Shown here: positions 1-64,000 of the stretch, piece by piece
How the letters are laid out: each line of letters begins with the position of its first letter
Numbering within the stretch: the first letter of the stretch is position 1
Virus record (IMG/VR): IMGVR_UViG_3300035682_000017
Coordinates: 17,704-81,703 of that record
Reading direction: 5' to 3' (one strand)
From: a virus
Length of the DNA stretch: 64,000 nucleotides
The notes under the pieces: generated by a model
Told to the model about the DNA's origin: nothing
Database searches by the model: none
What the model saw: the letters and a program-made list of their open reading frames with translations, nothing else
Position numbers and translations under genes: made by a program

Positions 1-2076
1 GATGAGTTAGAAGAAACTGCATTTAGAGATATGCTTGTAACTGATTCTGAATTTTGGCATTATAGAATGTTTGATACAGACTATGCTGTAGAAGTTTTAA
101 ATCCACCATTGACATTTTATCATAAGTCACCAAATGTTCAATACATATCCCAAGCAAACTGGGCTGGTTATATTGAAATGCTTACTATAGCAGATGTTAT
201 AGACAAGTATGGTTACATTATGGATGATGAACAAATTCAAACATTGGAATTATTACACCCAGCACGTTCTGCAAGAAACATGATGGATGGTATTCCTAAT
301 GATGGTTCACTATACAACAGTGACACATCCTATGAGCAAAATAGAAAATCAGGTGTAGATATGAAACGCCACTTGTCTTTCTTGGATAATCATTATGATA
401 CACATGATATTGTTTCTTGGATTGTAGGACAAAGTGAACATACAGGATTATTAAATAATGCAGGTATGTTGCGTGTTACTACAGCCTATTGGAAAACACA
501 ACGTAAAGTTGGATTGCTTACATCTATTGCTGAAGACGGTTCAGTTTTTTCTGATATTGTTGATGAAACATTTAAAATGGCAAACAAGCCTGTTTACAAC
601 AACACATTTAATAAAAACAAAGTTGCTGAAAATTTAATTTTTGGTGATCATATTGAATGGATGTGGATTAATCAAGCTTGGGGTGGTGTTAAAATTGGTA
701 ACAACCGTACAATTTTTAACTCAACTACTGATTCTGATTTTGATCCATTGTATATTGGTATAGATGCAAAAAAACCAGGACCTCTTAAATTTCAATTTAA
801 AAGTGATTCTTCAATGTATGGTTGTAAATTACCAATTGAAGGAAGAGTCTTTTCTGATAGAAATAGTAAATCAATGTCAATGGTTGATTTATTAAAACCT
901 TCTCAAATTGGATTTAACATAGTTAATAACCAAATCTCCGACATTCTTATTGATGAGATTGGAACTGTTGTTGTACTTGACCAAAATGCATTACCAAAGC
1001 ATTCTATGGGTGAAGACTGGGGGAAAGGTAACTTAGCCAAAGCATATGTAGCAATGAAAGATTTTTCAATGCTTCCATTGGATACAAGTATTTCCAATAC
1101 AGAAAGTGCTACAAACTTCCAGCATTACCAACAATTAAATCTTGAGCAAACAAATAGATTGATGTCAAGAATACAACTGGCAAACTATTTCAAGCAACAA
1201 GCAATGGAAATTATTGGTTTGAGTCCTCAAAGACTTGGAATGCAACTTGGACAAATCAATACAGCTACTGGAGTAGAACAAGCAGTTGCTGCATCTTATG
1301 TACAAACTGAAGTTTACTTTGCTCAACACTGTGATCAACTTATGCCTAGAGTGCATCAAATGAGAACGGATGTTGCTCAATTTTATCACTCAACAATAGA
1401 TACTGTTAAACTCAAAGGAATGATTTCTTCTGATGAAAGAACAAACTTTGAAATTAACGGAACTGATTTATTACTTGCTGACCTTAATGTATTTTGTGCT
1501 ACAAATGCTAATCAAAGAACTATACTTGAAAATTTAAAACAGTTGTTCATGACTAACAATACATCTGGAGCAAGTGTATATGATTTAGGTAGAATGATGC
1601 AAACTGATTCAATAGGAACATTAAACACTGTTCTTAAAAATATTGAAATCAAGGGAGAAGAGCTTCGTCAACAACAAGCTGCTCATGAGAAAGAAATGCA
1701 AGAAGCTGAAATTAAAGCTAAACAACAAGAAAAACAACTTGCTTTTGATCATGAATCCAGAGAGAAAGAAAAAGACCGTAGAGCACGTTTACTTGAAGCT
1801 GAAATCAAATCTGCAGGATATGGTTCAATGCAAGACATTAATAAAAACGAAGAGTCTGATTATGTTGATGCCTTAAAGGTTGTTAAAGATTCTGAACAAT
1901 ACCAGGATACTATGAACTTCAATAGAGAAAAAGAATCAAGCAAATCTAATATAGCACAACAAAAAATTGACTTGGACCGTGAAAAATTAATGGCTGATCA
2001 AAGAAACAAACAGTTAGAGTTTGCAATTGCTAGAGAAAATAAAAATAAATATGATCAGAAAAAACCTAATAAATAA
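1..2076 (+). CDS. Portal protein, crAss-like (5'-truncated; frame open from base 1)
   Basis: Frame 1 is open from position 1 (DELEETAFRDMLVTDSEFWH). Motifs LRVTTAYWKTQRKVG, WMWINQAWGGVKIG, LSPQRLG and a long C-terminal coiled coil resemble crAss portals. Lies upstream of scaffold and MCP. Confidence 0.85.
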   Translation, partial: DELEETAFRDMLVTDSEFWHYRMFDTDYAVEVLNPPLTFYHKSPNVQYISQANWAGYIEMLTIADVIDKYGYIMDDEQIQTLELLHPARSARNMMDGIPNDGSLYNSDTSYEQNRKSGVDMKRHLSFLDNHYDTHDIVSWIVGQSEHTGLLNNAGMLRVTTAYWKTQRKVGLLTSIAEDGSVFSDIVDETFKMANKPVYNNTFNKNKVAENLIFGDHIEWMWINQAWGGVKIGNNRTIFNSTTDSDFDPLYIGIDAKKPGPLKFQFKSDSSMYGCKLPIEGRVFSDRNSKSMSMVDLLKPSQIGFNIVNNQISDILIDEIGTVVVLDQNALPKHSMGEDWGKGNLAKAYVAMKDFSMLPLDTSISNTESATNFQHYQQLNLEQTNRLMSRIQLANYFKQQAMEIIGLSPQRLGMQLGQINTATGVEQAVAASYVQTEVYFAQHCDQLMPRVHQMRTDVAQFYHSTIDTVKLKGMISSDERTNFEINGTDLLLADLNVFCATNANQRTILENLKQLFMTNNTSGASVYDLGRMMQTDSIGTLNTVLKNIEIKGEELRQQQAAHEKEMQEAEIKAKQQEKQLAFDHESREKEKDRRARLLEAEIKSAGYGSMQDINKNEESDYVDALKVVKDSEQYQDTMNFNREKESSKSNIAQQKIDLDREKLMADQRNKQLEFAIARENKNKYDQKKPNK

Positions 2077-2160
2077 TGAAATAGTATTTTTTAGCCATAT
2101 ACTGCATAAAAATTAGTTTAAACCTAAAAATAGTTAAATATATTATGTTTAAAATAAGAT

Positions 2161-2180
2161 ATTTTTGCTTATATTATATA
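2161..2180 (+). promoter_or_regulatory. Putative phage late promoter (T-tract + TATATTA at 2170-2176)
   Basis: Same core recurs in intergenic gaps at 8594, 11509, 22466 and 29531. Confidence 0.5.
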
Positions 2181-2182
2181 TA

Positions 2183-2212
2183 GTCAGTTATTAACCAAAC
2201 CAACCAACCAAC
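2183..2212 (+). promoter_or_regulatory. 5' leader element GTCAG...AAACCAACC with AACC repeats
   Basis: gtcag at 2183-2187 and aaaccaacc at 2197-2205, directly before ATG 2213. Same bipartite motif at 5476-5493. Confidence 0.55.
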
Positions 2213-3463
2213 ATGACAGAAGAAGAAAAAATCGCAGCAGCGGCTGCAGCCACTTCAGGCATTGAAGAGGTAGACTTTGACAACTTAGATGATCTGCTAG
2301 GAATTTCATCTTCAGTACTTACACCTGAAGAAAAACCACAAACTGTTTTGTCATCAGCTAGAGTGGATTTAGACTTTTTAGATGATGAGGATAGTGAAAA
2401 AGGTTTAGAAAACGCTTCTCAAGAAAAACTTGAAAGTGTAGTTTCTGATTTAGTTGACAACGCAGATCAAGATGACCAAGAAGATCAAACAGTAAATAAA
2501 GGTGGTAGACCAAAACTTGTAAAAGATGCAATGGTTGAAGCTGCTACTAGAATGATTGAAAAAGGAATCTTACAGCCATTTGATGATGATAAACTTTTAT
2601 CTGATTATACAGTAGAAGATTTTGAAGAATTGATTCAGGCTAACATTGAAAGTAAAGTAACAACTACTGCACAAGTTGCACCAGTTGAATTATTCAAAAC
2701 TTTACCACAAGATGTGCAAGCGGTTGTTAAGTACGCATTAGATGGAGGCCAAGATACTAAAGCGGTATTCCAACAGTTAGCAAAAGTTAATGAAACTTTT
2801 GACTTAGATGTTGAAGATGAAACAGATCAAGAGCAGATTATTCGTGAATGGTATAATGCTTTAGGTACATATGATTCAGTAGAGGAACTTGAAGATGAAC
2901 TTAATATCATAAAAGATAGAGGGGATTTAAGAAAGTATGCTGAAAGATATAAACCAAAGTTAGATGCCAAACAAGCTGAAATTGTTGAGAAAAAACTTAA
3001 AGAGCAAAACTTAGCAAAAGAACGCAAAGAAAAAGCAGCGGAACAGTACAGAGGTACTATAGCAAATACATTAAATGCAACACACTTGAATGGATTACCA
3101 CTTACGGAAAAAGTTCAAAACATGTTGTATTACGGTTTAGTTGATGCTAGTAGATACCAAAATGCAGAAGGTAGACAAACCAATGCATTAGGGTTTTTAT
3201 TAGAACAACATCAATTTGGACCAAAACCAAATCCTTCATTAGTAGCTGAAGCGTTATGGTTACTTGCTGATCCTGAAGATTACAGAACTGCTATTAAAAA
3301 AACTGTGGAGAAATCTACAAATGAAAAAACAGCACGTATGTTAAGAACAGAACAAGCATCAAGTAAACAAGCATCAAGTTCTAGTATAGAAGGTGAGAGA
3401 GGGCAAACACAAACTAGGAAGCAACCAATACAGCGACCTAACAGAAACATTTTCTCAAGATAA
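2213..3463 (+). CDS. Putative capsid scaffolding/assembly protein
   Basis: Very acidic N-terminus, helical/coiled-coil body, basic C-terminal tail (RPNRNIFSR). Sits between portal and MCP, as in crAss-like phages. Confidence 0.65.
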   Translation: MTEEEKIAAAAAATSGIEEVDFDNLDDLLGISSSVLTPEEKPQTVLSSARVDLDFLDDEDSEKGLENASQEKLESVVSDLVDNADQDDQEDQTVNKGGRPKLVKDAMVEAATRMIEKGILQPFDDDKLLSDYTVEDFEELIQANIESKVTTTAQVAPVELFKTLPQDVQAVVKYALDGGQDTKAVFQQLAKVNETFDLDVEDETDQEQIIREWYNALGTYDSVEELEDELNIIKDRGDLRKYAERYKPKLDAKQAEIVEKKLKEQNLAKERKEKAAEQYRGTIANTLNATHLNGLPLTEKVQNMLYYGLVDASRYQNAEGRQTNALGFLLEQHQFGPKPNPSLVAEALWLLADPEDYRTAIKKTVEKSTNEKTARMLRTEQASSKQASSSSIEGERGQTQTRKQPIQRPNRNIFSR

Positions 3464-3468
3464 ATTTG
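3461..3468 (+). promoter_or_regulatory. Bacteroidota -7 promoter-like box TAAATTTG upstream of MCP
   Basis: Matches TAnnTTTG, 23 nt before the MCP ATG. It overlaps a stop codon in AT-rich DNA, so chance is possible. Confidence 0.3.
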
Positions 3469-3491
3469 TAACAATTAAATAAATAAATAAA

Positions 3492-5108
3492 ATGAGTACA
3501 CCAGTTTTAAATAACGGACTCTTATTAAGAGAGAACAGTTATCAAGCTTCTTCTCACGTTGATTCATTTCACTTGATGAATTTGATGAAAGATGCTCAAC
3601 CAGATGATTTAGGTCCAATTGAATTATGGGCTCAAGTTAAGAAAGTTGAGATGCCTTTGTATAAAATGTCATCATTCAATGGAAAAAACGTAATTGAAGT
3701 AAACCACCCAAGAGGTGAATACAAGTGGAGCACACCTGTATCTGAAGAATTACCATACATTGTTGAAAACATTGAAGCTGGTCTTAATTTAGGTGAAGAT
3801 GGAACTCCATTCCGTATTAAATTAAACAAACGTGTTTTTGGTCACGGTGACATCATCACTTATGATAAATTCAATGGTATTGAGTTATTCATTACTGATG
3901 CTGACATCCTTGATGTAGGTGATGGATTTATCTACACAGTACAAATGCCTAATTTAGATTCTACAAGAGTTTTCCCAGCGGATAAATTCTTAACATCTCA
4001 AACTTATTTCTTTAGAGTAGGTTCTGCAAAAGGTGAGTACGGTGAGAAATATTCTGATCTTTCTATGACTCACTCAACACGTGAGTTCTACAACTACGTA
4101 GGTAATGCTGATGCACACGTACATTACACAGTTTCTAATCGCGTTAAGTTGATGGAAATGGGTGGTATGAAAGCTGATGGTTCAGTTCCTGTAGTTGAGA
4201 TTTGGAAAAACTTTGATACAAATGTTGATCCATCTGTGAACACTTTAGAAGGAATGGTTGCATCTAAAGGTAAAGATTACGTTAAAAAATCAATTGATAA
4301 CGGAAATCTTGTTAGATCTTTCATCACTAAAATGGAAGCAGCTCACCTTTCTAAAATTGCTTATGATATTGAAACTTACCTTATGTGGGGTAAAGGTGGT
4401 CGTATCAAGCAAGATGGACCAGATGATTTACGTTTATCAGTTGGACTTTGGAAACAATTAGATTTGTCTTTCAAACATGTTTACAACAAAGCTGATTTCC
4501 GTTTAGATGTATTCCGTTCTGAAATTTTCAATTTCTACAATGGTAAAGTTGATTTCCAAGGACCAGATCCAAGCCGTGAACTTATTGTTCAAACAGGTAT
4601 GGGAGGTATGCGTTTAATCAATGAAGCTATTAAGCGTGAAGCAATGTCTTCTGGTTTAGTTATGAATGCTAAAGAATTAGGAGCAGTAACTAATCAAGGA
4701 ATGGATTTAGGATTTGGATTCTCTTTCACATCTTACACAATTCCTTTCTTAGCAAACATCAAGTTTGTATTGAACCCTGCGTTTGATAACTTACAAAACA
4801 ATGAGATTGAAAATCCATTGATTGATGGTTACAGATTATCTTCTTATTCCTTCATCGTATTTGATGTTACTGAAAATGGTTCAGACAACATTAAATTATT
4901 GAAATGTGCTTGGAATAAAGAATTACAATGGAGATATGTAAATGGTACTATGGATTATATGGGAAGATCTCAAGGATTCCAATCTTCAGGTAACTTTAAT
5001 GGATACCAAATCTACATGACACAGGCTATGCCAGCGATCAAAGTAGAAGATCCAACTAAAGTATTGAAAATTGTTATGAGAAACCCATTAACAGGTGGTT
5101 CATTATAA
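3492..5108 (+). CDS. Major capsid protein (crAss-like, HK97 fold)
   Basis: 538 aa. Motifs SHVDSFHL, EYKW, LMWGKGG, GLWKQL, QTGMGGM and C-terminal VEDPTK..KIVMRNP. Codon bias of a highly expressed gene (cgt, ttc, tac, aac). Followed by a terminator. Confidence 0.88.
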   Translation: MSTPVLNNGLLLRENSYQASSHVDSFHLMNLMKDAQPDDLGPIELWAQVKKVEMPLYKMSSFNGKNVIEVNHPRGEYKWSTPVSEELPYIVENIEAGLNLGEDGTPFRIKLNKRVFGHGDIITYDKFNGIELFITDADILDVGDGFIYTVQMPNLDSTRVFPADKFLTSQTYFFRVGSAKGEYGEKYSDLSMTHSTREFYNYVGNADAHVHYTVSNRVKLMEMGGMKADGSVPVVEIWKNFDTNVDPSVNTLEGMVASKGKDYVKKSIDNGNLVRSFITKMEAAHLSKIAYDIETYLMWGKGGRIKQDGPDDLRLSVGLWKQLDLSFKHVYNKADFRLDVFRSEIFNFYNGKVDFQGPDPSRELIVQTGMGGMRLINEAIKREAMSSGLVMNAKELGAVTNQGMDLGFGFSFTSYTIPFLANIKFVLNPAFDNLQNNEIENPLIDGYRLSSYSFIVFDVTENGSDNIKLLKCAWNKELQWRYVNGTMDYMGRSQGFQSSGNFNGYQIYMTQAMPAIKVEDPTKVLKIVMRNPLTGGSL

Positions 5109-5116
5109 TATTAACT

Positions 5117-5162
5117 AAAAGAAGGAGTTAGTCAGGCAACCCCCTGGCTACTCCTTTTTTTT
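5117..5162 (+). terminator. Rho-independent terminator after MCP
   Basis: aaggag-t-tagtcagg / cctggcta-ctcctt stem followed by a T8 tract. Confidence 0.85.
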
Positions 5163-5174
5163 AATACTTTAATT

Positions 5175-5429
5175 ATGTCAATTATATTATTTAAAGCCGA
5201 AAGTCCAGATCCAACTTTACAAAAAAGAAATTATGAAGAAGGTCAACTTGCACGTTTAGCTCATGTAAATGAATTAGCCGATCAAATTAAATCTCAAATT
5301 TCTAAAATTGAAAAATTGGGTGATACTGTTAGTTTAACAACAGCGTGGACAACATCTCAACCAATAGTTGAATCTAGGTTAGATGCTATTGAAGCAAAAT
5401 TAGATGCTATTATAACAGCATTATCATAA
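5175..5429 (+). CDS. Small putative head decoration/fibre protein (84 aa)
   Basis: N-terminal FKAESPDP..L...LARLAHVN motif and C-terminal heptad coil (RLDAIEAKLDAIITAL). Lies between two terminators right after MCP. Confidence 0.5.
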   Translation: MSIILFKAESPDPTLQKRNYEEGQLARLAHVNELADQIKSQISKIEKLGDTVSLTTAWTTSQPIVESRLDAIEAKLDAIITALS

Positions 5430-5435
5430 ATTAAG

Positions 5436-5469
5436 AAAAGCAGTTCTAATAGTTTAGAACTGCTTTTTT
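5436..5469 (+). terminator. Rho-independent terminator (possibly bidirectional)
   Basis: Perfect 14-bp stem aaaagcagttctaa / ttagaactgctttt, loop tagt, T tract. Confidence 0.85.
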
Positions 5470-5471
5470 AT

Positions 5472-5496
5472 TAAATTTGTCAGTAAACCAACCAAC
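5472..5496 (+). promoter_or_regulatory. TAAATTTG (-7 box-like) plus leader element TTTGTCAG-T-AAACCAACC
   Basis: TAnnTTTG at 5472-5479 just after a terminator. aaaccaacc at 5485-5493 upstream of ATG 5505. Confidence 0.5.
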
Positions 5497-5504
5497 TATT
5501 AATT

Positions 5505-6491
5505 ATGACACAAAATTTAAAACCTGGAAAAGTACGCGTTAAGGCATACTGTGATCCAACAAATGAAAACATGGGTTTAGAAAATTACAACTATGTTGTA
5601 TTTCCAAACACATTTCAAGTAGAAAGTTTAGCGGCAGTTGAACAAAACGGAAAGGTTATTTATTTAACAGGGTTAAATGAATTTGCTCCATTTGTGAAAT
5701 CTATTAAAGATGAACAAAAAAGAACCGCAGTAATTAAAGACATCAGAGAAACTGTTGCATTACTTGAAAGAGAAAGAGGCTTTAATGATATTAAAACCGA
5801 TGACAAAGACTTCTGGGCTAAAGTGCAAACCTTTAAGTCAGACAATGCTGAAGTATTCGGTACAATGAATTTAAGATTAGGAAATGATGATTTAATTTTG
5901 GATACACAAAATTTAGATCACGTGTTAATCATTAAAGCTATTGAAGGTGGAGGTTTTTCACTTGTTGCTTCTTCTTATGAAGATGCTAGAAGATTTGGAA
6001 AAAAATGGTACTTGGATAGACAAATAGATACAGTAGCAAGTAAAATTTCTGTTACTAAATTACGTAACAAAGCTTTATCTATTTTAGCTTCTATATCAGA
6101 TGACAATCCAAGAAAACTATATTACATTGCTAAAAATGCAGATGGAAACAGCATTCAGTATAACAATAGAACATTAGCAGATGTTGTTTATGATAACATG
6201 GATAAATTCATTAATGGTTTAGGTCATGAAGGTGATAAAAAAAGAGCTGCACAATTCTTTATTGATTTGTCTGAATTAAGTAATGAGGAACTTAAATTAA
6301 AAGCTGTTATTAAAGATGCAATTTATTATAAATTTATTGCTTCAAAATCTGATGGCGTTTTATATGAAGTTTCTAAAAATGTCATTATGGGTAGAAATTC
6401 TGCAGAAGTGTTAGAGTTTTTAAAGAATCCAGGTAATGATGATTTATTAGATACCTTGTTAGCTAAGGTTGAAGATGTTTGGTCAAAATAA
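5505..6491 (+). CDS. Conserved crAss-like capsid-module protein, unknown function (328 aa)
   Basis: Good ORF. C-terminal LKAVIKDAIYYKFI..GRN..EVLEFLKNP.N pattern resembles the conserved gene downstream of crAss MCP. Confidence 0.6.
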   Translation: MTQNLKPGKVRVKAYCDPTNENMGLENYNYVVFPNTFQVESLAAVEQNGKVIYLTGLNEFAPFVKSIKDEQKRTAVIKDIRETVALLERERGFNDIKTDDKDFWAKVQTFKSDNAEVFGTMNLRLGNDDLILDTQNLDHVLIIKAIEGGGFSLVASSYEDARRFGKKWYLDRQIDTVASKISVTKLRNKALSILASISDDNPRKLYYIAKNADGNSIQYNNRTLADVVYDNMDKFINGLGHEGDKKRAAQFFIDLSELSNEELKLKAVIKDAIYYKFIASKSDGVLYEVSKNVIMGRNSAEVLEFLKNPGNDDLLDTLLAKVEDVWSK

Positions 6492-6517
6492 AAAATAAAT
6501 ATAAACTAAAAATAATT

Positions 6518-6958
6518 ATGGCAACACCACTAAAACCTTCTGAAGAGTACATGTACAATTGGACAAATAGATCTGTCCTGGATTTTGCTAAAGCAATAGC
6601 TCCTGAACCAAGTGAAACAAAAGCTCTTGTAAATGTAACAACTGCAGTTAATATGCCTTTAACAACTGTAGCTAACAAAACTATTTTTAAACTTGTTACT
6701 CCTCTTGGTGATCCTAATGTTGCAAATATTAGTTTAACTAATTTAGGTGCTCAACAAATTGGTGATCAATTAATACTAATTGCTACCATAAATTCTGGAC
6801 CTAACGGAACACTTTTAAATTTTGACAATTCATTTTATTTAACTAGAGCTGGTTCAATAGTTACCTATTTGAATTTTTATTCAAATGAAACTTACAGACT
6901 TGTTATTACATTTACATATGATGGTACTAAGTTTGTTGCAACAACTGATTTTGGATAA
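6518..6958 (+). CDS. Hypothetical beta-rich protein, possible head decoration (146 aa; start revised from 6479)
   Basis: ATG 6518 has the aataatt-ATG leader typical of this genome and avoids overlap. C-terminus VITFTYDGTKFV is like phage fibre jelly-roll domains. Confidence 0.6.
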   Translation: MATPLKPSEEYMYNWTNRSVLDFAKAIAPEPSETKALVNVTTAVNMPLTTVANKTIFKLVTPLGDPNVANISLTNLGAQQIGDQLILIATINSGPNGTLLNFDNSFYLTRAGSIVTYLNFYSNETYRLVITFTYDGTKFVATTDFG

Positions 6959-6964
6959 AATATT

Positions 6965-7093
6965 ATGGCAAAGACAAAAACTACTACAAGTTCAAAAAAA
7001 TCAGATTGTGCAGAAAAGGTTAAAAAATCTTTTCAGGCAGGAATGATGATTGGTCGCAACATGAAAAAACCAGTTGACAAAAAGAAAAAGTAA
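6965..7093 (+). CDS. Small Lys-rich protein (42 aa), not in ORF track
   Basis: MAKTKTTTSSKKSDCAEKVKKSFQAGMMIGRNMKKPVDKKKK. Fills the gap and is coupled by TAATG to the next ORF. Confidence 0.7.
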   Translation: MAKTKTTTSSKKSDCAEKVKKSFQAGMMIGRNMKKPVDKKKK

Positions 7094-7260
7094 TGGCAAA
7101 GGTTAAAAAAGGTATGGGTTTTAAAGCGGCTCAAAAAAACATTGCTAGTAAACAAGGTATAAGTGAGAAAGCTGCAGGTGCAATACTTGCAGCTTCTGCT
7201 CGCAAAGCATCTCCAGCAGCCAAGGCAAAAAATCCTAATCTAAAAAAAGTTAAAGGGTAA
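7093..7260 (+). CDS. Small basic Ala/Lys-rich protein (55 aa), not in ORF track
   Basis: MAKVKKGMGFKAAQKNIASKQGISEKAAGAILAASARKASPAAKAKNPNLKKVKG. TAATG overlaps on both sides. Confidence 0.8.
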   Translation: MAKVKKGMGFKAAQKNIASKQGISEKAAGAILAASARKASPAAKAKNPNLKKVKG

Positions 7261-7958
7261 TGAATAATACTACACTTAAAATAAAAGTAAGACAAAGGCT
7301 AAATAAACTTGCTAGTAATGATTATGATAACATTACTGATTGGCAAATTGTTGAAGCTTTTAATAAAGGTACTTTGCAATGGGTTAGAAGAAACCTGCAT
7401 GGTTACAATATGCTTAAAGAAGGTGATGAGGAATCTAAAAGAAGAATGACTGATTTACAAGTTCTTCTTAAAGAAAAATCATTAAAAGTATTGAAGCATG
7501 CTATTGATTGCCATGTGGAATTACCAAATGATTTTATGGAATGGAAAAGAGTATCTGTAAAAGCTAAAGCAAATTGTTGTGATGAAAAACAAATGATTAC
7601 TTACTTGGTAAAAGAAGAAGACATTGACATCCTGTTAAAAGATTTTAATACCAAACCTAATTTCTCATGGGGAGAAACTTTATGCACATTGATTGGAAAC
7701 AAGTTAAAAGTTTATACCAATGATGAGTTTGTAGTTACTGATTTAAAATTAACATACTACAAGGTTCCAATAAAAGTTGAGTTTGGCGGTATATCAAATG
7801 CTTATACTGGTGAAATTTCTAAAAAAGAAATTGTATCTGAATTTAAAGATGATATAGTAGAAGTATTAATTGATGAAGCTGTAAAAATACTTTCTGGAGA
7901 TATTGAAAGTGTTACTGCAAATCAAATAGCTGAAAGTAGTACAGAATCTAATAATTAA
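7260..7958 (+). CDS. Putative tail ring / head-tail connector protein
   Basis: RLNKLASNDYDN, GDEESKRRMTDLQVLL, LTYYKVP and VLIDEAVKIL resemble crAss ring proteins. Synteny agrees. Confidence 0.65.
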   Translation: MNNTTLKIKVRQRLNKLASNDYDNITDWQIVEAFNKGTLQWVRRNLHGYNMLKEGDEESKRRMTDLQVLLKEKSLKVLKHAIDCHVELPNDFMEWKRVSVKAKANCCDEKQMITYLVKEEDIDILLKDFNTKPNFSWGETLCTLIGNKLKVYTNDEFVVTDLKLTYYKVPIKVEFGGISNAYTGEISKKEIVSEFKDDIVEVLIDEAVKILSGDIESVTANQIAESSTESNN

Positions 7959-7965
7959 AAATAAA

Positions 7966-8412
7966 ATGCAAAATCCTAGAAGACTCTTAACTAGAGAACC
8001 TGTTAAAAATGTTACTACTAATGTTCCAAGTAATTGTTCAGAAGCAGTATCCATGTGTGTAACAGAATTAATGAATGCAGCAGTAAGTTTTCACAAACTT
8101 CATTTAAAAGTTACTGGTTCCGGATCTTATGCCGCACACAAAGCTTTAAATGAAATATATGATGCTTTACCAGGTCATGCTGATACATTAGTTGAAGGTT
8201 ACCAAGGTGCATGTCTTTCACTTATATCCTATAGTGAATGTGCACCAAAAAGTTTAAGCACTGTAGAATCAGGAATTGCTTATGCAATGGAATTAAAGAA
8301 TATGATCAATGAACTTCAAAAAGTTATGCCGTATTCTGAAATAGTAAATGACTTAGATTTAGTGAAGTCTAATTTGAATTCACTAATGTATAAGTTAAAA
8401 TTTCTTATGTAA
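7966..8412 (+). CDS. Ferritin/Dps-like protein (DUF5856-type)
   Basis: FHKLHLKVTGSGSYAAHKALNEIYD...ADTLVEGYQG and C-terminal NDLD...YKLKFL match the Dps-like four-helix bundle pattern. Confidence 0.8.
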   Translation: MQNPRRLLTREPVKNVTTNVPSNCSEAVSMCVTELMNAAVSFHKLHLKVTGSGSYAAHKALNEIYDALPGHADTLVEGYQGACLSLISYSECAPKSLSTVESGIAYAMELKNMINELQKVMPYSEIVNDLDLVKSNLNSLMYKLKFLM

Positions 8413-8431
8413 TCTTTAAACTCAAATAAAA

Positions 8432-8569
8432 ATGGCAATGGCAAAAAAAGCAACTGCAACAAAAGGTGCAGCAGCAAAAGCAAAAGGTGCAAAACTTCCA
8501 CCTTGGTTAAAGGAAAAAGCAATTCCTAAGAAAGCAAAAGGAGGTTCAATGAAAAAAGGAGGATGTTAA
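8432..8569 (+). CDS. Small basic protein (45 aa) ending in KAKGG-SMKKGG-C, not in ORF track
   Basis: MAMAKKATATKGAAAKAKGAKLPPWLKEKAIPKKAKGGSMKKGGC, with an A-rich leader. Confidence 0.7.
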   Translation: MAMAKKATATKGAAAKAKGAKLPPWLKEKAIPKKAKGGSMKKGGC

Positions 8570-8583
8570 TTTGTTTTATTAAT

Positions 8584-8604
8584 ATTTTTTTTGTATATTA
8601 AATT
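8584..8604 (+). promoter_or_regulatory. Putative late promoter (T-tract + TATATTA 8594-8600)
   Basis: Recurrent intergenic motif, here upstream of a highly expressed-looking gene. Confidence 0.5.
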
Positions 8605-8632
8605 ATATGTTTATTAATTAAAAGTAAAAAGA

Positions 8633-10129
8633 ATGAGTTATTTTAATCATGCGTACCGTAAATCCTTTTTAGGTACAAAGCCTACATTTAACACTGGTGG
8701 TGTTAGTGTAGAAGATGGATTCTTGCTTACAGCAGGTTTACATACAAGTGAGTTAGCAAAAAATGTACAATTGGGTACAGAAGTTGTTGACAAAAAAGTT
8801 TTTGGTTTTTTCAATCCAGATGATTATTTATCTGTTAACAAAGCATGGGTTACTGCTCATCCTGGAAAACCATTAATTTTAGCATCTACTTCTTTATTAT
8901 CGCAAGATAAAATTGGACCATTCCACGGAGGTTATGCTGAATCAAACAAATCAAAGTTGATCAACCCACGTTATGTAAACAAGTTTTACAAATCAACTGG
9001 TGCTGATGCTGAACAAAACATTTACCATATTGGTAATACAAACTACTTTACTGCAATTGCTATTACAACTCCAGGTGCTACATTAGCAAATGGTGCGTTT
9101 ACAGCGGCTGCTACTACAAGTGGTTCTGGTACAGGATTAACTGTTACAGGTGTTGTTGCTGGTGGTCTTGTTACTTCAGTTAAAATTGCAAACAGAGGTA
9201 ACGGTTATAAAACTGGTGATGTTGTTTCATTTACTACAGGTAGTGGTACTGCAGCTACATTTACATTGACTGCAAATTGCAACTTTGAGTTTTATTGTGG
9301 TGAAACTTATAACTTACAAATTAACCTTTGGGGTTCTCCATTGTTACGTTATTTGAATCATGATGCTTACCGTAGATTAGCTGCTTACACTGGATGTTGT
9401 GCTACTGGTACTGCACCAACTCTTGTGAATTCAACTTTGGTAATGATTGATTGGGCTAAACAAATCATGAATGATGTATTCTTGAAAGACTTTATCCAAC
9501 CTATCGTTTATACTGAAGCTGGTACTAAGTTGGTTACTTTAGCAGAAATGGATGCTTATGTAGCTACTGCTCCTGCACACGTTGCAAACAAAACTGCTGG
9601 TATCCGTTTAGTTGGTGCTTATGTTGATACAAAGTTCAAAAAATGTTCTTTCCAAAAATCTGATTTTTACGAAAAAGAAATTGTACGTATCAAAGCTCAA
9701 TTAGTTGATTTATCTGGAGAATCTTGTTACACACCTTTATGTGTTAATGAAGAAAATCCTGGATTCCAAGGTCAAGGTTATGGTGAAACAGTTCTTAGAG
9801 ATTTGATCTTAGATGAGTCTTACTTAACTAACCATTTCCACGATGATCCAAGATTACGTGAGATTAACCAAGGTAATGATATTTATGATGCTGTTGATAG
9901 AGCAGTTAAATATAACCGTTATGTACTTATTCACTCTGTTCCAAGAGTTAGTAATCCAACTGGTGTATTTGACAATGATCAATATGCATTAACAGTTTAT
10001 GTACCAAATACATTTGGAGCAGCTACTGCATTTGAAGAGTTCGTAACAGAATTTTTAGATAAAGCAAATAGTCATGTAACTTTAGAAAGTGATTTATCAC
10101 ATGTTGCATATGTACCAGATGCATTATAA
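8633..10129 (+). CDS. Abundant structural protein, probably auxiliary capsid protein
   Basis: MCP-like codon bias, own promoter-like motif and terminator, position between ring and tail hub genes as in crAss001. Carries a Gly/Thr-rich inserted domain (VKIANRGNGYKTGD). Confidence 0.55.
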   Translation: MSYFNHAYRKSFLGTKPTFNTGGVSVEDGFLLTAGLHTSELAKNVQLGTEVVDKKVFGFFNPDDYLSVNKAWVTAHPGKPLILASTSLLSQDKIGPFHGGYAESNKSKLINPRYVNKFYKSTGADAEQNIYHIGNTNYFTAIAITTPGATLANGAFTAAATTSGSGTGLTVTGVVAGGLVTSVKIANRGNGYKTGDVVSFTTGSGTAATFTLTANCNFEFYCGETYNLQINLWGSPLLRYLNHDAYRRLAAYTGCCATGTAPTLVNSTLVMIDWAKQIMNDVFLKDFIQPIVYTEAGTKLVTLAEMDAYVATAPAHVANKTAGIRLVGAYVDTKFKKCSFQKSDFYEKEIVRIKAQLVDLSGESCYTPLCVNEENPGFQGQGYGETVLRDLILDESYLTNHFHDDPRLREINQGNDIYDAVDRAVKYNRYVLIHSVPRVSNPTGVFDNDQYALTVYVPNTFGAATAFEEFVTEFLDKANSHVTLESDLSHVAYVPDAL

Positions 10130-10148
10130 TAAATGTAAATGATTCTCT

Positions 10149-10189
10149 AAAATGGAGAATAGAGTTTTTCTCTGTTCTCCATTTTTTTT
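10149..10189 (+). terminator. Rho-independent terminator
   Basis: aaaatggagaatagag / ctctgttctccatttt stem with one G-U pair, T8 tail. Confidence 0.85.
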
Positions 10190-10203
10190 ATAATTTTGAT
10201 GCT

Positions 10204-10770
10204 ATGATAACAAACAAACTAAATCTAAATATTCCTGATATTCTTACACCATGTGTTTTAAGAATTGAAGACTTGTCAATTTATAATGAATTGATGCCTT
10301 ATGTCTGTCCTACAGTGCAAGTAAAAATACCAGGCTTTGATGAATGTGCAGTTTTTACTCAAGATGGAGATGAAGCAACTACAGTTCATAAAAACTTTGT
10401 TTTAAACTTATCTGCATGTAACTTAGGATTGCAAAGTCAAAACTGTACATCTGAATTTGAAACAATTCCTGATGGTGTTTATACAATCACATACTCTTTA
10501 TCTCCTAATGATAAGTTATATGTTGAGTATGATCACTTGAGAGTAACCAACATCAAACTTAGATTAAAAAAAGAATTATGTGAATTAGATCTAGCTGCTT
10601 GTGAACCAAGTGTAGAAGTTTTTGATAAATTAAAACAACTTAATTTAATTAATGACTATCTTGATGCGGCAAAAGCAAAGGTTGAATTCTGTAATGATTC
10701 AGAAAACGGAGTTATCTTGTATGCTTATGCAGATAAATTATTAAGTGAGTATTCATGTAAATTATATTAA
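10204..10770 (+). CDS. Putative tail hub/collar protein (Cys-rich, Ig-like plus helical)
   Basis: IPDGVYTITYS beta-domain plus helical C-terminus (AAKAKVEFC). Synteny after the auxiliary capsid gene. TAATTTTG box at 10191-10198. Confidence 0.55.
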   Translation: MITNKLNLNIPDILTPCVLRIEDLSIYNELMPYVCPTVQVKIPGFDECAVFTQDGDEATTVHKNFVLNLSACNLGLQSQNCTSEFETIPDGVYTITYSLSPNDKLYVEYDHLRVTNIKLRLKKELCELDLAACEPSVEVFDKLKQLNLINDYLDAAKAKVEFCNDSENGVILYAYADKLLSEYSCKLY

Positions 10771-10772
10771 TT

Positions 10773-10910
10773 ATGGCTAGAAGTTGTCCAAATTGCGGAA
10801 CCTGTACGTGTTCAGGAAGTTATTTAATTACAATGCCAAACAACTTTATTTGTTGTTCAAAGTGTGTTAGTTTGGTTATGGAACAACAAGCAGAATCTGC
10901 TAAAAAATAA
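10773..10910 (+). CDS. Small Cys-rich (zinc-finger-like) protein (45 aa), not in ORF track
   Basis: MARSCPNCGTCTCSGSYLITMPNNFICCSKCVSLVMEQQAESAKK, with CxxC...CxxC. Fills the gap exactly. Confidence 0.75.
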   Translation: MARSCPNCGTCTCSGSYLITMPNNFICCSKCVSLVMEQQAESAKK

Positions 10911-10917
10911 AATTATT

Positions 10918-11475
10918 ATGAATTTACCAAGTACATATAGTTCTTCTTTATCTGAAGGCTTAGAATTTTATGGATTGTTTGACTGTGATTCAAAAGAACT
11001 TTGCACTGTAAATGGTTTTCCAACTGTATTTGTATATGATGGAACATTTAATAAAGATTTAGATCCTGAAAAAATTGTAGGTAAAAAAATGAAAAGTTTT
11101 ACTACAATTAATGAAAAGAAAACTGAAGGTTGTTTTAAAATTGAATTAATAGAGTGTGCTGATAACTATGAGATTTTAAATTATAGTGAATTCTTTTTAG
11201 ATGCGGAATTTCAATTAACCGTAGATCAGGTTAAAGTATTTCCAACAGTACCTTTTGGTAGAACAATTTATCCTGAAGCAATGTTGCCAAACAATGTTGA
11301 TTCTGGAAAAGCTTTAAAAATAATGACTTCTTTTTCAATAGCAATGCAGCAAAAATATTTGCAAACTATATTGGGAATAAAGATGTGTTGCGGTGAAGAT
11401 CATTTAAAAGCTAGATTAAAACATCAAATTTTAAAACTAGATTTAATAGATGGCTCAAAAATGTGCTGTCCATAG
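10918..11475 (+). CDS. Putative second tail hub protein (185 aa; start revised from 10864)
   Basis: aattatt-ATG at 10918 follows the stop of the small ORF. C-terminal FS..M..KY...LGIKMCC helix. Ends in TAG. Confidence 0.55.
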   Translation: MNLPSTYSSSLSEGLEFYGLFDCDSKELCTVNGFPTVFVYDGTFNKDLDPEKIVGKKMKSFTTINEKKTEGCFKIELIECADNYEILNYSEFFLDAEFQLTVDQVKVFPTVPFGRTIYPEAMLPNNVDSGKALKIMTSFSIAMQQKYLQTILGIKMCCGEDHLKARLKHQILKLDLIDGSKMCCP

Positions 11476-11493
11476 ATGAATTAAGTTGCTATT

Positions 11494-11520
11494 TTGTAAA
11501 AAATTTATTATATTATAAGT
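11494..11520 (+). promoter_or_regulatory. Putative late promoter TTGTAAAAAATTT-AT-TATATTA-TAAGT-ATG
   Basis: Nearly identical to 29514-29542. Confidence 0.6.
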
Positions 11521-12036
11521 ATGAGTATGTTTCCTAAAAATATAAAACCAGACGGATGTGTTCCAACATCAAGCAAATGTGTTATTTGGCAAGGTCCGGA
11601 TATTCCATTTTTAAAATTATGTAAAGGAGATAGCATCAATGAAGTGATTGCTGGAATAGCAAATAAAATATGTCTTATCATGGAACAAATGAATCCAAGC
11701 AATTTGGATTTTTCTTGTTTAGATTTAACTGACTGTCCACCAAAAACTTTTAATGAGTTATTTCAAATAATTATTGAAGAGATCTGTTTATTAAAACAAG
11801 CAACATCTGAACCTTTAACATCTGAAAATATATTAGATGTGGAAGTTGGAGTTGCAGCATGTATACAAGGACTTGCTGGTGGAGCTTTTGTTCCAGTTGA
11901 TGTTGCAATAGCAGCTATTGGACAATTTGTTTGTAATCAAAAAGCTGAAATTACTCAATTAAATGCTACGATTTCTAACATCACTTCTAAAGTGAGTACA
12001 TTAGAATCAACTGTTAACGCAATAACTGGAGGATAA
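11521..12036 (+). CDS. Cys-rich tail fibre adaptor with C-terminal coiled coil
   Basis: CVPTSSKCVIWQGPDIP..KLCKGD motif, related to the N-terminus of 13525 (IPTDCVIYTGDD..C). Confidence 0.6.
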   Translation: MSMFPKNIKPDGCVPTSSKCVIWQGPDIPFLKLCKGDSINEVIAGIANKICLIMEQMNPSNLDFSCLDLTDCPPKTFNELFQIIIEEICLLKQATSEPLTSENILDVEVGVAACIQGLAGGAFVPVDVAIAAIGQFVCNQKAEITQLNATISNITSKVSTLESTVNAITGG

Positions 12037-12037
12037 T

Positions 12038-13519
12038 ATGATTTGTGAAAAAGAAAATAGCTTACCTTGTGATATAAGTTTATGTATCAATCCTGTTAGT
12101 TACTTAATGGGGTTGGTTTATAATGTTGTACAAGATATGGATTCAAGCACCACTACTGTTTATAAAGATGCTTTTGATGCGGTAATGGTTAGTGATGGTA
12201 TTATTTTATCAAATGCTTCTGGTAAATATTGTTGCCCTGATTGTAATACTGAAAATGGTTTTTATTTTTTAGGAGATTTTGCTGAATTTCAAAGTATTGT
12301 AACTTTTGATGGATTAGGTAATGATAAACCTCAACATCATGAATTAGGATTTGATAGAGATAGACTCTTTGGTTGTTGTGTAAATAGTGCATTACAACAA
12401 GATGAACACGTTACTTATAAAGATGATTTGTTTCTTAACACTACTAATAAAGCAGTTTGTTATGGTTACGGTTATCATTATAATTTTGTTTCTATAAGTT
12501 ATCCTGGTTACAATATTGCTAATCCTGTTAATGGTTGGAAAGTTCCAACAGAAGCAGAGGCATTACAATTAGTTAATTATATTGGTGGTAGTGCAGAAGC
12601 TGGTGGTAAACTAAAAGAAAAAAGAGGCGGTTTAAATGCATATCAGCATTGGAGTGGTGGAAACATTGGTGGAATTAATAAATATAATTTTAGTGCATTA
12701 GGTAGCGGTTATATTGATTATTTAGGTGGTGAGCATGATCTTAAACAAGAGTTTAATATGTGGACAACTACAATTGATTCTGCAAATACTACTCAAGCTA
12801 TAGTTTTAAATTTAACTACTGGTCAAACAACTTCTAATTTTATTAGTAGGGATAAACGTGAAGGACTTTCTGTTAGATTAGTAAGAGTTGCTACAGCAAT
12901 TGAATTATTGTTAGCTGACGGTACTACATCTGAAAGTAATCCAACTGAATTATCCGCTTATGTTGGAAATGATGGAAAAGTTTATACTACTACAAAAATT
13001 GGTAATCAAATTTGGTTAGCTGAAAATTTAGCAGAAACTTATTTTTCAAATGGAAGTAGTATTAGTTATGCATCTAATTCTAACATTTGGATAAATATCA
13101 ATACTAACTTTTCAGCTTATATTAAATTTGATGTAAGCAGTTATGATCCAATTGATGTTTTATTAAAAAAATCTCCTTGTTTTGATTTATTTGACAAAAC
13201 ACCTCCTTGTTGTAAAACAAACTTTAATGAAAGTTATCAAAGACTTTTATATGATACTGATTTAGATTTAACTACTTCTGCTAATGATTCTACTGGTTTC
13301 AGTTTAATTGAAGGAAGTAGTTTTAATTTAAGAAGTGGTTTAGGTATTATGTTGGATAGTTTAAAAAGATTGGATCCAAATGTTACTAAAGCTCAAATGG
13401 CTGAATTTTTTCAAGCTTTTTTAGGTGAAGAATCACTAGTAATTAAATGTATTGGATGTGATATTCACATTTATACTGGTGCAGGATATAGAAATTATTT
13501 ACAAGATAAAAACATTTAA
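12038..13519 (+). CDS. Cys-rich structural protein with inserted FISUMP (Fib_succ_major) domain
   Basis: GWKVPT, AGGKLKE, FSALGSGY, GLSVRLVR and DGKVYTTTKIGNQIWLAENL are FISUMP signatures. Confidence 0.75.
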   Translation: MICEKENSLPCDISLCINPVSYLMGLVYNVVQDMDSSTTTVYKDAFDAVMVSDGIILSNASGKYCCPDCNTENGFYFLGDFAEFQSIVTFDGLGNDKPQHHELGFDRDRLFGCCVNSALQQDEHVTYKDDLFLNTTNKAVCYGYGYHYNFVSISYPGYNIANPVNGWKVPTEAEALQLVNYIGGSAEAGGKLKEKRGGLNAYQHWSGGNIGGINKYNFSALGSGYIDYLGGEHDLKQEFNMWTTTIDSANTTQAIVLNLTTGQTTSNFISRDKREGLSVRLVRVATAIELLLADGTTSESNPTELSAYVGNDGKVYTTTKIGNQIWLAENLAETYFSNGSSISYASNSNIWININTNFSAYIKFDVSSYDPIDVLLKKSPCFDLFDKTPPCCKTNFNESYQRLLYDTDLDLTTSANDSTGFSLIEGSSFNLRSGLGIMLDSLKRLDPNVTKAQMAEFFQAFLGEESLVIKCIGCDIHIYTGAGYRNYLQDKNI

Positions 13520-13524
13520 TAATT

Positions 13525-15348
13525 ATGAGTTGTCCAAGTTGCAATGAAAATAGTAATGGAACTTTAGAAAATGTTCCATGTGAAAGTTGTGGTGCACCAA
13601 ACTGTGCAACACCACAACCATGTCCAGAAATTATTCCTACAGATTGTGTAATATACACTGGTGATGATAAAGAATGTCATGATGATTTAGTTTATGAAAA
13701 AAATGATTCATTAGGTACAGTACAAAGTAAGATTACAGATTACTTCTGCGAAAAGGTATTTACTCCTTCTGCTAAAGTGGTAAACTTACCAACACAAAAT
13801 ATTACTGTGTATGGAGCTGGAGTGCCATTATCAGATGCTATAAGTTCTGTTGTTAATTGGGCTCAAACTTTAATCAATGCTATACCAACTGGAGCTAATA
13901 TTATTTCAATTTCACATTCTGATTTAAAAAATCTTGAAACTACAAGTAGTTTTTCACCAGGACAATGGTATAAGATTATAAATTTTAAAACAATATATGA
14001 ACAACCTTCATATATAGGTTCAGCATCAGTTACAAATTCTCCAGAATTAAAAACAGATTCTCCAGTACAACCAATCATTGTATTTGCTACTGCTAATAAC
14101 AAATTAGCATCTTTTGCATTTCAACCTGATTTTCCTGAAGATGTTTTATTTTATGAATTAAACTATTCAACTCCTGTTTTAAATCAAAGCACTTTAGGTA
14201 GAATTATTTACAGAAAGGATGATAAAGGAAATGAATGTTCTTGGGATTTTAGAAATGTTAAGTTTAAAAGATACCAGGATACAGTAAGTAATTTATATAC
14301 AAGTGTATTTGATACTGGAAATAATAACTTTATTGAACAAACTATTTTTGGAAATAATTATACAGATTGTTTCAATAATTCAATTTTAATTAATAAAAAT
14401 TTTAGTACTTCTGATGCTCCTTTAACTGGAGCAACAACTATTGGATTTGATTTACCAAATATTGTATTCTTTGCTAAATGTCAGAATATTGAATTAATTG
14501 GTATACATAGAAATATAACTGTTAATGCAAATAAATGTATCAATTTATCAAATAGATATAGAATGATTGATGCAGTTATTTACGGAACAAACAATAGTGA
14601 TGTAACTAATAATTATTTTGAAGATGTTATTAATCTTTATTTAGAAGGTATTGGAATTAATCATAACAGTTTTGAAAATCATGCACATGGCGTAACTATA
14701 AAATCATATAATGGTATTTTTAAAAATGAAATAACTTATTTTGAAAATTCTAGTATTACATGTTATGAATTTAATCAAAACAACTTTGGTTATATTAACG
14801 CTGTAACTGCAAATCTAAACAATGGAGTTATGTCATATAACAAAATTGAAAACTTTTTAAGTAACACTTTAACAACATCATTTAAAAATAATGTATTTAT
14901 TGATTTTAGTGATAATTTATTAGATGGAACAGGTTCTTGGTTTGGTAATAAAGGTATTTTATTTACTAGTAATACTACTTCAGGAAGTTGTCAAAATAAT
15001 GACTTTGGTCCTAAATTTTCATCAAACACACTTGATGTAAACTTTGGTAGAAAATCTAGTACAAATGAATGGCTTGGAAATGTTTTTTTAAGCATTGCAT
15101 CTGGTAATACTATTGGAGCTGCTTTTTATGGAAATAATTTACAAAGACTTTTTAAAGACAATGTTATATTTTCAGGATTTAAAAATAATGATGTAGCTTT
15201 AGAACTTAGTGCAATTACTTTTAGTAATATGACTGGTCATGTGTATAAAGATTATACAACCAAGTTAATTAAAAATTCAGCTAACATTCAAAGGTTATCA
15301 TATTATGATCAGTATGATGCTGAACAAACAGTAAACATAACAGATTAA
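13525..15348 (+). CDS. Tail fibre/spike with Cys-rich N-terminus and Asn-rich beta-solenoid
   Basis: N-terminal CxxC cluster, GRIIYRKDDKGNECSWDFRNVKFKRY module, then ~11-residue N/F repeats (NNDFG, FYGNNL, FKNN). Confidence 0.7.
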   Translation: MSCPSCNENSNGTLENVPCESCGAPNCATPQPCPEIIPTDCVIYTGDDKECHDDLVYEKNDSLGTVQSKITDYFCEKVFTPSAKVVNLPTQNITVYGAGVPLSDAISSVVNWAQTLINAIPTGANIISISHSDLKNLETTSSFSPGQWYKIINFKTIYEQPSYIGSASVTNSPELKTDSPVQPIIVFATANNKLASFAFQPDFPEDVLFYELNYSTPVLNQSTLGRIIYRKDDKGNECSWDFRNVKFKRYQDTVSNLYTSVFDTGNNNFIEQTIFGNNYTDCFNNSILINKNFSTSDAPLTGATTIGFDLPNIVFFAKCQNIELIGIHRNITVNANKCINLSNRYRMIDAVIYGTNNSDVTNNYFEDVINLYLEGIGINHNSFENHAHGVTIKSYNGIFKNEITYFENSSITCYEFNQNNFGYINAVTANLNNGVMSYNKIENFLSNTLTTSFKNNVFIDFSDNLLDGTGSWFGNKGILFTSNTTSGSCQNNDFGPKFSSNTLDVNFGRKSSTNEWLGNVFLSIASGNTIGAAFYGNNLQRLFKDNVIFSGFKNNDVALELSAITFSNMTGHVYKDYTTKLIKNSANIQRLSYYDQYDAEQTVNITD

Positions 15349-15359
15349 ATTTAAAAAAA

Positions 15360-17168
15360 ATGAGTATATTAAGTAATTCAAGTCTTCAATTAGTTAGAGT
15401 AACTAGCGTAGCTGATCTACCAGTTCTTGGTACTGCAGAATTTGTAATGTACTGTATAGATAATGGTACAGATCCAGAAGAATATAAAATTTGGAGAGGT
15501 GGTTCTTGGGAAACTGTATTTGTTACAGGAGGTGCTGGTGCAGATGGAGCTGATGGAGTTGATGGATCTGATGGTAACACAATATTAAATGGAGGTGCTG
15601 CACCAATTGCAGGTATTGGTGTTGATGGTGACTTTTATCTTGATACTGTTACTAATACAATTTTTGGACCAAAGGTTGGAAGTAGTTGGGGTACTGGAAC
15701 ATCGTTAAACGGTCCTACTGGTGCACAAGGTCCTACTGGTGCACAAGGTCCTACTGGAGCAACTGGTCCTCAAGGTACGCCTGGTATATCTCCAGCTGGT
15801 TTAGCATTCAAAGGACTTTACAACCCAGCAACAACTTATGTTGATGATGATGTTGTAAGTTATAATGGAAGTTCTTATTGGGTATGGAATGGTCCAGTTA
15901 CTGGAGTTATTCCAACATTCAATGGTGCTCAATGGGCTTTATTAGCAACTCAAGGTGCTACTGGTGCAGCTGGACCTACCGGACCTACCGGACCTACTGG
16001 TCTTACTGGTCCTGCAGGAACTAATGGAACTAATGGTGCTCCAGGTACTAATGGTACTAATGGAGCAAGAGGTGCATTTGCATCTAATGCTTTAATTTAT
16101 CAAAATGGTACTTATACTAATGCTGGTGCTGCTGGATTTGGTGCTACTCTTATGAGTTCAATAGCTCAATTAGGTATGAATAAAACAGCTATGTCTGGAT
16201 ATTCTGGAACCGTAGGTACTACAAATAATGCTTCAGCATGGTTGGCTTCAATTGCAATAGATGATCTTATACAAGTAGTTGATATAAATGACTCAACAAT
16301 ATCTGGTATTTTTAAAGTAACATCTATACTAGCTAATCCAACTCATATTGTTTTTAATGTTCAATTTCTTTTTGGTAGTGGAACTATAGGAAACAATGTA
16401 ACTCTTGCAATTTCTTATTCTAAAAAAGGAGCAACAGGAGCAACTGGAGCTACTGGAGCTGCATCAACTGTAGCTGGTCCAACTGGTCTTACTGGTGCGG
16501 CTGGAGCAAATGGAGCAAATGGAGCAAATGGTAAAACAATTTTAACTGGTTCAACTTCTCCATCTGGAGGAACGGATGGTGATTTTTATTTAACAACTGA
16601 TTGGAAAATATTTGGTCCTAAAGTGTCTGGATCTTGGCCTGCAACGGGAACTCAATTAAGTAACCCATGGGAAATGCCTTTAAAAACAACTGCTCAAAGA
16701 TTAGCAATACCTTTAAGTAATTCTAATTTAGGGTATCAAGTTTATGATTTAGACACTTATGGAGTTTATACTGTTGTAAAAACAGGAACCGAATATAATA
16801 CTAATGCAGGAATTGTTTTAGAAACATTTGGTTGGAGATGTCCAACTATTCCTGACACATATACGCTTACAACAGATTTTGCAATTACTCCAGGGTATAA
16901 TGGTTCTATAATATATTGCACTAATACAAGTGCAATTACAATTTATACACTGCCTGCTTTTTTTGGTGTTGAAGAAGCAAGTACTGGTTTTTCTTGTATT
17001 ATAGTTAGACAAGGTGTAGGAGAAGTTACTTTTTTTGGTGGTAATCAATTTAGTTCTGAAAATTTATATTCAACTAATGCAGAGAAAAAATTACGTGTTC
17101 AATATTCATTTGCTACTTTAACTAAAAAAGGAAATGATTGGTTTTTAGGTGGTGATTTAAAAGTATAA
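15360..17168 (+). CDS. Collagen-like tail fibre protein
   Basis: Several Gly-X-Y tracts, two GDFYL..IFGPK modules, a carbohydrate-binding-like module (FKGLYNPATTYVDDDVVSYNGSSY) and C-terminal LRVQYSFATLTKKGNDWFLGGDL. Confidence 0.8.
   Translation: MSILSNSSLQLVRVTSVADLPVLGTAEFVMYCIDNGTDPEEYKIWRGGSWETVFVTGGAGADGADGVDGSDGNTILNGGAAPIAGIGVDGDFYLDTVTNTIFGPKVGSSWGTGTSLNGPTGAQGPTGAQGPTGATGPQGTPGISPAGLAFKGLYNPATTYVDDDVVSYNGSSYWVWNGPVTGVIPTFNGAQWALLATQGATGAAGPTGPTGPTGLTGPAGTNGTNGAPGTNGTNGARGAFASNALIYQNGTYTNAGAAGFGATLMSSIAQLGMNKTAMSGYSGTVGTTNNASAWLASIAIDDLIQVVDINDSTISGIFKVTSILANPTHIVFNVQFLFGSGTIGNNVTLAISYSKKGATGATGATGAASTVAGPTGLTGAAGANGANGANGKTILTGSTSPSGGTDGDFYLTTDWKIFGPKVSGSWPATGTQLSNPWEMPLKTTAQRLAIPLSNSNLGYQVYDLDTYGVYTVVKTGTEYNTNAGIVLETFGWRCPTIPDTYTLTTDFAITPGYNGSIIYCTNTSAITIYTLPAFFGVEEASTGFSCIIVRQGVGEVTFFGGNQFSSENLYSTNAEKKLRVQYSFATLTKKGNDWFLGGDLKV
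15711..15776 (+). repeat. 18-bp tandem repeat (ggtcctactggtgcacaa) in collagen tract
   Basis: Two exact copies plus degenerate copies, encoding GPTGAQ. Confidence 0.85.
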
Positions 17169-17170
17169 TT

Positions 17171-17773
17171 ATGATAAGTTCTATTGGAATATTAAGACAT
17201 AAGGTTGTTGATCCAGGACCACCTGTTACAGGACAAGTTTTACAAATTGGTACAGGTACATCGTTGGTGTATTATGCTCCAAATAATTATAGTTTTAAAT
17301 ATTCAAAATCTGCTTTTATCTGGACTGCTGCAGAAATGGGTGCTGCTAAAACCATTAACAATCTTCTCTTTTATCTTAGAAGTTATGGTGCATTTCCAAA
17401 TTTTTCAATGCAAACATTAAAAATAGGACATGTTGCACAATCTTCTTTTGCTACAAGTAATCCTCCAATTAATTTATCAGATTTAACTATATCAGATTTA
17501 ACTACGGTTAAAAGTAATTTTACATATTTTTTTAATCAAAATAATTTATGGTGGCCCGTTATTTTTGATACAAATTTTGTTTACAATGGTACTTCAAATT
17601 TAATATTAATTTGGGAACATGATGCTAATGATTGGGTTTCAACAGCTGGTGGAGCAGATGGTGAAACTCAAGCAAATAAAGGAATAACTGCTGGAAGTAT
17701 GACAAGTGCTTCAACAATACCTGCAGTTGGAACTATACTTACAAAAAGACCAAATATTAAAATTGGTTATTAA
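17171..17773 (+). CDS. Putative fibre tip / adhesin-like beta-sandwich protein
   Basis: MISSIGIL N-terminus. IWTAAEMG, FDTNFVYNGTSNLILIWE and RPNIK resemble domains of Bacteroidota surface proteins. Confidence 0.55.
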   Translation: MISSIGILRHKVVDPGPPVTGQVLQIGTGTSLVYYAPNNYSFKYSKSAFIWTAAEMGAAKTINNLLFYLRSYGAFPNFSMQTLKIGHVAQSSFATSNPPINLSDLTISDLTTVKSNFTYFFNQNNLWWPVIFDTNFVYNGTSNLILIWEHDANDWVSTAGGADGETQANKGITAGSMTSASTIPAVGTILTKRPNIKIGY

Positions 17774-17793
17774 CTTTATAAAAAATATTTACA

Positions 17794-18423
17794 ATGGGTT
17801 GTAATGAAGATTTAAAATGTAATGATGACATAAGAGGTCAACGTGGACCCAGAGGTTATCAAGGTGAAAAAGGAATTAAAGGTGATGGAGGTTCTAATGG
17901 TTCTAATGGCCCAGCTGGTCCTGTTGGTCCTCCTGGCCCTGTAGGCCCTGTTGGTCCTGTAGGTCCACAAGGAACTCCTGGTGATAAGGGAGAACCTGGT
18001 GATCCTGGACCTGCAGGACCTCCTGGTACTTCTGGAAATCCTGGTACAGATGGTAATGCTGGTGCTGCCGGTTCAAATGGTGCGGATGGTACTCCTGGTG
18101 ATGCTGGAAAAGATGGAAACTATACTGCTGGTATTTATGATGAGTCATTAGGTGAACAACAACAAGGTGGAACAATCCTTACTGTTTATAATGGTGAAAC
18201 AAATCAACCTGAAAGTAGATTTGAAATTTTAAATGGAATTGATGGAAAATCTGGTAGAGGGGTTGCTGTATTTGTACAAGGTACACAACCAACCGATGCA
18301 GATCTTATTACCCAGTATGATCAAATTCCTGGATTCACTGTACAACAATTAAATATAAGTGGTCTTTTTCAAGCAGACCAACTAAGAGCTGGTGATATTT
18401 GGATTAAACCTGAACAACCTTAA
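17794..18423 (+). CDS. Collagen-like fibre protein (209 aa)
   Basis: About 32 contiguous Gly-X-Y triplets, Cys N-terminus, C-terminal AGDIWIKP. Confidence 0.8.
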
Positions 18424-18425
18424 TT

Positions 18426-20723
18426 ATGGATTCTGATTATAAAGTATTTGATGGAACGGATTGGTTAGATCCATGTAAAAGAGAAATTTCTTTTTTAAAA
18501 ACAGATTTAGCTTGGGAAACATTAGATCCTAAAAATAAAATTACCCATTATTTTGATGGAGTTGAATGGAAACGATTAATCTGTCCTGAATGTATATGTG
18601 CACCTGGATATTTTGTAGATGCTGTTAATGACACTTGTTTTAAAGTTACCTATAAGGCTGCTCAATATAGAGAAGGTGCTGTTGTTTATGAATTAGGAAC
18701 TGCGGATAATGCATTGTATGGTTCAAAAGGTTTGGCTTTATATCAAGATATTACATTTAAAACATTTCCTTTAAATGGATATAAAAGCGCACCTGGTGAT
18801 TTTTTATCATCTTATCCAATTAAAGAGAATGCTGGAACTGGTACTCAATTATCAGTATTACAAACAAATGTTAATAATTTTCCAATTGGTGGAAATAGAT
18901 TAAGAGCTTGTGGACTTTGGGCTAAAATTCCTGGCAGTTCTCCTGTTGCAAACTGGCCTAATGGACAATGGCTTACAGTTAAATATTGTATAAACATTAC
19001 TGAAAAGAAACAATATATTTTTGCTATAGCTGGTGATAATCAAATTAAAGCTTCAATAGATTCTACGACATTTAATGGAGGAGGTGTAACAAGTTTAATT
19101 AATTTGTGGGGTGGTACTACAGCAGATGGATCAATAGCACCAGTTGCTTCAACTCAACCTTTTACATATTGGCACATGTTTCCAATAACACTTCCAGTTG
19201 GTTCTCATACATTAATTCTATCAGGATATAATTATAGTGATGCTGGTAGTTTTGGTGCTGAAATTTATGACTGTACTGCTACATTTATGAAGAATACACT
19301 TATGGCTGGTTTAGAAGCTATTGATCCATATTTACTTTTTTCAACTAAACAGCTTATAGTTCCCCCACCACAAGGTCCATTAGTAATTGCTGGTCCAACA
19401 GAAACTAATCCTGGATTTACATGTGCTGATCCTACCACTACCTATAGTGAATGTTATGGAGCTCCAGCATGTGTAAAACTTCTTACATTAGATTGTGGTG
19501 AAGTTCCACCATTTGTTTTAGATTGTTCAACTGCAGTAACTGCTGGAGTATATATTGCTAACACGCCTGTTGTTAATGGAACTATTAATATACAATATAC
19601 TGGTGGAACTGGTCAAGAATATCCTTTATCAACAAGTCAGTCTACTGGTGTTACAGGACTTACTGCTACTTTGCCAGCTGGAGTTATGAGTCAAGGTGAT
19701 GGTATTTTAACATTTAATGTAACAGGAACTCCTAATGAAGGGGGTACAATAAGTTTTGTTATTGACGTATTAGGACAAACTTGTACAGTTGATATTACTG
19801 GTGATAATGAAAACACAGTTAATGTAAACTTCCTTGCTGATTATATTGTTTTAACATATACTTTTAAAAAACCTGGAGAAAGTGAACCTGCAGATACTTG
19901 GATTCTTGATGATGGTACTGATTTTTATAATACACCATATACCGTTCCTGGTCAACCAACAAAACTTGTTAGAAATGATATTCAAGGAAAAGATTTAGAT
20001 ACACATACAAGAATTTATGCTGGACCTGATGAAAATAATCCTGTTCTTACTTCAGAATATTTTGGATATGGTACTGGTGCAAATACAACTTCAGTCGATG
20101 GGCCTTACCCATATTATACTGTTGCAGGTGGTAACATAGGCTTTATTGTAGCCGCTGATGGAAATGGAGTTATACCTTTAGATGATGAAGCAGTATTTAG
20201 GTGGGGAAATGATAATACAGGAACAGGTTCCGAAACTGTTTTAATTAACGTAAAAGAATTTTTAAGAAGATTTGGTCCTGGAGGTACAAATGTTGGTGCA
20301 GCATCTGCTACTCAAATTCCTACACCTATAACAACTTTTAATGTTGAAATGAGAGCTTGGTGGTATGATTCAAGTGGAATACCAACTCGCTATCCAGTAA
20401 AAATGAAAGCTGAATTTTATAAGAATACTACTGCAAATCCAATTACTGGTATAACATGTCAAGCCTTTAAATTTATAATTGCAGGTGGTGAAACTACTAC
20501 TGTATTAACGCCACCAGTTATAGTAATAAATGATTTAACATTAGCAAATCTTAAAGATGATCTTTATTATAATGATAATGGTGCTCAAAACCTAACTATA
20601 CCAATAAGTAAAAGAATCAACGTGTTCACTTATTCTGCATTAACTGGTGCTGGTGCATTTGTAAATGATAACTATTCATTAATTCCAATAGCACCTTACA
20701 TAAGAAAACCTATTGATATATAA
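18426..20723 (+). CDS. Multidomain fibre tip / receptor-binding candidate (765 aa)
   Basis: KVFDGTDW N-terminus, CICAPGY..C Cys motif, PA14-like segment (FAIAGDNQ...LPVGSHTLILSGYN) and an Ig-like STGVTGLTATL..LTFNVTGTP domain. Confidence 0.6.
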   Translation: MDSDYKVFDGTDWLDPCKREISFLKTDLAWETLDPKNKITHYFDGVEWKRLICPECICAPGYFVDAVNDTCFKVTYKAAQYREGAVVYELGTADNALYGSKGLALYQDITFKTFPLNGYKSAPGDFLSSYPIKENAGTGTQLSVLQTNVNNFPIGGNRLRACGLWAKIPGSSPVANWPNGQWLTVKYCINITEKKQYIFAIAGDNQIKASIDSTTFNGGGVTSLINLWGGTTADGSIAPVASTQPFTYWHMFPITLPVGSHTLILSGYNYSDAGSFGAEIYDCTATFMKNTLMAGLEAIDPYLLFSTKQLIVPPPQGPLVIAGPTETNPGFTCADPTTTYSECYGAPACVKLLTLDCGEVPPFVLDCSTAVTAGVYIANTPVVNGTINIQYTGGTGQEYPLSTSQSTGVTGLTATLPAGVMSQGDGILTFNVTGTPNEGGTISFVIDVLGQTCTVDITGDNENTVNVNFLADYIVLTYTFKKPGESEPADTWILDDGTDFYNTPYTVPGQPTKLVRNDIQGKDLDTHTRIYAGPDENNPVLTSEYFGYGTGANTTSVDGPYPYYTVAGGNIGFIVAADGNGVIPLDDEAVFRWGNDNTGTGSETVLINVKEFLRRFGPGGTNVGAASATQIPTPITTFNVEMRAWWYDSSGIPTRYPVKMKAEFYKNTTANPITGITCQAFKFIIAGGETTTVLTPPVIVINDLTLANLKDDLYYNDNGAQNLTIPISKRINVFTYSALTGAGAFVNDNYSLIPIAPYIRKPIDI

Positions 20724-20745
20724 AACTTAGTAATATTTAAAAATT

Positions 20746-22314
20746 ATGAGTAATAAATGTAATAAATGTAACAGCTTAGTTTGCGATTGCGTAAATGAGG
20801 CATTTGTAAGAAAAGGTCCAAGAGGTAAACAAGGACCTAAAGGTAATACAGGTGTAGGAGTTTCTGTAGCTGGACCACAAGGTATAGAAGGACCTACTGG
20901 ACCGGCTGGACCATCTGGTGTTATAGGACCTACAGGTTTATCAGCTTATCAAATTTGGGTAGCAAAAGGAAACATTGGAACTGAACAAGATTTTTTAAAC
21001 AGTCTTATTGGACCACCTTCTCAACTTCCAGCTGTATCCGTAGGTACTACAACCACGTTAGCAAGTGGTACGCCAGCGTATGTAAATACAACTGGTTCTA
21101 CTGCCAGTAATTCTATTTTTAATTTTGGAATTCCAACAGGACCTGCTGGTGAAAAAGGTGAAAAAGGAGATAAAGGAGAGCCTGGCGCACCTGGTGCAAA
21201 CTGCTTAATATTTAAAAATGAAGCTGGTGCAGTAGTTGTTCCAGGTTCATTTAGAACTCAAGGGGGTGCAAACTTTGCAGATGTAACTACATTGCAATTA
21301 AGTAAAACATCAATGCTTGGTTATTCAGGTTCTGTTGCTACAGCAAATAATGCTGCAGATTGGTTAGCTTCAATTGCTATTGAATCTGTAATACAGTTAA
21401 CTAATGTTAATGATTCAACAAACTTTGGAATTTTTAAAGTAGGATCTAAAACTAATAATGCTTTAGGTGTAACTCTTATTCTTGACTATATTGCTGGAAA
21501 TGGAATTGCTAATGCTACAAATTCTACATTAACAGTTTGTTATAATGTACCATGTATTGCTGAACCAGCAAATGTAAATCCAGACAGTCTTTGTGGGGAT
21601 GATACTGGTGGTAGTGGAGTACCTCTTCCAGTTCCTGGTTCAGGTTGCGGATGTCTTCCAGTTGGATTTTTATCTCCTTTTGCAGGTGCAGTTGGTGCAC
21701 CAGAAGGATGGTTGCCAGCAGATGGTTCAACAAAACTAATTTCTGATTATCCAGCATTAGCTGCTGTACTTGGAACTACTTATGGACCAACTACAACGAC
21801 TACTTTTAAATTACCAAACTTAAATGGTAAAGTTATTGCAGGACCTGGTAATTTTGGCAGTATTGGTCCTGGAGCAATTGGACAAGTTAAAGGAGTTGCT
21901 GATGTTACAACATCTATAGAACTTACGGTTGAAGGAGAATTAGGTGAAGCAATGTTACCTTTACATAAGCATACTGCTGGTACACTAGCTGCTGGTGGAG
22001 GAGGTGCTCACAACCATAAACTTAAACGAGATAATACTGGCGCACTTAGTGATCCTAATAGAGGTACATCCATAGATTTCAAAGATAGTCAAGAATGGGC
22101 TGGTCCTAATTATAATCAAGGAAATGATGATTTTAATGATACTACTAATAACACTGTATCTGCAGTTGCAGATCATACTCACCCAATTACAGGTGAAACT
22201 GGTGAAGCTGGAACAGCTGGTTCACCAGATCCAGTTAGTTTAACTGGAAATACTAGTTTTGATGTTTCGCTTATACAACCAACTTTAGTAATGCGTTATA
22301 TGATTAAATTTTAA
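20746..22314 (+). CDS. Collagen-like tail fibre with phage tail-collar domain
   Basis: Gly-X-Y tracts, GLSAYQIWV..GTEQDFLNSL, collar motif PVGFLSPFAG..PEGWLPADG..YPALAAVLGTTYG..FKLPNLNG, HxH metal motifs, QPTLVMRYMIKF end. Confidence 0.85.
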   Translation: MSNKCNKCNSLVCDCVNEAFVRKGPRGKQGPKGNTGVGVSVAGPQGIEGPTGPAGPSGVIGPTGLSAYQIWVAKGNIGTEQDFLNSLIGPPSQLPAVSVGTTTTLASGTPAYVNTTGSTASNSIFNFGIPTGPAGEKGEKGDKGEPGAPGANCLIFKNEAGAVVVPGSFRTQGGANFADVTTLQLSKTSMLGYSGSVATANNAADWLASIAIESVIQLTNVNDSTNFGIFKVGSKTNNALGVTLILDYIAGNGIANATNSTLTVCYNVPCIAEPANVNPDSLCGDDTGGSGVPLPVPGSGCGCLPVGFLSPFAGAVGAPEGWLPADGSTKLISDYPALAAVLGTTYGPTTTTTFKLPNLNGKVIAGPGNFGSIGPGAIGQVKGVADVTTSIELTVEGELGEAMLPLHKHTAGTLAAGGGGAHNHKLKRDNTGALSDPNRGTSIDFKDSQEWAGPNYNQGNDDFNDTTNNTVSAVADHTHPITGETGEAGTAGSPDPVSLTGNTSFDVSLIQPTLVMRYMIKF

Positions 22315-22351
22315 AGAATGTCACAAAGGTTGGTTTCATGTGGCTGACAAA

Positions 22352-22385
22352 AAAATAGGTCCTGGGGTAATCTGGGGCCTATTTT
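22352..22385 (+). terminator. Hairpin/terminator 1 (GUAA tetraloop)
   Basis: aaaataggtcctggg-gtaa-tctggggcctatttt. Confidence 0.65.
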
Positions 22386-22401
22386 AACCTTTGTATTAAT
22401 T

Positions 22402-22431
22402 ACCCACTAGGAAACTAGTGGGTTTCTTTTT
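22402..22431 (+). terminator. Rho-independent terminator 2 (GAAA tetraloop)
   Basis: acccactag-gaaa-ctagtgggt followed by ttcttttt. Confidence 0.85.
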
Positions 22432-22459
22432 ACAGGTTTAATTTGTATTTTTGGTGGTA

Positions 22460-22478
22460 AATTAGTATATTATTAGAT
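22460..22478 (+). promoter_or_regulatory. Putative late promoter (TATATTA 22466-22472), 6 nt before ATG
   Basis: Follows terminators and precedes a new operon. Same core motif. Confidence 0.55.
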
Positions 22479-22955
22479 ATGGTTAATGATTTAAAAGGAA
22501 ATCGGATTAGAGAAATTAAAGGAAAGGTTATTGAAAAGATAGATGTTAAAAACTTTAATGTTAAATATCCTGAACACAAAGGCTTACAAAAAGAAGATAT
22601 ACTAAAAGTAGTAAAAGTCTTTAATGCTAAAATCATTAGTGAAACTATTAATAACATTTATGGTGTTTCTTTACCACAAAACATTGGAGTTGTTTCAATT
22701 GTAAATAAAGGACCATCAGAAAAAAGACCAATAGATTTTAAAAATTCTTTGAAAGAAGGAAGAGTTATTAGATATAGAAATTGGGATACTGATAATAATA
22801 TCATGGGGATAAGATTTTCACATAGTGGAAAAGGACTTCAACCTAAAAATATGAAGCTGTTTGGATTTACAGCAATAAGACAATTTAAAAGAGAAGCCTC
22901 TAAATATTTTAAAAAAAATTGGCAGAGATGTTTATTTATAACTAAACCACTTTAA
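22479..22955 (+). CDS. IHF/HU-like DNA-binding protein (crAss tail-module type)
   Basis: Basic protein, helix followed by GVSLPQNIGVVSI, and FTAIRQFKR, echoing the HU/IHF fold. Precedes ring/muzzle genes as in crAss-like phages. Confidence 0.6.
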   Translation: MVNDLKGNRIREIKGKVIEKIDVKNFNVKYPEHKGLQKEDILKVVKVFNAKIISETINNIYGVSLPQNIGVVSIVNKGPSEKRPIDFKNSLKEGRVIRYRNWDTDNNIMGIRFSHSGKGLQPKNMKLFGFTAIRQFKREASKYFKKNWQRCLFITKPL

Positions 22956-22957
22956 GA

Positions 22958-23629
22958 ATGACAACAATCGGTGAATGTGTATCAAGACTTCGTAGTAAAA
23001 TAAAAGCAAGAACAGAAGATGCTTTTGTTACAGACCGCTATCTCTATAGTGTATTCATTAGTTATGCTAAAGCTTTAATTAGAAGACAGGACAATGAAAA
23101 TAAAATAATGAGATATGATTCATTATTTGAACTTTTACCAATGGTTGATTTAATTGAAGTTGATAAAGCAGAAGCTAATTGTGCTGGTATTAAAACTGGA
23201 TGCAAAATAATGCGTACTAAAAATAAACTACCAAAAGTATTTCAAGGAAGCTTAGGTCCTATTTTTAGAAGTGTTGGACCTATTGATGGTTCAGATACAT
23301 TTCAACAAATTAATTCTGCCATCTATGTTGCAATGACAAGCTCAACTAATTTTAAATATAACAAGACTCACTACTTTTGGTATAGAAATGGTCATTTATA
23401 TTTTCCAGATATTAAATGGGTTGCTGTTCAAATTGAAGGAATGTTTGAAGAACCTGTAGATAAGTTTTGCAATCTAAATGATGTTGATTGTACAAACATG
23501 CAAGAGAAAGAATTAAATCTTCCAGAGTATTTAATTGCAGAAGCAGAACAAATGGCTTCTCAAGATTTGCTTACACCGGTTAAAATACCTAGTGATACAT
23601 CTGATGATCAACAAAACATACATAGATAA
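22958..23629 (+). CDS. Tail ring protein
   Basis: MTTIGECVSR, IMRTKNKLP, KYNKTHYFWYRNGHLYFP and LPEYLIAE motifs; synteny. Confidence 0.7.
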   Translation: MTTIGECVSRLRSKIKARTEDAFVTDRYLYSVFISYAKALIRRQDNENKIMRYDSLFELLPMVDLIEVDKAEANCAGIKTGCKIMRTKNKLPKVFQGSLGPIFRSVGPIDGSDTFQQINSAIYVAMTSSTNFKYNKTHYFWYRNGHLYFPDIKWVAVQIEGMFEEPVDKFCNLNDVDCTNMQEKELNLPEYLIAEAEQMASQDLLTPVKIPSDTSDDQQNIHR

Positions 23630-24552
23630 TGGCTTCATATAATTTACAATACAGAACTTATGACCAATTGTTGGCAGAGGTTCAATCTGATTTTAAAAAC
23701 TACTACCTTGAAGATTTTATTAATCCGCAAGAGTTCATTAAAGTTGCTAAAAGATGTAACCGTGAATTGGGTTTAAAGATATTTAAAACTCATGAAGCTG
23801 TTCTTGATGTAGAAAGAGGAAAAGCTAAACTTCCTAATAACTTTAATGTTTTAAATTTTGCATTCATTGTAGGCAAGTTTAAAAGAATTGAACCTGTTAT
23901 TTCAGGTACTCATACAGAACGTGTACCAGTTGGAACTAAATATGATCCAGGAGTTGGAGATCTTGTAATTTGTGCAGATCCAGTTGTAAATCCTGAAAAC
24001 ACATGCTCTACTTGTAACGTGTCTGTTACATCTTGTAGTTGTAATGTTCAACTTAATTGTAAAGGTGAGCAAACAATACTTGTTCAAAAACTTAAATATG
24101 AAACAAGAGTATGGGAAGAGTTTACACCAATTAGAATAATTGAAAATGGAGATGTTGTAGATATGAATTGTCCAAATAAAAAATGGCAAGTTTATAATTC
24201 TGCATACATTAAAGATAATTTCATTTATCCTTCTTTTCAAACTGGAAAGATTTATATAAACTATCAAGGTTTTTTAGAAGACAATGATGGAAACTTATTA
24301 GTTCCTGATCATGATCTATTAAATGAGTTTTATGAATATGCTATAAAACAACGTGTGTTAGAGAATATGATTATGAATGGTGAAGTTGTTAATCAAATGC
24401 AAATTCAATTGATTGAGCAAAGATTAAAAGCTGCAAGAAACAATGCATATTCATTAGTGAATACACCAGATTTTAATGAGTTAAGAAGAATATGGGAAGT
24501 TAATAGAAAAGCTCAATATTCTAATTATTACGACATGTTTAGAAGTATGTAA
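23629..24552 (+). CDS. Tail ring / tail tubular protein (P22 gp4-like position)
   Basis: GKAKLPNNF, YIKDNFIYPSFQTGKIYINY..DNDGNLLVPD..EFYEYAIK. Directly upstream of the muzzle gene. Confidence 0.75.
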   Translation: MASYNLQYRTYDQLLAEVQSDFKNYYLEDFINPQEFIKVAKRCNRELGLKIFKTHEAVLDVERGKAKLPNNFNVLNFAFIVGKFKRIEPVISGTHTERVPVGTKYDPGVGDLVICADPVVNPENTCSTCNVSVTSCSCNVQLNCKGEQTILVQKLKYETRVWEEFTPIRIIENGDVVDMNCPNKKWQVYNSAYIKDNFIYPSFQTGKIYINYQGFLEDNDGNLLVPDHDLLNEFYEYAIKQRVLENMIMNGEVVNQMQIQLIEQRLKAARNNAYSLVNTPDFNELRRIWEVNRKAQYSNYYDMFRSM

Positions 24553-24554
24553 TT

Positions 24555-27500
24555 ATGGCAAAGAAAAAAACAGCATCTGCATCAAGCAGCACATTTAAGT
24601 CTACTGCTACTTTTGATAAAGCAATGGTAACGGATGTAAATGATTATCATTTACCGGAAAACGCATGGACCTATGCACGTAATGCAATTAACAATTCAAG
24701 AAAGGGTGACATTGGTAAGTTATCTAATGAACCTGGTAATCAATTTTGTACTACTGCTCCATTTAATATAATTGGTTCAATACATATTGAAAAAGATATT
24801 TGGGCTGTATTTTCAACAAACAATTATCTATCAGAGATTGGTTTATTTGTTGAAGGTGAATGTTCATATACAAAACTTGTAAGAAGTACGTGTCTGCGCT
24901 TTAAAACAACAAACTTGATCATTGGAGTAGCTAAACCAAATGCATTTTGTAGTCATGAATTATTTTGGGATGATGGTATTAACCCTACTAGGTATATTGA
25001 CATAAATAAAATTCCATGGCTTGAAACATGTGAAGATGTAGATGGATGTAAAATCTGTGAACCAACTTTGGATTCTAATGATGAAAAAATTCTTGATTGT
25101 GAACAATTAAGATTAGAATCTATTTATAAAACTCCAACTGCAGTTGTTAAAAAAGGAGTTGGTATTGGAACATTAAACAATGGTACATATCATGTTCACA
25201 CGGCTTATTATGTAAATGAACAAAGAGTAACTGACTATACTACAATGTCAAATACAATTTCTTTATTTACACATGATAATGTTAATGGAAGTATTGATGT
25301 AGATATTAAAAATTTAGATACTAATATCTTTGATGACTACGAGTTAGTATTGGTATACACTGTAGCAGAGAAGACTGTTGCTAGGCATATTGGTATGTAT
25401 AGTACTGGTGTAACTAAAGTTTCTATTGATAATATAAATTTAGAATCTGGAGTTATTGATTCAAAACTTTTAGGTTACATTACACCTGTTCCAGATAAAT
25501 CAAAAGGAGTTTATTCTACAGGTAAATATTTATTGCGTGTAAGTCCAACTGATAAATTTCAGTTTAACTACCAGCCATTGGCAAATCAAATTAGAACTTT
25601 TTGGCAGTCTGTAGAATATCCAAAAGATTATTATAAAAATGGAGGCATTAATGTTGGTCACATGCGTGATGAAGTTTATACTTATTTCATACGTTGGATT
25701 TATAACACTGGTGATAAAACTCCTTCTTTTCATATTCCAGGTAGAGGTCCTGTTGATTATGTTTTAACAAATGATGATGGTTCTAAAGGTTCCACTTTAA
25801 AAGAAAATGATCCCCTTCCGTCTTCATTTGAAAAGAATGTAATTGAGGATTATACTCCTAAAGTGTTTGAAGTATTCAATACAGCTTACTTTACTAAATC
25901 TCCTAACACTCTTTTAGATGACGGTGGTGTTGTTATCCATGAAGGAAGAATGGGATACTATGAAAGTTTAGAATTATATCCAGATAACAATCCTCAAGTT
26001 TGGAATGCTAGTTCACATCTATGGTCTGATTCTGGTGATGATAATCATGACTTGTGTGGTAAACCAATCCGTCACCATAAATTCCCTGAAAATTCTTTAA
26101 ACTATTCAGGACTGTATTCTGATATTACTAATCACTATAATAAAACTGGTGATAAGATTAGAGTAATGGGAGTTAGGTTTGAAAACATTAAACCTCCAAA
26201 AGATAACAAGGGAAAAGTTATTAAGAACATTGTTGGTTATGAAATCTTACGTGGTAGTCGTGATGGAAACAGAAGTGTTCTTTACAAAGGTTTAATAAAT
26301 AACATGTTTGAATATGATCTTCCTTCTAAAATTACAAGTAGAAAAGGATTGTATGCAAACTATCCTTTTAATGATTTAAGACCAGATCCATTTATTTCAA
26401 AAAAGAAAACTAACTATGATACAGCAGGTGGTTTAAAAAATCTTGTACCAAATACAGCTTACAGTAAAAAACATTTTACTTTTAATTCTCCAGATGTATC
26501 TTTTGGTAGACCTTTTTTAAATGCTAATGAGTTAAAGATTTATGGTATTGCTCATGGTATTTCTTCTGGTAAATATGCAGAAGCTAGTGATCACCCTAAA
26601 CATAAATTTTATACAGATTTAGCTTTAGGTGTTGCTTTAATTGCTGGTGTTGGATATGCTATGGCTAAACAATTTGGTAAAAAGGTAAATACATATACTG
26701 GATGGCAAAAAAATTCTACTGCTTTACCTTGGAATGTTACTGGTACAACTGTAGCATTTACTGGAGGTACTGCTATTGGATATTTACCTAATCCTAAACC
26801 TACAGCTGCAGCTGCTGCTTTAGCTGCAGCAGATACTGTTAAAAATAATGCACTTAAAGGTTTAGGTATTCTTGATATATTTACTGGTACTAATACAAAA
26901 GAATTAGCACAAAAGGCTTATATTAAATCTACAGCTAGTGCTGCTGTAATGGGTTCGATGTATAGTTCTGCATCAAAGAATGAAGGATTTGATAATGTAG
27001 ATCAAACTCCAACTGCATTAAGAATGATGCAAGCAATTCCAATGTTCTTAACTAACATGCAAGATGGTGCTAATAGTACTTTGGAATTAATAAAAGCAGT
27101 TTCTCCTTACAATCAATTTGCTCATCAGTTTATTTCTAAATGTGAGTATGAAGAATATCAAGCTCCTAGTGCTAATAATAGAAGAAGAAAGATTGATGAT
27201 AGTAGATATACTACATCGCAGATGCAAGACTTTCAAAGTACTCACATAATTAATAATTTGTATAGACCAACTGGCGTTGTGTTTAATACATTTAAAAATG
27301 TTGAGAATACTGCAATTGCAGATGTATCGCGACCTGATAGATTATCTCAAATGGCTGACAATGATAAGTTTGAGTTTCAAAGAAGACGTGCTGCTTCTCA
27401 CTACGTTGCATTTAAAAATCCGGATAGAAGACAATATGGTCAGTTAGATTCTATTAAAATGATTCCTACCAAAAGTGAATATGTTGAAATTGATTTAACG

Positions 27501-29495
27501 CAGAAAACTTCTAAATCTCCGGTTATATTTGGTGGTGATACATACATTGGAAAATACTCTGAAAAGAATACTTTATTTTATTTTACTAACTGGTTAGAAT
27601 CGGTAATGTTAGATGGTGGCATTTTAGATTATACTAAATACATGATGTTTGATTACTCTTCCTTTTGGATGAATACTTCTGAATTTAACATCAATGAGTT
27701 TTATAAAAGTATTGGTGACGGTTTAGTTGCTGCCATGAAAACTTTAAAGTTTGCTACATTTTTTAAAACTATTAAAAGTCCTTCTGATTTTCATTGCTTT
27801 GATAGAAATGGTGGTACAGGATGGATGATGTTGAAAAATGCATACATGTATTTATTTAATTCAGGAGTTAGAAACTTTTTTGTTGAGTCCGAATTAAATG
27901 TTGATTGTAGAGATTATGAGGATGAGGATGCTAAAAAACATTATCCTATTGAATCAAACTTGTCTAATTTGTTTAACATGCGTACTATTAAAGCGGATAA
28001 CTTTTATAAATTAGATAGAAGTTTATGTGAGTCATTTTTACCGCATTCAAAAACTTCTTGGAGTACTCTTCTTGATACAAAGTATGATCCGACATTGTCA
28101 GAAACTTGTTATACTACAAGAGAGAATAGATTAATTTATTCCTTACCGCAAGAAACATTAAACAAAAAAAATAACTGGTCTGTATTTTTACCAAATAATA
28201 AAAAAGATTTTACAAGTAAGATTACAGCAATTAAACCTGTAGATAAAACAGGAGCCATGTTGTTTTTTCAAAATGAATCTCCAGCATTACTTCCAGGAGT
28301 TGATGAGTTACAAACTGGAAATGGAATCAAATTGATTGTTGGTGATGGTGGTTTATTTTCAAGAGAACTACAAAGATTAAGTCATACAGAAAGATCTATT
28401 GAATATGGTTCTTGCCAAGATGGTTTATCTGCTATAAATACACCGTCTGGTATATTTTGGATTAATGCAAACCAAGGAAAGATTTTTAACTACGCTGGTG
28501 GTTTAAAAGAAATCTCATTAAAGAATAATAGATTTTGGTTAAGTAAACATTTACCATTTCAGATATTAGAATCTTTTCCAAATTTTGATGGTGTTAATAA
28601 TCCTTTAACTGGAATTGGTTGTCAAAGTGTATATGATAATGAATACATGTTGGTTTACTTTAGTAAGAAGGATTACAAATTAAAAGATGAGCATAAAGAT
28701 AAACCGCATTCTTATGTTGGAAACGGTTTATTTATTGTTGATGGGTATAGTACTTTTATTGATAACCCTTTATATTTTGATGAGTGTTCCTTTACTTTAA
28801 GTTATGATGTAAAAAGTTCTGAATTTATTTCATATCATGATTGGTTTCCTGATTTAACTTTCAGCAGTAAGAACAACTTCCTTACAACAAAAGGTGCTAC
28901 AATCTGGAGGCATAATAAAACATGTCAGAAGTATTGTAACTACTATGGTATTGATTATCCATTTGAAGTAGAATTTCAATTAGATACAAAGTTTGCTGTT
29001 TCTACTATTAGAAACATTGAATACTATTTAGAAAGTTATACTTATGCTGATAACTGTTATGATAGATTACATTTACTTGATCATAACTTTGATGAAGCTG
29101 TTGTATATAATTCTGAACAATGTTCTGGTGTTTTAAGAATGAGAGTTGCTCCTAAAAACAATATTACTCAATTGCTACTCTATCCTAAAGTGTCTTACAG
29201 TTTTATAGAGATTTTATTTTCAAAAGAAGAACAGCAATATAGATTTAATCAGTTTTGGGATATAACAAGAAACAGAGGTGAGTTTCAAGATACCAATGAA
29301 GTTATGTGGAATACAGAAGCAAATGGTTATATTCGCGAATTAAATACAAAGTATCTTAATTATAAAAAGAATGCATTTCAGTTAAAGAAATTTAGACACT
29401 ATAACAGTAGGGTTTTACTTAAAAGAAATGTTTGTAATAATGTTGAGATGCTTGTAAATGTTGCGTTTGCTAACCAGCATTTATCACCTAGATAA
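24555..29495 (+). CDS. Muzzle / tail stabilisation protein (P22 gp10-like), 1646 aa
   Basis: LSNEPGN, MRDEVYTYFIRW, PIRHHKFP, IVGYEILRG, IFGGDTYIGK, FTLSYD..FISYHDWFP signatures of the crAss stabilisation protein. Confidence 0.85.
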   Translation: MAKKKTASASSSTFKSTATFDKAMVTDVNDYHLPENAWTYARNAINNSRKGDIGKLSNEPGNQFCTTAPFNIIGSIHIEKDIWAVFSTNNYLSEIGLFVEGECSYTKLVRSTCLRFKTTNLIIGVAKPNAFCSHELFWDDGINPTRYIDINKIPWLETCEDVDGCKICEPTLDSNDEKILDCEQLRLESIYKTPTAVVKKGVGIGTLNNGTYHVHTAYYVNEQRVTDYTTMSNTISLFTHDNVNGSIDVDIKNLDTNIFDDYELVLVYTVAEKTVARHIGMYSTGVTKVSIDNINLESGVIDSKLLGYITPVPDKSKGVYSTGKYLLRVSPTDKFQFNYQPLANQIRTFWQSVEYPKDYYKNGGINVGHMRDEVYTYFIRWIYNTGDKTPSFHIPGRGPVDYVLTNDDGSKGSTLKENDPLPSSFEKNVIEDYTPKVFEVFNTAYFTKSPNTLLDDGGVVIHEGRMGYYESLELYPDNNPQVWNASSHLWSDSGDDNHDLCGKPIRHHKFPENSLNYSGLYSDITNHYNKTGDKIRVMGVRFENIKPPKDNKGKVIKNIVGYEILRGSRDGNRSVLYKGLINNMFEYDLPSKITSRKGLYANYPFNDLRPDPFISKKKTNYDTAGGLKNLVPNTAYSKKHFTFNSPDVSFGRPFLNANELKIYGIAHGISSGKYAEASDHPKHKFYTDLALGVALIAGVGYAMAKQFGKKVNTYTGWQKNSTALPWNVTGTTVAFTGGTAIGYLPNPKPTAAAAALAAADTVKNNALKGLGILDIFTGTNTKELAQKAYIKSTASAAVMGSMYSSASKNEGFDNVDQTPTALRMMQAIPMFLTNMQDGANSTLELIKAVSPYNQFAHQFISKCEYEEYQAPSANNRRRKIDDSRYTTSQMQDFQSTHIINNLYRPTGVVFNTFKNVENTAIADVSRPDRLSQMADNDKFEFQRRRAASHYVAFKNPDRRQYGQLDSIKMIPTKSEYVEIDLTQKTSKSPVIFGGDTYIGKYSEKNTLFYFTNWLESVMLDGGILDYTKYMMFDYSSFWMNTSEFNINEFYKSIGDGLVAAMKTLKFATFFKTIKSPSDFHCFDRNGGTGWMMLKNAYMYLFNSGVRNFFVESELNVDCRDYEDEDAKKHYPIESNLSNLFNMRTIKADNFYKLDRSLCESFLPHSKTSWSTLLDTKYDPTLSETCYTTRENRLIYSLPQETLNKKNNWSVFLPNNKKDFTSKITAIKPVDKTGAMLFFQNESPALLPGVDELQTGNGIKLIVGDGGLFSRELQRLSHTERSIEYGSCQDGLSAINTPSGIFWINANQGKIFNYAGGLKEISLKNNRFWLSKHLPFQILESFPNFDGVNNPLTGIGCQSVYDNEYMLVYFSKKDYKLKDEHKDKPHSYVGNGLFIVDGYSTFIDNPLYFDECSFTLSYDVKSSEFISYHDWFPDLTFSSKNNFLTTKGATIWRHNKTCQKYCNYYGIDYPFEVEFQLDTKFAVSTIRNIEYYLESYTYADNCYDRLHLLDHNFDEAVVYNSEQCSGVLRMRVAPKNNITQLLLYPKVSYSFIEILFSKEEQQYRFNQFWDITRNRGEFQDTNEVMWNTEANGYIRELNTKYLNYKKNAFQLKKFRHYNSRVLLKRNVCNNVEMLVNVAFANQHLSPR

Positions 29496-29513
29496 ATATT
29501 AATTAGTTAAGTA

Positions 29514-29542
29514 TTGTAAAAAATTTTTAGTATATTAAAAGT
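29514..29542 (+). promoter_or_regulatory. Putative late promoter TTGTAAAAAATTTTTAG-TATATTA-AAAGT-ATG
   Basis: Near copy of 11494-11520. Heads the cargo gene block. Confidence 0.6.
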
Positions 29543-32500
29543 ATGGCGAAGAAAGTATTAGATAATAAACCTACATTGGATGAATACATTAAGGTGTATG
29601 AACAATCTCTGGCTTTAGAGAATTCTTTAAAATCTAATCCTGATTATAAGTTAACTGCGGCTTTTCCAGCTAAAACAGATTGGTTAAAAAATTTACGTAT
29701 TGCTAGTGATAATTATGAAGCTGACACTAATCCAAAGCATCCATATTTTTCACGACTATTAAGTAATCCTTATCTATCAAAAGAAGATAAAGCACAAATA
29801 CTAGAAAACTCTAAAAAATATACACCGGGCTTTTATTATAAAGAAGAAACTCCAAATACTTTTTATCAAAGAGAATTATCTTTTGGTAATATTAATGATG
29901 AGTTTCCAATGGCATATTACGATACAAGAATTAAACCTACTTTACAAGTTGTTTATCAAAGAGAGGGAGCTGGAGAATTACAAGATCGTGTTCAAATGTA
30001 TAAGTATGATCTTCCTGTTTTAAGAGAACAAGTTGTTAAATTATTTCCAGAAGCAGAAGAAAAACTAAAAGCTGTAGAACAAAAGTTTAATAAACCTGTT
30101 GCTACTACTCAAGCTGCACAACCAGTACAATCAGGATACCCTTCTGGGTATGCTCCATATAGTTTGTATGGAAAAGTTCTTGATCCAAAAGTTTATGGCT
30201 ATGGAGAAAGTACAAGTGGTACTCCTATTCAAGTAGCTCAATTTTTAGATACTTATGGGTTGCAAAGAAAAATGAAAGAGTATTCAAAAGATAATTCTTT
30301 TCCATGGTCAGCACAAAAAGAAACTACTTTTGATAATGGAGGTATGGTTTTAAAACGTGACATACAAAAAAATGCAGCTTTAGTTCCTAAACAAAAAACT
30401 GTTACTCTTGATACACATGATAATGAATATTCCAATACACCTAAAATTAGAGATGCGGATAAAACTTATTATGATGATACAACTGGTACAATTTATTTAT
30501 CTCCGGAAGATGCAAAAAATAATGATGTAATTAAAGATCTTGAAGCTCAACATTATAAGTTACAAAAATACAAAGACTTGGATAAACAAGGTGTTGCATT
30601 TAAAGAAAAGAATAGAGTTAAATCTTTTCAAAGTGTTCCTTTTGATAGCAATTTTAATTTTAACTTTAATACAGATACAAAACAGGAAGCTGATAATAGA
30701 AAACAAATTACTGGAGTTAATACTTCTTTAGATGTTAATACTCCATTTGGTTTAAGTGTTGGTGCAGATGCATCATTTAAAAAAGATGCAGATAGAGTTT
30801 TGTTTGCTTTAAAAAATCAAAGAGTTGGGTTGCAAGGAAATGCAGGTAATTATAGTTTTGGTGTTAATGCAAATAACAGTTTTGATGAAAATGGTAAACC
30901 TTTATTCAATCCTAATACTACAGCATTTATTCAAAAAAATAATTTTAGAGTAGAAGGTAATAATAGTTTTCAAAAACAAGAAGATGGTACTTACAGTTTT
31001 AATCCAAATGCAACATTTTCTTATGATGATGGAAGAAATTCGGTAGCAGTAAAGCAAGAGTTTGCAAAAGGTGAAGATGGTAAATGGAAAACTACACCTA
31101 GCTTTTCTGGAAATTTTAAAAGAGGAAATTGGGATTTTGGTCAAAGTGTTTCTCCTTTTAGAGATGAAGAAGGTAATCTTAATACAGAGGCATCTACTTC
31201 AATAGGATATACTAGTCCAACTGAAAGATTTAATGTTGGTGCTACTAGAAACACTTCTAGTTTTAATAACGAATCTCCACAATTTAATAGTGGAAATCTT
31301 AATATGTCTTATATGCAACCTGTTGGTAGAAATGTAAACTTAAATGTTTCTGGTTCCAATGAGTTTACAAAAGAAGATATGTTAAATCCTAATTTAAAAC
31401 TAGGAGTTAATTATGGTGGAAAAAATAATCCTATGTCAATTAACATAGGTAATGAATTTAAAGAAGGATCATTATTTAATCCAACTGTAGGATTTAGATA
31501 CAAATTAAAAAAAGGCGGTCCTATAAAAAAAGAATTGCCTGATGATTATAATAATTTTTTAAACTTTAATAAAACTCTTCCTTCAAATTTACAAGATCCA
31601 AATTTTGAATATGGTAATCCTAATCATTATGACTTGTATGGTTTATGGGAAAGTTTAGGAAAGTCTAAAGATTTTAATCAAGCTGTAAAAAATAATCCTG
31701 ATTGGCAACCTGATGAAGAAGATGGACTATATCATGGATTTACTGTTAATACAAATGGTGTATTTTTAAAACCTGCAAACCATCCAACTACTTATAAAGA
31801 AGTTATGATGGCTAGTTTAAATACAGATCCTTATTTTAAGGAAAATACAATTATAATGAACGAGGATGGTAGATTGCAATATGTACCACGTAAAAAAAAT
31901 GGAGGAACTATGAATGAGCAATTAATGCAACAAGTGCAACAGATGATTGAACAAGGCGCATCTAAAGGAGATGTAGCTCAACAATTAATGGCAGCTGTAC
32001 AAGAAGGACAGTTAGACCAAGAATCAGTTATGCAAGTATTTCAGCAATTAGGAATTACTGAACAAGATTTACAACAAGTACAGCAACCGCAACAACCTTC
32101 TGAAGCTCAACAACAAGTTATGGCTTTAGGTGGTATGCCTAGATTTCCTAATGGAGGACAACCTTCTCCAGAAGAAATGGCTATGATGCAACAGCAACAA
32201 GCTCAACAACAAGGTGCGCCTCAAGAGCAACAACAAGGAGGTGGTGATCAAATGCAACAAGTAATGCAAATGGTTCAGCAAATGGTTCAACAAGGTGCAC
32301 AACCTGTTGATATAGTGCAAGCCTTACTGCAAAATCAATTACCACCTGAAGCAATTATGCAAGTGCTTACTCAAATGGGTATGGAACCTGAAGAAGCGCA
32401 AGCAACTATTCAGCAAGTAATGCAAGGTGGTCAACAACAACCACAACAGCAACAAGGTCCTGGTGAAGAACAAGTAGAAGGTGAATCTTCCAATCCTGAA

Positions 32501-34159
32501 GAAGAAGAAGAGGAGCAACAAGAACTTCCTCAACAAGCTTTTGGTAGTCAATTGAAAAAATTAATTTCAAATCACTCTAAAAGTGAACTTACTTCTGAAG
32601 TGGATTCTGACATTCATTCTGCAACTAGAAATTTAAAATTTGCAAATACGCTTAGAAAGAATGCACATGAGGCAATGCTAAATGAAGCTTTTGATTTTCC
32701 TAGTTTAAAAAATAATTCTAACTCTAACTCTTTACCACAAGCTGCTTGGGGGGATGATTTGAAAGCACTTCAAGATAAATATAAAGATGATGCTGAATAT
32801 AAAAAATATTTAGATGAGCAAAAGGCTTATACTGATTGGAAAACAAATCAAGGACAACAAGGTCAAGGACAAGGGCAACCAGGTGTAAATAATATTTATT
32901 ATGTAAATGATCCTAGAGGTGGTGGTTCACAATCAACTTATCAAAATCCTGGAGCATTTTCAAGATTATTTAATAACTCTGGTTGGACTTCAGATAGATT
33001 AGGTTTTGATTTTTCAAATCTTCCTTTATCCAATGATCCAGATGCTAAATACAATGTAACTGCTATAACTCCTGAAAAAGGAATTTTGGGTAGAAGAAAA
33101 GTAAGGTATGATATTAATTGGGGAACAACTCCTAATGATGCTTCAACAACTGGTACAGGTGCAACAGGTACAACTCCTGCGGTTGAACCTTTATCTGATA
33201 GACAAATAAGAAGAGGTAGAAGAAAATTTGATAATGAATATGAAGATGCTTTAGATGAAAAAATTGACGGTGTTAATAAAAATCAATCAAAAGCAGACCA
33301 ATTTACTGATAAGTGGAATGCAGCTAACGACTTAATAAATTCTAAAGAGTCTACTAAATTTAAAGATCAAGTAAATCCATATGATGCACCTAACCCACTT
33401 CTTGCTGAAAAGTATTTTGAAGGTGATGACAATATTTCCAGAAGAGATATTAAAGGTTATTATAAAGAAGCTTATCCGAATATGCCTCGTAAAGATGTAA
33501 GACAACTAGCAAGAGAATCTGCTGAAAACAAAGTGGTTATTGGTACTAATAGTAACTATGAAATTCCAGCAAGTCAAGATGATGCAAACGGTATAGGTGA
33601 CTTCTTTAGAAATACTGCTTATAATGTTCGTACTGGTATTAGTAATGCATTTGGTCATTTAAGTAATAAATCTTACGGAGGTTTAATTCAAGCTGGTCCA
33701 GGTATTAACATGGAAGATCCAATGGTTAGAGGATATAGTACAGATGAAGATAAACCTGCTACAGCTTTAAATCAAAAAGGAAGCGTTACTGTAAAAGAAA
33801 AGTTTAAATTGGATAAGGATGCTTTTGCAGATGCTTCTAAATTAACTGCGGATACAATCTCTTCTAGCTTAAATAGAGCAGATTTACAAGAAAGAGCAAA
33901 TGATCCTGAACAATATTCAGCTGTGAATAGATTCAGTCCAACTGCTTATTCACATGCTTCAAGCGGTTTATATGATGAGCAAGGTAATTTTAAACCTAAC
34001 AACGTAGGTGCTACAACTATATTCAATCCAACAAATGCAGAAGGTAGTTTTTATAAACAATTGTTTGCACTTGGTGGAGGTGTAAATAAAATAACTTTTA
34101 CAGATGAAGAGTTACAAGTTTTAAAAGACGCAGGTTATAATACTGATGACTTAATCTAA
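29543..34159 (+). CDS. Modular virion cargo (internal/ejected) protein, 1538 aa
   Basis: Follows the muzzle gene. Modules are separated by xxxGG motifs and include a beta-barrel-like segment and Gln/Met-rich repeats. Confidence 0.65.
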   Translation: MAKKVLDNKPTLDEYIKVYEQSLALENSLKSNPDYKLTAAFPAKTDWLKNLRIASDNYEADTNPKHPYFSRLLSNPYLSKEDKAQILENSKKYTPGFYYKEETPNTFYQRELSFGNINDEFPMAYYDTRIKPTLQVVYQREGAGELQDRVQMYKYDLPVLREQVVKLFPEAEEKLKAVEQKFNKPVATTQAAQPVQSGYPSGYAPYSLYGKVLDPKVYGYGESTSGTPIQVAQFLDTYGLQRKMKEYSKDNSFPWSAQKETTFDNGGMVLKRDIQKNAALVPKQKTVTLDTHDNEYSNTPKIRDADKTYYDDTTGTIYLSPEDAKNNDVIKDLEAQHYKLQKYKDLDKQGVAFKEKNRVKSFQSVPFDSNFNFNFNTDTKQEADNRKQITGVNTSLDVNTPFGLSVGADASFKKDADRVLFALKNQRVGLQGNAGNYSFGVNANNSFDENGKPLFNPNTTAFIQKNNFRVEGNNSFQKQEDGTYSFNPNATFSYDDGRNSVAVKQEFAKGEDGKWKTTPSFSGNFKRGNWDFGQSVSPFRDEEGNLNTEASTSIGYTSPTERFNVGATRNTSSFNNESPQFNSGNLNMSYMQPVGRNVNLNVSGSNEFTKEDMLNPNLKLGVNYGGKNNPMSINIGNEFKEGSLFNPTVGFRYKLKKGGPIKKELPDDYNNFLNFNKTLPSNLQDPNFEYGNPNHYDLYGLWESLGKSKDFNQAVKNNPDWQPDEEDGLYHGFTVNTNGVFLKPANHPTTYKEVMMASLNTDPYFKENTIIMNEDGRLQYVPRKKNGGTMNEQLMQQVQQMIEQGASKGDVAQQLMAAVQEGQLDQESVMQVFQQLGITEQDLQQVQQPQQPSEAQQQVMALGGMPRFPNGGQPSPEEMAMMQQQQAQQQGAPQEQQQGGGDQMQQVMQMVQQMVQQGAQPVDIVQALLQNQLPPEAIMQVLTQMGMEPEEAQATIQQVMQGGQQQPQQQQGPGEEQVEGESSNPEEEEEEQQELPQQAFGSQLKKLISNHSKSELTSEVDSDIHSATRNLKFANTLRKNAHEAMLNEAFDFPSLKNNSNSNSLPQAAWGDDLKALQDKYKDDAEYKKYLDEQKAYTDWKTNQGQQGQGQGQPGVNNIYYVNDPRGGGSQSTYQNPGAFSRLFNNSGWTSDRLGFDFSNLPLSNDPDAKYNVTAITPEKGILGRRKVRYDINWGTTPNDASTTGTGATGTTPAVEPLSDRQIRRGRRKFDNEYEDALDEKIDGVNKNQSKADQFTDKWNAANDLINSKESTKFKDQVNPYDAPNPLLAEKYFEGDDNISRRDIKGYYKEAYPNMPRKDVRQLARESAENKVVIGTNSNYEIPASQDDANGIGDFFRNTAYNVRTGISNAFGHLSNKSYGGLIQAGPGINMEDPMVRGYSTDEDKPATALNQKGSVTVKEKFKLDKDAFADASKLTADTISSSLNRADLQERANDPEQYSAVNRFSPTAYSHASSGLYDEQGNFKPNNVGATTIFNPTNAEGSFYKQLFALGGGVNKITFTDEELQVLKDAGYNTDDLI

Positions 34160-34164
34160 TTACA

Positions 34165-36381
34165 ATGAGAAATTTAAAACAAAATATTAATACTACTTTA
34201 AAACCAGAAGATAGAAAAAAATCTAATGTTGAAGTAGAAAAAGGAGAAATTGTATTTACTAAAAAGGATCCTAATTCAAACATGTTTGAGCTTTATTTAG
34301 CTGGTGGAAAAAAACATGGTTCTGGAGGAACGCCATTAAATTTACCAGTAGGGGATGGTGAAAATAAAGGATCATCTTTTATATTTTCAGATAGATTGAA
34401 AGTTAAAGATAAAGATGCTTTAGATTTTTTTGGATTTGAAACCAATAAGAAAATAACAATAGCTGATTTAATCAGACCATTGGTAGATGTTGTAAACAAA
34501 TCTAAATCTATTTTGTTAGATAAAAATGCAGATAAAATCTCTAAAGGTTCTGCAGAAAAAAATCTTGAAAATGCTAGATTTAAAATTGATGCTGCAAAGT
34601 TATATCAAGAATCTCTTAAAGGGATGAAAGATGTTCCAGAAGCAGAATCATTTTTTGAAAAAACAGCATTAAGTCCAGAAAAGGTTTTTGGAATTGATCC
34701 TAAACAACAAGAGCAAGCACATGAAGCTATCAAAATGGCTTTAGGTGGAATGATGCAAAATGCAAACTCACCGAGTTTTGATTTTGGTGGAGATCCTCAA
34801 ATACATTATTATGAAGATCCTGAACCAGAATATTCACCATCTCCATTCTTTATGGCAGAAGGTGGACAACTTCCTAAATATCCAGGTGGAACTTCTGTTA
34901 GAAGAAGAAAAACTATTGTGTTTGATTCAAAAAGTGGACCAGGTACAGTTAGTCAATGGGTTAATAGTGATGCAAAAAATAAAGAATTGGATGAAAAAGC
35001 AAATGCTATTATTGAAGCTGGTATTGCAAAAGGTGAAATTAAATATAATGAAAACACTGGAAACATTGAGCTTTTAGGAAACTTTTCTCCGACCTTTGCT
35101 GAAAGAATGATTATTACAAAAGTATTTAATCAAGCTGGTGAAAAAAAACTTGCCACTACTCAATTCAATGTAACTAATCAAAAACCTGGAAGATACTCTA
35201 AAGCAAATTCAAAAGGTACGTTAGAAGGAACTGGTTCATTTGTTGCAGGATTTACTCCTGAAATGTATGAGCAAAAATATATGTATTCAAAAGCTCTTGC
35301 TGAAGGTAAATCTGAAGAGGAAGCATTAAAATTTGCGGATGCACATAGATCTACAAAAGAATCAAGAGCAGAGTTTACTAAGTATTTAGGACTAAACATT
35401 CCAGATGCAGATTTAGCAGATGACAAATGGTATGATAAAAACTATGATAAAATTACTTCTGGTATTGAAGCAACATTTCCAAAAGATCAATATAGAAAGT
35501 ATAAAGGTAATGATGGTACTTCAGGGTTTGACCACTTTGATGCAATTGGATTTAAAGCTAAAAAACCTATAGAAAGTTTACCAGGAACTAGTAATGATAA
35601 AGATACTTCTGTTACAACTGTTGATCATGTTAATCCTAATGTGGGAGCTACTCCTTTTGGTTATAGACAAGAAGATATTAATTTATTAAATAGAGGTTTA
35701 GAACGTAAAAATGAAATAGGTGCATTGCTTCCTATACAAGCATCATTTAATGCTGTCATTCCTAAAGTGCCATACTATTCTCCTGAAAGAGCTCTTGCTT
35801 CAAATAAAGAAGACATGGCGCAAGCTATTGCTGGAATTAAAACTTTTTCTGATCCTAATGCGGCAGCTGCTAATGCAATGGCTGTATACAATGAAGGCTA
35901 CAAAAAATCCATGAATATAATTGACAATGTTTCTGATAAGAATATTAATCAAGAATCTATTTATGAACAAAGCAAAGCACAAATTCTAAACCAGTTTAAT
36001 CAAGCTGATGCTGCTTCTGATGTACTCTATACAGATAAGGTAAATTCTACAATGCAAAATGTTAGAGATGCTTTAAGTACAGCCAAAGATGCGATTGTAG
36101 GTTATAAGAATTCAGCACTTACTAATGCTTCTGATATTTACAATGTTAACCAAATGCAAGAGCACTATAAGAAGAATCCTGTTACTGGTAAGATTGACTT
36201 TGCTCCAGGATACGATCCATTTGCAGCATCTAAAAGTTCTACTACTACTGCGTATGATGAGTTCAATTCAATTAAAAGTAAATACAAAAATATGCCTGAT
36301 GAACTTGCTGTTAAACTAGTAGCTATTCAAATGGGTAAAAACACAGATAAGACGGTAGCAGATCCAGATGAAAAAATTTAA
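34165..36381 (+). CDS. Cargo protein (crAss cargo protein 1-like N-terminal domain)
   Basis: NVEVEKGE...GKKHGSGGTPLNLP...SFIFSDRLKV motif, a cluster of xxxGG motifs, helical C-terminus. Confidence 0.65.
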   Translation: MRNLKQNINTTLKPEDRKKSNVEVEKGEIVFTKKDPNSNMFELYLAGGKKHGSGGTPLNLPVGDGENKGSSFIFSDRLKVKDKDALDFFGFETNKKITIADLIRPLVDVVNKSKSILLDKNADKISKGSAEKNLENARFKIDAAKLYQESLKGMKDVPEAESFFEKTALSPEKVFGIDPKQQEQAHEAIKMALGGMMQNANSPSFDFGGDPQIHYYEDPEPEYSPSPFFMAEGGQLPKYPGGTSVRRRKTIVFDSKSGPGTVSQWVNSDAKNKELDEKANAIIEAGIAKGEIKYNENTGNIELLGNFSPTFAERMIITKVFNQAGEKKLATTQFNVTNQKPGRYSKANSKGTLEGTGSFVAGFTPEMYEQKYMYSKALAEGKSEEEALKFADAHRSTKESRAEFTKYLGLNIPDADLADDKWYDKNYDKITSGIEATFPKDQYRKYKGNDGTSGFDHFDAIGFKAKKPIESLPGTSNDKDTSVTTVDHVNPNVGATPFGYRQEDINLLNRGLERKNEIGALLPIQASFNAVIPKVPYYSPERALASNKEDMAQAIAGIKTFSDPNAAAANAMAVYNEGYKKSMNIIDNVSDKNINQESIYEQSKAQILNQFNQADAASDVLYTDKVNSTMQNVRDALSTAKDAIVGYKNSALTNASDIYNVNQMQEHYKKNPVTGKIDFAPGYDPFAASKSSTTTAYDEFNSIKSKYKNMPDELAVKLVAIQMGKNTDKTVADPDEKI

Positions 36382-36430
36382 ACAATTTTTAGTTAATTTT
36401 TAATTAATATATTTACAAAAACATTATTAC

Positions 36431-38290
36431 ATGGCAACTTTTAATCAAAAAGATATAGCTTCTACTTTGCAACCTAGCAAACCTAACTTGCAGTTTGACT
36501 TGCAGTTACTACAAGCTAAGGAAAGTTTGTATAAGGCTAACAAAAAAAAAGTTAGTGAGCTTTACGGTTCTATTTTAGATTCTGATGTTACAAGAACAGA
36601 CAGTCAAGAAAAAAAAGATGAGTTCTTCAAACAAATTTCTTCTGATATAAAATTACTTGGTAGTGTGGATTTCTCATTGGATTCAAATGTTGATGAGGCA
36701 AAAAATATGTTCAAATCTATTTATACAAATAAACAGGTTTTGAAAGATATGGTCTGGACAGAAAACTTTAAAAACCAATTACAAGCTGGTCAAAATTTAA
36801 AAGGATGTATAGATCCAAAAAAATGCAACGGTCAATGGTGGGAAGAAGGTGATAAATACATGGCTTATAAAAAACAAGAATTTATAAATGCCAGTAAAGG
36901 AGACATGCTAAATTTTTCTGATGTAGAATATGTTCCATATATAGACATTACTGCTAAAGGATTAAACATTGCTAAAGAAAAAAAAATTAGTGTTAAAAAA
37001 GATAAAGTAGTTGGTAATTATATTGTTACAACTACCAATGGAGTAAACGGAATTTCTGCATATACTGCTTTATTTGGTGCATCAATTGGAAGTGATCCTT
37101 CTGTAAAAGCAATGTATAAAGCTAAGTCTTATGTAGATAGAATGGATGGTGTTTACTCACTTATGCAAAACGGAGAAGCTGCATCATTTGAAGAAGCTCA
37201 AGTAAAGTTTTATGAAACAAAGAGTGAGGAGCTTGATCAAAAATTACAAGAGAAAGCGGATGTTCTTAATGTGGAAAGAGATTATCTAAAAGAAAAAGTT
37301 GATGAGTATGAAACTGCATATAAGAATGGAAAGTTAAAAGAAAATACACCTGAATGGGAAAAAGCATTGGAGGTAAAAGAACTATATGCTAATTCTTTAC
37401 GTATTGAAGAATATTTTGACTTAGCTGATAATGCAAAATTAAATATGAACAGGCAGTCTAATTTAAACTTCTTAAATGAAAGTTATGATACAAGAGCTGG
37501 TATTAATTTAATGTTTGATGATATTACTAAAGTTGCTTCCGCAATTTCAAATGCAAGTGAGGAAACAGAATTAACAGAGTCAAAATTTGCTTTAGAGAAA
37601 ATGAAATTTAATAATGATGTTTCTTTAGAACAAACAAAACTTGCTAATAAAAAGAATTACGCATTATGGAAAAAAGAAAACAACATTACTGATAGTGATG
37701 GAGATGGAGATGGAACAACTCCTGCTAAAGAAGAAAAAGCTAAAAATGATAGAGCTGCAGTTGCTAATAAAGCAGATGCGGCAAAAAATCTTGTTTCTTC
37801 TTTTAGTTTACAAGATGAAGTTAAAAAACAATATAAAGATATATATGGTTCTGATTTACCAGCTGACACAAAAGGTTTTCAAGCAGGTTCTCCTGAAGTA
37901 AAAGCTTATAAAAAAGCAGTTAAGGCTGCTAAAAATGAACTTATTAAATTAAAACGTGAGGCTAATGATGTAATTATAAATAGTAAAAAAAGAACTATGC
38001 CTTTACCATATCCTGAAGCTGTAACTCAATCTCAACTTTATTCGACATCTAATATTTTAAGTGATGATCAAGTAGATCAAGTTACAAACTGGATGCAAAA
38101 ATCAAATCTTTTAAATTCTGAAGGAACGCCTGTTGGAAAAATTGGTAAAAACTTTATGGGTTTATTAGAAAACGGTGATTTTAATAAATACTTTACACAA
38201 GGACTTACTATTTATGGATTGTGGAATATTTATAAAAAGAAAGGTGATTTGCAAGATGTAAAAGATTATTTAGGAGAAGAAGAAGAATAA
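36431..38290 (+). CDS. Helical cargo/ejection protein (619 aa)
   Basis: Helical/coiled-coil composition, position in the cargo block, YVPYID motif. Confidence 0.55.
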   Translation: MATFNQKDIASTLQPSKPNLQFDLQLLQAKESLYKANKKKVSELYGSILDSDVTRTDSQEKKDEFFKQISSDIKLLGSVDFSLDSNVDEAKNMFKSIYTNKQVLKDMVWTENFKNQLQAGQNLKGCIDPKKCNGQWWEEGDKYMAYKKQEFINASKGDMLNFSDVEYVPYIDITAKGLNIAKEKKISVKKDKVVGNYIVTTTNGVNGISAYTALFGASIGSDPSVKAMYKAKSYVDRMDGVYSLMQNGEAASFEEAQVKFYETKSEELDQKLQEKADVLNVERDYLKEKVDEYETAYKNGKLKENTPEWEKALEVKELYANSLRIEEYFDLADNAKLNMNRQSNLNFLNESYDTRAGINLMFDDITKVASAISNASEETELTESKFALEKMKFNNDVSLEQTKLANKKNYALWKKENNITDSDGDGDGTTPAKEEKAKNDRAAVANKADAAKNLVSSFSLQDEVKKQYKDIYGSDLPADTKGFQAGSPEVKAYKKAVKAAKNELIKLKREANDVIINSKKRTMPLPYPEAVTQSQLYSTSNILSDDQVDQVTNWMQKSNLLNSEGTPVGKIGKNFMGLLENGDFNKYFTQGLTIYGLWNIYKKKGDLQDVKDYLGEEEE

Positions 38291-38312
38291 ATAACAATTA
38301 AAATATTATAAA

Positions 38313-40469
38313 ATGACTGATTTTTTAAAACGTGTGCAACAAAGAATTTCTGAAAAAAATGAAGGTTCTATACCAACACCAGCAGTTTCTAGTTCTAAGC
38401 CAGCAGTTTCTACAGCAACTGTTTCTACTGCATCAGCAACATCAAATAAACCTGTTGTAAAATCAGATTGGCTTAAAGATGTACAACCATTAGCAGATCA
38501 ATTAAAAACTGGTTTAAATTATGAAGAACATGGTTACATTATGCGTGCTTATTCAGGTAGGTATGATGGTATAGCTAATGATCCAAATACAGATGCTGAA
38601 TTAAAAAAAACATTAAAGGCTTTAAAACATGGTGCTGTAACTCTTGCTGCTGGATTAAAAACAAAAAATGATAAACTCTACCAACAAGGTGCTTCTGAAA
38701 CATTTAATAATTGGCAGAAAGTACAAGAGTTAACTGTTAATGAAAACTCTGCATATAAAGTTGAATCAGATAATTTTAAATTATCAACTAAAAATCAAGC
38801 TGCAAAAAATAATGAACATCCTGTTTTTTATACAGACAAGCAAGGTAATGTTGAATCTACAGTTAAAATTACTGGAGAAGATAATATTAATAAAGAAATT
38901 TCTTGGTCTTATTTTTCACAAAAAGGAATGAATAACAGATGGCAAAGTAGTATTAAAAATCAAATTAAACCTGTATTAACTAATTGGTATGATCAATCAA
39001 CAAAATCACTTTACGGAAAGAGTGTAAATGCTGATGATAAATATAATGCCTATAATTTAAGTAAAGATTTACTTCAACATATTGCAGAACATGGAGATGA
39101 GAATAAAGAAAATAAAAAAGAAGCAAATGCAATTATAAAACAAATGTGGAAAGAGAAAACCATTGAAGGTAAAATTGAAGTTATTAAAAATAATAGAGCT
39201 GCAATTAAAGAACTTTCTGGAAAACTTGGATACTATGGTTCCACTTCTATATATAATAGACACGTTGATAAACTTAAAACAAAAGAGTTATATCATTCAG
39301 ATGATTTAGACAATATCAAAGAATCAATCAATGGCTATAGTGAATTTAAAAATTTTGATAAAAAAGTAAAAGCTGATGTTGCAACAAGATTAAAAAATTC
39401 TAATCCAAATGGAGATCCTGCATTTAATTATTTATTTAATGAAGACAATAATTTAAGATCATATTCAGAGTTTAAAAAATTATATTACAATAAAATTCCA
39501 TTAGATAAACTTACAGATGCTGGATACAACGTACAATATGCTTCTCAACAAACATATGATGCTGCTTATAACGAAGCTTCTGCAAAAACATATTCTGAAC
39601 TTACAAAACAATACAGGCTTGGTTATAACAATGTTGATATAAAAAACTTTAGCAATGATACCTTTTATGTTAATGGTATTGGTAATGAAGTTGTAAAAAT
39701 TGGAGGATATGAAAGTATTGATTTTACTTTAAGAGGTGATAACAAAACTATTAAAAACATTGGTAAATCAAACAAACAAAACTATGCTCAAAATGTTTTA
39801 AATAAAATTTTTGATGTAGATGGTAATCTTGAAAAAGATGTTGTAATTAAAAAAGATGTAGATGGTAATTTTGAAAGATACTTTGATTATGAATCATCAA
39901 CAAAAGATAAAGTTGGTTCTTCTGGAAAACCTACTGCTAAAAATTTAAAAGAAGCTTTTAATGAAGGTAGTCGTGCTGCATATTCAGAACCGCAAGACAT
40001 GGATGTGTTTAAATCTTATTTTAAAAATCCAAGACCTGATGTTGACATTTTATTTATTAAGCATACTGGTAATCAAAATTATTCTTCTTATGTTATAAAA
40101 GATAGAAAGACAAAAGAAACTTTACAAATGTATGTTCCAAAAAGTAGATTAAAAGATGACTACTTTTTTAAGAATACAGACATAGATAAATTTGAACATA
40201 ATTTTAGAATTACCGGTGAAAAAGTTTTGCCAGAAATTAAAGATAAAAGACCAGATGGCTCTGATATTTTTATGGGCCAGCCTTCTATTTCTATTAACAA
40301 TAAAAAAGGTACAAAAGAACTGCATTATACACTTGTTAATGATGAAGGAAAACCTGTTGATAAAGTGGTTACACTTGGATCAAATGAATCTATAAACATT
40401 AAAGAGGCTAATGATTATGCTAAAAAAAGATTAGCTGAAATTGTTAATTACTATAATACCAACAATTAA
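38313..40469 (+). CDS. Hypothetical cargo-region protein (718 aa)
   Basis: Long ORF with a low-complexity S/T/A/P N-terminal linker. No recognisable family. Confidence 0.5.
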   Translation: MTDFLKRVQQRISEKNEGSIPTPAVSSSKPAVSTATVSTASATSNKPVVKSDWLKDVQPLADQLKTGLNYEEHGYIMRAYSGRYDGIANDPNTDAELKKTLKALKHGAVTLAAGLKTKNDKLYQQGASETFNNWQKVQELTVNENSAYKVESDNFKLSTKNQAAKNNEHPVFYTDKQGNVESTVKITGEDNINKEISWSYFSQKGMNNRWQSSIKNQIKPVLTNWYDQSTKSLYGKSVNADDKYNAYNLSKDLLQHIAEHGDENKENKKEANAIIKQMWKEKTIEGKIEVIKNNRAAIKELSGKLGYYGSTSIYNRHVDKLKTKELYHSDDLDNIKESINGYSEFKNFDKKVKADVATRLKNSNPNGDPAFNYLFNEDNNLRSYSEFKKLYYNKIPLDKLTDAGYNVQYASQQTYDAAYNEASAKTYSELTKQYRLGYNNVDIKNFSNDTFYVNGIGNEVVKIGGYESIDFTLRGDNKTIKNIGKSNKQNYAQNVLNKIFDVDGNLEKDVVIKKDVDGNFERYFDYESSTKDKVGSSGKPTAKNLKEAFNEGSRAAYSEPQDMDVFKSYFKNPRPDVDILFIKHTGNQNYSSYVIKDRKTKETLQMYVPKSRLKDDYFFKNTDIDKFEHNFRITGEKVLPEIKDKRPDGSDIFMGQPSISINNKKGTKELHYTLVNDEGKPVDKVVTLGSNESINIKEANDYAKKRLAEIVNYYNTNN

Positions 40470-40480
40470 AATTTTTTAAA

Positions 40481-43400
40481 ATGGCAAATGAAATAAATCC
40501 AGGTAAACCTAAAAAAAAAGTTGACTCTTCTGAATTAGCAGACAAACAAGCATCTATAGCAACCGGTAAAGAACTTGGAAAATTAAGAGAGGGTAATTTT
40601 AAAAATGCTATGCAAGGTGGTCAAGTAAGTGCTACTAAAGTTGGTGTTGATAGATTTATTACTTACGGAAGTAAGACTTTTGGAAAATTAGGATTTGATC
40701 CAAATAGAGATAATGCTGAATTTTATAACAACCGAACTTCTACTAGTGATGAAATGTGGAGAAGTGTTAAAGGTGCTTGGAATTTAGCAGGTGTTGGTTT
40801 TCAAGATAGTATTTTTCTAGGTGCAGTTTCTGATAAAAATTCTTCTCAAAAGTTTTCAGACATCATGGCTGATTACCAAGTTGATGAAAGAAGAGGTAAC
40901 ACTGCATTTTGGGGAAACACTATTACTTCTGCTGGATATACTGCTGGTATTATTGGAGCTATTGCTATTGAAGAAATTGGATTAGGTATTGCTACTGGAG
41001 GTTTAGGATTACTTGGTTCTGGTGGTATTATTGGAAGAGGTGTAGATAATATCTTTACAGGTTTAGGTAAAAGTAAACTTGCTAAAGTTGCTGGTGGTGG
41101 TAGAACTCATATTGAAATGATGGAAGGCCTTGCTGAAGTTGAAAGAGCAAGAGAAGCTTATGACAGTTATAGCAAGTTAAAAAAAGTTGGACTTAGTTTA
41201 GGTGAGTTTGGTAAAGACATTGCAAAAGGTTTAAATCCTATTGGTAATACTGCTGGGTTTTTAAAAGACCTAGAAAAAATGAATGATGTTAACGGCTTTG
41301 TTAAAATGGCAAATGGAGCTGGAGCTTTATACAGAGATGCTAGAAAGTTTACTATGACTCATAGTGAATCTAAACTAGAAGCTGAAATGAACTCAAAAGA
41401 ATTTTTTAATAAAGAACTTGATGCACTATATAAAAAGAATCCTGGTGCAGAAATATCCGAATTAGATCTTGAAGATTTAAAATCTAAAACTCAAAATGTT
41501 TTTGAAAAAACTTACAACGCCAACTTTGCTTTAATCTATGCAACAACTGCAATTGCTTTTGATAATGTTTTCCGTAACTTAAAGTTTAATCAGAATTGGT
41601 TAAAATCTGCAGAAGCTGGTAAAAACTCTATGAGAAATATAGGTAAGTCTTCGGCTGAATTTGTAACAGAAAACTTAGGAATTAATTTATCAAGAGGTTT
41701 AAAAAATTATGCTAAACGTACATTTTCTATTGGAGGATTAACTAGAGCCACTTTAGGAAATATTGCAGAAGGTTACCAGGAATTACAACAAGATGGTATT
41801 TCAACTAGTGCTGTTAGTTTTGCTAAAAGAAGTAAGGTAACAAAACAAACTGAAGGTAACTATTTTACAAATCTATACAATGAGTTAGCAGACAATTTTG
41901 ATTTTGTTGCTAATGGATTAGAGTATAAATTTATTCCTAAAACAGGAAGAGAATTAAGTACGTTTTTATCTGGTGCTTTTATGGGTGTAATTGCTTCTCC
42001 AGTTTCTATGGTTACGCAAGGTGCTCAAAAACTCACACTAGGAAAAGGATACAAATCTTTTTCTAAATCTTACAGAGAAGAACAAGCTAAATCAAATAGT
42101 AAAAATCAAGCAATTGCTAAAGTTCTTAACATGACCTTTAGAGAAAATCTTGATAAAGCTTACGATGTAGTTAACAAGCCTTTATTTACACAGATAGAAC
42201 TTCAAGAAAAAATTCTTGAGGCTGTTGAAAAAGGAGATACAAAAGCATTAGAAGATTTAAAAGATGCTACTTTTGCTGTGCAAGCAAACATGTTGTTAGA
42301 AACAAATGCAGATGAGGATTTTGCTGAACATTTAGATCAAGCTGCTTCAAAACTTAATGATTCAGAATTAGCAGAATTTTTAGGAAGAACTAACATTGAT
42401 GCAGAGAACTCTTCTAAAGTGCGTAAGGTTTTAAAAGATAAGGCAACTACTCTTAAAAAATTAAGAGCTGTTAAAAATGAAATTGATGCTAATGTAGTTT
42501 CTCCAATTAATCCAAATCTTTTAAATAAGAAGGATCCAGAGTATGCTCAAAAATATCACACATACCAGGCGTTTCAATCATTGAAAAAAGAGTTGTTATA
42601 TTCTCATGCTGCTATTTTGCAAAATGTAAATAGAACAGAAGGAATTAGAAGTAAACTTTTAGATAACTCAAAAAATATAAATTTTAGTTCATTTGAAGTA
42701 GAAGCGTTATTAAGTAGTGCTGATTTAAAATCACAAGTTGAGTTATTAAAAACTGAAATAGAATCAGTTAAATCTATTGGTTCTAGTAGACCTGAATCTA
42801 AAAAAGAATTAGAAGTTTTAGAAAAAAAACTTGTGGCTTATACAGAGTATCAAAAAGCATATGAGAAATTAAAAACAACTAAGGATTCAAATTCGGAAGA
42901 ATATGCAGATAGTGTAGATGCTGTACAAGAAGCTTTTCAAAATGTTGCTAAAGCATATAATGAAAGAACTACAAATAGATTCTTAGAAGTTGAAGGTATG
43001 TCTACAGACATTGTTGATTACTTAACTTTAGGTGAAGAAAGAGATGCTTTACAACAACATGTAAACCTTTTAACAAATAAAGATTACGCTTTCAATTTTA
43101 TTACAGAAGCTGAAAAACAAAATAAAAAAGCTTTAGCAAATCTTCAAAATCATATTGAAGATTCATTAAATGAATTTGATAAAAGAAAAGCTGCTAATAC
43201 CATGATGAAAATATTATCTGAAAAAGGAATAATATTTGACATGAATGAAATTGATGACTTATTTGAAAAAGGAATAATGCCATCAAAAATTTATGATATA
43301 GCAAAAAATAGTTTTGCTAATTCAAAACAAGTAGCAGAAGCACAAACCATTATTAGTTCTATTTATAAAAACCTTACAGGTAAAAGTATTTTAAATGATA

Positions 43401-46400
43401 AATCTAAAATAACAAGAGCTGGTTCTCAAAGAGCTGACAATGATACTAGAACTGTTAAAAATATCATTAAAGAATATGGTCTTAAAATGGATGAAGACAT
43501 TGATTTGTCTACTCCAGCTGGTAAAAGAATTATTAAAAAAGTTCTAAATTCAAATAAGTTAAGAGCAACAGATGTTGAAATATTAAATGAACTTCTTGAA
43601 AAAGGTGGTATAATTAAATTTGTTACTAATGCTGAATTGCCAATTACTTTTGAGAAAGGTGTTACAACTATTGATTTAAGATTTGCTGGAGCTGATTACA
43701 AAGGAACCACTTTATCTTTTGAAGGATTATTTACAACAGCATTACTTCAGGATAAAGTTGCTAGAAGAATTACAACTGATTCTGAATTTGCAGGTGAGGT
43801 AACGCAGTTAATGCAACAAACTAAACAATCACTCATAGATAAAGATCAAAGTGCACCAGCAGCTTTCTTTACGGATCCTGTGTTGTTTCTAGTTGAAGCT
43901 ATGAACAATAGAGCTTTGCAACGTGAAATGCAATCTATTAAAGATGACACACAAGTTTCAGAAAAAAGTATTTGGGCTTCCATGGCTGCGTTAATCAAAC
44001 GTATAATTAAAAGCACTTTAGCAAATGATACTCTACTTGAGAGAGCAGTTTACTTAACTAAGACCGCAACTTCAGATGGAGAACTTATTAAAGTTGAGGC
44101 AAAAAATGAAGAGGAATCTGCTGTAGAAACTGAACAAGAAGTTCAACAAGAAGAACCTACAACTGAAACTGAACTTGGTTTTGAAACAGATCCTGTTCTT
44201 GATTTAGAAAATAGAATTGATCAACTTAAAGTTGAATTGGCAGTATATGAAAATGAATTACGTAAAGTAAATAAACTTACTTCATTTAGAAAGTACTCCC
44301 AGCTTCAAAAGAAAATAGCTGGTTTAAATATAATGATTAATGATTTATCTGTTGAATTAAATGATCTTGTACCTGCAGAAGTTGTTGATAAACCAAAACC
44401 ATTTTCTCCAGTTAATAGAGTAGCGGATGAAGATCAGTATGGAAATATTATTCTAAATGAGAATGCTCCATTAAATGCTTTTCCAAAAGACATACTTAAT
44501 GAACTTTCTAATATCTATGGTAAAGATGTTACTACTTTAAAAGATTATGAGGAAGAAGAATTAAGAAAACTTATATCTCAACATCCTTTAATTATTAAAA
44601 TATTGAAAGCTCACAATGATGATGTCTATTCAATAGCAGATGAGTATGCTATTCTTACTAGCAATGAACAGGCTATGGAAGAAGGCAAACTTCTTGCTGA
44701 AAAAAGAGCAGCTGCACGTGAAAAAAGTATTCAAGACAACAAAGAAGAAGCACGTAAAAATGCAACTTTACAAGAAGACATGACACCAAAAGATATACTT
44801 TGGTTTAAGTTTGAACAAGCAGGTTTGTCTACAGATAATTTAAGATTGTTAACTGACAAGCAAGCTGAAACTCTCTTTGTTAAAGTGCGTGCAAAAGAAC
44901 TTGATCTTAATGATGTATTTAAGTTTGTTGAAAAGAAAAAACTTTTAAAAGACCAAAGAGCTACTAAAAAGTTTCAAAAAGAATTAGACTTATTAATTAC
45001 TAATGAGCAAGAAGATTTAGATAAGCAAAAAGAAAAAGAAGAGGCTCTTCAAAAAATAATTGATGAAAACAGAAAATTATTATCAGGTAAAAACATTAGA
45101 AGACGTAAAAAGATTTCTGAAAATAGATCAAAAGTTGTAAAAACAAATGTTCCAAAATCACATATTTTATTTTATGAAACATACTTTCCAGAAGTTTTAC
45201 TTATTGAAGATGAAATTAAATTTATTGAATTTATAAACAATGTTATTAAAGCAAGAGTTAACAATGGTAGAGTAAAAGCTAAAGCTGCATCTTTTTCAAA
45301 AAACAAAAATGAAGCATTAAATCAACTTGTAGATTTATTTATTGAACTTGATCACGCTAAAGAATTATTTCCTACAGTTGCAAATACAATTAATAAACAA
45401 CTACGCGCATCTAATTTACCATATAGAATTACTATGACTCCTACTAATAAAGGTGAACAACTGGTTGGTAGTATGTATAAAATTAGACACGTAGGTGATA
45501 TTAAAAAAAGAATTTCTAAACCTAAAAGAATACTAGGAGTTAATGATATTTTTAACTATTCTCAAAAAAGAGAGTTTGTTAAAAGTTATTTACCTACAAA
45601 TCTTAATGGAGAAGCTGCAGTTGAATTAGCAGTTATTCAATGGTTTTTAAATGGTGGTCGCGTTAGTTCTGAATTTATAACTTCTCAAGTTGGTTCAGAT
45701 TCTTCAGAGTTAAAAGCTAAAAAATCATTAATTAGTGCTAATGGTAAAAATAGATTGGATACAATCTTAGATGATTATATAGATATTTTAGATGTTGACA
45801 TTACAGAAAATGTTGCAATTTCTTTGTTAAATGATTACAGCACCATTAAAGAAATGGTTGAAGGAATGTTTGATGCTATTAAAGCTAACATTGATTCTGA
45901 AGAAAATCAACAAGGTGGTTCTGAAGATGAAAATTGGAATAACTTTATTAATTCTGAAGAGGGATCTGATTTCTTAAAAGATATGTATGAAGATGCTAGT
46001 ACTTATGAAAAAGAAGAACTCAACTTACTTGAATTTTATGCAAGCCCTGAAGGTAAAAAATATACAGATGCCTACAATAAAAATGTAGAATCTTATTACA
46101 ATTCCACATTATTTCAAATTGAAATGGGTGCTTTTGAAGGAGATCCTAACACTTTAGAGGGTGCGGAAAGAGAAGCTTACATGACGGCTGTAAAAGAAAA
46201 TCGTTATGAAAACAAGTTAAACCAGGATGAGAATACTGATGATACTGAAGATGTTTCACAAAAACCAAAAAAGGAAACTGCTGAAACTAAAGATGCATTA
46301 ATTTTTGAAGAAAAATTAAATAAAGAATTTGATATTTTTTACAATAAAGTTTTAACTGAAAGTTCTGGGGATTTATTTAACAAGCCAAACTTTGTTTTTT

Positions 46401-46894
46401 ATAATACAGCTGTTGCCAAATTAGAAAAAGATTTTACACTTAAAAATTTAATTTTAACACTTGCTGCATTTAACCAGTTTGGAAGCATTACACCTGCTCA
46501 ACATCAAAAGTTTTCAAGTGAGATGGTGAATAAAATTAGTGAAATTTCTACTGCTAATTCAAAGGAAATCCTTATTATTAATAATAAGGCTTATGAATTA
46601 TTACCTGGATTGAATAACAAACAAGTTCAATTAAAAGAAATTGGATCTGATGAAATTATTCTTAAATCATTTGAAGAACTTCCATTAGTAGTTTCAAATG
46701 TAAATGTTTCTGGAGATAATGTTAAATCTAAAACTGCTGTTGATGTAGAAAAAGATGAAGAATTTGAACCTGTTAAAGATGCCCTGTTGAATGTTTTTGG
46801 TAACTTTAAAAAACTTTTTGAATCAGGTGAAATTCCTGATAATTTGAATGGTATCAAAGAAGAAATAATTAAAAACTTAAATAACTGTAAGTAA
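40481..46894 (+). CDS. Giant ejection protein with putative membrane-spanning segments (2137 aa)
   Basis: Gly-rich hydrophobic stretch AGYTAGIIGAIAIEEIGLGIATGGLGLLG, EGYQELQQ motif, long coiled coils, degenerate zincin-like domain. Directly upstream of RNAP. Confidence 0.7.
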   Translation: MANEINPGKPKKKVDSSELADKQASIATGKELGKLREGNFKNAMQGGQVSATKVGVDRFITYGSKTFGKLGFDPNRDNAEFYNNRTSTSDEMWRSVKGAWNLAGVGFQDSIFLGAVSDKNSSQKFSDIMADYQVDERRGNTAFWGNTITSAGYTAGIIGAIAIEEIGLGIATGGLGLLGSGGIIGRGVDNIFTGLGKSKLAKVAGGGRTHIEMMEGLAEVERAREAYDSYSKLKKVGLSLGEFGKDIAKGLNPIGNTAGFLKDLEKMNDVNGFVKMANGAGALYRDARKFTMTHSESKLEAEMNSKEFFNKELDALYKKNPGAEISELDLEDLKSKTQNVFEKTYNANFALIYATTAIAFDNVFRNLKFNQNWLKSAEAGKNSMRNIGKSSAEFVTENLGINLSRGLKNYAKRTFSIGGLTRATLGNIAEGYQELQQDGISTSAVSFAKRSKVTKQTEGNYFTNLYNELADNFDFVANGLEYKFIPKTGRELSTFLSGAFMGVIASPVSMVTQGAQKLTLGKGYKSFSKSYREEQAKSNSKNQAIAKVLNMTFRENLDKAYDVVNKPLFTQIELQEKILEAVEKGDTKALEDLKDATFAVQANMLLETNADEDFAEHLDQAASKLNDSELAEFLGRTNIDAENSSKVRKVLKDKATTLKKLRAVKNEIDANVVSPINPNLLNKKDPEYAQKYHTYQAFQSLKKELLYSHAAILQNVNRTEGIRSKLLDNSKNINFSSFEVEALLSSADLKSQVELLKTEIESVKSIGSSRPESKKELEVLEKKLVAYTEYQKAYEKLKTTKDSNSEEYADSVDAVQEAFQNVAKAYNERTTNRFLEVEGMSTDIVDYLTLGEERDALQQHVNLLTNKDYAFNFITEAEKQNKKALANLQNHIEDSLNEFDKRKAANTMMKILSEKGIIFDMNEIDDLFEKGIMPSKIYDIAKNSFANSKQVAEAQTIISSIYKNLTGKSILNDKSKITRAGSQRADNDTRTVKNIIKEYGLKMDEDIDLSTPAGKRIIKKVLNSNKLRATDVEILNELLEKGGIIKFVTNAELPITFEKGVTTIDLRFAGADYKGTTLSFEGLFTTALLQDKVARRITTDSEFAGEVTQLMQQTKQSLIDKDQSAPAAFFTDPVLFLVEAMNNRALQREMQSIKDDTQVSEKSIWASMAALIKRIIKSTLANDTLLERAVYLTKTATSDGELIKVEAKNEEESAVETEQEVQQEEPTTETELGFETDPVLDLENRIDQLKVELAVYENELRKVNKLTSFRKYSQLQKKIAGLNIMINDLSVELNDLVPAEVVDKPKPFSPVNRVADEDQYGNIILNENAPLNAFPKDILNELSNIYGKDVTTLKDYEEEELRKLISQHPLIIKILKAHNDDVYSIADEYAILTSNEQAMEEGKLLAEKRAAAREKSIQDNKEEARKNATLQEDMTPKDILWFKFEQAGLSTDNLRLLTDKQAETLFVKVRAKELDLNDVFKFVEKKKLLKDQRATKKFQKELDLLITNEQEDLDKQKEKEEALQKIIDENRKLLSGKNIRRRKKISENRSKVVKTNVPKSHILFYETYFPEVLLIEDEIKFIEFINNVIKARVNNGRVKAKAASFSKNKNEALNQLVDLFIELDHAKELFPTVANTINKQLRASNLPYRITMTPTNKGEQLVGSMYKIRHVGDIKKRISKPKRILGVNDIFNYSQKREFVKSYLPTNLNGEAAVELAVIQWFLNGGRVSSEFITSQVGSDSSELKAKKSLISANGKNRLDTILDDYIDILDVDITENVAISLLNDYSTIKEMVEGMFDAIKANIDSEENQQGGSEDENWNNFINSEEGSDFLKDMYEDASTYEKEELNLLEFYASPEGKKYTDAYNKNVESYYNSTLFQIEMGAFEGDPNTLEGAEREAYMTAVKENRYENKLNQDENTDDTEDVSQKPKKETAETKDALIFEEKLNKEFDIFYNKVLTESSGDLFNKPNFVFYNTAVAKLEKDFTLKNLILTLAAFNQFGSITPAQHQKFSSEMVNKISEISTANSKEILIINNKAYELLPGLNNKQVQLKEIGSDEIILKSFEELPLVVSNVNVSGDNVKSKTAVDVEKDEEFEPVKDALLNVFGNFKKLFESGEIPDNLNGIKEEIIKNLNNCK

Positions 46895-46895
46895 C

Positions 46896-49800
46896 ATGAA
46901 AATTTGCATTACTCCCAATTCTATTAAATTATTCTACGTTTATTTTGAAAGCATAGCTCCTAATTTTAAATTAGATAAAAGCACTTTACCAGAAACATTA
47001 AAACTGTTTTATGATAAAGCAATGGATGATTTTTCAAGTAGTTCTCAAAATAAAAAAGAATTAACTGAATTGGTACTACAACATTTAAGCATTTTGCCAA
47101 AAGTTTTACAATCAGAACTTGTTCTAACTTCAAATAGAGATTTGGTAAAAAATGTAAATAATTTACAATTAGAAATTGAATCTGGTATTTTAGAAGGTAG
47201 TGGAAAATTAATTGATGTAATTAATAATATAAACTCAATGATTGGCAATGGTCCAATCATTCCTACAGTGTCACAAAATGATGAAGATGATTATAGATTT
47301 GATGCTATATCATTTGAGTTTAGTAAAACTAATAATCAAGACACTGAAGTATCTTCTTTAAATTCTTTTAAGGATAACATTAAAAGTGAAAATCAAACTT
47401 TGACTACTAATGTTACGATAAACATTGTAAAATCTAACAATGCTAAAAATTATAAATTTAAAGCATTCTTATTTAAAGATGTAGAGTCTTTAGTTTCTGG
47501 TGAGTTAGATAAAAACTTTTTACCAAATGATTTTGTTATGCTTGTTGTTGATGCTAATAACAACATAGTAAAGTTTGATAATGCTGGCGTTGAATCTGAA
47601 AAAGGAATTGTTCCTATTTATTGGACAAAAGTACTAGGTACTGAATTTTCATTTAAAGCAAACAACTTGGCTTTAATCTTCTCACAAAAATATAAAATAT
47701 CAATTAATGAGGCAGAGAAAATTGTTGCTAGTAAATTAAAAGAGCATTTATCTAAAATTGAATATATTAAAACCAATCTTGAAAAAGGAAATGAGGTAAC
47801 TATTCCAATTGATATAAACAATAGTTCAGTAGGGTTCATTGAAAAGTCTTTTGTTGAAAGATTCCCATTGTCTAATATGACAAACCTTGGTGAAGTTAAA
47901 GTTGTACTTAAACAAGATTCAAAAAGAAGAAGTGCTTTAATTATTCCTGAAAAAGGTAATGAGTCTTTTCCAATTTCTGGAACTGAATTAGGACCAATGT
48001 TAACAGAAGAATTTTCTGAAGTTCTTTTTTCACTTGCGTTTGCTCCAAACCTTCTTTATAAAAATTCAAACGGAAAAGTTTTTTCAAGTGTACTTGGTAT
48101 AAGTGAAAGGAAAGAAAGATTAAGCACTTTACTTAAAGGGGTTTTAATTTCTTCTGTTGCAATTAAAAGTGAAAATCCAAATGAAAGACCTGTTATTAAA
48201 AATCAAGTTATTTTTGGTAACTATTCTTTTTCATATACGTATGATACCAAAAACAATGAATATACTTTTGACAATGGTGTTAAAATTGAACAAGTAAAAA
48301 ATTTATTCAATGAATTTTTAAAAGAAGATGACATCATTTTAACTAAACTTGATCCATCTAATCCTAAAATTTCTTCTAAGTTAAAAGAAAATAGAGCTTC
48401 TGCAAATGCAGGTGATTTCTTTATTGAAAATGACTCTGTTTATTTTAAAACAAAAAAACTTGTAAATCTTGGTATACCTACAGGTGTTGTTAAAGCTGGA
48501 GTTGATTCACCAGTTATTCGTGTACCAGTTTCATCAGAAATATCTGAATCCGGACAGAAAGTTATTGTTTTTGATTCTTACAGTTTGAGTGATTTTGTTA
48601 AAACTTTTGGAACAACAAACTTGATTCCAAATAAAAACAATGAACTTGTAGCTAACTATCCTTATTTAACTTTTGGTAACCCAATGGTTAAGTTAGAAGA
48701 AAACAATACTGAAGAAGATGAAACTTTATTTCAGTCACTAGCTGATACAGTTAGACCTACTGGTTCAAGTGAACTTCAGGAAGCTGCTCTAAAGTGGTTT
48801 CAAAATCATCCATTAAGCAAATTAATTTCATTAAATATTTCAGATCAAGTTAGTGCAAAAGGTCCAAACTTTGTTGCTAACTTTTTAAACAATGCTATTA
48901 CTTTGTACAAAGGCTCTTTAAATACTGATATATTTCACGAGTCTTTTCACGCATTTACACAATCTGTTTTATCACCAAAAGAATTAGAAGCATTATATTC
49001 TAAAATTAAAAGTACGCCTGGTTATTTTACAGTTGTTGTTCATGGTGTAAAAAAAGAATTGCGTTTTGATAAAGCAAGTAATCTTGAAATTGAAGAGTAC
49101 CTTGCTGAACAATTTAGAATGTATGCTCAAAACAGAACTACTTCTTCTAAATTAAGTGTACAAGTAAAAGAATTTTTTGATAGACTTTTAACACTCATCA
49201 AATCTATTTTTGGTGATATGCGTATTACTGATGCTGTAAATTTGAATAGGTCTAGCAAGTTGGCTTCTAAAACATTTGAGGCTTTATTTTCTGGAAATAT
49301 AAACCTTTCAAATTTTAGACAATCAAGTACAGATGCTTTATGGAAATCAAGTGAAATTGATACAGACTTTTCAATGGAAGAAATCCATGTAATTATGGAT
49401 TCTATGAAATCTTTGTTTAATGAGTTTGTTACATACGGTGTTAACTCAAACAACAAACCTTTATTAAACTTGATGATGCAATTATCTGAAGTTAATGAGG
49501 AGTTGGAACCAGAAAAATATAATAAGATTAAAGAAGAACTTTCTTTAAAACAAAATTCAATTAGAGATAAATATACTGCACGCGGTTTATTTTCTGTACA
49601 AACAAATTCAGAGTTGTTTAAAACAGGATTAACTTATATTAAAAACAACCTTATCCAGCAAAGAAATTTATTAGATAAAAGATATTCTGAAAATCCAAAC
49701 AACTTGAATTTTAAATTTGCAGCAGATGTATTAAACAAAGCTGTATCTAATTTTGGAGATGAGCAAGAAGCATTTAATGAAGTTCCTACTGAAAAAGGAT

Positions 49801-52800
49801 ACGCAACTATTTCTGCATTATTTTTAAATAACTATTCCAACTTAAATTTAAAAACTGTTTCTAAAGAAATTGAAACAAGTCAAAATAATTTAGATGGTGA
49901 ACAAGAATTACAAGAAAGAAATGATGAAGACTTGGCGTTAAATGAAGATCCAACATTGGACTTTAACAAAAATGGTAATGATGAAAGCATCCAGGACTTA
50001 ATGGATAATCATACTAAAGAGCTTCTTTCAAATGTAACTAAGCATACTAAAAATGGTAAGGGTGTTCCAATGTTAAATCAACTTGGATTTAAAAAAGCAT
50101 TGCCATTAGAAAACATGATTGCCAAAACTGCAAAGTTATTAGCAAATACAATTAGTCGTATTGACATGTATAATAAGCTTAAAGAAGCTGCTTTAAAAGA
50201 TGGTGAGTTTAAAGAATTGCTTTTTAAACTTGGAGATCCTTCTTCTGCAAATACAACTTTGAGTGAGCAAAAACAATGGCTTGCATTTTGGCAGGCAATG
50301 AATAAAGCTGATATTATTCTTAGACAATTTGTAATTGAAAAGAATGATGTAATAAATGGTAAAGAATCTTCTACAGAGTTATTAATGTATTCTGGTAGAA
50401 CTGTTGCAGACTCTCTTTATATTGGTAGAGAATGGGCTGCTAACTTTAATGAGTTATTAGAGTTAAGTCCTTATGCAAAAGAAGATGAGAATGGAAAAAA
50501 ATACATTGATGTAAAAATGTTTTTTGAAGAATTCCAACCTGAACTTCCTGTCTACAGTGTAAAAGATCCAGCCTCAACTTTAGAACCATATCTTACACAT
50601 GCTGAATACATCCGTTCAGTAAACAAAAAAGAATATGAAAGCTCAAGAGCATTAAAAGCATATTCAGAACCATTTGAATTTTTAAATGCTTTTGGAATTG
50701 ATCTAGTAGATGATTCAGCTGTAAGAGATATTATTAGAAAAGGTTCTAAAAACTTTAAGTTTGAACCTTTATTTTTATCATACATTGTTGATTCTTTAAA
50801 AAACAAAATTGAACAAAATGATGGTAAGTTATACAGGATGGATGAAATCTTTAGCGCATTTAACTTTAAAAATAAAGATGGTGTTTACATTCAACAACCA
50901 GCAACATATACAGTTAAAAATGCTTTACAAGAATTGCATTCTCAATTTTCAAATGACAATGTATCCTTCATGGCTACAACTTCATACAATGAAAAGAAAT
51001 CTGAAAAAGCATTAAACTCATCTTTAACTGTTGAATTAAATGCTTTAAAGAAAGCAAACACGTATGAAGAGTTAATTGTTATGCCAGGAATGAGAAAGTT
51101 TGACATAGATTTAAACCCTTTTGTTGGTGGCAATAGAGCATTTGTTCAATTATTTAATTTGGATAACGCTAATCCTATTATTAGAGGTACAAAAAATAAA
51201 AACATTGAATTTAAACTTGAAGATTTAACTGGTTCAAAAGTTAAATACAATTTAAAAGTAACCAATGATGGTGAAACTGTTACTTCTGAAAATGAAAAAG
51301 GTGTTTCTTCTATGGCTTCTGATGAAAATACAAAATTCATTACAGATTTTTATACCACTTTAGAAGGTATACAAGAATTACCAAGGATGGAAGCTAAGTC
51401 TTCTTCATTTGCAATGTTTAATACACAATTTGTAGATGAGCAATTACGTGGTAATAAAACTGGAGATAAAAATAGAAAATTGATTTTTGAAAAAAATGAA
51501 ATCAATCAGATATTTTCTAAAGATTATACTGGTGATTTTTTATATCAACAGTTTAAAGGGCATTTAAGTGCAGAGATGATTCGTATCCAAAGAATAAATA
51601 AACTTGAATCTGAAATTTTAAATTCAGATGAGGAATTTATTTTTGATTTTGATTATTTGAATAGAGCAAAAGACTTTATGATTTTTCAAAATTTATTAAG
51701 CAAGGATGTTAAAAACAAATTAAAAAAATTAAACTTAGATCAACTTTCAGTTCTTCAAGTAGAATCTTTATTTTCTAAAGAACTTATAGCTGATATTGAA
51801 AAAGATCTAGTTGTTTACTTTAAATCAAAATCTAAAAACATATCTAAAAATTTCAACAACATTCCAATTAGCAAATCTATTTTGGAAGAGTATACAATGT
51901 TGAATCAAGATGAAGTTGTTTTATCTGAAGAGGATGCAAAACAAGTTATGTTTGATACATTTACAACTAACAACTTTATAAACAATTTAAACTTTGTTAC
52001 TTTGTTTATTGGTGACATAGGTTTGTTTAAAGTAACAGATGAAGATTTTCATAAACGTAATGCAGGTATCATTTCTAGTGGTAAAATTTCTGCAGTAGAT
52101 GAAGCGTTTTTAGATTTTGTTAATGGTGCTACTTTTAACAACTATGGTTTTGCTAAAAAGTTTAATGGTGAAGCAAAAGATAAAAGTTTTTATTCCTATG
52201 ACGGTAAACTTAATACTGCAGTATTAGAAGAATCTAAAGCAGATTCTAAATACATTGATACATTTAGAGAAATTATAGGAAGCAAAGCTGAATCATATTT
52301 AGGTATGGAAGAAGCGGATGGTCAAGGTTGGATTACTTTTGATTCATATAGATTGTTAAATTTATCTTATAATGAATGGTCTGATGAACAAGAGGCACTT
52401 TACCAAAAGATGTTATCTGGTGAGAACTATTCTCAAGATGAAATTTTAGCAACTTTTCCTGTTAGAAAGTTTCAATACTTTGGTCACGTTACTAATGATT
52501 TAGGTGTGTCTGCATCTTTATCTACAACAGCATTCCACAAGTATTCATTAATGCCATTAATACCTGATTTAATTAAAGGAACTAAACTTGAAAAATTAAA
52601 TGAGAAATTAATGCGTGAACATATTGATTACGCGGTAATGAAGTCTGGTTCTAAAGTGTCTAGTTTATCAAGAATAACAAGAGTAAAAAAGGCTGATGGT
52701 ACTTATGAATTAAAAAAAGAACTTGACTTATTTTACAATAAAGATAGAGAGGTAATAGATGAAAAACCATTTATCAAAAATATTATTGATGCTACTCATT

Positions 52801-55800
52801 TAAAAAATGTTGTGTTTTTAGGAGAAGGTTTTAAAGGAAAAATTCCTTTACCAACTCAAATGCGTAAAATGATTCTTCATGGTTTAATGGAGAATGGTGT
52901 TCCAGTTGATTATAAAGGTGCACCAGAAGAATGGAATGCATTAAGTGAAAAAGAAAAACTTAAAAATAAATACTACCAATGGTATCAAAAATACGCTTCT
53001 ACTATTAAAAAATTGAGAGATGTATTTAAAAATGAACTTTTGGATGACATCTCTATGAAATGGGATGAAAAAAAGAAAATGTATACAGGTGATACAACTG
53101 CTATTGTTAATTACATTAAAAATGAATTAGAAAAAAATGACTTTTTACCACATGAAATAGATGGTATTGCTGATGTAAATGGTCACTTAATTGATGATTT
53201 ATCTTTTGATTTAAACAGTCAAAAAATTGAAAGCATTTTAACTGCTCTTGTTGATAAACGCCTGCGTAAATTTAAAGTAAATGGTGAAGCAATGGTTCAG
53301 GTATCTGGTGCAATGTTTGAATCAAATGGAGGTCTTGGAACATTTGCTAAACCTACGGATGAACAAATGGTACAATTCAATGGTACAAATGATTTAAAGT
53401 TTTATCCAATAGAAAAAGATGCTGAAGGCAATGTTATCATTAGCGCAATGGAAGTTAAAATTTCATTGCAAGGAGATTTTAAAAATTTAATTTATTTAAA
53501 ACATCCAGACAAAAATGTTATTGCTGTTAAAAATGCTGATGGTAAAATTGACATGGAGGCTTCTCGTTTAAGATTAAATGAGGCAATTAAAGACCGTGCT
53601 TGGAATAATAAACATAAGAATCTTTTACAAATGCCAGGTGTTCGTATTCCAACACAAGGGCCAAATGCATTAGATGTTGCTATTGTTGCTGAATTTTTAC
53701 CTGAATGGGCTGGACCAATAGTTATTCTTCCTTCAGAAATGGTTATTAAAACTGGTGGGGATTATGATATTGATAAAATGTTCTTCATGCTTCCAAGTAT
53801 ACTGCGTAACAAAAAAGATGGCGCATCCTTATATGAGTATGAAGAATTAACTACTTCTTATGAAGAACTTGATGCTGAAAAAACGGTTTTAACAAAAAAT
53901 ATAAAATCTACATCTGAAAATATTGACAACCTGTATAAAGAAAAATCAAAATTATATTTAACAAATAAAGATATTTCTGAAGAGGTTAAAGAAGAGTTTG
54001 AAGCTGAAAATTTAAAAATTGGAAAAGCAAAAAAACAACTTGCATTTTTAAAAGAAAATTTACAAAAAATTAAAACGGTTCCTTTAAATGAAACTAAACG
54101 TAAAAGATTAATTGAAGAAAATGAACTTCAAAGTATAACACTTGAAGAATTAATTATTTCAATTAGAAATGAAAGAGAAAAAAGACAAGCAGAATTATTA
54201 AGTTTTGATACAGGGGTTTCTAGTTATAAATCTGCAATGGATTCATTTGTTTTACAAATTAAACTTGAAGAAGATGTATTGCAAAAACTACTTGATAGAA
54301 AAGAACAAATAGTTTTATCAATGAAACAAAGTTCTACCAAAGGTTTGGAAAATGAACTTTTAAGATTGATGGTAGATAAAATTTTAGATACTAATAACAT
54401 AAAAGATTTACTTACACCAAATGGTACAGAAGAAGCTAAACCTCTTTCAAAAAAATTAGAAAGAGTTTTAAATAAATCATTTAACAAGTATGAAAAAATA
54501 CATGATGAGATTACAGATCCTTTAAAAATATCACCAACAACTCTATTTGATTATGAATACAACTTGCAAAAACAACAAGAAAATTCAGTTGGTAAAGATG
54601 CATTAGGTATTGCTGCAGTTGTATCTACATTTTATGCATTGTTTACAACATTTGATTCTAAGTTAAATGGTCCAACTATTGAAGCATTAGACTCATTTAA
54701 AAAAGCACTTTCTTCAAGTGATCCAAAAGGTATTGAAAAGTTTAGAGGATATGCTATTAAATTATCTCACAACTATGTTGAAAATACATTACAAGGCAAT
54801 AAGATAAAACAAGTTGCATTAGGAAAAAGATATAGTTCTGAAACAGATAAGAAATTAATTGCGGATACTATTTCACAATTGATTAATGGATTTGTGGATG
54901 TTGCTAAAGATGCTTGGGTGTTTAACATTCAGGGAAATAAAGAAAATTCACCAACTTTATTGTTCATGATAATGGCTGGCGTTCCTTTAGAAGATGCTGT
55001 TTATTTATCATCAAACCCTTTAGTTTTAGAATACAATAAAATTAAAAAAGAAATGCAGGGTGTATATTCTAAAGTGAATTACGAACAAGGTGATCCAATT
55101 GTTGAAAATGGTTTTAAGTTAAATGAGTTAGCTGGAAAGGCTCTTTTAGATAAGTATCCTACACTATTTAAAAAATACAAAGGATTAACTCCACATGCAA
55201 TAAACAACATAACTGAAGGAGATTTTTCTAATGACGCACTTTACAATAGAATTGGTAAGACTCCAACTGAAGAAGATATTATATATTTTGCACACTATGT
55301 TGAAATAGAATCTATCTCTGGTGACTTAACAAAGTTTCAACAAGCTAATAAGCACGATACAACAAAAGTTTCAAACATCACTGATGCTGAAAATAACATT
55401 GTTAAAAATGAAAACTTTTTTAGATATAGAAGTGCAATTCCAAGAGAATGGGAAGACTTGTTTAAAGAAAATCCAATTGGTGTATTTAATGCTAATGATT
55501 TTATTGTACAAGTATTTAAACAGTTCTTTAAAATTAAAAACAACCCTGTTGTAAATCAACTTGCAATTGAATTTTCTAAATCTGAAAATGTTAAAAAGAT
55601 TGTTGGTAAAGCAGATACTTCAAGAAATGCATTTAAAAATGATTTCATTTGGTTCTTATATCAAAATGCTGTTTATAATAGTAATAAACTTTCTTATTTT
55701 AATGAAGAGGGTAATTCTGTAACAAACACTTTTATTGAAGATGATTCTATTAATAAAGCAATTGAACTTAATTTTGAAGAAGACAGTGATAATATAAATA

Positions 55801-58800
55801 TTACTTACAGTCCATCAAAAATTAGCCAGGAGTTAGCAATGACTACTGATAATTTAACTAGATCCGTATTTATAAATAAAGGCAAACCTGATATTTTAGA
55901 ATATGCTAAATACAAGTACTTGTTTACAGAGTATAGTGCAATGTTTTCCAATGTTAGTGAAGAAGAATTAAGAAGCAAATATTACTTCTTGGCTTCTAAT
56001 AAATTTACTAAAACTCATTTAATAAAAGCTATTGTATTATATGATTTAAAAAGTCCAAGAAGTTTGTTTAATTCTTATGTAGGTGCAGGATCAATAATTA
56101 AAAAATTCATACGCAAGCATCCTGATTTAAAAAACTATTCATTTATTTCAGATTTAAAATTTGATGATGATTATGATTCTTTCAAATCAAATATTTATTT
56201 ACCAAAAAACACTGGTAAAAAATTAATGCAAACTTATCTTGAAAATATAAATGAGTTGCGTAATCATACAGCACCGGAAGTTGCTGAATTTTTTAAAGGT
56301 TTTGACAACTATTTAGTTATGCAGTCAGGTTTAAATGCGGCTTCTAAATATTTTATGGGCCCATTGATTTCAAAAGGATATGTTTATAACACAGCCGCAT
56401 CTCAATTAGATTTTACATCTATGGAAGATTTGTTTAAAGTTTCTTATGATCAGTTTAAAGAATTTGGAAATAGTTTTTTAAGCTATGAATATAAGGATGG
56501 TAATAAGATTGTAACAGATTCTGTTAAATTAGGTTTACTAGAACAGTTTTCTGAATCAATTTTTAATGTTGTAAATAAAAATGGTTGGAGGCAACGAGGA
56601 AGAGGTGTTAATTATGTTCAAGATAAACCATTGAATTATGGTGGAGTTAAAACTGTTAAAGAAACTCCTTTGACATATAGCAATGTAAGTTTCTTTAATA
56701 ACATGTCTGATATAAATATTAGTGATTACGACTTTATTTTTAATCCGGCTTCAATTTTTGAATCTGAATTTGAAAGTATTGATGATGTTGTTGAGATGTT
56801 AAAACCTTTTGCTGATGATAAAGTAGCATTTCCAAATTATAAAATAATTGTTCCAGAAGAAACTTTATTTACACAAAAAGAATTTGATGATTTCCTTTTA
56901 GAGTATTTTGGTATTGACAATACAGGAATGAGTCCAAATGCAATTCCAAAATCTAAAATTGGCAGGTCTTCTAATATGACCATTTCAACTGTTCCTTCTA
57001 AAGTGAAATACGAATGGTATTCAGATGAAATAATCTCTTCAAATTCTACAAAAGCAATTGCCTTTGAAAGTAAACAAGCACCAAAATATGCAAGTAAACA
57101 TAAAAATTACATTGATGCATTAGAAGGTTTTGTAAACAAAGATTTCAATGCTGATGATGCTGTTTGGATATTTGGTGCATCTTTAAGAAGTGAAGCATAT
57201 TCAGATAAATCTAAATCAGAATACGAACAGGTATTGACTGATGATTTTAACAATAAATATGTTGGTGAGATTGATAAAGCAATTGCTTCAGGGGTAACTA
57301 AATTTTTAACAGATGCTAAGAATACAGGTATTTCTTTAAGAGCTGGAAACCATTTACTTGCACAAGGTTTTAAAAAGGTTGTTACATACGGAGCTAACTT
57401 TGAAAAGTATTACTCTTATTATAAATCTTTATCAGATGTTGATTCACAATATTTTGATCCAAGTAATTCTGAAATTTCTATAAGTGATCTTAAAATTGAC
57501 ATTCACATAAATGCAATTTCTAAAATACTTACTAAAAAGTTTTTTGAATTATCAGAAGAACAAGTTGCTAATAATGGTGCAAGTTTTGTAGAGGGTATTG
57601 TTAAAGCGTATTTTTCTGATAAACTTGGGGAAAAATTAAATTTTGCTAGAAATTTATACATGTCTAAAAATTCTCCATTAAAAATTGGAACTTCACCTGC
57701 AGCTGTGTATTTAGAAAAATATTTAATGGGAAGTTTAATTCCAGCATTAGATAAAAAGTTTAATGTAGCGACTGATCAACCATCTGCTAGTGTTAAAGAA
57801 AGAAAAGTAAAAGTTGTTGCTGACGGTATTAAAGTTATAGATAATGCAATTACACAAGAAGAAGAGTTAGAATTATTTACAGCTATAAAACCTTTTTTAG
57901 AATCACAAGGTGTTCAATCAAACATAGGAAAAAATGCTCCTATTATGATAGGCTTAGGACTTAGATGGGATTACACATCAAACAATCCAGGAAAAACTCC
58001 TGTTGAATTAGGTGAAACTATAAACAATAGTGAATATCAAAAGAATAAATATAGATACTATCTTGTTTCAGCTGACGGTCAACCTTTAGGTGATATTTCA
58101 CCAAGAATAAAGGAGTTAATGACTAAAGCTACTGGTATTGATGCTACCAACTATGATGGTGCAATTATAAATATATACCCTAAAAATTCTTTTATATCTG
58201 CACATAATGATGTAGATGAATCAGTTACTGCAAAACAGTATCCTGTATTAGTTGTAAATATAGGGGGTGAGGGTAGTTTAAGTGTTGAAGGTTCTAAAAG
58301 CCAAACTGCTAAAAAAGGTTATTCTGAAAAAGAATATACAGATACTCCTTTATCTACAGGTTCTGCTTATATTTTTGGAGAAGGTGGTAAAAATAGAGAT
58401 GTATTCCATAGAACTTTACCGTCAGCTGTTAAAGGTACACTGCCTGAATTAAACATTAAAGGTAAAATTATTCCTGCTAATTCATATAGAATGACGATAA
58501 CATTAAGAAGAGTCATGCCTTTAGAACCAGGAATGCTTACAGTACCAGCTAAAGCTACTACTCAATCATCTACTAGTAGAAAAACTTATTCTGGTAAAAT
58601 AACTGAATTAAAAGATAAGCAAGTATTTGTATTTGGAAGCAATCCTTTAGGTATTAATGGTAATCCTGCTAAAGGTACAGGAGGTGCAGCATTAGTTGCT
58701 TACAATATTGCTGGTGTAAAACAAGGTGAAAAAATGGACAACATTCTTTCTGATTCAGGAAAAGCATATGGTATAACTACTGTTACAGCTCCTGGAAAAC

Positions 58801-64000: not shown

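Follow-up and report, generated by a model that had tools for sequence, protein, structure and literature searches.

A covarying hairpin in the 3′UTR of a phage tail-fibre operon carries an invariant loop complementary to start-proximal leader boxes of head and packaging genes

Introduction

Between the last gene of a tail-fibre operon and the promoter of the following gene, the phage genome analysed here carries a small hairpin whose loop is the exact complement of a short sequence lying directly upstream of the start codons of head-module genes. This arrangement raises the question of whether the end of the fibre transcript provides an RNA that acts on other messages of the same phage, or whether the complementarity has a different origin. 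An initial interpretation made without database searches, referred to below as the sequence-only reading, had proposed a trans-acting phage small RNA (sRNA) with bipartite complementarity to the leaders of two head-module genes and, as an alternative, a single protein-binding DNA motif present in both orientations.

To our knowledge, little is known about regulatory RNAs of lytic phages. Trans-acting sRNAs of bacteria can be derived from the 3′UTRs of mRNAs, as is the case for CpxQ and SroC, and the antisense RNAs of plasmids and phages, which are cis-encoded and fully complementary to their targets, start recognition through U-turn loops of the YUNR type. CisR reportedly originates from the prtV 3′UTR and acts on a CTX-phi mRNA (PMC13250501). 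The c4 RNA of phages P1 and P7 is encoded by the phages themselves; according to PMC12197685, which cites Citron and Schuster 1990, it acts in a fold-dependent manner, and short complementary sequences, probably located in loops, prevent translation by binding the target mRNA in the vicinity of its ribosome binding site. In icaR of Staphylococcus aureus, a 3′UTR motif pairs with the ribosome-binding region and blocks formation of the initiation complex (PMC3868564).

Two further reports concern the setting of the present element. In Bacteroidia, which lack Shine-Dalgarno (SD) sequences, structure and sequence of the leader tune initiation (PMC6847099). For the crAss-like phage phi14:2, the main text of the study states that the host polymerase reads middle and late genes from sigma-70-like promoters and that no common motif was present upstream of early transcripts; it also mentions abundant non-coding RNAs elsewhere in the genome and, within that main text, nothing resembling the element considered here (10.1101/2020.03.07.982082). 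Here, we present a comparative sequence analysis of the hairpin, of the leaders complementary to its loop, and of the explanations that may account for both.

Results

Genomic context and architecture of the element

The window, i.e. the whole stretch of 64,000 nucleotides under analysis, comprises the right-hand 64 kb of a phage record that consists of one contig of 81.7 kb and has a G+C content of 31%. The phage is uncultured and apparently lytic. Every large gene in the window is carried by the + strand (ORF list), and the gene order according to the ORF list and PHROG runs from the portal gene through a 416-aa scaffold-position gene, the MCP gene, small head genes, and tail and fibre genes to giant virion proteins. 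PHROG provided no name for the two giant proteins, and searches against Pfam and PHROGs assigned no function to gene 2213 at the scaffold position, to gene 5505, or to a 77-aa ORF that is described below. With regard to the label "crAss-like", which stems from the sequence-only reading, the eight large ORFs from 24555 onward contain no DFDxD motif. A nucleotide search of the phage collection with 21900-22700 as query gave no match. Among the sequencing runs listed for 20746-23629, no RNA run contained the region, and a single run of unknown type contained a fraction of 0.38 of its words. The top match of the MCP in a protein search of the phage collection was a Leptolyngbya cyanophage with 26% identity; the hairpin model introduced below matches this phage only weakly (E 0.03 and 0.7), and the leader box was not found in its scaffold-position leader.

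The stop codon of the last fibre gene occupies 22312-14, and the RNA element starts 6 nt further on. It is followed in order by the CUGAC linker, the terminators T1 and T2, and the promoter of gene 22479 (Table 1). The word GCTGACAAA (22343-22351) lies just 3′ of the loop seed GGTTGGTTT, and re-reading of the sequence confirmed the positions first given for both words, for the hairpin arms, and for both leader sites as exact. Two GNRA-capped hairpins noticed downstream turned out to be the intrinsic terminators T1 (GUAA) and T2 (GAAA), each consisting of a G+C-rich stem-loop and a U tract. The element is thus located between the stop codon of an mRNA and the intrinsic terminator of the same mRNA, an order found in 22 of 22 relatives. 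An Rfam cmscan of 21800-22800 at E values up to 10 returned six matches, all far below the gathering scores, with no phage antisense family and no c4 among them.

Table 1. Positions of the hairpin element, the complementary leaders, and the neighbouring features in the window.
Feature	Position	Strand	Basis
Last gene of the tail/fibre operon, tail-fibre-like, 522 aa	20746-22314	+	ORF list; PHROG tail-fibre families
Hairpin P1, 6 bp with one U.G pair; arms 22320-22325 (gtcaca) and 22339-22344 (tgtggc), loop 22326-22338	22320-22344	+	Covariation; RNAalifold
Loop seed GGUUGGUUU (DNA GGTTGGTTT)	22328-22336	+	GUUGGU core invariant across the family; exact complement of the top leader 8-mers
Unpaired linker CUGAC(A) joining P1 to T1; may also contact GUCAG of the leaders	22344-22349	+	CTGAC or CTAAC in 21/21 alignment rows
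Intrinsic terminator T1: 15-bp stem, GUAA loop, U tract	22352-22385	+	Fold; covarying helix in all relatives
AACCUUUGU, complementary to 22323-22331 (alternative helix)	22386-22394	+	Minimum-energy fold; same helix in L081, covarying in L082
Intrinsic terminator T2: 9-bp stem, GAAA loop, T tract	22402-22431	+	Terminator scan; fold
Promoter region of the next unit, serving gene 22479: TATTTTTG, then TATATT 22466-71	22432-22478	+	Sequence; promoter block conserved downstream of the element in relatives
Scaffold-gene leader: TATATT 2170-75; GTCAG 2183-87 at the expected start; AAACCAACC 2197-2205; more CCAA repeats up to ATG 2213	2170-2212	+	Sequence
Gene-5505 leader: TAAATTTG box 5472-79; GTCAG 5479-83; AAACCAACC 5485-93; ATG 5505	5472-5504	+	Sequence; homologous leaders in relatives

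In the minimum-energy fold of 22312-22431, P1 gives way to a 9-bp helix (22323-31 with 22386-94) enclosing T1, while P1 forms in the predicted fold if the RNA stops at T1. Of these two structures, it is P1 and not the alternative helix that is backed by covariation across the family. The alternative, read-through helix occurs in the three sequences with two terminators, namely the window, L081, and L082, in the last of which it covaries. According to the predicted fold in the window, part of the seed would hence be hidden in an RNA that reads through T1 to T2, and on the evidence of these three sequences the helix around T1 may serve as a gate for the seed.

Conservation and covariation of the hairpin

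A first set of relatives was obtained via a conserved 223-aa gene downstream of the element (22 loci, 48-81% identity). In all 22 loci, P1 immediately follows the stop codon of the preceding gene and is itself succeeded by a terminator and a conserved promoter; this preceding gene varies between relatives while the element stays. An alignment of 21 relatives showed the GUUGGU columns to be invariant and 99.2% of the stem cells to be paired, with compensatory changes in three of the six pairs and a switch between U-A and U.G at the second pair. As a control, the partner was shifted by 1-3 columns, upon which pairing fell to 10-40%. The same P1 stem and the terminator were predicted by RNAalifold without guidance. 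The loop is unpaired in 18 of 21 single-sequence folds, in agreement with the earlier claim that GGUUGGUUU is exposed in a small hairpin loop, with the caveat given above that the minimum-energy fold of 22312-22431 replaces P1.

From the 21-sequence alignment a covariance model was built, which detected a single strong copy in each of the 12 genomes searched. The next matches of the model in the present genome are the reverse complements of three leaders that carry the box described below; the reverse complement of the gene-5505 leader is the second-best match in the genome (- strand, 5432-5501, E 1e-4 to 7e-4). A distant set of 80 loci was collected by a profile search, with identities down to 44%, and 60 of them contain a match to the model. 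The other 20 comprise seven loci with the same loop in a swapped, wholly different stem (judged by eye), four with the element further upstream (two strong and two weak matches), six that are close kin of the two weak-match loci and were left out of the search further upstream, and two with little or no upstream sequence. The sole remaining locus without a hairpin match is L328, on a contig that is 27% complete. Taken together, the hairpin is present in almost every one of the 80 distant loci. Three complete genomes missed at default filters gave a weak match with the same loop once the filters were switched off (E 0.0005-0.003).

Compensatory changes, which the sequence-only reading had suggested looking for in relatives, were found at all six stem pairs when 60 model-aligned sequences were considered, a count that leans towards structure because this alignment is fitted to the model. 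Throughout, the loop core GUUGGU(U)U stays fixed while the stem varies, the invariant core comprising only 7-8 nt. Entire stems are swapped around the same loop (GUUACAG/CUGUGAC, AGUUG/CAACU, GUGGAG/CUCUAC), and one clade has a 7-bp stem with two G.U pairs. The seed is therefore more conserved than the rest of the RNA, GUUGGU being invariant and all stem pairs being variable. U.G pairs occur in about half of the sequences and correspond to A.C mismatches on the opposite strand, so that the structure can be assigned to the + strand, i.e. to the RNA of the fibre operon. As judged by these comparisons, the hairpin represents a new family of RNA motifs for which base pairing is well supported by comparative data, and it should be usable as a single-copy marker for this phage clade.

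Several other identities of the hairpin were considered and rejected. N4-type promoters, which are used by a virion RNA polymerase, are hairpins with a short stem and a 3-nt loop that occur in several copies upstream of early genes; the present element exists in one copy per genome (12/12), has a loop of 8-13 nt, and is followed at once by a terminator. A palindromic DNA operator does not agree with the U.G pairs found in about half of the sequences (two in one clade), each of which is an A.C mismatch on the other strand. The target end of a diversity-generating retroelement was discarded since the 81.7-kb record (68% complete) contains no RVT_1 match and no long repeat of the fibre 3′ end. 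An 11-codon ORF running across the hairpin on the - strand lacks its ATG in near relatives. As for a promoter on the - strand, the region before GTCAG is T-rich but has no TAnnTTTG or TATATT at the right spacing.

The leader box in this genome and in its relatives

The 9-mer AAACCAACC occurs four times in the window compared to 0.59 expected, and none of 100 shuffles reached four copies; TTTGTCAG by itself is not enriched (two found, 4.4 expected). A fifth copy of the 9-mer, together with GTCAG, lies beyond the window at genome position 12228-12244. Three of the five copies in the whole genome are located at gene starts on the + strand, one is inverted in the hairpin, and one falls within a coding region. 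The three gene-start copies belong to the scaffold gene, to gene 5505, and to a 77-codon ORF (genome 12226); they have a 12-mer in common, and GTCAG is present upstream of each. Both the 77-codon ORF, which is the first in the packaging module, and the gene-5505 leader follow a terminator, the latter one located at 5434-5469 (terminator scan). The gene-5505 site TTTGTCAG-t-AAACCAACC (5476-5493) ends 11 nt before ATG 5505, and the scaffold copy of AAACCAACC ends 7 nt before ATG 2213.

Duplexes of the element were predicted with 63 leaders of the genome and compared with shuffled controls, as had been recommended together with the sRNA proposal. The scaffold leader and the gene-5505 leader ranked first and second, respectively; the best duplex energy was reached by one of 300 shuffled elements and the second-best by none of 300. 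Cofolding gave a gain of -14.2 kcal/mol for the scaffold leader and -8.8 kcal/mol for gene 5505, compared to -2.0 to -4.6 kcal/mol for three control leaders.

For the analysis of leaders in relatives, 80 head-module loci comprising 682 kb were fetched via the capsid protein (66-96% identity). In these loci, 315 copies of AAACCAA[AC] were counted on the coding strand, as opposed to 33 on its complement, with peaks in the scaffold leader and in the leaders of the genes following the capsid gene. Among the coding-strand occurrences, 146 lie within 20 nt of an ORF start, 106 of these at a distance of 3-6 nt before it. The most widely shared 8-mers in 595 leaders, ranking above plain A-rich words, are AAAACCAA (72/80 loci), AACCAACA (60/80), and AAACCAAC (59/80). 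The hairpin loop is the exact complement of the most conserved leader motif among 65,536 possible 8-mers. ACCAA[ACT] was found in 64 of 67 distinct scaffold leaders of relatives at a median of 5 nt before the ATG. The spacing between box and ATG has a standard deviation of 1.85 nt, whereas that between box and -10 box has one of 4.5 nt, so that the box is tied to the start codon and not to the promoter. Only a handful of leaders per complete genome carry it. The placement of complementary sites in the translation initiation regions of the scaffold gene and gene 5505, as first proposed, is thereby borne out across the clade and extends to a few other genes.

SD-like purine runs are present in 2 of 53 leaders, which fits a putative SD-blind host of the Bacteroidia type. 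Leaders rich in A and C are general in the clade. Given that the position of the box is fixed relative to the ATG, as in a ribosome-binding element, and that A/C-rich leaders are common, the box may have a function that is independent of the hairpin. The box itself may well be a translational enhancer and the hairpin its antagonist.

Co-variation of loop and leader box

The hairpin and the head-module leaders are about 20 kb apart; they were paired by contig, which resulted in 64 pairs, 56 of them distinct. In the lineage of L350, the loop reads UUUGGUUU and both leaders read AAACCAAA within long A runs, giving 14 contiguous pairs. Two lineages have GUUGGUUA together with a leader reading UAACCAAC; in a clade with AGACCAAC, pairing is retained via G.U. 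The near clade with the loop GG-UUGGUUU often has leaders reading ...CCAACC, and distant clades with the loop UUUG-UUGGUUU have leaders reading ...CCAACAAA, with up to 13 pairs. For the 56 distinct pairs, the longest Watson-Crick run through the core averages 9.93 in cognate combinations versus 9.40 (sd 0.13) in permuted ones. None of 2000 permutations reached the cognate value, and the same holds if G.U pairs are allowed; since relatedness of the contigs is ignored by the permutations, this result is indicative and not a probability. In addition, the box shows A-to-G and C-to-U changes that preserve pairing with an unaltered loop through wobbles. Co-variation between the loop and the flanks of the leader box is thus supported, by few lineages and by a permutation test that ignores kinship.

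A second pairing between the CUGAC tail of the hairpin and GUCAG in the leaders was part of the original proposal. In 35 matched contigs, the box-bearing leader contains GTCAG for 17 of 20 CTGAC tails, as opposed to 0 of 15 CTAAC tails. GTTAG occurs only alongside CTAAC tails (2/15), in one case (L092) at the homologous position and as an independent event on the capsid tree. Exceptions are L097, L125, and L130, which have CTGAC without GTCAG, and L091, which combines CTAAC with GTCAA; in L125, only the tail sets the contig apart from its close kin. Scaffold-type leaders have GTCAG at the position expected for the transcript start, 7 nt behind TATATT. In leaders of the gene-5505 type, GTCAG abuts the -10/-7 promoter box, so that it may lie at or before the transcript start and is possibly untranscribed. 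The distance between GTCAG and the box ranges from 1 to more than 15 nt. Of the bipartite complementarity, the match between loop and box has therefore held up as conserved and co-varying, whereas that between CUGAC and GTCAG extends to many lineages and not to all. We describe the site as one firm contact through the loop and one possible contact through the CUGAC tail, the evidence for the second box being the weaker.

Discussion

Proposed mode of action and competing explanations

Since the near-invariant loop is the exact complement of the box before the ATG, hairpin and leaders probably pair. The reading we prefer, with a probability of roughly 0.55, is that of an anti-leader RNA embedded in the 3′UTR, which pairs with the box leaders and most likely acts as a repressor of their translation. 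Some 70 nt at the 3′ end of the tail-fibre transcript (about 22316-22389) would form a small RNA module composed of P1 with GGUUGGUUU displayed in its loop, the short unpaired CUGAC linker, and the intrinsic terminator of the operon itself, transcription of the operon presumably ending at T1 or T2. Being closed by a hairpin at each end, these nucleotides should constitute a stable fragment, and the acting form would be either the 3′ end of the mRNA or, more likely, such a 3′UTR fragment that accumulates. In vivo, the loop would pair with the box AAACCAAC(C), which a few phage genes have 3-6 nt ahead of the start codon, the candidate targets in this genome being gene 2213, gene 5505, and the 77-codon ORF heading the packaging module. 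In leaders starting with GUCAG, the CUGAC linker may give a second contact. As the target leaders have no SD sequence and the box lies in the landing zone of the 30S subunit, a duplex of 9-14 bp would most likely block initiation, in analogy to c4 and icaR. Repression as the sign of regulation is a guess from this analogy, and so is the need for the stem to open upon pairing. That the system couples tail transcription to head assembly, or balances head against tail synthesis, is a plausible story only.

A more far-reaching version, which we consider doubtful, regards AAACCAAC as a private ribosome-landing tag by which this large clade of uncultured phages replaces the SD sequence on chosen head and packaging genes. 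The hairpin would then be an "anti-tag" acting in trans, the end of tail-operon transcription would switch a class of late messages, and the read-through helix at T1 would gate the seed. If true, this would amount to a phage-owned code that controls a whole class of late messages.

Different explanations have to be weighed against the anti-leader RNA. It is rather unlikely, though compatible with several observations, that the element has another task at the 3′ end of the transcript, for example as a protein-binding loop, a processing site, a barrier to 3′/5′ exonucleases, or an aid to termination, and that its complementarity to the leaders is incidental or the relic of an inverted duplication of a terminator-promoter-leader unit. 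The element always adjoins a terminator, the anchoring of the box to the ATG suggests a role of its own, and the region looks like an inverted copy of the gene-5505 intergenic module with box, CTGAC, hairpin, and T tract, as is also visible from the - strand match of the covariance model in that module. In a relic, however, the loop would not stay invariant across MCPs that diverge down to 63% with all stem positions altered, and both the exact match of the loop to the single most conserved leader 8-mer and the co-variation of loop and box flanks argue against an unrelated task. Alternatively, the pairing may be real but take place in cis or co-transcriptionally, either between the 5′ and 3′ ends of a long late mRNA or with a leader RNA kept on the elongating polymerase, enforcing termination at the end of the late region. 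The element directly precedes the terminators that close the late region, ahead of the next promoter; the best single match in the genome (8 + 9 nt) is the gene-5505 leader, upstream on the same strand; and icaR is a case of pairing between 3′UTR and ribosome-binding site within one bacterial mRNA (PMC3868564). Strong terminators at 5129, 5434, and 10149 as well as further promoters nevertheless intervene between the box units and the fibre operon, which makes separate transcripts of them unless antitermination occurs, and several leaders per genome bear the box. Action in trans is therefore more likely than 5′-3′ pairing within one mRNA, and we regard the cis explanation as improbable.

The alternative raised by the sequence-only reading, a double-stranded DNA motif (GTCAG...AAACCAAC) to which a phage regulator would bind at late promoters and, in the inverted orientation, after the fibre operon, fits poorly and appears very improbable to us. 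The same two boxes do recur, once inverted, GTCAG is located at or beside predicted start sites, and the joint change of tail and leader box in two lineages would also result from an altered protein specificity. Yet the leader box is almost strictly confined to the coding strand (315 versus 33), keeps its distance to the ATG and not to the promoter, and stands at a variable spacing from GTCAG. Moreover, the inverted copy sits in a stem that covaries via U.G pairs, i.e. mismatches on the other strand, and wobble-keeping changes of the box occur while the loop remains as it is.

Relation to known systems and significance

Like c4 RNA, the present element is a phage-encoded RNA for which pairing of a loop near the initiation site of the target is proposed. 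In contrast to c4, which belongs to temperate phages, concerns antirepressor and immunity functions, and has its target in its own operon, it is situated in the 3′UTR of an operon for structural proteins, in a phage that appears to be lytic. It furthermore has one conserved loop for several targets with a private leader box, and the Rfam search at E values up to 10 gave no c4 match. With 3′UTR-derived sRNAs, the element shares an mRNA end as candidate regulator, the common use of the terminator, and a conserved seed for other mRNAs. Those sRNAs have a linear, Hfq-bound seed, whereas the seed found here is located in the apical loop of a 5′ hairpin, is encoded by a phage, and is aimed at the phage's own genes. 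Unlike in icaR, which acts within one short mRNA and on an SD sequence, the putative targets belong to other transcription units, and their box is no SD sequence.

The UUGG of the loop presumably fits the YUNR motif of antisense RNAs, with the short stem presenting the seed. Unlike those cis-encoded systems with their full complementarity, the proposed interaction comprises 8-14 nt and occurs in trans.

A literature search, judged by title and including sRNAs of crAss-like phages, found no description of the element. On the comparative evidence, what appears to be new is the combination of a location in the structural module of a phage that is apparently lytic, one loop seed that does not vary, the addressing of several genes via a private start-proximal box, and an SD-less setting. 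The comparative data alone yield an RNA of ~70 nt with a covarying fold, an invariant seed, and a small set of candidate targets that share a box close to their start codons. This opens the question of how the expression of head, packaging, and tail genes is balanced late in infection, and also that of which ribosome-landing signal is used on highly expressed phage messages in hosts without SD-based initiation.

Further copies of the box and organization of the head region

Beyond the leaders of the scaffold gene 2213 and gene 5505, the box, i.e. the complement of the P1 loop (the seed), was found in a third plus-strand copy, GTCAG...AAACCAACCAAC, which lies outside the window. This copy, which may belong either to a leader or to coding sequence, shares sequence with codons 1 to 8 of a predicted 77-aa ORF located downstream of a terminator as the first gene of the packaging module, and no Pfam family was found for this ORF. 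Among the AAACCAACC copies inside the window, a fourth falls on the non-coding strand of a 493-aa gene and probably represents a chance occurrence. Strong intrinsic terminators at three places keep the transcription units of the head region short. The leader of the gene encoding the major capsid protein (3492) carries no box, yet this gene forms one operon with the box-bearing scaffold gene.

Coordinates of sequence features (window positions unless marked otherwise)
Feature	Position	Strand
Strong intrinsic terminator	5129-5150	
Strong intrinsic terminator	5434-5469	
Strong intrinsic terminator	10149-10185	
Fourth AAACCAACC copy within the window	12111-12119	-
77-aa ORF with third box copy	genome C1:12226-12459 (= L259:1227-1460)	+
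Collagen-like repeats, fibre genes	18013-18098; 20812-21176	
9-bp helix, pairing arms	22323-22331; 22386-22394	
Capsid gene copies, G052	C1:5336-6949; C1:127511-129124	

Phage affiliation and locus layout in relatives

By its capsid, the phage, labelled crAss-like in the sequence-only reading, has a Leptolyngbya cyanophage as its closest cultured relative (26% identity). In the window from 24555 to 64000, the DFDxD motif was detected in none of the eight large ORFs, and neither of the giant proteins of 2137 and 4109 aa received a PHROG name. Both fibre genes contain collagen-like GXY-type repeats with GGNCCNNNNGG periodicity.

In some clades (L308, L329, L418, L419), the hairpin-terminator module is separated from the conserved 158/223-aa genes by an additional gene of ~300 aa, and the element lies ~1.9 kb upstream of the 223-aa gene instead of 0.65 kb. 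The genome record G052 (135.9 kb) harbors the capsid gene twice, near opposite ends, and is probably a contig with a terminal duplication resulting from concatemer assembly.

An alternative helix around terminator T1

A 9-bp helix flanking T1 on both sides is predicted as a rival fold to the small hairpin P1. Two terminators occur in just two relatives, L081 and L082; the former also has this helix, and in the latter it shows covariation. This helix may act as a gate on the seed that would depend on read-through.

What the first reader, a model, noticed from the sequence alone, without database searches (positions are those of the whole stretch)
29543..34890. Cargo proteins punctuated by a repeated xxxGG / LPxxxxG motif: possible polyprotein processing or packaging code
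Seen in the 1538-aa protein: FDNGG (30329), LKKGG (31505), KKNGG (31892), MALGG (32120), FPNGG (32144), LPQQAFG (~32525), LPQAAWG (~32732), KSYGG-LIQAGPG (33668), FALGG (34064). Seen in the next protein: MALGG (34735), FDFGG (34777), MAEGG-QLPKYPGG (34852). Several motifs fall where composition switches between modules (N-terminal domain | beta-rich domain | His-containing domain | Gln-rich repeats). The unlinked 45-aa basic protein (8432) ends in KAKGG-SMKKGG. Inference: these are cleavage sites of a maturation protease with GG specificity, or capsid-targeting tags, so that a concatenated set of effectors is packaged and released.
Basis: partly seen in the sequence, partly recalled or inferred. 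Interest (0 to 1): 0.8.

Follow-up and report, generated by a model that had tools for sequence, protein, structure and literature searches.

The report
Glycine seam peptides in crAss-phage cargo
Two large proteins that this crAss-like phage probably carries in its particle and injects are strings of swappable modules joined and capped by short conserved glycine-containing peptides, which look more like uncut joints and coupling handles than protease cutting sites, though cutting is not excluded.

Summary
The window is a crAss-like phage. The 1538-aa (p2) and 738-aa (p3) genes follow the muzzle gene, where crAss001 encodes its cargo proteins.

**Observation confirmed.** All 14 motif strings sit at, or directly beside, the stated coordinates.
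- Bare GG excess in the window is modest.
- The GG glycines are far better conserved than the rest of p2.
- Homology breakpoints, a 128-aa cassette indel and a gene split all fall on them.
- In 61 non-redundant related loci an extended form is about 10-fold enriched, and only in the variable genes between muzzle and p3 and in p3 itself.

**New here.**
- p2 ends in a roughly 35-aa C-terminal cap, found on 59 of 61 genes directly upstream of p3 and on no other gene class.
- p3 relatives start with a basic leader, which this window's p3 lacks.
- The cap is missing in the p3-family proteins fused to upstream sequence.

**Protease.** Seven protease families are absent. A conserved HExxH sits in the neighbouring 4109-aa polymerase-associated giant.

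**Reading.** Uncut seams and coupling handles about 0.45, processing sites about 0.27, plain linkers about 0.2.

The scan has reported this motif system before on other crAss-like DNA. My paper searches found no description of it.

The parts
29543..34159 (+). p2, 1538 aa, Cys-free modular protein in the variable 'slot' between the muzzle gene and p3; probable virion cargo
   Evidence: ORF. The muzzle (PF25731, 3e-26) lies directly upstream. Slot position in the synteny of 80 loci. 0 Cys. No Pfam or PHROG family.
30329..30343 (+). Seam FDNGG (aa 263-267), at the end of the N-terminal module
   Evidence: Position. GG kept in 6 of 6 aligned homologues. Relatives P0087 and P0088 start about 10 aa before it and lack aa 1-261.
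31409..31420 (+). NYGG (aa 623-626) inside the beta-rich module
   Evidence: GG kept in 4 of 6. It lies inside a module, so not every GG is a seam.
31505..31519 (+). Seam LKKGG (aa 655-659), at the end of the beta-rich module
   Evidence: The relative P0085 reads FRYKLKNGG|TMNEQ here.
31517..31906 (+). His-containing cassette (aa 659-788) with its trailing KKNGG seam
   Evidence: Absent as one block from the 92% identical P0085. Found as a unit in unrelated slot proteins of L014, L021, L048 and L066. In a relative the gene is split here: P0090 ends ...YVPRK and P0091-94 start MNEQLMQ.
32120..32158 (+). Bipartite seam MALGG-MPRF-PNGG (aa 860-872) between two Gln-rich helical repeats
   Evidence: 9 of 10 for each GG. 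It matches the extended family motif. The two repeats are related, E 7e-4.
32417..32431 (+). Seam VMQGG (aa 959-963), at the end of the second helical repeat
   Evidence: GG kept in 7 of 9.
32525..32545 (+). LPQQAFG (aa 995-1001), a decayed LP-x-A-x-GG seam
   Evidence: Aligns to ...Q[AN]YGG or KFGG in 9 of 9 homologues. It resembles the LP[KE]AQxGG that follows internal caps.
32732..32752 (+). LPQAAWG (aa 1064-1070), a weaker copy of the same half-motif
   Evidence: Only 2 of 9 homologues have GG here; the others have WG or DG.
33668..33682 (+). Seam KSYGG (aa 1376-1380)
   Evidence: GG kept in 9 of 10.
34046..34153 (+). C-terminal cap (aa 1502-1537, includes FALGG at 34064)
   Evidence: A profile built from 60 tails hits it at E 4.8e-4. 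The same cap ends 59 of 61 genes directly upstream of p3. It ends no ring, muzzle, p3, p4 or p6 gene. Alignment A4.
34165..36381 (+). p3, 738 aa, Cys-free; conserved gene after the slot, candidate counterpart of crAss001 C1 (gp45)
   Evidence: 84 homologues. 262 confirmed relatives in IMG/VR. Its N-domain family has 2121 cluster representatives at E <= 0.001.
34165..34719 (+). p3 N-terminal domain (aa 1-185)
   Evidence: Alignment A5, 13 invariant columns. hhalign to gp45 aa 480-511: probability 77.8%, E 1.9e-5 over 32 columns. No PF25725 hit.
34720..34890 (+). p3 linker with the seams MALGG, FDFGG and MAEGG-QLPKY-PGG
   Evidence: G194, G209 and G234 are invariant in 14 sequences down to 28% identity, while the surrounding linker varies. 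Family view.
48936..48950 (+). HESFH (aa 681-685 of the 4109-aa giant): candidate zincin-like site, the only protease lead
   Evidence: Kept as YHE[AG]WH in 3 of 3 relatives long enough to show it, and as YHEAFH in crAss001 gp47. No Pfam or PDB sequence support.
8432..8569 (+).

Best explanation
p2 and p3 are ejected cargo proteins of a crassvirus, built as beads on a string. Small, independently exchangeable modules are joined by short conserved seam peptides. These take the forms hydrophobic-x-x-GG, GG-x-L-P-x-[YF]-x-x-GG, and LP-x-A-x-G(G).

I read the seams as mostly uncut. They would be flexible, extended joints that let a long multi-module chain be stored and threaded through the portal and tail channel.

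The two end versions would be coupling handles:
- the acidic C-terminal cap on the variable slot proteins, here p2 aa 1502-1537;
- the basic N-terminal leader on p3-type proteins.

These handles would hang a variable cargo protein onto the portal-anchored p3.

**Shown:** the motifs, their conservation, their restriction to two gene classes, their coincidence with module borders, and the distribution of cap and leader.

**Inferred:** virion location, the lack of cutting, cap-leader contact, and portal binding of p3.
For: **Context.** Capsid, ring 2, ring 1 and muzzle families lie upstream. The synteny ring2-ring1-muzzle-[1-3 variable ORFs]-p3-p4-p6 holds across 80 loci.

**Class specificity in 61 non-redundant loci.**

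| Gene class | Extended motif, observed vs shuffled |
|---|---|
| slot | 44 vs 4.2 |
| slot? (muzzle not recognised) | 10 vs 1.9 |
| p3 | 31 vs 2.8 |
| muzzle | 0 vs 2.3 |
| p4 | 1 vs 2.2 |
| p6 | 2 vs 1.9 |
| ring | 0 vs 0.4 |
| other downstream | 1 vs 1.8 |

- [YFWML]GG: slot 248 vs 108, p3 137 vs 68, and about 1x elsewhere.
- A second set of 145 cluster representatives, downstream of the N-domain: [FYWML]GG 233 vs 84.9 and extended motif 28 vs 3.8.

**Seams are module borders.**
- A cassette indel is bounded by two GG.
- A gene split falls at the KNGG joint.
- P0087 and P0088 start at the FDxGG seam.
- P0098 joins a p3 N-domain to p2-type repeats.

**Conservation extends beyond GG on both sides** (GG-x-L-x-K-Y-Q-x-x-G-E-V; a roughly 65-aa conserved tail), as expected of a structural or binding element.

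**Cap.**
- At the C-end of 59 of 61 genes directly upstream of p3.
- Slot 53 of 78; slot? 20 of 34.
- 0 of 32 ring, 45 muzzle, 61 p3, 58 p4, 31 p6 and 69 other genes.

**Leader.** At the N-terminus of 53 of 61 p3 genes, and of 0 p4, p6 and muzzle genes. Also 94 of 116 in the second set.

**Fusions.** In p3-family proteins whose N-domain is internal (29 of 145), the helix-strand cap is missing, with 1 weak cap hit in all 145. A leader-like piece is often kept: 15 of 29 by pattern.

**Charge.** The cap tail is acidic in 51 of 61 and the leader is basic. Spearman -0.35, P 0.006, n 61, uncorrected for kinship.

**crAss001 gp45.**
- It carries the same kind of motifs at aa 205-210, 258-265, 324-333, 421-428 and 554-563.
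- Its cryo-EM model starts at 425, that is with AFGG joined to the portal-bound domain (passage).
- crAss001 virion gels show bands of 85 and 100 kDa, which could be whole gp45. They also show 150 and 270 kDa bands, so the giants are whole (passage).
Against: - Cap-leader contact is pure inference.
- The motif patterns were written after seeing instances. The p3 enrichment is partly circular.
- ORFs were called from the first ATG, so some N-termini may be wrong.
- The charge correlation ignores kinship.
- This window's own p3 lacks the typical leader (MRNLKQ...).
- The split relative P0090 ends without a cap.
- In gp45 the ordered segments 214-245 and 425-552 are bracketed by seams. That would also fit separate cut fragments in tail and capsid.
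- Cutting the KNGG joint after GG would give nearly the two products that relatives encode as separate genes.
- A conserved HExxH lies in a co-packaged giant.
- Virion location of p2 and p3 rests on synteny alone.
Confidence: 0.45

Rival explanations
1. Polyprotein processing. The seams are cleavage sites. A packaged protease would cut p2 and p3 into separate modules, either in the capsid or after ejection. The candidate is the zincin-like HExxH domain of the polymerase-associated giant, or an unrecognised enzyme. The N-terminal leader would act like a capsid-targeting propeptide.
For: - The fused joint YVPRK-KNGG-T-MNEQ corresponds to a gene boundary in relatives.
- Each cassette carries its own trailing xxGG.
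- Seams bracket the two ordered gp45 segments, which lie in different compartments.
- HExxH is conserved in 3 of 3 informative relatives and in gp47.
- Published proposals exist that fused crAss giants are 'likely cleaved' and that zincin domains process phage polyvalent proteins (passages).
Against: - No C48, C39, S78, M23 or ClpP family in this contig or in 4 relatives that are 96-100% complete.
- C5 and S77 also gave nothing, but their controls rang nowhere.
- No peptidase family in the Pfam scans of all ORFs. The PHROGs lists showed none either, but only the first 25 of 34 families were displayed.
- The HExxH regions match no Pfam family and no PDB sequence.
- The giants that carry HExxH are not enriched in the motif: 7 GG against 10.2 expected.
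- Conservation extends 10-15 residues past the GG.
- The hydrophobic residue sits at P5 or P3, not at the P4 of the adenovirus-type consensus. That consensus is recalled, not taken from a call.
- The gp45 model runs through AFGG.
- Large intact bands are seen in crAss001 virions.
Confidence: 0.27
2. Plain structural linkers. Hydrophobic-x-x-GG would only be the common way these modules end (helix C-cap or strand end plus a flexible Gly-Gly). Nothing would recognise it. Conservation would reflect folding and the need for unfolded joints. The repeated coding sequence would favour in-frame module shuffling.
For: - Several seams directly follow predicted helix-like Gln-rich segments (…QQVMAL-GG, …QQVMQ-GG, …KQLFAL-GG).
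- The motif is degenerate, and some copies have decayed (LPQQAFG-S; PRGGG not conserved).
- Modules move as [domain + xxGG] units.
- Only one of five gp45 copies lies at the edge of ordered density.
Against: - Aromatic, Leu-Pro and Lys-Tyr-Gln positions are conserved over phages that share under 30% identity.
- The motif is confined to two gene classes and absent from the equally large p4, p6 and muzzle proteins.
- The cap and leader are strictly terminal.
Confidence: 0.2
3. Chance or composition artefact. GG dipeptides in Gly-containing low-complexity protein would have been picked out by eye.
For: The bare GG excess in the window is weak: p2 P 0.036, p3 P 0.12.
Against: Conservation 0.86 against 0.50. 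About 10-fold class-specific enrichment in 61 loci. Replication in 145 further proteins.
Confidence: 0.02

Closest known systems
Cargo protein 1 (C1, gp45) of Bacteroides phage crAss001 (Bayfield et al. 2023, PMC10172136; Pfam PF25725 crAss_CARG1)
   Same: - A gene just after the muzzle gene.
- A long, partly unfolded ejected protein.
- It carries the same aromatic-GG or [FY]PS[LM]xxxGG peptides at five places.
- The p3 N-domain aligns to the portal-bound domain at 77.8% hhalign probability.
   Different: - No PF25725 hit for p3.
- No similarity in the C-terminal halves.
- Here the N-terminal 'tail' part is a separate, far larger gene (p2) with a C-terminal cap.
- In the passages I searched, the paper does not mention the motif, a protease or cleavage (0 occurrences of protease, cleav or proteoly).
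Polyvalent proteins of phages and conjugative elements (Iyer et al. 2017, PMC5512222)
   Same: Injected multi-domain proteins made of unrelated, shuffled modules. Zincin-like HExxH domains are proposed there to process them (passages).
   Different: p2 and p3 have no HExxH. That paper has 0 occurrences of 'crAss' and of 'linker' in the text searched. A conserved junction peptide, a cap or a leader is not part of that concept as far as I saw.
Gly-Gly-cleaved virion polyproteins (adenovirus protease, ASFV pS273R) and the double-glycine leaders of C39 peptidases (recalled, not from a call)
   Same: A short motif ending in GG at the borders of virion core components or at the end of a leader.
   Different: No C5, C48 or C39 protease was found. 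The hydrophobic position differs. The conserved residues continue after the GG.
Capsid-targeting sequence of phage T4 internal proteins, and the ejection proteins of T7 (gp14-16), P22 and N4 (recalled; N4 passages)
   Same: Short terminal peptides or dedicated proteins that load cargo into the head for ejection ahead of the DNA.
   Different: The T4 signal is cut by a prohead protease of family S77, which was not found here (control silent). No shared sequence.

Membership tests
Crassvirus cargo protein 1 (PF25725 crAss_CARG1) | Match to the Pfam model at or above 27 bits | tested here: not met
   gp45 itself scores 222 bits over aa 424-555. p3 aa 1-212 gives no hit, even at E <= 10.
Crassvirus cargo protein 1 (PF25725 crAss_CARG1) | Profile-level similarity to the portal-bound domain of gp45 (aa 425-552) | tested here: inconclusive
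   hhalign A5 vs gp45 415-571: probability 77.8%, E 1.9e-5, only 32 columns. Earlier tries were weaker: A1 at E 0.22 and hmmsearch at -0.1 bits. A profile search against PDB sequences found no gp45 chain.
Crassvirus cargo protein 1 (PF25725 crAss_CARG1) | Gene in the cargo block after the muzzle gene | tested here: met
   Muzzle at 24555-29495. p2 then p3 follow. The same order holds in 80 loci.
Crassvirus cargo protein 1 (PF25725 crAss_CARG1) | Present in virions, bound to the portal | not testable with these tools
   Needs proteomics or cryo-EM.
Virion polyprotein cut at Gly-Gly by a clan CE or C39 cysteine protease | A cognate protease gene in the genome | tested here: not met
   C48, C39 and C5: 0 of 5 records, of which 4 are 96-100% complete. 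The C5 control rang nowhere. The window contig itself is only 68% complete.
Virion polyprotein cut at Gly-Gly by a clan CE or C39 cysteine protease | Cleaved products in the particle | not testable with these tools
   No proteomic data for this phage. The supplements of the crAss001 papers were closed.
Polyvalent protein with zincin-like processing peptidase (Iyer et al. 2017) | Many unrelated, shuffled modules in one injected polypeptide | tested here: met
   Modules of p2 recur in different contexts and orders in relatives.
Polyvalent protein with zincin-like processing peptidase (Iyer et al. 2017) | HExxH metallopeptidase domain in the same protein or set | tested here: inconclusive
   None in p2 or p3. 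A conserved HExxH lies in the 4109-aa giant, and a second in the next ORF. There is no profile support.
Prohead-protease maturation (S78 HK97-type, S77 T4-type, ClpP-type) | Protease gene near the portal and capsid genes | tested here: not met
   0 of 5 records for S78, S77 and ClpP. The S77 control was silent. The Pfam scans of all window ORFs and the PHROGs scans showed no protease family. PHROGs displayed 25 of 34 families.

The most novel reading that the evidence does not exclude
Crassviruses would have a plug-in cargo-loading system. Any effector module that ends in the roughly 35-aa acidic cap is clipped head-to-tail onto the basic leader of the portal-anchored C1-type protein, or is fused to it, in which case the cap is dispensable. 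The GG seam peptides would keep the resulting train of modules extended in the portal-tail channel, so that the modules leave in gene order ahead of the DNA. The hypervariable slot between muzzle and C1 would then be a swappable payload bay for the most abundant phages of the gut and of many waters.
Probability: 0.25. Interest if true: 0.8.

Novelty: new variant of a known kind. Interest (0 to 1): 0.6.

Why it matters
Crassviruses are among the most abundant phages known, yet how they load and eject several megadaltons of protein is open. A conserved junction, cap and leader code would give a sequence rule for three things:
- recognising their cargo genes;
- predicting the order of ejection;
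- testing, by deletion or tag transfer, how cargo is loaded.

If the seams are cut instead, this would be the first polyprotein maturation system described in this phage order. Either way, the p3 N-domain family is very large (2121 cluster representatives). The variable slot next to it carries enzymes such as YkuD and glucosaminidase domains in relatives.

Tried and rejected
**Ideas and searches that led nowhere.**
- Shine-Dalgarno relic (GGAGG before internal Met): rejected, because the Gly codons are a GGT/GGA mix with no fixed pattern.
- Near-identical or protein-level matches of p2 and p3 in the named phage collection: none.
- A single-protein scan of IMG/VR: none. The alignment-based scan worked.
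- His-containing cassette: no Pfam family and no usable Atlas hit.
- Cap: no solid family. DUF7210 matched 8 of 60 members, best 7.4e-5, and SutA-RBD 9 of 60, best 0.022. There was no PDB sequence relative; best E 0.31.
- p3 C-terminal half against the gp45 C-terminal half: nothing.
- Strict cap pattern: 38 terminal and 0 internal. The more sensitive profile then found 17 internal hits, about 10 of them distinct, each followed by LP[KE]AQxG(G) or a close variant. So the cap is not strictly terminal in slot proteins.
- tRNA scan: none.

**Literature.** Searches found no description of the motif.
- I read passages only of PMC10172136, PMC10136315, PMC5512222, PMC13434306 and preprint 10.1101/2020.03.07.982082.
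- For PMC6235969 I read passages plus the whole of section 7.
Extended Data Fig. 3 and Table 3 of PMC10172136, and the gel annotation of PMC6235969, may show whether gp45 is whole.

**No support / no verdict.** None to report, since no complex job ran.

Full report
**What the window is.** Pfam places a crassvirus major capsid protein at 3492-5108, ring protein 2 at 22958-23629, ring protein 1 at 23629-24552 and the muzzle protein at 24555-29495. All large ORFs lie on the + strand. The window is part of an 81.7-kb virus record rated 68% complete. In Bacteroides phage crAss001 the genes after the muzzle gene encode cargo proteins C1 (gp45) and C2 (gp46), followed by the polymerase-associated giants (passages of PMC10172136; annotation). 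The finding covers the two genes in that position: p2 (29543-34159, 1538 aa) and p3 (34165-36381, 738 aa). Neither matches a Pfam or PHROG family. Neither has a cysteine.

**The observation.** 12 of 14 start at the exact nucleotide, and the other two follow directly.
- Bare GG is only mildly over-represented: p2 has 14 against 8.5 (P 0.036) and p3 has 6 against 3.5 (P 0.12).
- The narrower form [FM][ADP]xGG occurs 7 times in p2+p3 and once in the other 18,468 aa of the window. I wrote this pattern after seeing the instances.
- The stronger evidence is conservation. In an alignment with 10 homologues of at most 63% identity, the GG glycines are 0.86 identical, other glycines 0.61 and all other residues 0.50. 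Nine of the thirteen sites examined keep a GG in most relatives. LPQQAFG aligns to [YF]GG in 9 of 9. LPQAAWG (2 of 9) and PRGGG (0 of 9) do not hold.
- In p3, G194, G209 and G234 are invariant in 14 sequences down to 28% identity, inside an otherwise variable linker.

**Seams are module borders.**
- BLAST segments of p2 against relatives begin or end at aa 262/263, 660-665, 782-790 and 872/873.
- The 92% identical P0085 lacks aa 659-786 as one block, reading FRYKLKNGG|TMNEQ. The His-containing cassette is therefore bounded by two GG.
- The same cassette sits in unrelated contexts in L014, L021, L048 and L066.
- In other relatives the gene is split at that seam. P0090 ends ...YVPRK and P0091-P0094 begin MNEQLMQ, where the window reads YVPRK-KNGG-T-MNEQLMQ.
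- P0087 and P0088 start about ten residues before the FDxGG seam. P0098 joins a p3-type N-domain to p2-type Gln-rich repeats.
- The two Gln-rich helical repeats of p2 are related (E 7e-4), and each is bounded by GG.

**Family-wide picture.** An alignment-based scan of IMG/VR confirmed 262 relatives of p3 among 581 pattern matches, and the best 80 loci were kept. They share the order ring2-ring1-muzzle-[1 to 3 variable 'slot' ORFs]-p3-p4-(p5)-p6-polymerase.
- After the p3 N-domain comes an acidic, Gln-, Met- and Pro-rich stretch. It is followed by 1 to 4 copies of a longer peptide such as MA-x-YGG, GG-x-L-x-K-Y-Q-x-x-G-E-V or GG-Q-L-P-R-F-D-GGG.
- In 61 non-redundant loci the extended pattern was counted against shuffles: 44 vs 4.2 in slot proteins, 10 vs 1.9 in 'slot?' ORFs (no muzzle recognised upstream) and 31 vs 2.8 in p3. 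It was 0 vs 2.3 in muzzle, 1 vs 2.2 in p4, 2 vs 1.9 in p6, 0 vs 0.4 in ring proteins and 1 vs 1.8 in other downstream ORFs.
- [YFWML]GG was 248 vs 108 in slot proteins and 137 vs 68 in p3, and about 1x elsewhere.
- The pattern was derived from p3 relatives, so the p3 figure is partly circular. The slot figure is not.
- In a second set, the 145 new representatives among the best 150 of 2121 clusters found with a profile of the p3 N-domain, the parts after the N-domain hold [FYWML]GG 233 vs 84.9 and the extended pattern 28 vs 3.8.

**Cap and leader.**
- The last roughly 65 residues of the gene directly upstream of p3 are conserved across loci whose bodies are unrelated: (R)GDYD-x-N-x-G-x-F-R-P ... 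[YF]GG ... GG-E-Y-E-L-T-x-E-E-I-x-x-L-x-x-x-G-[GY]-x-V-E-[FY]-L-D-stop.
- A profile of the last 34 residues finds this cap at the C-end of 59 of 61 such genes. By class it is on 53 of 78 slot and 20 of 34 'slot?' proteins. It is on 0 of 32 ring, 45 muzzle, 61 p3, 58 p4, 31 p6 and 69 other proteins. The window's p2 tail (aa 1502-1537, including FALGG) is a member, E 4.8e-4.
- Seventeen internal hits, about ten of them distinct, occur in slot proteins. Each is followed by LP[KE]AQxG(G) or a close variant.
- p3 relatives begin with a basic strand-like leader (M-K-K-V-R-I-K-x-L-P-K-A-x-x-G-G). It is present in 53 of 61 p3 genes, and in 0 p4, p6 and muzzle genes. It is also present in 94 of 116 in the second set. 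The window's own p3 starts MRNLKQ... and does not fit the pattern.
- In the 29 of 145 representatives where the N-domain is internal, and so fused to upstream sequence, the conserved GDYD...[YW]GG piece is often kept, but the helix-strand cap is not (1 weak cap hit in all 145). A leader-like piece, often still with its Met, precedes the domain in 15 of 29 by pattern.
- Cap tails are acidic in 51 of 61 and leaders are basic. The charges are inversely correlated (Spearman -0.35, P 0.006, n 61), without correction for kinship.

**Link to a solved virion.**
- crAss001 gp45 has 21 GG and five motif copies: FSAYGG (205-210), FAEGGG (260-265), YPSLKAFGG (325-333), WNAFGG (423-428) and EYPSMFAYGG (554-563). 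gp46 has only one GGG.
- The paper reports ordered density for aa 214-245 in the tail barrel and aa 425-552 on the portal. The ordered pieces are therefore bracketed by seams, and the portal-bound model begins with AFGG.
- PF25725 covers gp45 424-555 but does not hit p3. A profile of 60 p3 N-domains aligns to gp45 480-511 with 77.8% probability. Homology is possible but unproven.

**Protease question.**
- Pfam scans of every window ORF of at least 100 aa, and of 22 upstream ORFs, found no peptidase family. The PHROGs scans listed none either, but displayed only the first 25 of 34 families.
- Six-frame searches for C48, C39, S78, C5, S77, M23 and ClpP found nothing in this record or in four relatives rated 96-100% complete. 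The C5 and S77 controls rang nowhere, so those two answers are weak.
- There is one lead. HESFH at aa 681 of the 4109-aa giant is kept as YHE[AG]WH in the 3 relatives whose fragment reaches that far, and as YHEAFH in gp47. A second HExxH lies at aa 252 of the next ORF. Neither region matches a Pfam family or a PDB sequence.
- The phi14:2 preprint says that fused giants are 'likely cleaved' and that one neighbour carries a zincin-like domain (passage). Iyer et al. propose zincin-mediated processing of phage polyvalent proteins (passages). The 2026 N4 paper notes the HExxH motif and reports no cutting in the passages seen.
- crAss001 virion gels gave bands of 15 to over 300 kDa, including 85, 100, 150 and 270 kDa (passage; section 7). 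This fits intact giants and possibly intact gp45. The band assignments are in a figure and supplements that I could not see.

**Weighing.** I favour uncut seams with terminal coupling handles (0.45), for these reasons:
- conservation extends far beyond the GG;
- the cap and leader are end-specific and class-specific;
- fusion appears to replace the cap;
- no protease family was found;
- the gp45 model runs through one seam.

Processing (0.27) keeps real weight:
- a seam coincides with a natural gene boundary;
- seams bracket the two gp45 pieces that lie in different compartments;
- a conserved HExxH travels with the cargo.

Plain linkers (0.2) explain the degenerate copies, but not the class restriction or the long conserved flanks. 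Chance is excluded (0.02).

**Limits.** Motif patterns were post hoc. ORF starts were taken at the first ATG. 'slot?' ORFs lack a recognised muzzle upstream. 19 of the 80 loci were dropped as near-duplicates before counting.

**Earlier notes of this scan.** They report the same motif system on other crAss-like DNA, with the same open question. They led me to look at the protein ends and at PF25725, both of which I tested myself.

Noticed in passing
window 48936-48950 and 59978-59992: Two HExxH motifs lie in the giants: HESFH at aa 681 of the 4109-aa protein and HEFSH at aa 252 of the next ORF. The first is conserved in 3 of 3 informative relatives and in crAss001 gp47 (aa 2157). Neither has Pfam or PDB sequence support.
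   Followed up: partly
window 8432-8569; L083 1498-1635 (-): A 45-aa very basic ORF ending in Cys is conserved (66% identity, same length) at the syntenic place in one relative. Two further tiny basic ORFs (48 and 54 aa) lie next to it in that relative. They may be small internal or DNA-binding peptides.
   Followed up: partly
window 30641-31516: The beta-rich Asn/Ser/Phe module of p2 (about aa 367-658) has only a weak Pfam hit to N-glycanase_C (E 9e-4, below the cut-off). Another note on this window reads it as an outer-membrane-type barrel. I did not test that.
   Followed up: no
window 31907-32437: Two tandem copies of a roughly 50-aa Gln-rich helical mini-domain (E 7e-4 to each other). The same repeats occur in p3-family proteins of other phages (P0098, L010, L013, L014, L036).
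   Followed up: partly
P0090, P0070 (relatives): Cargo relatives carry cell-wall enzyme domains by precomputed Pfam. The slot-protein relative P0090 has YkuD L,D-transpeptidase (PF03734) and the p3-family relative P0070 has glucosaminidase (PF01832). This fits envelope-breaching payloads.
   Followed up: no
G000 upstream of the window (L002 1-17800): Among 35 ORFs scanned, one matches the Thoeris anti-defence Tad2-like domain (3.4e-22) and one a WDGH domain (5.9e-33). The output did not say which ORFs.
   Followed up: no
P0134, P0138, P0183, P0220 and others: In p3-family proteins fused to upstream sequence, the leader often keeps its Met (…GG-x-x-x-MKIRITG…). These could be recent fusions, or internal starts that still make a separate p3.
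   Followed up: no
window 36431-40469: The two genes after p3 (619 and 718 aa) are depleted in GG (0 and 1, against 1.7 and 2.1 expected). They have no family match. The first belongs to a conserved p4 family starting MATY(L/I)QG in most loci.
   Followed up: partly

Follow-up and report, generated by a model that had tools for sequence, protein, structure and literature searches.

The window, a 64,000-nucleotide stretch of the IMG/VR virus record IMGVR_UViG_3300035682_000017, encodes a Crass capsid protein, together with a ring 1 protein and a muzzle protein that are followed by a long open reading frame (ORF) with a barrel-like internal segment. The two genes at the centre of the locus are:

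24555..29495, + strand: gene for the 1646-aa muzzle protein, immediately 5' of the ORF
29543..34159, + strand: modular ORF (P0001), 1538 aa by translation, at the position of the crAss001 cargo protein C1 (gp45)

A cargo-position protein of a crAss-like phage

The muzzle gene matches Pfam family crAss_MUZ (PF25731, E 3e-26, with 92.3 bits where the cut-off is 27) and PHROG 37948, a virion structural protein (E 5.7e-60). The ORF lies immediately 3' of it, in the virion module, as would a C1 gene; in the crAss001 virion atlas, gp45 is likewise numbered right after gp44 (PMC10172136). A related contig (L001) carries ring 1, muzzle and the module-bearing ORF in identical order. Cellulophaga phage phi4:1 has, next to its muzzle homologue on the 3' side, a gene for a virion protein with a Phage_lysozyme2 domain, confirmed by mass spectrometry; BLASTP found no sequence likeness between that protein and the product of our ORF (best E 0.62). 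From gene order alone, we infer that the ORF product is packaged in the virion, as a putative envelope-acting cargo or ejection protein of a freshwater crAss-like phage from lake water. Sixteen sequencing runs, possibly including the source sample of the window itself, hold half or more of the sampled words of the stretch. The 20 runs that hold the stretch come from 13 studies, and no RNA run is listed among them.

An earlier note had placed an outer-membrane-type beta-barrel at 30640–31519. The segment is real, but 30640 lies one base ahead of a codon; the in-frame span is 30641–31519, a conserved, all-beta module of 293 aa (residues 367–659 of 1538). Its surroundings are as follows:

30329..30343, + strand: FDNGG junction before the module, aa 263–267, with GG 0–2 residues ahead of the module start in all eight proteins
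30344..30637, + strand: small N-terminal sub-module, aa 268–365, three short strands and then a long helix into the barrel
31508..31519, + strand: KKGG junction after the barrel, aa 656–659, in the form FRY-x-[LF]-x-x-GG in all eight proteins
31520..31906, + strand: optional 129-aa module, aa 660–788, ending in KKNGG and present or absent between two K[KN]GG motifs

The module is kept at 32–96% identity in seven other proteins, giving an eight-row alignment (A1). A phmmer search with aa 340–670 against 1.84 billion representatives returned seven matches at E <= 1e-3, of which P0003, P0005, P0008 and P0009 were kept. P0007 was left out as a fragment of the same ORF, and so were P0010 and P0011 (E 4.2e-5 and 6.6e-4), Thr/Asp-rich tandem-repeat proteins that match in five or six short stretches. 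A word-indexed search gave six matches, P0007 among them, and a search of IMG/VR gave one locus. Among proteins of 191–704 aa, a profile search found no free-standing bacterial homologue; its sole match, P0012, diverges and stops after strand 10, probably through a frameshift. The ORF had no match among 50,697 phage records by megablast, or by tblastn at 1e-5. PHROGs, Pfam and NCBIfam hold no family for the module, and none of the eight members came at or near threshold for the outer-membrane protein (OMP) families of Pfam and NCBIfam. A sequence search of the PDB gave nothing meaningful, and the profile search there yielded only a chance match (E 6.4). We judged the sub-threshold matches to N-glycanase_C (19.1 bits, cut-off 25), SoxZ, DUF7360 and Serpulina_VSP to be noise.

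The GG motif adjoining the barrel, to which the earlier note had drawn attention, appears to mark a genuine border between modules. In all eight proteins that carry the module, GG is found on either side of it. The 129-aa module is missing from P0002, which is 94% identical, and K[KN]GG flanks the gap on both sides. P0005 and P0008 have their natural C terminus at the residue matching aa 784, one residue ahead of the second junction. Thus, GG stands at the borders of independently occurring modules, as expected of a GG-cleaved polyprotein, and the flanking motifs, the indel and the C termini together support its reading as a junction. The N-terminal sub-module, which contains a conserved TLDTHDxEYS...TGTIYLSPED motif, is kept in six of the seven homologues, P0009 being the one without it; in the AlphaFold2 model, it has strands at 34–52 and a helix at 60–89 (block pLDDT 65–78). 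In P0005, a YkuD L,D-transpeptidase domain lies upstream of the barrel, and in P0003 and P0004 the module begins at residue 17. The N-terminal end of crAss001 gp45 is described in the atlas as lying in the tail and is proposed to be first out (PMC10172136).

Cleavage at the flanking GG motifs is possible, and the model does not require it, because a barrel with its termini on the short-turn side could keep flanking periplasmic domains. OmpA is such a barrel that retains a periplasmic domain. The 81.7-kb record (68% complete) has no match to Peptidase_C39, C48, S78 or ClpP. A full-text literature search found no paper on Gly-Gly processing of ejection proteins, and the available portion of the atlas text contains neither words in 'cleav-' nor 'proteolytic' (PMC10172136).

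The predicted fold and its beta-signal-like last strand

The barrel reading in the earlier note was built on short motifs, and all of those that it quoted (GLSVGADASF, YSFGVNANNSF, FNPNATFSY, PSFSGNF, STSIGY, FNVGAT, GNLNMSY and NLKLGVNY) are present in the translation of the ORF, as is PTVGFRYKL followed by KKGG. That observation is confirmed. The interpretation placed on it is partly supported, with the fold and the beta-signal-like strand borne out by prediction:

30653..31501, + strand: 18 predicted antiparallel beta-strands of a barrel-like domain, aa 371–653 (strands 104–386 of AlphaFold2 model m6a801350e03a, block pLDDT 56–93)
30854..31015, + strand: internal hairpin repeat, aa 438–460 (SFGVNANNSF..FNPNTT) against aa 467–491 (NFRVEGNNSF..FNPNAT), local alignment score 56
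31484..31507, + strand: beta-signal-like octet TVGFRYKL in the last strand, aa 648–655, fitting polar-x-G-x-x-[aromatic/hydrophobic]-x-[aromatic/hydrophobic]

AlphaFold2, run on the eight-row alignment, gave a mean pLDDT of 71.3 and a pTM of 0.51, with four of the five models at 69.9–71.3. The predicted strands are 8–17 residues long and each pairs with its next neighbour in an antiparallel meander. Connections run to 2–5 residues on the side of the termini and 2–10 on the opposite side, and no plug is predicted. For P0009, the most distant homologue (32% identity), a second model resting on the same alignment has 20 strands. An insertion of about 50 residues in P0009 adds one hairpin, so that the number of strands stays even (18 versus 20), as is characteristic of OMPs. 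Confidence in the model is lowest at its two edge strands, strand 1 (aa 371–381) and strand 18 (aa 646–653), with a block pLDDT of 56–68. A two-copy complex prediction of the barrel part gave a score of 0.00 and a mark of 0.42, values that count neither for nor against binding.

Structural comparison pointed to outer-membrane barrels. The 50 best matches listed by VIA-align were all transmembrane barrels, both for the first model (Z 11.0–15.8 in one search and 13.7–15.9 in the other) and for the P0009 model (Z 11.7–16.2). Foldseek against the PDB found 13 structures at E <= 1e-3; one was a mitochondrial Tom40 and the others were bacterial outer-membrane barrels, with low TM-scores throughout (0.23–0.42). 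In the ESM Atlas, the nearest named clusters were OMP_b-brl, SlipAM, YaiO and YjbH at 0.83–0.85, which serve as leads only. Every one of the 50 neighbours listed by VIA-align is closed. The root-mean-square deviation to 18–19 consecutive strands of larger barrels was 6.3–6.5 Å for FimD, 6.6 Å for MtrB, 5.5 Å for PapC and 7.3–7.8 Å for Cir, and 10.1–10.7 Å to barrels of 18–19 strands (the Occ family, maltoporin and VDAC). This better superposition on 22–26-strand than on 18–19-strand barrels suggests that the model may be open, flattened or imprecise.

The sequence of the module fits a two-sided sheet in most places. Two-sidedness is clear in 13 of the 18 strands, with a Kyte-Doolittle mean of at least 0.4 on one face and at most -0.5 on the other; the remaining five are without it. 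In the model, Asn, Ser and Gly abound on the putative lumen face, which is polar, and the opposite face is moderately hydrophobic (mean Kyte-Doolittle about 0.4–2.6). We also counted, in windows of 10 residues, the cases in which the period-2 hydrophobic moment exceeds its helical counterpart, across 109 sequences (85 E. coli K-12 proteins, eight of them OMPs, and 24 ORFs of the window). The best 293-aa segment of the ORF starts at aa 359–361 and ranks first on the Wimley-White scale and second on the Kyte-Doolittle scale, by a measure that is not specific to OMPs: soluble fimbrial chaperones rank high and OmpF is at 26–40. A dyad count of alternating hydrophobic windows over the same E. coli proteins and window ORFs could not tell OMPs from soluble proteins, and we set it aside as uninformative. 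The hairpin repeats that had been noticed earlier proved real, scoring 56 against 60 shuffles with a mean of 38.3, a standard deviation of 4.4 and a maximum of 53. The absence of a signal peptide likewise holds: unlike an OMP with an N-terminal Sec signal peptide, the module is internal, with 366 residues of the ORF ahead of it. Over the whole ORF, the Kyte-Doolittle mean of a 19-residue window peaks at 0.73, and neither the ORF nor the next three has a 19-residue window above 1.6, so there is no evident helical membrane anchor in the four.

The last strand is the best conserved strand of the barrel, with a mean column identity of 0.88 versus 0.69 for the barrel. It follows the beta-signal consensus given in PMC10945584; the full fit is found in seven of the eight aligned proteins, and Y-x-[LF] is kept in all eight. 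The strict form of the signal occurs once in the 1538 aa of the ORF, as TVGFRYKL, and 19 times in the 20,596 residues of the window ORFs; the loose pattern is common, with 87 matches in the same residues, or 1.24 per 293 aa. We conclude that aa ~366–659 are predicted to be a genuine, conserved and swappable domain, an 18-strand up-and-down meander of the outer-membrane-barrel type.

A different explanation, which we consider rather unlikely, is that the all-beta module is soluble or stays inside the virion, where it would serve for packing or as a plug or scaffold, or that it binds a ligand in the periplasm. It would then never enter a membrane, and would look like a barrel because a shallow alignment yields a generic meander of long strands. 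The high deviations (5.5–11 Å) and low TM-scores against every barrel fit this explanation, as do the modest hydrophobic faces, the lack of a match to any OMP family, the weak matches to the soluble beta domains N-glycanase_C and SoxZ, and the high moment scores of beta-rich soluble chaperones. It would leave unexplained why all 50 listed neighbours in each of the three VIA searches, made with two models, are membrane barrels, with no sandwich, solenoid or propeller among them. Moreover, 18 strands of such length with such short connections provide no space for a second sheet or core, and conservation is strongest on the beta-signal-like strand, both of which argue against a soluble domain.

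The curvature of the model, which fits barrels of 22–26 strands better than those of 18–19, together with the low confidence of its two edge strands, could instead reflect an incomplete barrel, that is, an open C-shaped sheet closed by partners (further copies, other cargo modules or a hybrid with host BamA) into a much wider multi-chain pore. The smaller cargo proteins, C1 among them, are present in up to 12 copies in the crAss001 virion (PMC10172136). We regard this arrangement as improbable: direct evidence of self-association is lacking, and an even strand number with an indel of one hairpin unit is typical of single-chain barrels.

Possible roles at the host outer membrane

We compared the module with proteins of similar position, proposed function or shape. 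In PhicrAss001, gp45 is located in the tail and capsid and is expected to leave first and help to build a transmembrane channel, as described by Bayfield et al. 2023; the atlas suggests a channel formed by the cargo proteins gp45 and gp46 (PMC10172136). The ORF resembles the gp45 gene in directly following the muzzle gene and in encoding a large, multi-part product. By contrast, the two have no detectable sequence similarity (PHROGs; tblastn over the 50,697 phage records at 1e-5), and a transmembrane helix is predicted near the N terminus of gp45, the resolved parts of which are helical, whereas our ORF has no such helix and has a 290-aa all-beta barrel-like module.

T7 gp14, P22 gp7 and DEV gp73 are proposed to be ejected first, to insert in the host outer membrane and to start the DNA conduit; DEV gp73 (17.7 kDa, nonameric) forms pores in bilayers (PMC10925440). 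The job proposed for the phage module is the same. These proteins are small, alpha-helical and form oligomeric rings, and the outer-membrane pores of ejection proteins are described there as helical (PMC10925440), whereas the module is a predicted single-chain beta-meander within a 1538-aa protein. Given its all-beta model and the lack of a hydrophobic 19-residue window, the module may work like the helical pore proteins without being a member of their class.

Like bacterial outer-membrane barrels of 18–26 strands (the TonB-dependent receptor Cir 2hdf, the ushers FimD and PapC, MtrB, Occ/OprD porins and maltoporin) and mitochondrial VDAC/Tom40, the predicted module has an up-and-down antiparallel topology. 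Its strands are long and even in number, with short turns where the termini lie; it also resembles them in the polar face towards the lumen and in a last strand similar to a beta-signal. Unlike these barrels, it is embedded in a phage protein, has no signal peptide, sequence family or plug, lacks long surface or constriction loops (longest connection 10 residues) and superposes poorly. Predicted folds of the barrel type also occur in viral records of BFVD, such as 'OmpC porin [uncultured Caudovirales phage]' and 'Phosphate-selective porin O and P [Siphoviridae sp.]'. The best viral matches there include the unnamed A0A2I7SAB4 (E 3.1e-6) and A0A6J5L4P1 (E 9.4e-4), with TM-scores of 0.28–0.36. 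The annotated phage porins are separate proteins of 285–612 aa, whereas our module sits inside a protein at the cargo position.

One possible explanation, which we favour tentatively and at somewhat less than even odds, is that the phage ejects the module as a membrane-inserting barrel, which takes the part played in T7-like and N4-like phages by helical pores of the outer membrane. Inside the tail and capsid, the cargo protein would be kept unfolded or only partially folded, and it would exit via the muzzle before the DNA. The barrel module would then insert into the outer membrane of the host, probably a member of the Bacteroidota, either spontaneously or via the host BAM machinery, which would read the conserved last strand. 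Once inserted, the barrel would anchor the ejection conduit or form its outer-membrane part; the flanking GG motifs would be module junctions, with cleavage optional. Points against this reading are that the lipopolysaccharide leaflet is what an ejected protein would encounter from the outside, whereas BAM acts from the periplasm, and that both models rest on an eight-row alignment, the hydrophobic faces are modest and no OMP family matches.

The same last strand could have another use. An ejected, unfolded module might show its beta-signal to BamA/BamD and stall OMP assembly, weakening the envelope or excluding other phages without forming a conduit. The conservation of the strand is compatible with such a decoy or jammer, and there are precedents in two sources: beta-signal peptides inhibit BAM in vitro (PMC10945584), and a 2026 preprint describes protein antibiotics that inhibit BAM through beta-signal mimicry (10.64898/2026.09.25.754295). 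This role is nonetheless very unlikely, because it needs one strand and not 18 conserved, two-sided strands with an indel of a hairpin unit, and the copies per virion would presumably be few relative to the BAM complexes of a cell. Least probable of all is a beta-groove like those of LptD/LptA or AsmA/TamB, which would handle lipid or lipopolysaccharide and would bridge or disturb the envelope without a pore: the sheet is amphipathic and the matches include LptD (8h1r, Z 12.3, 7.0 Å over 272 residues; 5iv8, Z 11.7), but these fall on its 26-strand barrel, and no LptA, TamB or other groove protein is among the 50 matches listed in each of the three VIA searches.

Returning to the ejected, membrane-inserting barrel, a bolder form of this reading, which we hold to be unlikely as a whole, is a phage-delivered porin. 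Unfolded cargo would be threaded through the tail, and host BAM would build from it a plug-less, nearly loop-less barrel of 18 strands; this would be the first beta-barrel conduit for DNA ejection and the first externally supplied BAM substrate, with cassettes of different size swapped among crAss-like phages at GG junctions. By textbook barrel geometry, 18 strands give a C-alpha radius of about 16–17 Å and a lumen of about 2–2.5 nm, which would be just wide enough for double-stranded DNA. Full-text searching of the literature brought up no report of a beta-barrel delivered by virions.

The barrel module, with its BAM-type signal, offers a specific and experimentally testable idea of how crAss-like phages get through the envelope of Bacteroidota. 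It might represent a novel means by which a phage opens or grips the outer membrane of its host. If true, this would link phage entry to the barrel-assembly machinery of the host and would account for the recurrence of such cassettes at GG junctions in crAss-like phages from the environment.

A predicted barrel in the protein encoded after the muzzle gene

On sequence grounds, the window carries a crAss-like phage's virion module. Its landmark genes, with Pfam matches, are listed here; giant open reading frames (ORFs) lie downstream, from 40481 on.

3492-5108: Crassvirus major capsid protein (Pfam match)
23629-24552: tail ring protein 1 (Pfam match)
24555-29495: muzzle protein (Pfam match)

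The IMG/VR record has 81,703 bases and a completeness rating of 68%. The stretch was present in 20 metagenome runs from 13 studies of lake water and freshwater, with at least half of the sampled words found in 16 of the 20 runs, one of which is possibly the source sample. Because the nearest cultured relatives of the muzzle gene (24–28% identity) infect Cellulophaga and Flavobacterium, with one infecting Leptolyngbya, and because one homologue of P0001 (the 1,538-residue protein encoded after the muzzle gene) was assigned to a Bacteroidota bin, the host probably belongs to the Bacteroidota of freshwater. Two matches fell in the tail-fibre region (12038-13519 and 15360-17168), to the Fib_succ_major domain at E 1.8e-18 and to the collagen triple-helix repeat at E 1.7e-10. 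An AlkB-type 2OG-Fe(II) oxygenase domain (E 1.4e-10) occupied residues 3715-3871, near the end of the 4,109-residue ORF 46896-59225.

P0001 is encoded by ORF 29543-34159, 48 bases after the muzzle gene. All of the motifs quoted in the earlier note, which had described an outer-membrane-type barrel ending in a beta-signal-like strand just before KKGG, were found in its translation, confirming the observation. The segment in frame is 30641-31519 (residues 367-659). The composition, taken over 294 residues, includes 46 Asn, 30 Gly, 27 Phe and 26 Ser, with no Cys or His. Thirteen of the 18 predicted strands were two-sided, hydrophobic on one face and polar on the other; their polar faces were rich in Asn, Ser, Thr and Gly, with acidic and basic residues about equally numerous when counted from the strand listing. 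An internal hairpin duplication in the barrel was significant against shuffles. A dyad-count test did not separate outer-membrane proteins (OMPs) from other proteins. We also ranked 109 proteins by the share of 10-residue windows in which the period-2 moment exceeded the helical moment. The segment starting at residues 359-361 ranked first on the Wimley-White scale and second on the Kyte-Doolittle scale, with ElfC, BamA and HtrE as neighbours; soluble fimbrial chaperones also ranked high, and OmpF only 26th–40th. This measure shows that the amphipathic strands are unusually regular; it does not show that they reside in a membrane. The high rank of the chaperones counts for a soluble domain internal to the virion; set beside the structural matches described below, that is an unlikely reading, if the foremost of the alternatives.

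AlphaFold2 was run on the module (residues 268-659 of P0001) with an alignment of P0001 and seven homologues. The model had a mean pLDDT of 71.3 and a pTM of 0.51 (four of five models at 69.9–71.3), and ran from a small beta/alpha part through a long helix to 18 antiparallel strands (residues 371-653) of 8–17 residues, with connections of 2–10 residues. With the homologue P0009 as query, 20 strands were predicted (pLDDT 68.7), the extra hairpin matching an insertion in P0009. Foldseek returned 13 matches in the PDB at E <= 1e-3, all outer-membrane barrels except one Tom40, with TM-scores of 0.23–0.42. When VIA-align was used to search 48,161 representative chains with the first model, the best 50 matches listed were all transmembrane barrels. 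Its matches included the following.

Cir: Z 15.8, rmsd 7.3 A, 280 aligned
VDAC1: Z 15.1, rmsd 10.3 A, 245 aligned
MtrB: Z 15.0, rmsd 6.7 A, 282 aligned
PapC: Z 12.6, rmsd 5.5 A, 270 aligned

A second comparison, over Foldseek's top 1000 chains, agreed with these transmembrane-barrel matches, as did the P0009 model (FptA, Z 16.2; MtrB, Z 15.7). Predicted viral structures gave as top hits one protein with no name (E 3.1e-6) and a few 'porins' that phages encode as stand-alone proteins, with no cargo-type protein among these hits; the named neighbours in the ESM Atlas, which are leads only, all belonged to outer-membrane barrel families (scores 0.83–0.85). The model fitted 18–19 consecutive strands of 22–26-strand barrels at 5.5–8.9 A, as against 10.1–10.7 A for whole 18–19-strand barrels, and confidence was lowest in the edge strands. 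The modelled sheet may be open, flattened or just imprecise with eight aligned rows. An incomplete barrel that closes only with partners would fit the better match to larger barrels; we consider it improbable.

The octet TVGFRYKL (residues 648-655), in the last strand, fits the beta-signal consensus that we took from the text on this motif in PMC10945584. A single copy of the strict form, with an aromatic residue third from last, was counted in the ORF, and 19 copies across the 20,596 residues of the window's ORFs, where a loose form occurred 87 times. Conservation was highest in this strand (0.88, versus 0.69 for the barrel), with the last four strands at 0.78–0.88. A decoy for the BAM machinery, one of the roles offered in the earlier note, would also carry a beta-signal; we think this quite improbable, and a lipid-handling groove more improbable still. 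The reading that we prefer, with less than even confidence, is a membrane-inserting barrel. In its predicted fold the module looks like an OMP, with putative closure and a putative hydrophobic belt, but a signal peptide and membership of an OMP family profile were not found.

Relatives and Gly-Gly borders of the module

By its sequence, the module is rare: seven other proteins carry it at full length, and P0012 has a shortened copy. P0002 is 94% identical to P0001, and 96% over the module, where identity to P0001 is 57–63% for P0003, P0004, P0005 and P0006, 39% for P0008 and 32% for P0009. Its place varies, with the first residue at 17 (P0003, P0004), 141 (P0009), 253 (P0006, P0008), 266–268 (P0002, P0001) or 703 (P0005). 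P0007, a fragment of the P0001 ORF itself, was left out, as were P0010 and P0011, Thr/Asp-rich tandem-repeat proteins with short matched stretches. The copy in P0012 (309 residues; 12,427-base contig) diverges past strand 10 and then stops, probably through a frameshift or assembly error in a related phage. A related contig (L001) has the window's gene order, with ring protein 1 80%, the muzzle 69% and the P0001-type ORF 61% (over the module) identical, and the two ORFs that follow 55% and 50%.

In all eight proteins, the module opens shortly after a GG and closes with FRY-x-[LF]-x-x-GG. A second module of 129 residues (660-788 of P0001; window 31520-31906) is missing in P0002, with K[KN]GG on either side of the gap. 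It is also present in P0005 and P0008, there C-terminal, and both proteins end at the position of P0001 residue 784, one residue short of the second GG junction. The flanking GG, the bounded indel and these C-termini together identify GG as a genuine module border. After the second module, a Gln-rich region (approximately 31907-32560; residues 789-1005) carries a helical-looking sequence (QQVQQMI(E)QGA...QALL...) in two similar copies; the region had no family match and is kept in P0002, P0003, P0004 and P0006.

The gene slot and a proposed role in ejection

P0001 occupies the position of the crAss001 cargo protein gp45, which, in the passages of PMC10172136 devoted to it, has one part in the tail and another on the portal and is expected by the authors to exit first, helping to form a transmembrane channel via a predicted helix. 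A 19-residue Kyte-Doolittle mean of 1.6 was not reached in the P0001 ORF or the next three ORFs (maxima 0.49–1.09). When five post-muzzle ORFs (29543-46894) were scanned, hydrophobicity peaked in the Gly-rich IGLGIATGGLGLLGSGGII (window 40976-41032; residues 166-184 of ORF 40481-46894; mean 1.59), and no other stretch came near 1.6; IGLGIATGGLGLLGSGGII could be a membrane-active element of that 2,137-residue protein.

In Cellulophaga phage phi4:1 (L005), the gene after the muzzle homologue encodes gp041 (18431-20650), which mass spectrometry confirmed as a structural protein of the virion and which carries a tail-lysozyme domain (Phage_lysozyme2, E 5.1e-32). Window ORFs 34165 and 36431 are weakly similar to phi4:1 gp040 and gp039 (E 0.005 and 0.026), which suggests that they are counterparts. 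In P0005 (1,226 residues), the barrel module is preceded by a YkuD L,D-transpeptidase domain (residues 270-423; E 1.7e-5, 25.9 bits versus a cut-off of 23.4), suggesting a peptidoglycan-directed activity within the family. Given gp041 and this YkuD domain, the post-muzzle slot would hold envelope-acting ejected proteins, a class to which the P0001 ORF would belong by its gene position.

The outer-membrane pores of ejection proteins, in the part of PMC10925440 that treats them, are helical. The module may be likened to these podovirus proteins in its proposed working, but is not a member of their group. Our literature search turned up neither a virion-delivered beta-barrel nor Gly-Gly processing of ejection proteins. 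The earlier note had proposed that processing at GG frees a barrel for the host outer membrane. Of this interpretation, the barrel fold and the beta-signal-like last strand are supported by prediction, and GG is supported as a module border. The module's termini lie on the short-turn side of the predicted barrel, where bacterial OMPs have theirs. The modules on either side could therefore remain in the periplasm, as the periplasmic domain of OmpA does, and cleavage would be unneeded. Insertion would be either BAM-assisted from the periplasm or spontaneous from outside. From R = b/(2 sin(pi/n) cos alpha), a closed barrel of 18 strands with a shear number near 20 would have a Calpha radius of about 16–17 A. 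As neither a plug nor a long loop is predicted, such a barrel would have a lumen of roughly the width of DNA. We propose the module as the membrane-inserting element of this phage lineage's ejection apparatus.

What the first reader, a model, noticed from the sequence alone, without database searches (positions are those of the whole stretch)
57822..58514. Catalytically intact AlkB dioxygenase fused to the virion RNA polymerase
Seen: all Fe/2OG ligands (HND, distal H, RMTITLR) in frame near the C-terminus of the 4109-aa RNAP. Established: AlkB enzymes oxidatively remove alkyl groups from DNA/RNA bases, some plant RNA virus replicases carry AlkB, and crAss vRNAP is injected with the genome. Inference: the polymerase brings its own base-repair or demodification enzyme to clean the template or early transcripts before any phage gene is expressed, or to counter a base-modifying host defence.
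Basis: partly seen in the sequence, partly recalled or inferred. Interest (0 to 1): 0.8.

Follow-up and report, generated by a model that had tools for sequence, protein, structure and literature searches.

The report
AlkB cassette on crAss virion polymerase
A lake-water crAss-like phage carries a complete AlkB-type DNA/RNA de-alkylating enzyme as a swappable module on the tail of the giant RNA polymerase it packs into its particle, so the enzyme probably enters the host together with the phage DNA.

Summary
Observation confirmed. Window 57822-58514 is in frame in one 4109-aa ORF (46896-59225). It encodes an AlkB-family 2OG/Fe(II) dioxygenase: Pfam PF13532 is above its cut-off, and the NxY, HxD, distal H and RxxxTxR residues are conserved across 101 relatives. 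The AF2 model (pLDDT 90.6) superposes on E. coli AlkB (Z 22.6, rmsd 2.1 A).

The same ORF is homologous to the proven virion RNA polymerase gp66 of Cellulophaga phage phi14:2 (E 1e-28), including the DxDxD site. It lies downstream of crAss portal, capsid and muzzle genes.

The fusion is no artefact. Contigs of two other studies bridge both joints. Of 100 AlkB-bearing giant metagenomic proteins, 94 also carry the polymerase region.

New here: AlkB sits in a 266-aa cassette (57762-58559). A relative whose backbone is 98.8% identical carries an unrelated cassette in the same slot. The next module (A1S_2505 family) has a macrodomain-like fold, best match DarG.

The design is that of the published 'polyvalent proteins', here on a crAss-type polymerase. 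Six library searches found no paper describing it.

Most likely function: removal of alkyl adducts from single-stranded phage template DNA or early RNA. The substrate is untested.

This scan has noted the same theme before on other DNA (29 notes, at least 22 genomes).

The parts
46896..59225 (+). Single 4109-aa ORF: crAss-type virion RNA polymerase homologue with N- and C-terminal extensions
   Evidence: only two Cys, at aa 4 and 4108
48936..48950 (+). HESFH (HExxH) motif, aa 681-685, a possible zincin-like peptidase site
   Evidence: HExxH is present in 66 of 89 homologous segments; no Pfam hit, so the peptidase identity is unproven
51801..53798 (+). Region aa 1636-2301, homologous to phi14:2 gp66 aa 815-1373 (catalytic part of the virion RNAP)
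   Evidence: BLASTP E 1e-28, 25% identity; tblastn finds 109 phage records; those listed or tallied by name are crAss-like or phages of Bacteroidota hosts
53760..53774 (+). DYDID (aa 2289-2293), aligned with gp66 DFDID 1361-1365, the metal-binding catalytic motif
54726..55031 (+). Second stretch (aa 2611-2712) aligned to gp66 aa 1561-1656. By offset this places the end of the gp66-like body near aa 3240
   Evidence: BLASTP E 4e-6
57762..58559 (+). 266-aa AlkB cassette (aa 3623-3888): the part that differs from the near-identical relative P0004
   Evidence: Contigs of runs X2 and X3 bridge both joints; in X5 and X6 a 4313-nt contig ends at 57762
57777..57791 (+). Upstream linker DNA (Q-P-S-A-S), imperfect direct repeat of the downstream linker (13 of 15 bases)
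57822..58514 (+). AlkB-family 2OG/Fe(II) dioxygenase domain, aa 3643-3873
   Evidence: Pfam PF13532; AF2 pLDDT 90.6; E. coli AlkB Foldseek E 2.8e-13 and Z 22.6, rmsd 2.1 A over 186 aa
58203..58211 (+). H-N-D (H3770, D3772): first two iron ligands
58407..58409 (+). Distal iron ligand H3838
58488..58508 (+). R-M-T-I-T-L-R (R3865...R3871): 2-oxoglutarate-binding arginines
58563..58577 (+). Downstream linker DNA (Q-S-S-T-S)
58587..59036 (+). A1S_2505-family module with a macrodomain-like predicted fold, aa about 3898-4047
   Evidence: NCBIfam NF049995 53.2 bits, cut-off 45; phrog_2072; AF2 pLDDT 84.4; DarG macrodomain Z 10.7, TARG1 Z 10.3; Foldseek macrodomains at E about 3e-3
59037..59225 (+). 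C-terminal tail ending ...NCK plus stop

Best explanation
The segment encodes a functional AlkB-family Fe(II)/2-oxoglutarate dioxygenase. It is built as an exchangeable 266-aa cassette into the C-terminal extension of the phage's crAss-type virion RNA polymerase polyprotein. Shown here: the domain identity, the full ligand set, the AlkB-like fold, the fusion, its recurrence in metagenomes, and the cassette swap. Inferred: the polyprotein is packed in the capsid and ejected into the host ahead of or with the DNA, as in phi14:2 and crAss001. Inferred: once there, the AlkB module uses host Fe(II), 2-oxoglutarate and O2 to oxidise N-alkyl groups (1-methyladenine or 3-methylcytosine type) off unpaired bases. 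These would be bases of the single-stranded phage DNA that this kind of polymerase reads, or of its first transcripts, and the module would act before any phage gene is expressed. The neighbouring macrodomain-like module would remove ADP-ribose adducts in the same way. Together they would form a pre-loaded 'adduct eraser' kit against environmental alkylation or host base-modifying defences. Which modules a phage carries varies between close relatives.
For: Domain: PF13532 scores 48.7 bits against a cut-off of 31.2. A profile of 30 relatives hits OsALKBH1 at E 1.8e-6 with NxY, HxD and R..TfR aligned, then ALKBH2 and E. coli AlkB weakly. The AF2 model has pLDDT 90.6 and pTM 0.89. Top Foldseek hits are E. 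coli AlkB, E 2.8e-13. VIA gives Z 22.6, rmsd 2.1 A, 186 of 200 residues for E. coli AlkB and Z 21.7 for OsALKBH1, with a gap to every other ALKBH (Z 15.6 or less). The ligands are conserved in at least 90-98% of 101 domains, together with the D-E pair after HxD.

Polymerase: BLASTP to phi14:2 gp66 gives E 1e-28, and KTGGDYDIDKMFFMLPS aligns with KTGSDFDIDKMYVMLPN. gp66 carries DFDID 1361-1365, is a virion protein, and transcribes single-stranded or denatured DNA but not double-stranded M13 DNA, with only weak transcription of native phi14:2 DNA (passages of 10.1101/2020.03.07.982082). crAss001 polymerase-associated proteins are capsid cargo (passages of PMC10172136). Context: portal and capsid PHROGs and the crAss muzzle protein PF25731.

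Recurrence: of the 120 giant proteins listed, 100 carry this AlkB. Of those 100, 94 also match the polymerase region by an iterated profile and 86 carry the strict GxDxDxD motif, with AlkB downstream in 79 and upstream in 7.

Cassette: P0004 is 98.8% identical over aa 1-3628 and 97% identical after aa 3889, but has a different 374-aa insert. AlkB is 70-77% identical in proteins whose polymerase region is only 22-46% identical or undetectable.

Neighbouring erasers: a macrodomain-like fold follows in this ORF, and NADAR follows AlkB directly in P0022.

Assembly: contigs of two other studies bridge both joints with no differences.
Against: No activity, substrate, packaging or ejection was measured for this protein. 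The NCBIfam equivalog models for bacterial AlkB are far below their cut-offs (21.2 bits against 231; 12.5 against 267), so it is not an orthologue of E. coli AlkB and may have another substrate. OsALKBH1 ties structurally with E. coli AlkB, so a different methylated base remains possible. The cassette is dispensable: P0004 lacks it, and none of the 109 phage records with the polymerase homologue has it, including phi14:2, whose polymerase works without it. No host defence that alkylates phage DNA is known to me (recall, not searched). The macrodomain assignment rests on a predicted fold with a middling Z of 10.7 and no Pfam hit. Whether the polyprotein is cut at the linkers is unknown.
Confidence: 0.6

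Rival explanations
1. Epigenetic eraser rather than repair enzyme. The injected AlkB would remove enzymatically placed methyl marks such as N6-methyladenine. It would act either on host DNA, stripping protective methylation so that host restriction enzymes cut their own genome, or on phage DNA, to escape modification-dependent restriction.
For: OsALKBH1 ties with E. coli AlkB as best structural match (Z 21.7 against 22.6) and is the best sequence-profile match. Iyer et al. 2021 proposed this role for sporadic AlkB-like genes of jumbo phages (passage of PMC7824862). The cassette's sporadic, swappable distribution looks like a conflict gene. That OsALKBH1 is a 6mA demethylase is my recall, not a call.
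Against: A few injected enzyme copies would have to demethylate thousands of genomic sites quickly. The D-E pair after HxD, which by recall reads the exocyclic amine of 1mA and 3mC in E. coli AlkB, is kept. None of the ten largest ORFs of the first 17.8 kb of the contig matched a methyltransferase family, but only 68% of the genome is held.
Confidence: 0.17
2. RNA-directed demethylase. Like the AlkB domains of plant RNA virus replicases, it would act on RNA only: on the polymerase's own early transcripts, or on host tRNA or rRNA to reprogramme translation.
For: BFVD fold hits include AlkB domains inside replicase polyproteins of ampelo-, viti- and foveaviruses. The domain is tethered to an RNA-making enzyme. 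ALKBH5 and ALKBH3 are lower-ranked fold matches.
Against: RNA-specific ALKBH5 scores Z 15.5, against 22.6 for E. coli AlkB. The neighbouring modules in this protein and in relatives (macro-like, NADAR) belong to families shown to reverse DNA base ADP-ribosylation (abstracts of PMC11543638 and PMC11257639). This rival overlaps with the best explanation, which already allows early RNA as a substrate.
Confidence: 0.15
3. Inactive passenger or purely structural filler of the cargo polyprotein.
For: The cassette is dispensable in a near-identical relative.
Against: All ligand residues are kept in at least 90-98% of 101 domains, which are down to about 45% identical overall. The domain is far better conserved than the polymerase body.
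Confidence: 0.04
4. Assembly chimera joining a separate AlkB gene to the polymerase gene.
For: Logan contigs are fragmented here. In runs X5 and X6 a contig ends exactly at the cassette edge, 57762, and several loose ends occur.
Against: Contigs from two other studies bridge both joints without any difference: X2 57437-57828 and 58060-58670, X3 57652-58335 and 58431-58834. 94 of 100 AlkB-bearing giant proteins from JGI, ENA, Logan, TARA and NCBI sources have the same kind of fusion. The break at 57762 is explained by the alternative cassette seen in P0004.
Confidence: 0.01

Closest known systems
Escherichia coli AlkB (for example PDB 4ZHN, 3I3M, 2FD8)
   Same: Best structural match: Z 22.6, rmsd 2.1 A over 186 of 200 residues, including the N-terminal lid region. 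Same NxY, HxD(x)DE, distal H and RxxxTxR pattern.
   Different: About 19% identity. The NCBIfam AlkB equivalog models fail by a wide margin. Here it is not a free cellular repair enzyme but a cassette inside a 4109-aa virion polyprotein. A single-sequence search of 1.84 billion representatives finds only 204 relatives, most of them inside long proteins.
Oryza sativa ALKBH1 (PDB 5XEG, 5XOI)
   Same: Best sequence-profile hit (E 1.8e-6) and a structural tie (Z 21.7).
   Different: A eukaryotic protein with extra N-terminal parts; 20% identity.
AlkB domains inside replicase polyproteins of plant RNA viruses (ampelo-, viti-, foveaviruses)
   Same: An AlkB fold fused in one polypeptide with the virus's own polymerase machinery (BFVD hits).
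   Different: Those are RNA viruses of plants with RNA-dependent polymerases made after entry. Here it is a dsDNA phage with a DNA-dependent two-barrel polymerase that is pre-packaged in the particle.
Cellulophaga phage phi14:2 gp66, the crAss-type virion RNA polymerase
   Same: Homologous catalytic region and DxDxD motif. Same three-giant-gene arrangement as g067-g066-g065.
   Different: gp66 is 2180 aa and has no detectable homologue of this AlkB (no tblastn match in the phage collection). This protein adds about 820 aa at the N-terminus and about 870 aa at the C-terminus.
Polyvalent proteins of phages and conjugative elements, including N4-type virion RNAP fused to zincin peptidase, ART, lysozyme or PBECR domains (Iyer et al. 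2017, PMC5512222)
   Same: One injected polypeptide combining unrelated enzyme activities, including a polymerase to start transcription and a conserved HExxH region. Relatives carry the ART-PolyVal domain itself.
   Different: There the polymerase is the T7-like single-subunit N4 type. The main text never mentions AlkB, 2OGFeDO, dioxygenase, crAss or YbiA. I could not see the supplements, which may list more domains.
Phage-encoded antitoxin-like erasers against DarTG (NADAR, DarG-like macrodomains)
   Same: The module after AlkB has DarG's macrodomain as its top fold match, and relatives carry NADAR next to AlkB. Phages are known to use such enzymes to undo ADP-ribosylation of their DNA (abstracts of PMC11257639, PMC11481870, PMC13309987).
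   Different: Those are free proteins made after infection. Here the module is fused to virion cargo, and its activity is unproven.

Membership tests
AlkB family of Fe(II)/2-oxoglutarate dioxygenases (Pfam PF13532) | Match to the family HMM above the curated cut-off | tested here: met
   48.7 bits (segment) and 42.2 bits (whole ORF) against a cut-off of 31.2; 47.7 bits in the six-frame genome search
AlkB family of Fe(II)/2-oxoglutarate dioxygenases (Pfam PF13532) | HxD...H iron-binding triad | tested here: met
   H3770, D3772 and H3838, each kept in at least 98% of 101 domains. HxD aligns to that of OsALKBH1
AlkB family of Fe(II)/2-oxoglutarate dioxygenases (Pfam PF13532) | 2-oxoglutarate contacts: NxY upstream and RxxxxxR at the C-terminal strand | tested here: met
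   N3759, Y3761, R3865 and R3871. N, Y and the last R are invariant or nearly so, and the first R is kept in at least 90%
AlkB family of Fe(II)/2-oxoglutarate dioxygenases (Pfam PF13532) | Double-stranded beta-helix core with an AlkB-type nucleotide-recognition lid | tested here: met
   On a predicted model only: pLDDT 90.6; E. coli AlkB Z 22.6 over chain residues 17-212; Foldseek E 2.8e-13
AlkB family of Fe(II)/2-oxoglutarate dioxygenases (Pfam PF13532) | Oxidative dealkylation of nucleic-acid bases | not testable with these tools
   Needs an enzyme assay
Bacterial AlkB orthologues (NCBIfam TIGR00568, NF011930 equivalogs) | Score above the equivalog cut-off | tested here: not met
   21.2 bits against 231 and 12.5 against 267. 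It is a separate clade of the family, not an AlkB orthologue
crAss-type virion RNA polymerase (phi14:2 gp66 type) | Sequence homology to the gp66 catalytic region | tested here: met
   BLASTP E 1e-28 over gp66 aa 815-1373 and E 4e-6 over aa 1561-1656
crAss-type virion RNA polymerase (phi14:2 gp66 type) | DxDxD metal-binding motif at the aligned position | tested here: met
   DYDID 2289-2293 aligned to DFDID 1361-1365
crAss-type virion RNA polymerase (phi14:2 gp66 type) | Position in the virion module of a crAss-like genome, flanked by two other giant genes | tested here: met
   Portal and major head protein, muzzle protein PF25731, giant ORFs 40481-46894 and 59225-64000; compare g067-g066-g065
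crAss-type virion RNA polymerase (phi14:2 gp66 type) | Packaging in the virion and RNA synthesis | not testable with these tools
   Uncultured phage; needs virion proteomics and a transcription assay
Polyvalent proteins (Iyer et al. 2017) | Two or more domains of disparate biochemical activity in one polypeptide of a virion or late-gene context | tested here: met
   Polymerase + AlkB + A1S_2505/macro-like module in one ORF. Relatives add NADAR, ART-PolyVal and cpYpsA
Polyvalent proteins (Iyer et al. 2017) | Zincin-like metallopeptidase module for processing | tested here: inconclusive
   HESFH at aa 681; HExxH kept in 66 of 89 homologous segments; but no family or structure match was obtained
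Macrodomain (for the module after AlkB) | Macro fold with an ADP-ribose-binding cleft | tested here: inconclusive
   Predicted fold: the top 27 rows are almost all macrodomains, led by DarG at Z 10.7, rmsd 3.0, 131 aa. Foldseek gives only E about 3e-3. No Pfam macro hit. Binding residues were not checked

The most novel reading that the evidence does not exclude
The polymerase tail is a pre-loaded pair of nucleic-acid 'adduct erasers': AlkB for N-alkyl groups and a DarG-like macrodomain for ADP-ribose. They travel with a polymerase that reads single-stranded DNA. The AlkB cassette would then be the counter-measure to a still undescribed class of host defence that alkylates or methylates unpaired bases of incoming phage DNA, a methyl analogue of DarT. 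Because AlkB needs O2, the cassette would circulate only among phages of aerobic waters.
Probability: 0.2. Interest if true: 0.85.

Novelty: new variant of a known kind. Interest (0 to 1): 0.6.

Why it matters
A direct-reversal repair enzyme would act in the first seconds of infection, delivered as protein, on the very template that a virion polymerase must read. That is a new use for the AlkB family. It would also extend the 'polyvalent protein' design from N4-type to crAss-type polymerases.

The cassette polymorphism between near-identical lake phages gives a natural experiment for asking what selects for it: environmental alkylation, chemical defence, or an unknown base-modifying immune system.

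This AlkB clade is almost confined to giant phage proteins (204 representatives). Its substrate is therefore an open and directly assayable question.

Tried and rejected
- Single-sequence PDB searches found nothing useful: the AlkB segment, the whole ORF and the neighbouring giant ORFs. A profile and a predicted fold were needed.
- Megablast of 55000-59225 and tblastn of the AlkB segment against 50,697 phage records gave no match.
- I suspected the 1646-aa ORF might be the real polymerase because of phrog_37948. Rejected: it is the crAss muzzle protein.
- To fetch DNA of cassette variants I tried search for related loci with the region just upstream of the cassette (aa 3150-3623), in viral and metagenome contigs. 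Neither gave a confirmed relative. So the cassette swap is shown at protein level only.
- The Cdom profile against PDB by sequence gave nothing below E 1.
- Search for long DNA repeats flanking the cassette: only the 15-nt imperfect pair, 13 of 15 bases. The pattern search was built from those two sites, so it is no independent test (3 matches against 0.57 expected).
- A peptide-linker pattern near AlkB occurs upstream in 15 of 97 full-length domains, downstream in 15 of 97 and on both sides in 7, against 0.9% of background 45-aa windows. It is enriched but present in a minority, so a universal joint is not shown here.
- Depth drops inside the cassette in X5 (36 to about 13) and X6 (67 to about 28) and recovers after 59035. 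This hints at mixed cassette genotypes, but contig word depth is not a sound measure, so I use it only as a hint.
- The first 17.8 kb of the contig was screened for methyltransferases, ten largest ORFs only; none was found.
- The region aa 3150-3642 and the N-terminal 860 aa gave no NCBIfam hit.
- Literature: six searches and term look-ups in PMC5512222, PMC9503650 and PMC7824862 found no description of AlkB on a crAss-type polymerase.
Full report
**What is in the sequence.** The window holds one uninterrupted ORF, 46896-59225 on the + strand, of 4109 aa. The flagged stretch 57822-58514 is aa 3643-3873 of that ORF, in frame. The reverse strand is closed by stops. Pfam's 2OG-FeII_Oxy_2 model (PF13532) matches at 48.7 bits (E 1.4e-12) on the segment alone and 42.2 bits in the whole protein, against a cut-off of 31.2.

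**Is it an AlkB, and is it intact?** A single-sequence search of the PDB found nothing.
- A profile of 30 relatives found OsALKBH1 (5XEG) at E 1.8e-6, with NxY, HxD and the terminal R..TfR aligned. ALKBH2 and E. coli AlkB followed weakly.
- An AlphaFold2 model built on that alignment is confident: pLDDT 90.6, pTM 0.89.
- Foldseek ranks E. coli AlkB structures first, at E 2.8e-13.
- VIA-align gives Z 22.6, rmsd 2.1 A over 186 of 200 residues for E. coli AlkB and Z 21.7 for OsALKBH1. Every other ALKBH scores Z 15.6 or less.
- Across 101 domains of this clade, N3759, Y3761, H3770, D3772, E3775, H3838, T3869 and R3871 are kept in at least 98%, and R3865 in at least 90%.
- The NCBIfam equivalog models for bacterial AlkB fail by far (21 bits against 231).

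So this is a distinct clade of the family, not an orthologue of E. coli AlkB. A search of 1.84 billion representative proteins found only 204 relatives at E 0.001 or better. Most sit inside long proteins, and a few of 240-270 aa may stand alone.

**Is the host protein the virion polymerase?** PHROGs and Pfam gave no polymerase name.
- tblastn of aa 1450-2400 found 109 phage records. The organism tally is Bacteroides, Flavobacterium and Cellulophaga phages, CrAssphage and uncultured phages. One of them is phi14:2 g066, annotated 'Catalytic RNA polymerase subunit'.
- BLASTP to gp66 gives E 1e-28 over gp66 aa 815-1373 and ends in KTGGDYDIDKMFFMLPS against KTGSDFDIDKMYVMLPN.
- The gp66 preprint names DFDID 1361-1365 as the catalytic motif. 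It shows that gp66 is a virion protein and that it transcribes single-stranded or denatured DNA efficiently, but not double-stranded M13 DNA, and native phi14:2 DNA only weakly (passages).
- A second stretch (aa 2611-2712) aligns to gp66 aa 1561-1656. By offset the gp66-like body ends near aa 3240, so AlkB lies about 400 aa beyond it, in a C-terminal extension.
- The surroundings are those of a crAss-like virion module: portal and major head protein, muzzle protein PF25731 and two more giant ORFs, as g067-g066-g065 in phi14:2.
- The record is an 81.7-kb linear viral contig, about 68% complete. It is held by lake and freshwater metagenomes from 14 studies.

**Is the fusion real?** Logan contigs of two other studies bridge both edges of the AlkB cassette with no differences. 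X2 covers 57437-57828 and 58060-58670; X3 covers 57652-58335 and 58431-58834. Independently, I examined the 120 giant proteins (2293-6564 aa) listed.
- 100 carry this AlkB by phmmer.
- 94 of those 100 also match the polymerase region with an iterated profile. That profile was iterated within the set and could drift.
- 86 of the 100 carry a strict G-x-D-[FY]-D-x-D motif. AlkB lies downstream of it in 79, at a median distance of 1021 aa, and upstream in 7.

**A swappable cassette.** P0004 (4225 aa, JGI) is 98.8% identical to this protein over aa 1-3628 and 97% identical from aa 3889 onward. Between those points it carries an unrelated 374-aa insert with no Pfam hit, in place of AlkB. The differing part here is aa 3623-3888, window 57762-58559.
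- In runs X5 and X6 a 4313-nt contig ends exactly at 57762, and word depth falls within the cassette. This is only a hint of mixed genotypes.
- AlkB is 70-77% identical in proteins whose polymerase region is 22-46% identical or undetectable, while the protein with a 99.7%-identical polymerase region has no AlkB.
- The cassette is bracketed by similar short linkers, Q-P-S-A-S and Q-S-S-T-S, with 13 of 15 bases identical. Comparable linkers flank AlkB in a minority of relatives: 15 of 97 on each side, against 0.9% background.

**Neighbours and relatives.** The next module (aa about 3898-4047) belongs to the A1S_2505 family (53.2 bits, cut-off 45) and to phrog_2072.
- Its model (pLDDT 84.4) resembles macrodomains. 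DarG of M. tuberculosis scores Z 10.7, TARG1 10.3 and Thermosipho DarTG 9.1, and nearly all the top 27 rows are macrodomains. Foldseek is weak, at E about 3e-3.
- By my count of the precomputed Pfam column, relatives carry NADAR (16 of 120), PF13604 helicase-type modules (19; the family name is recalled), DUF7831 (10), ART-PolyVal (5), RNase H (2) and cpYpsA (2).
- I confirmed NADAR directly after AlkB in P0022, and ART-PolyVal plus cpYpsA in P0096.

**Mechanism.** Shown: domain identity, ligand set, fold, fusion, recurrence and the cassette swap. Inferred from phi14:2 and crAss001: the polyprotein is capsid cargo that is ejected into the cell. Inferred from established AlkB chemistry: the module oxidises N-alkyl groups on unpaired bases.

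gp66-type polymerases read single-stranded DNA. By recall, AlkB substrates such as 1mA and 3mC arise in single strands and block polymerases. The most economical reading is therefore template or transcript cleaning at the start of infection, beside an ADP-ribose eraser. Phage enzymes that undo DarT's ADP-ribosylation of DNA are documented (abstracts).

Against a core role: phi14:2 and the other phage records holding the polymerase homologue have no detectable homologue of this AlkB, and P0004 swaps it out.

AlkB needs O2. The holders I could place are lake runs and two TARA-labelled proteins, and the gut crAss-like phages in the collection lack it. A restriction to aerobic waters is my inference.

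**Known or new?** The design is that of polyvalent proteins. Iyer et al. 2017 describe N4-type virion polymerases fused to a zincin peptidase and to ART, lysozyme or RNase domains (passages). Their main text has no mention of AlkB, 2OGFeDO, dioxygenase, crAss or YbiA. The 2022 NAD-ADPr survey has none of crAss, AlkB or A1S_2505. The 2021 jumbo-phage paper notes sporadic free AlkB-like genes. Full-text searches for crAss with AlkB, 2OG-Fe, dioxygenase or polyvalent returned nothing relevant. Supplements were closed. JGI's automatic names already call several of these proteins AlkB. This scan has noted the same theme 29 times in at least 22 other genomes, and those notes agree with what I tested here.

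**Verdict.** A real, probably active AlkB cassette sits on a crAss-type virion polymerase. It is a new variant of a known kind, and its substrate is unknown.

Noticed in passing
window 58587-59036: The module after AlkB (A1S_2505 family, phrog_2072) has a macrodomain-like predicted fold. Its best match is the DarG antitoxin macrodomain (Z 10.7), so it may be a pre-packaged ADP-ribose eraser against DarT-type defence.
   Followed up: partly
P0004 aa 3623-4002 (the relative's insert at the slot of window 57762-58559): The alternative 374-aa cassette has no Pfam hit. By eye it holds two sub-modules split by another TQSSTS linker. One has an HSGGAKGYD motif that recalls SLOG-type domains; that is recall and was not tested.
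   Followed up: partly
window 46905-46907 and 59217-59219: The 4109-aa protein has only two cysteines, at aa 4 and 4108. 106 of 120 relatives have a Cys within their last four residues and 55 within their first six. This may be a docking or disulphide handle between consecutive cargo proteins, as another first-reader note suggests.
   Followed up: partly
window 48936-48950: HESFH motif in the N-terminal extension. HExxH is kept in 66 of 89 homologous segments. It is a candidate zincin-like processing peptidase, as in N4-type polyvalent proteins, but no family match was obtained.
   Followed up: partly
window 56343-57761: About 470 aa between the polymerase body and the cassette have no Pfam or NCBIfam hit and are shared by only 3 of 120 relatives. 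By eye the stretch around ...DAVWIFGAS... could be another degenerate nucleotide-binding module. It was not folded.
   Followed up: no
window 57762-59035 in runs X5 and X6: Contig word depth falls to about 40% inside the AlkB cassette and recovers afterwards, and a contig ends exactly at 57762. This suggests that cassette genotypes coexist in the same lakes.
   Followed up: partly
window 24555-29495: This 1646-aa ORF is the crAss muzzle protein (PF25731, 92 bits; phrog_37948), which fixes the phage as crAss-like.
   Followed up: yes
L004:5718-6134 and L004:6893-7513 (contig bases before the window): A SegE-like GIY-YIG homing endonuclease (E 6e-18) and a WDGH-domain protein (E 6e-33) lie in the early region. 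There is also a weak, sub-threshold hit to 'nucleotide modification associated domain 1' at L004:6137-6604.
   Followed up: no
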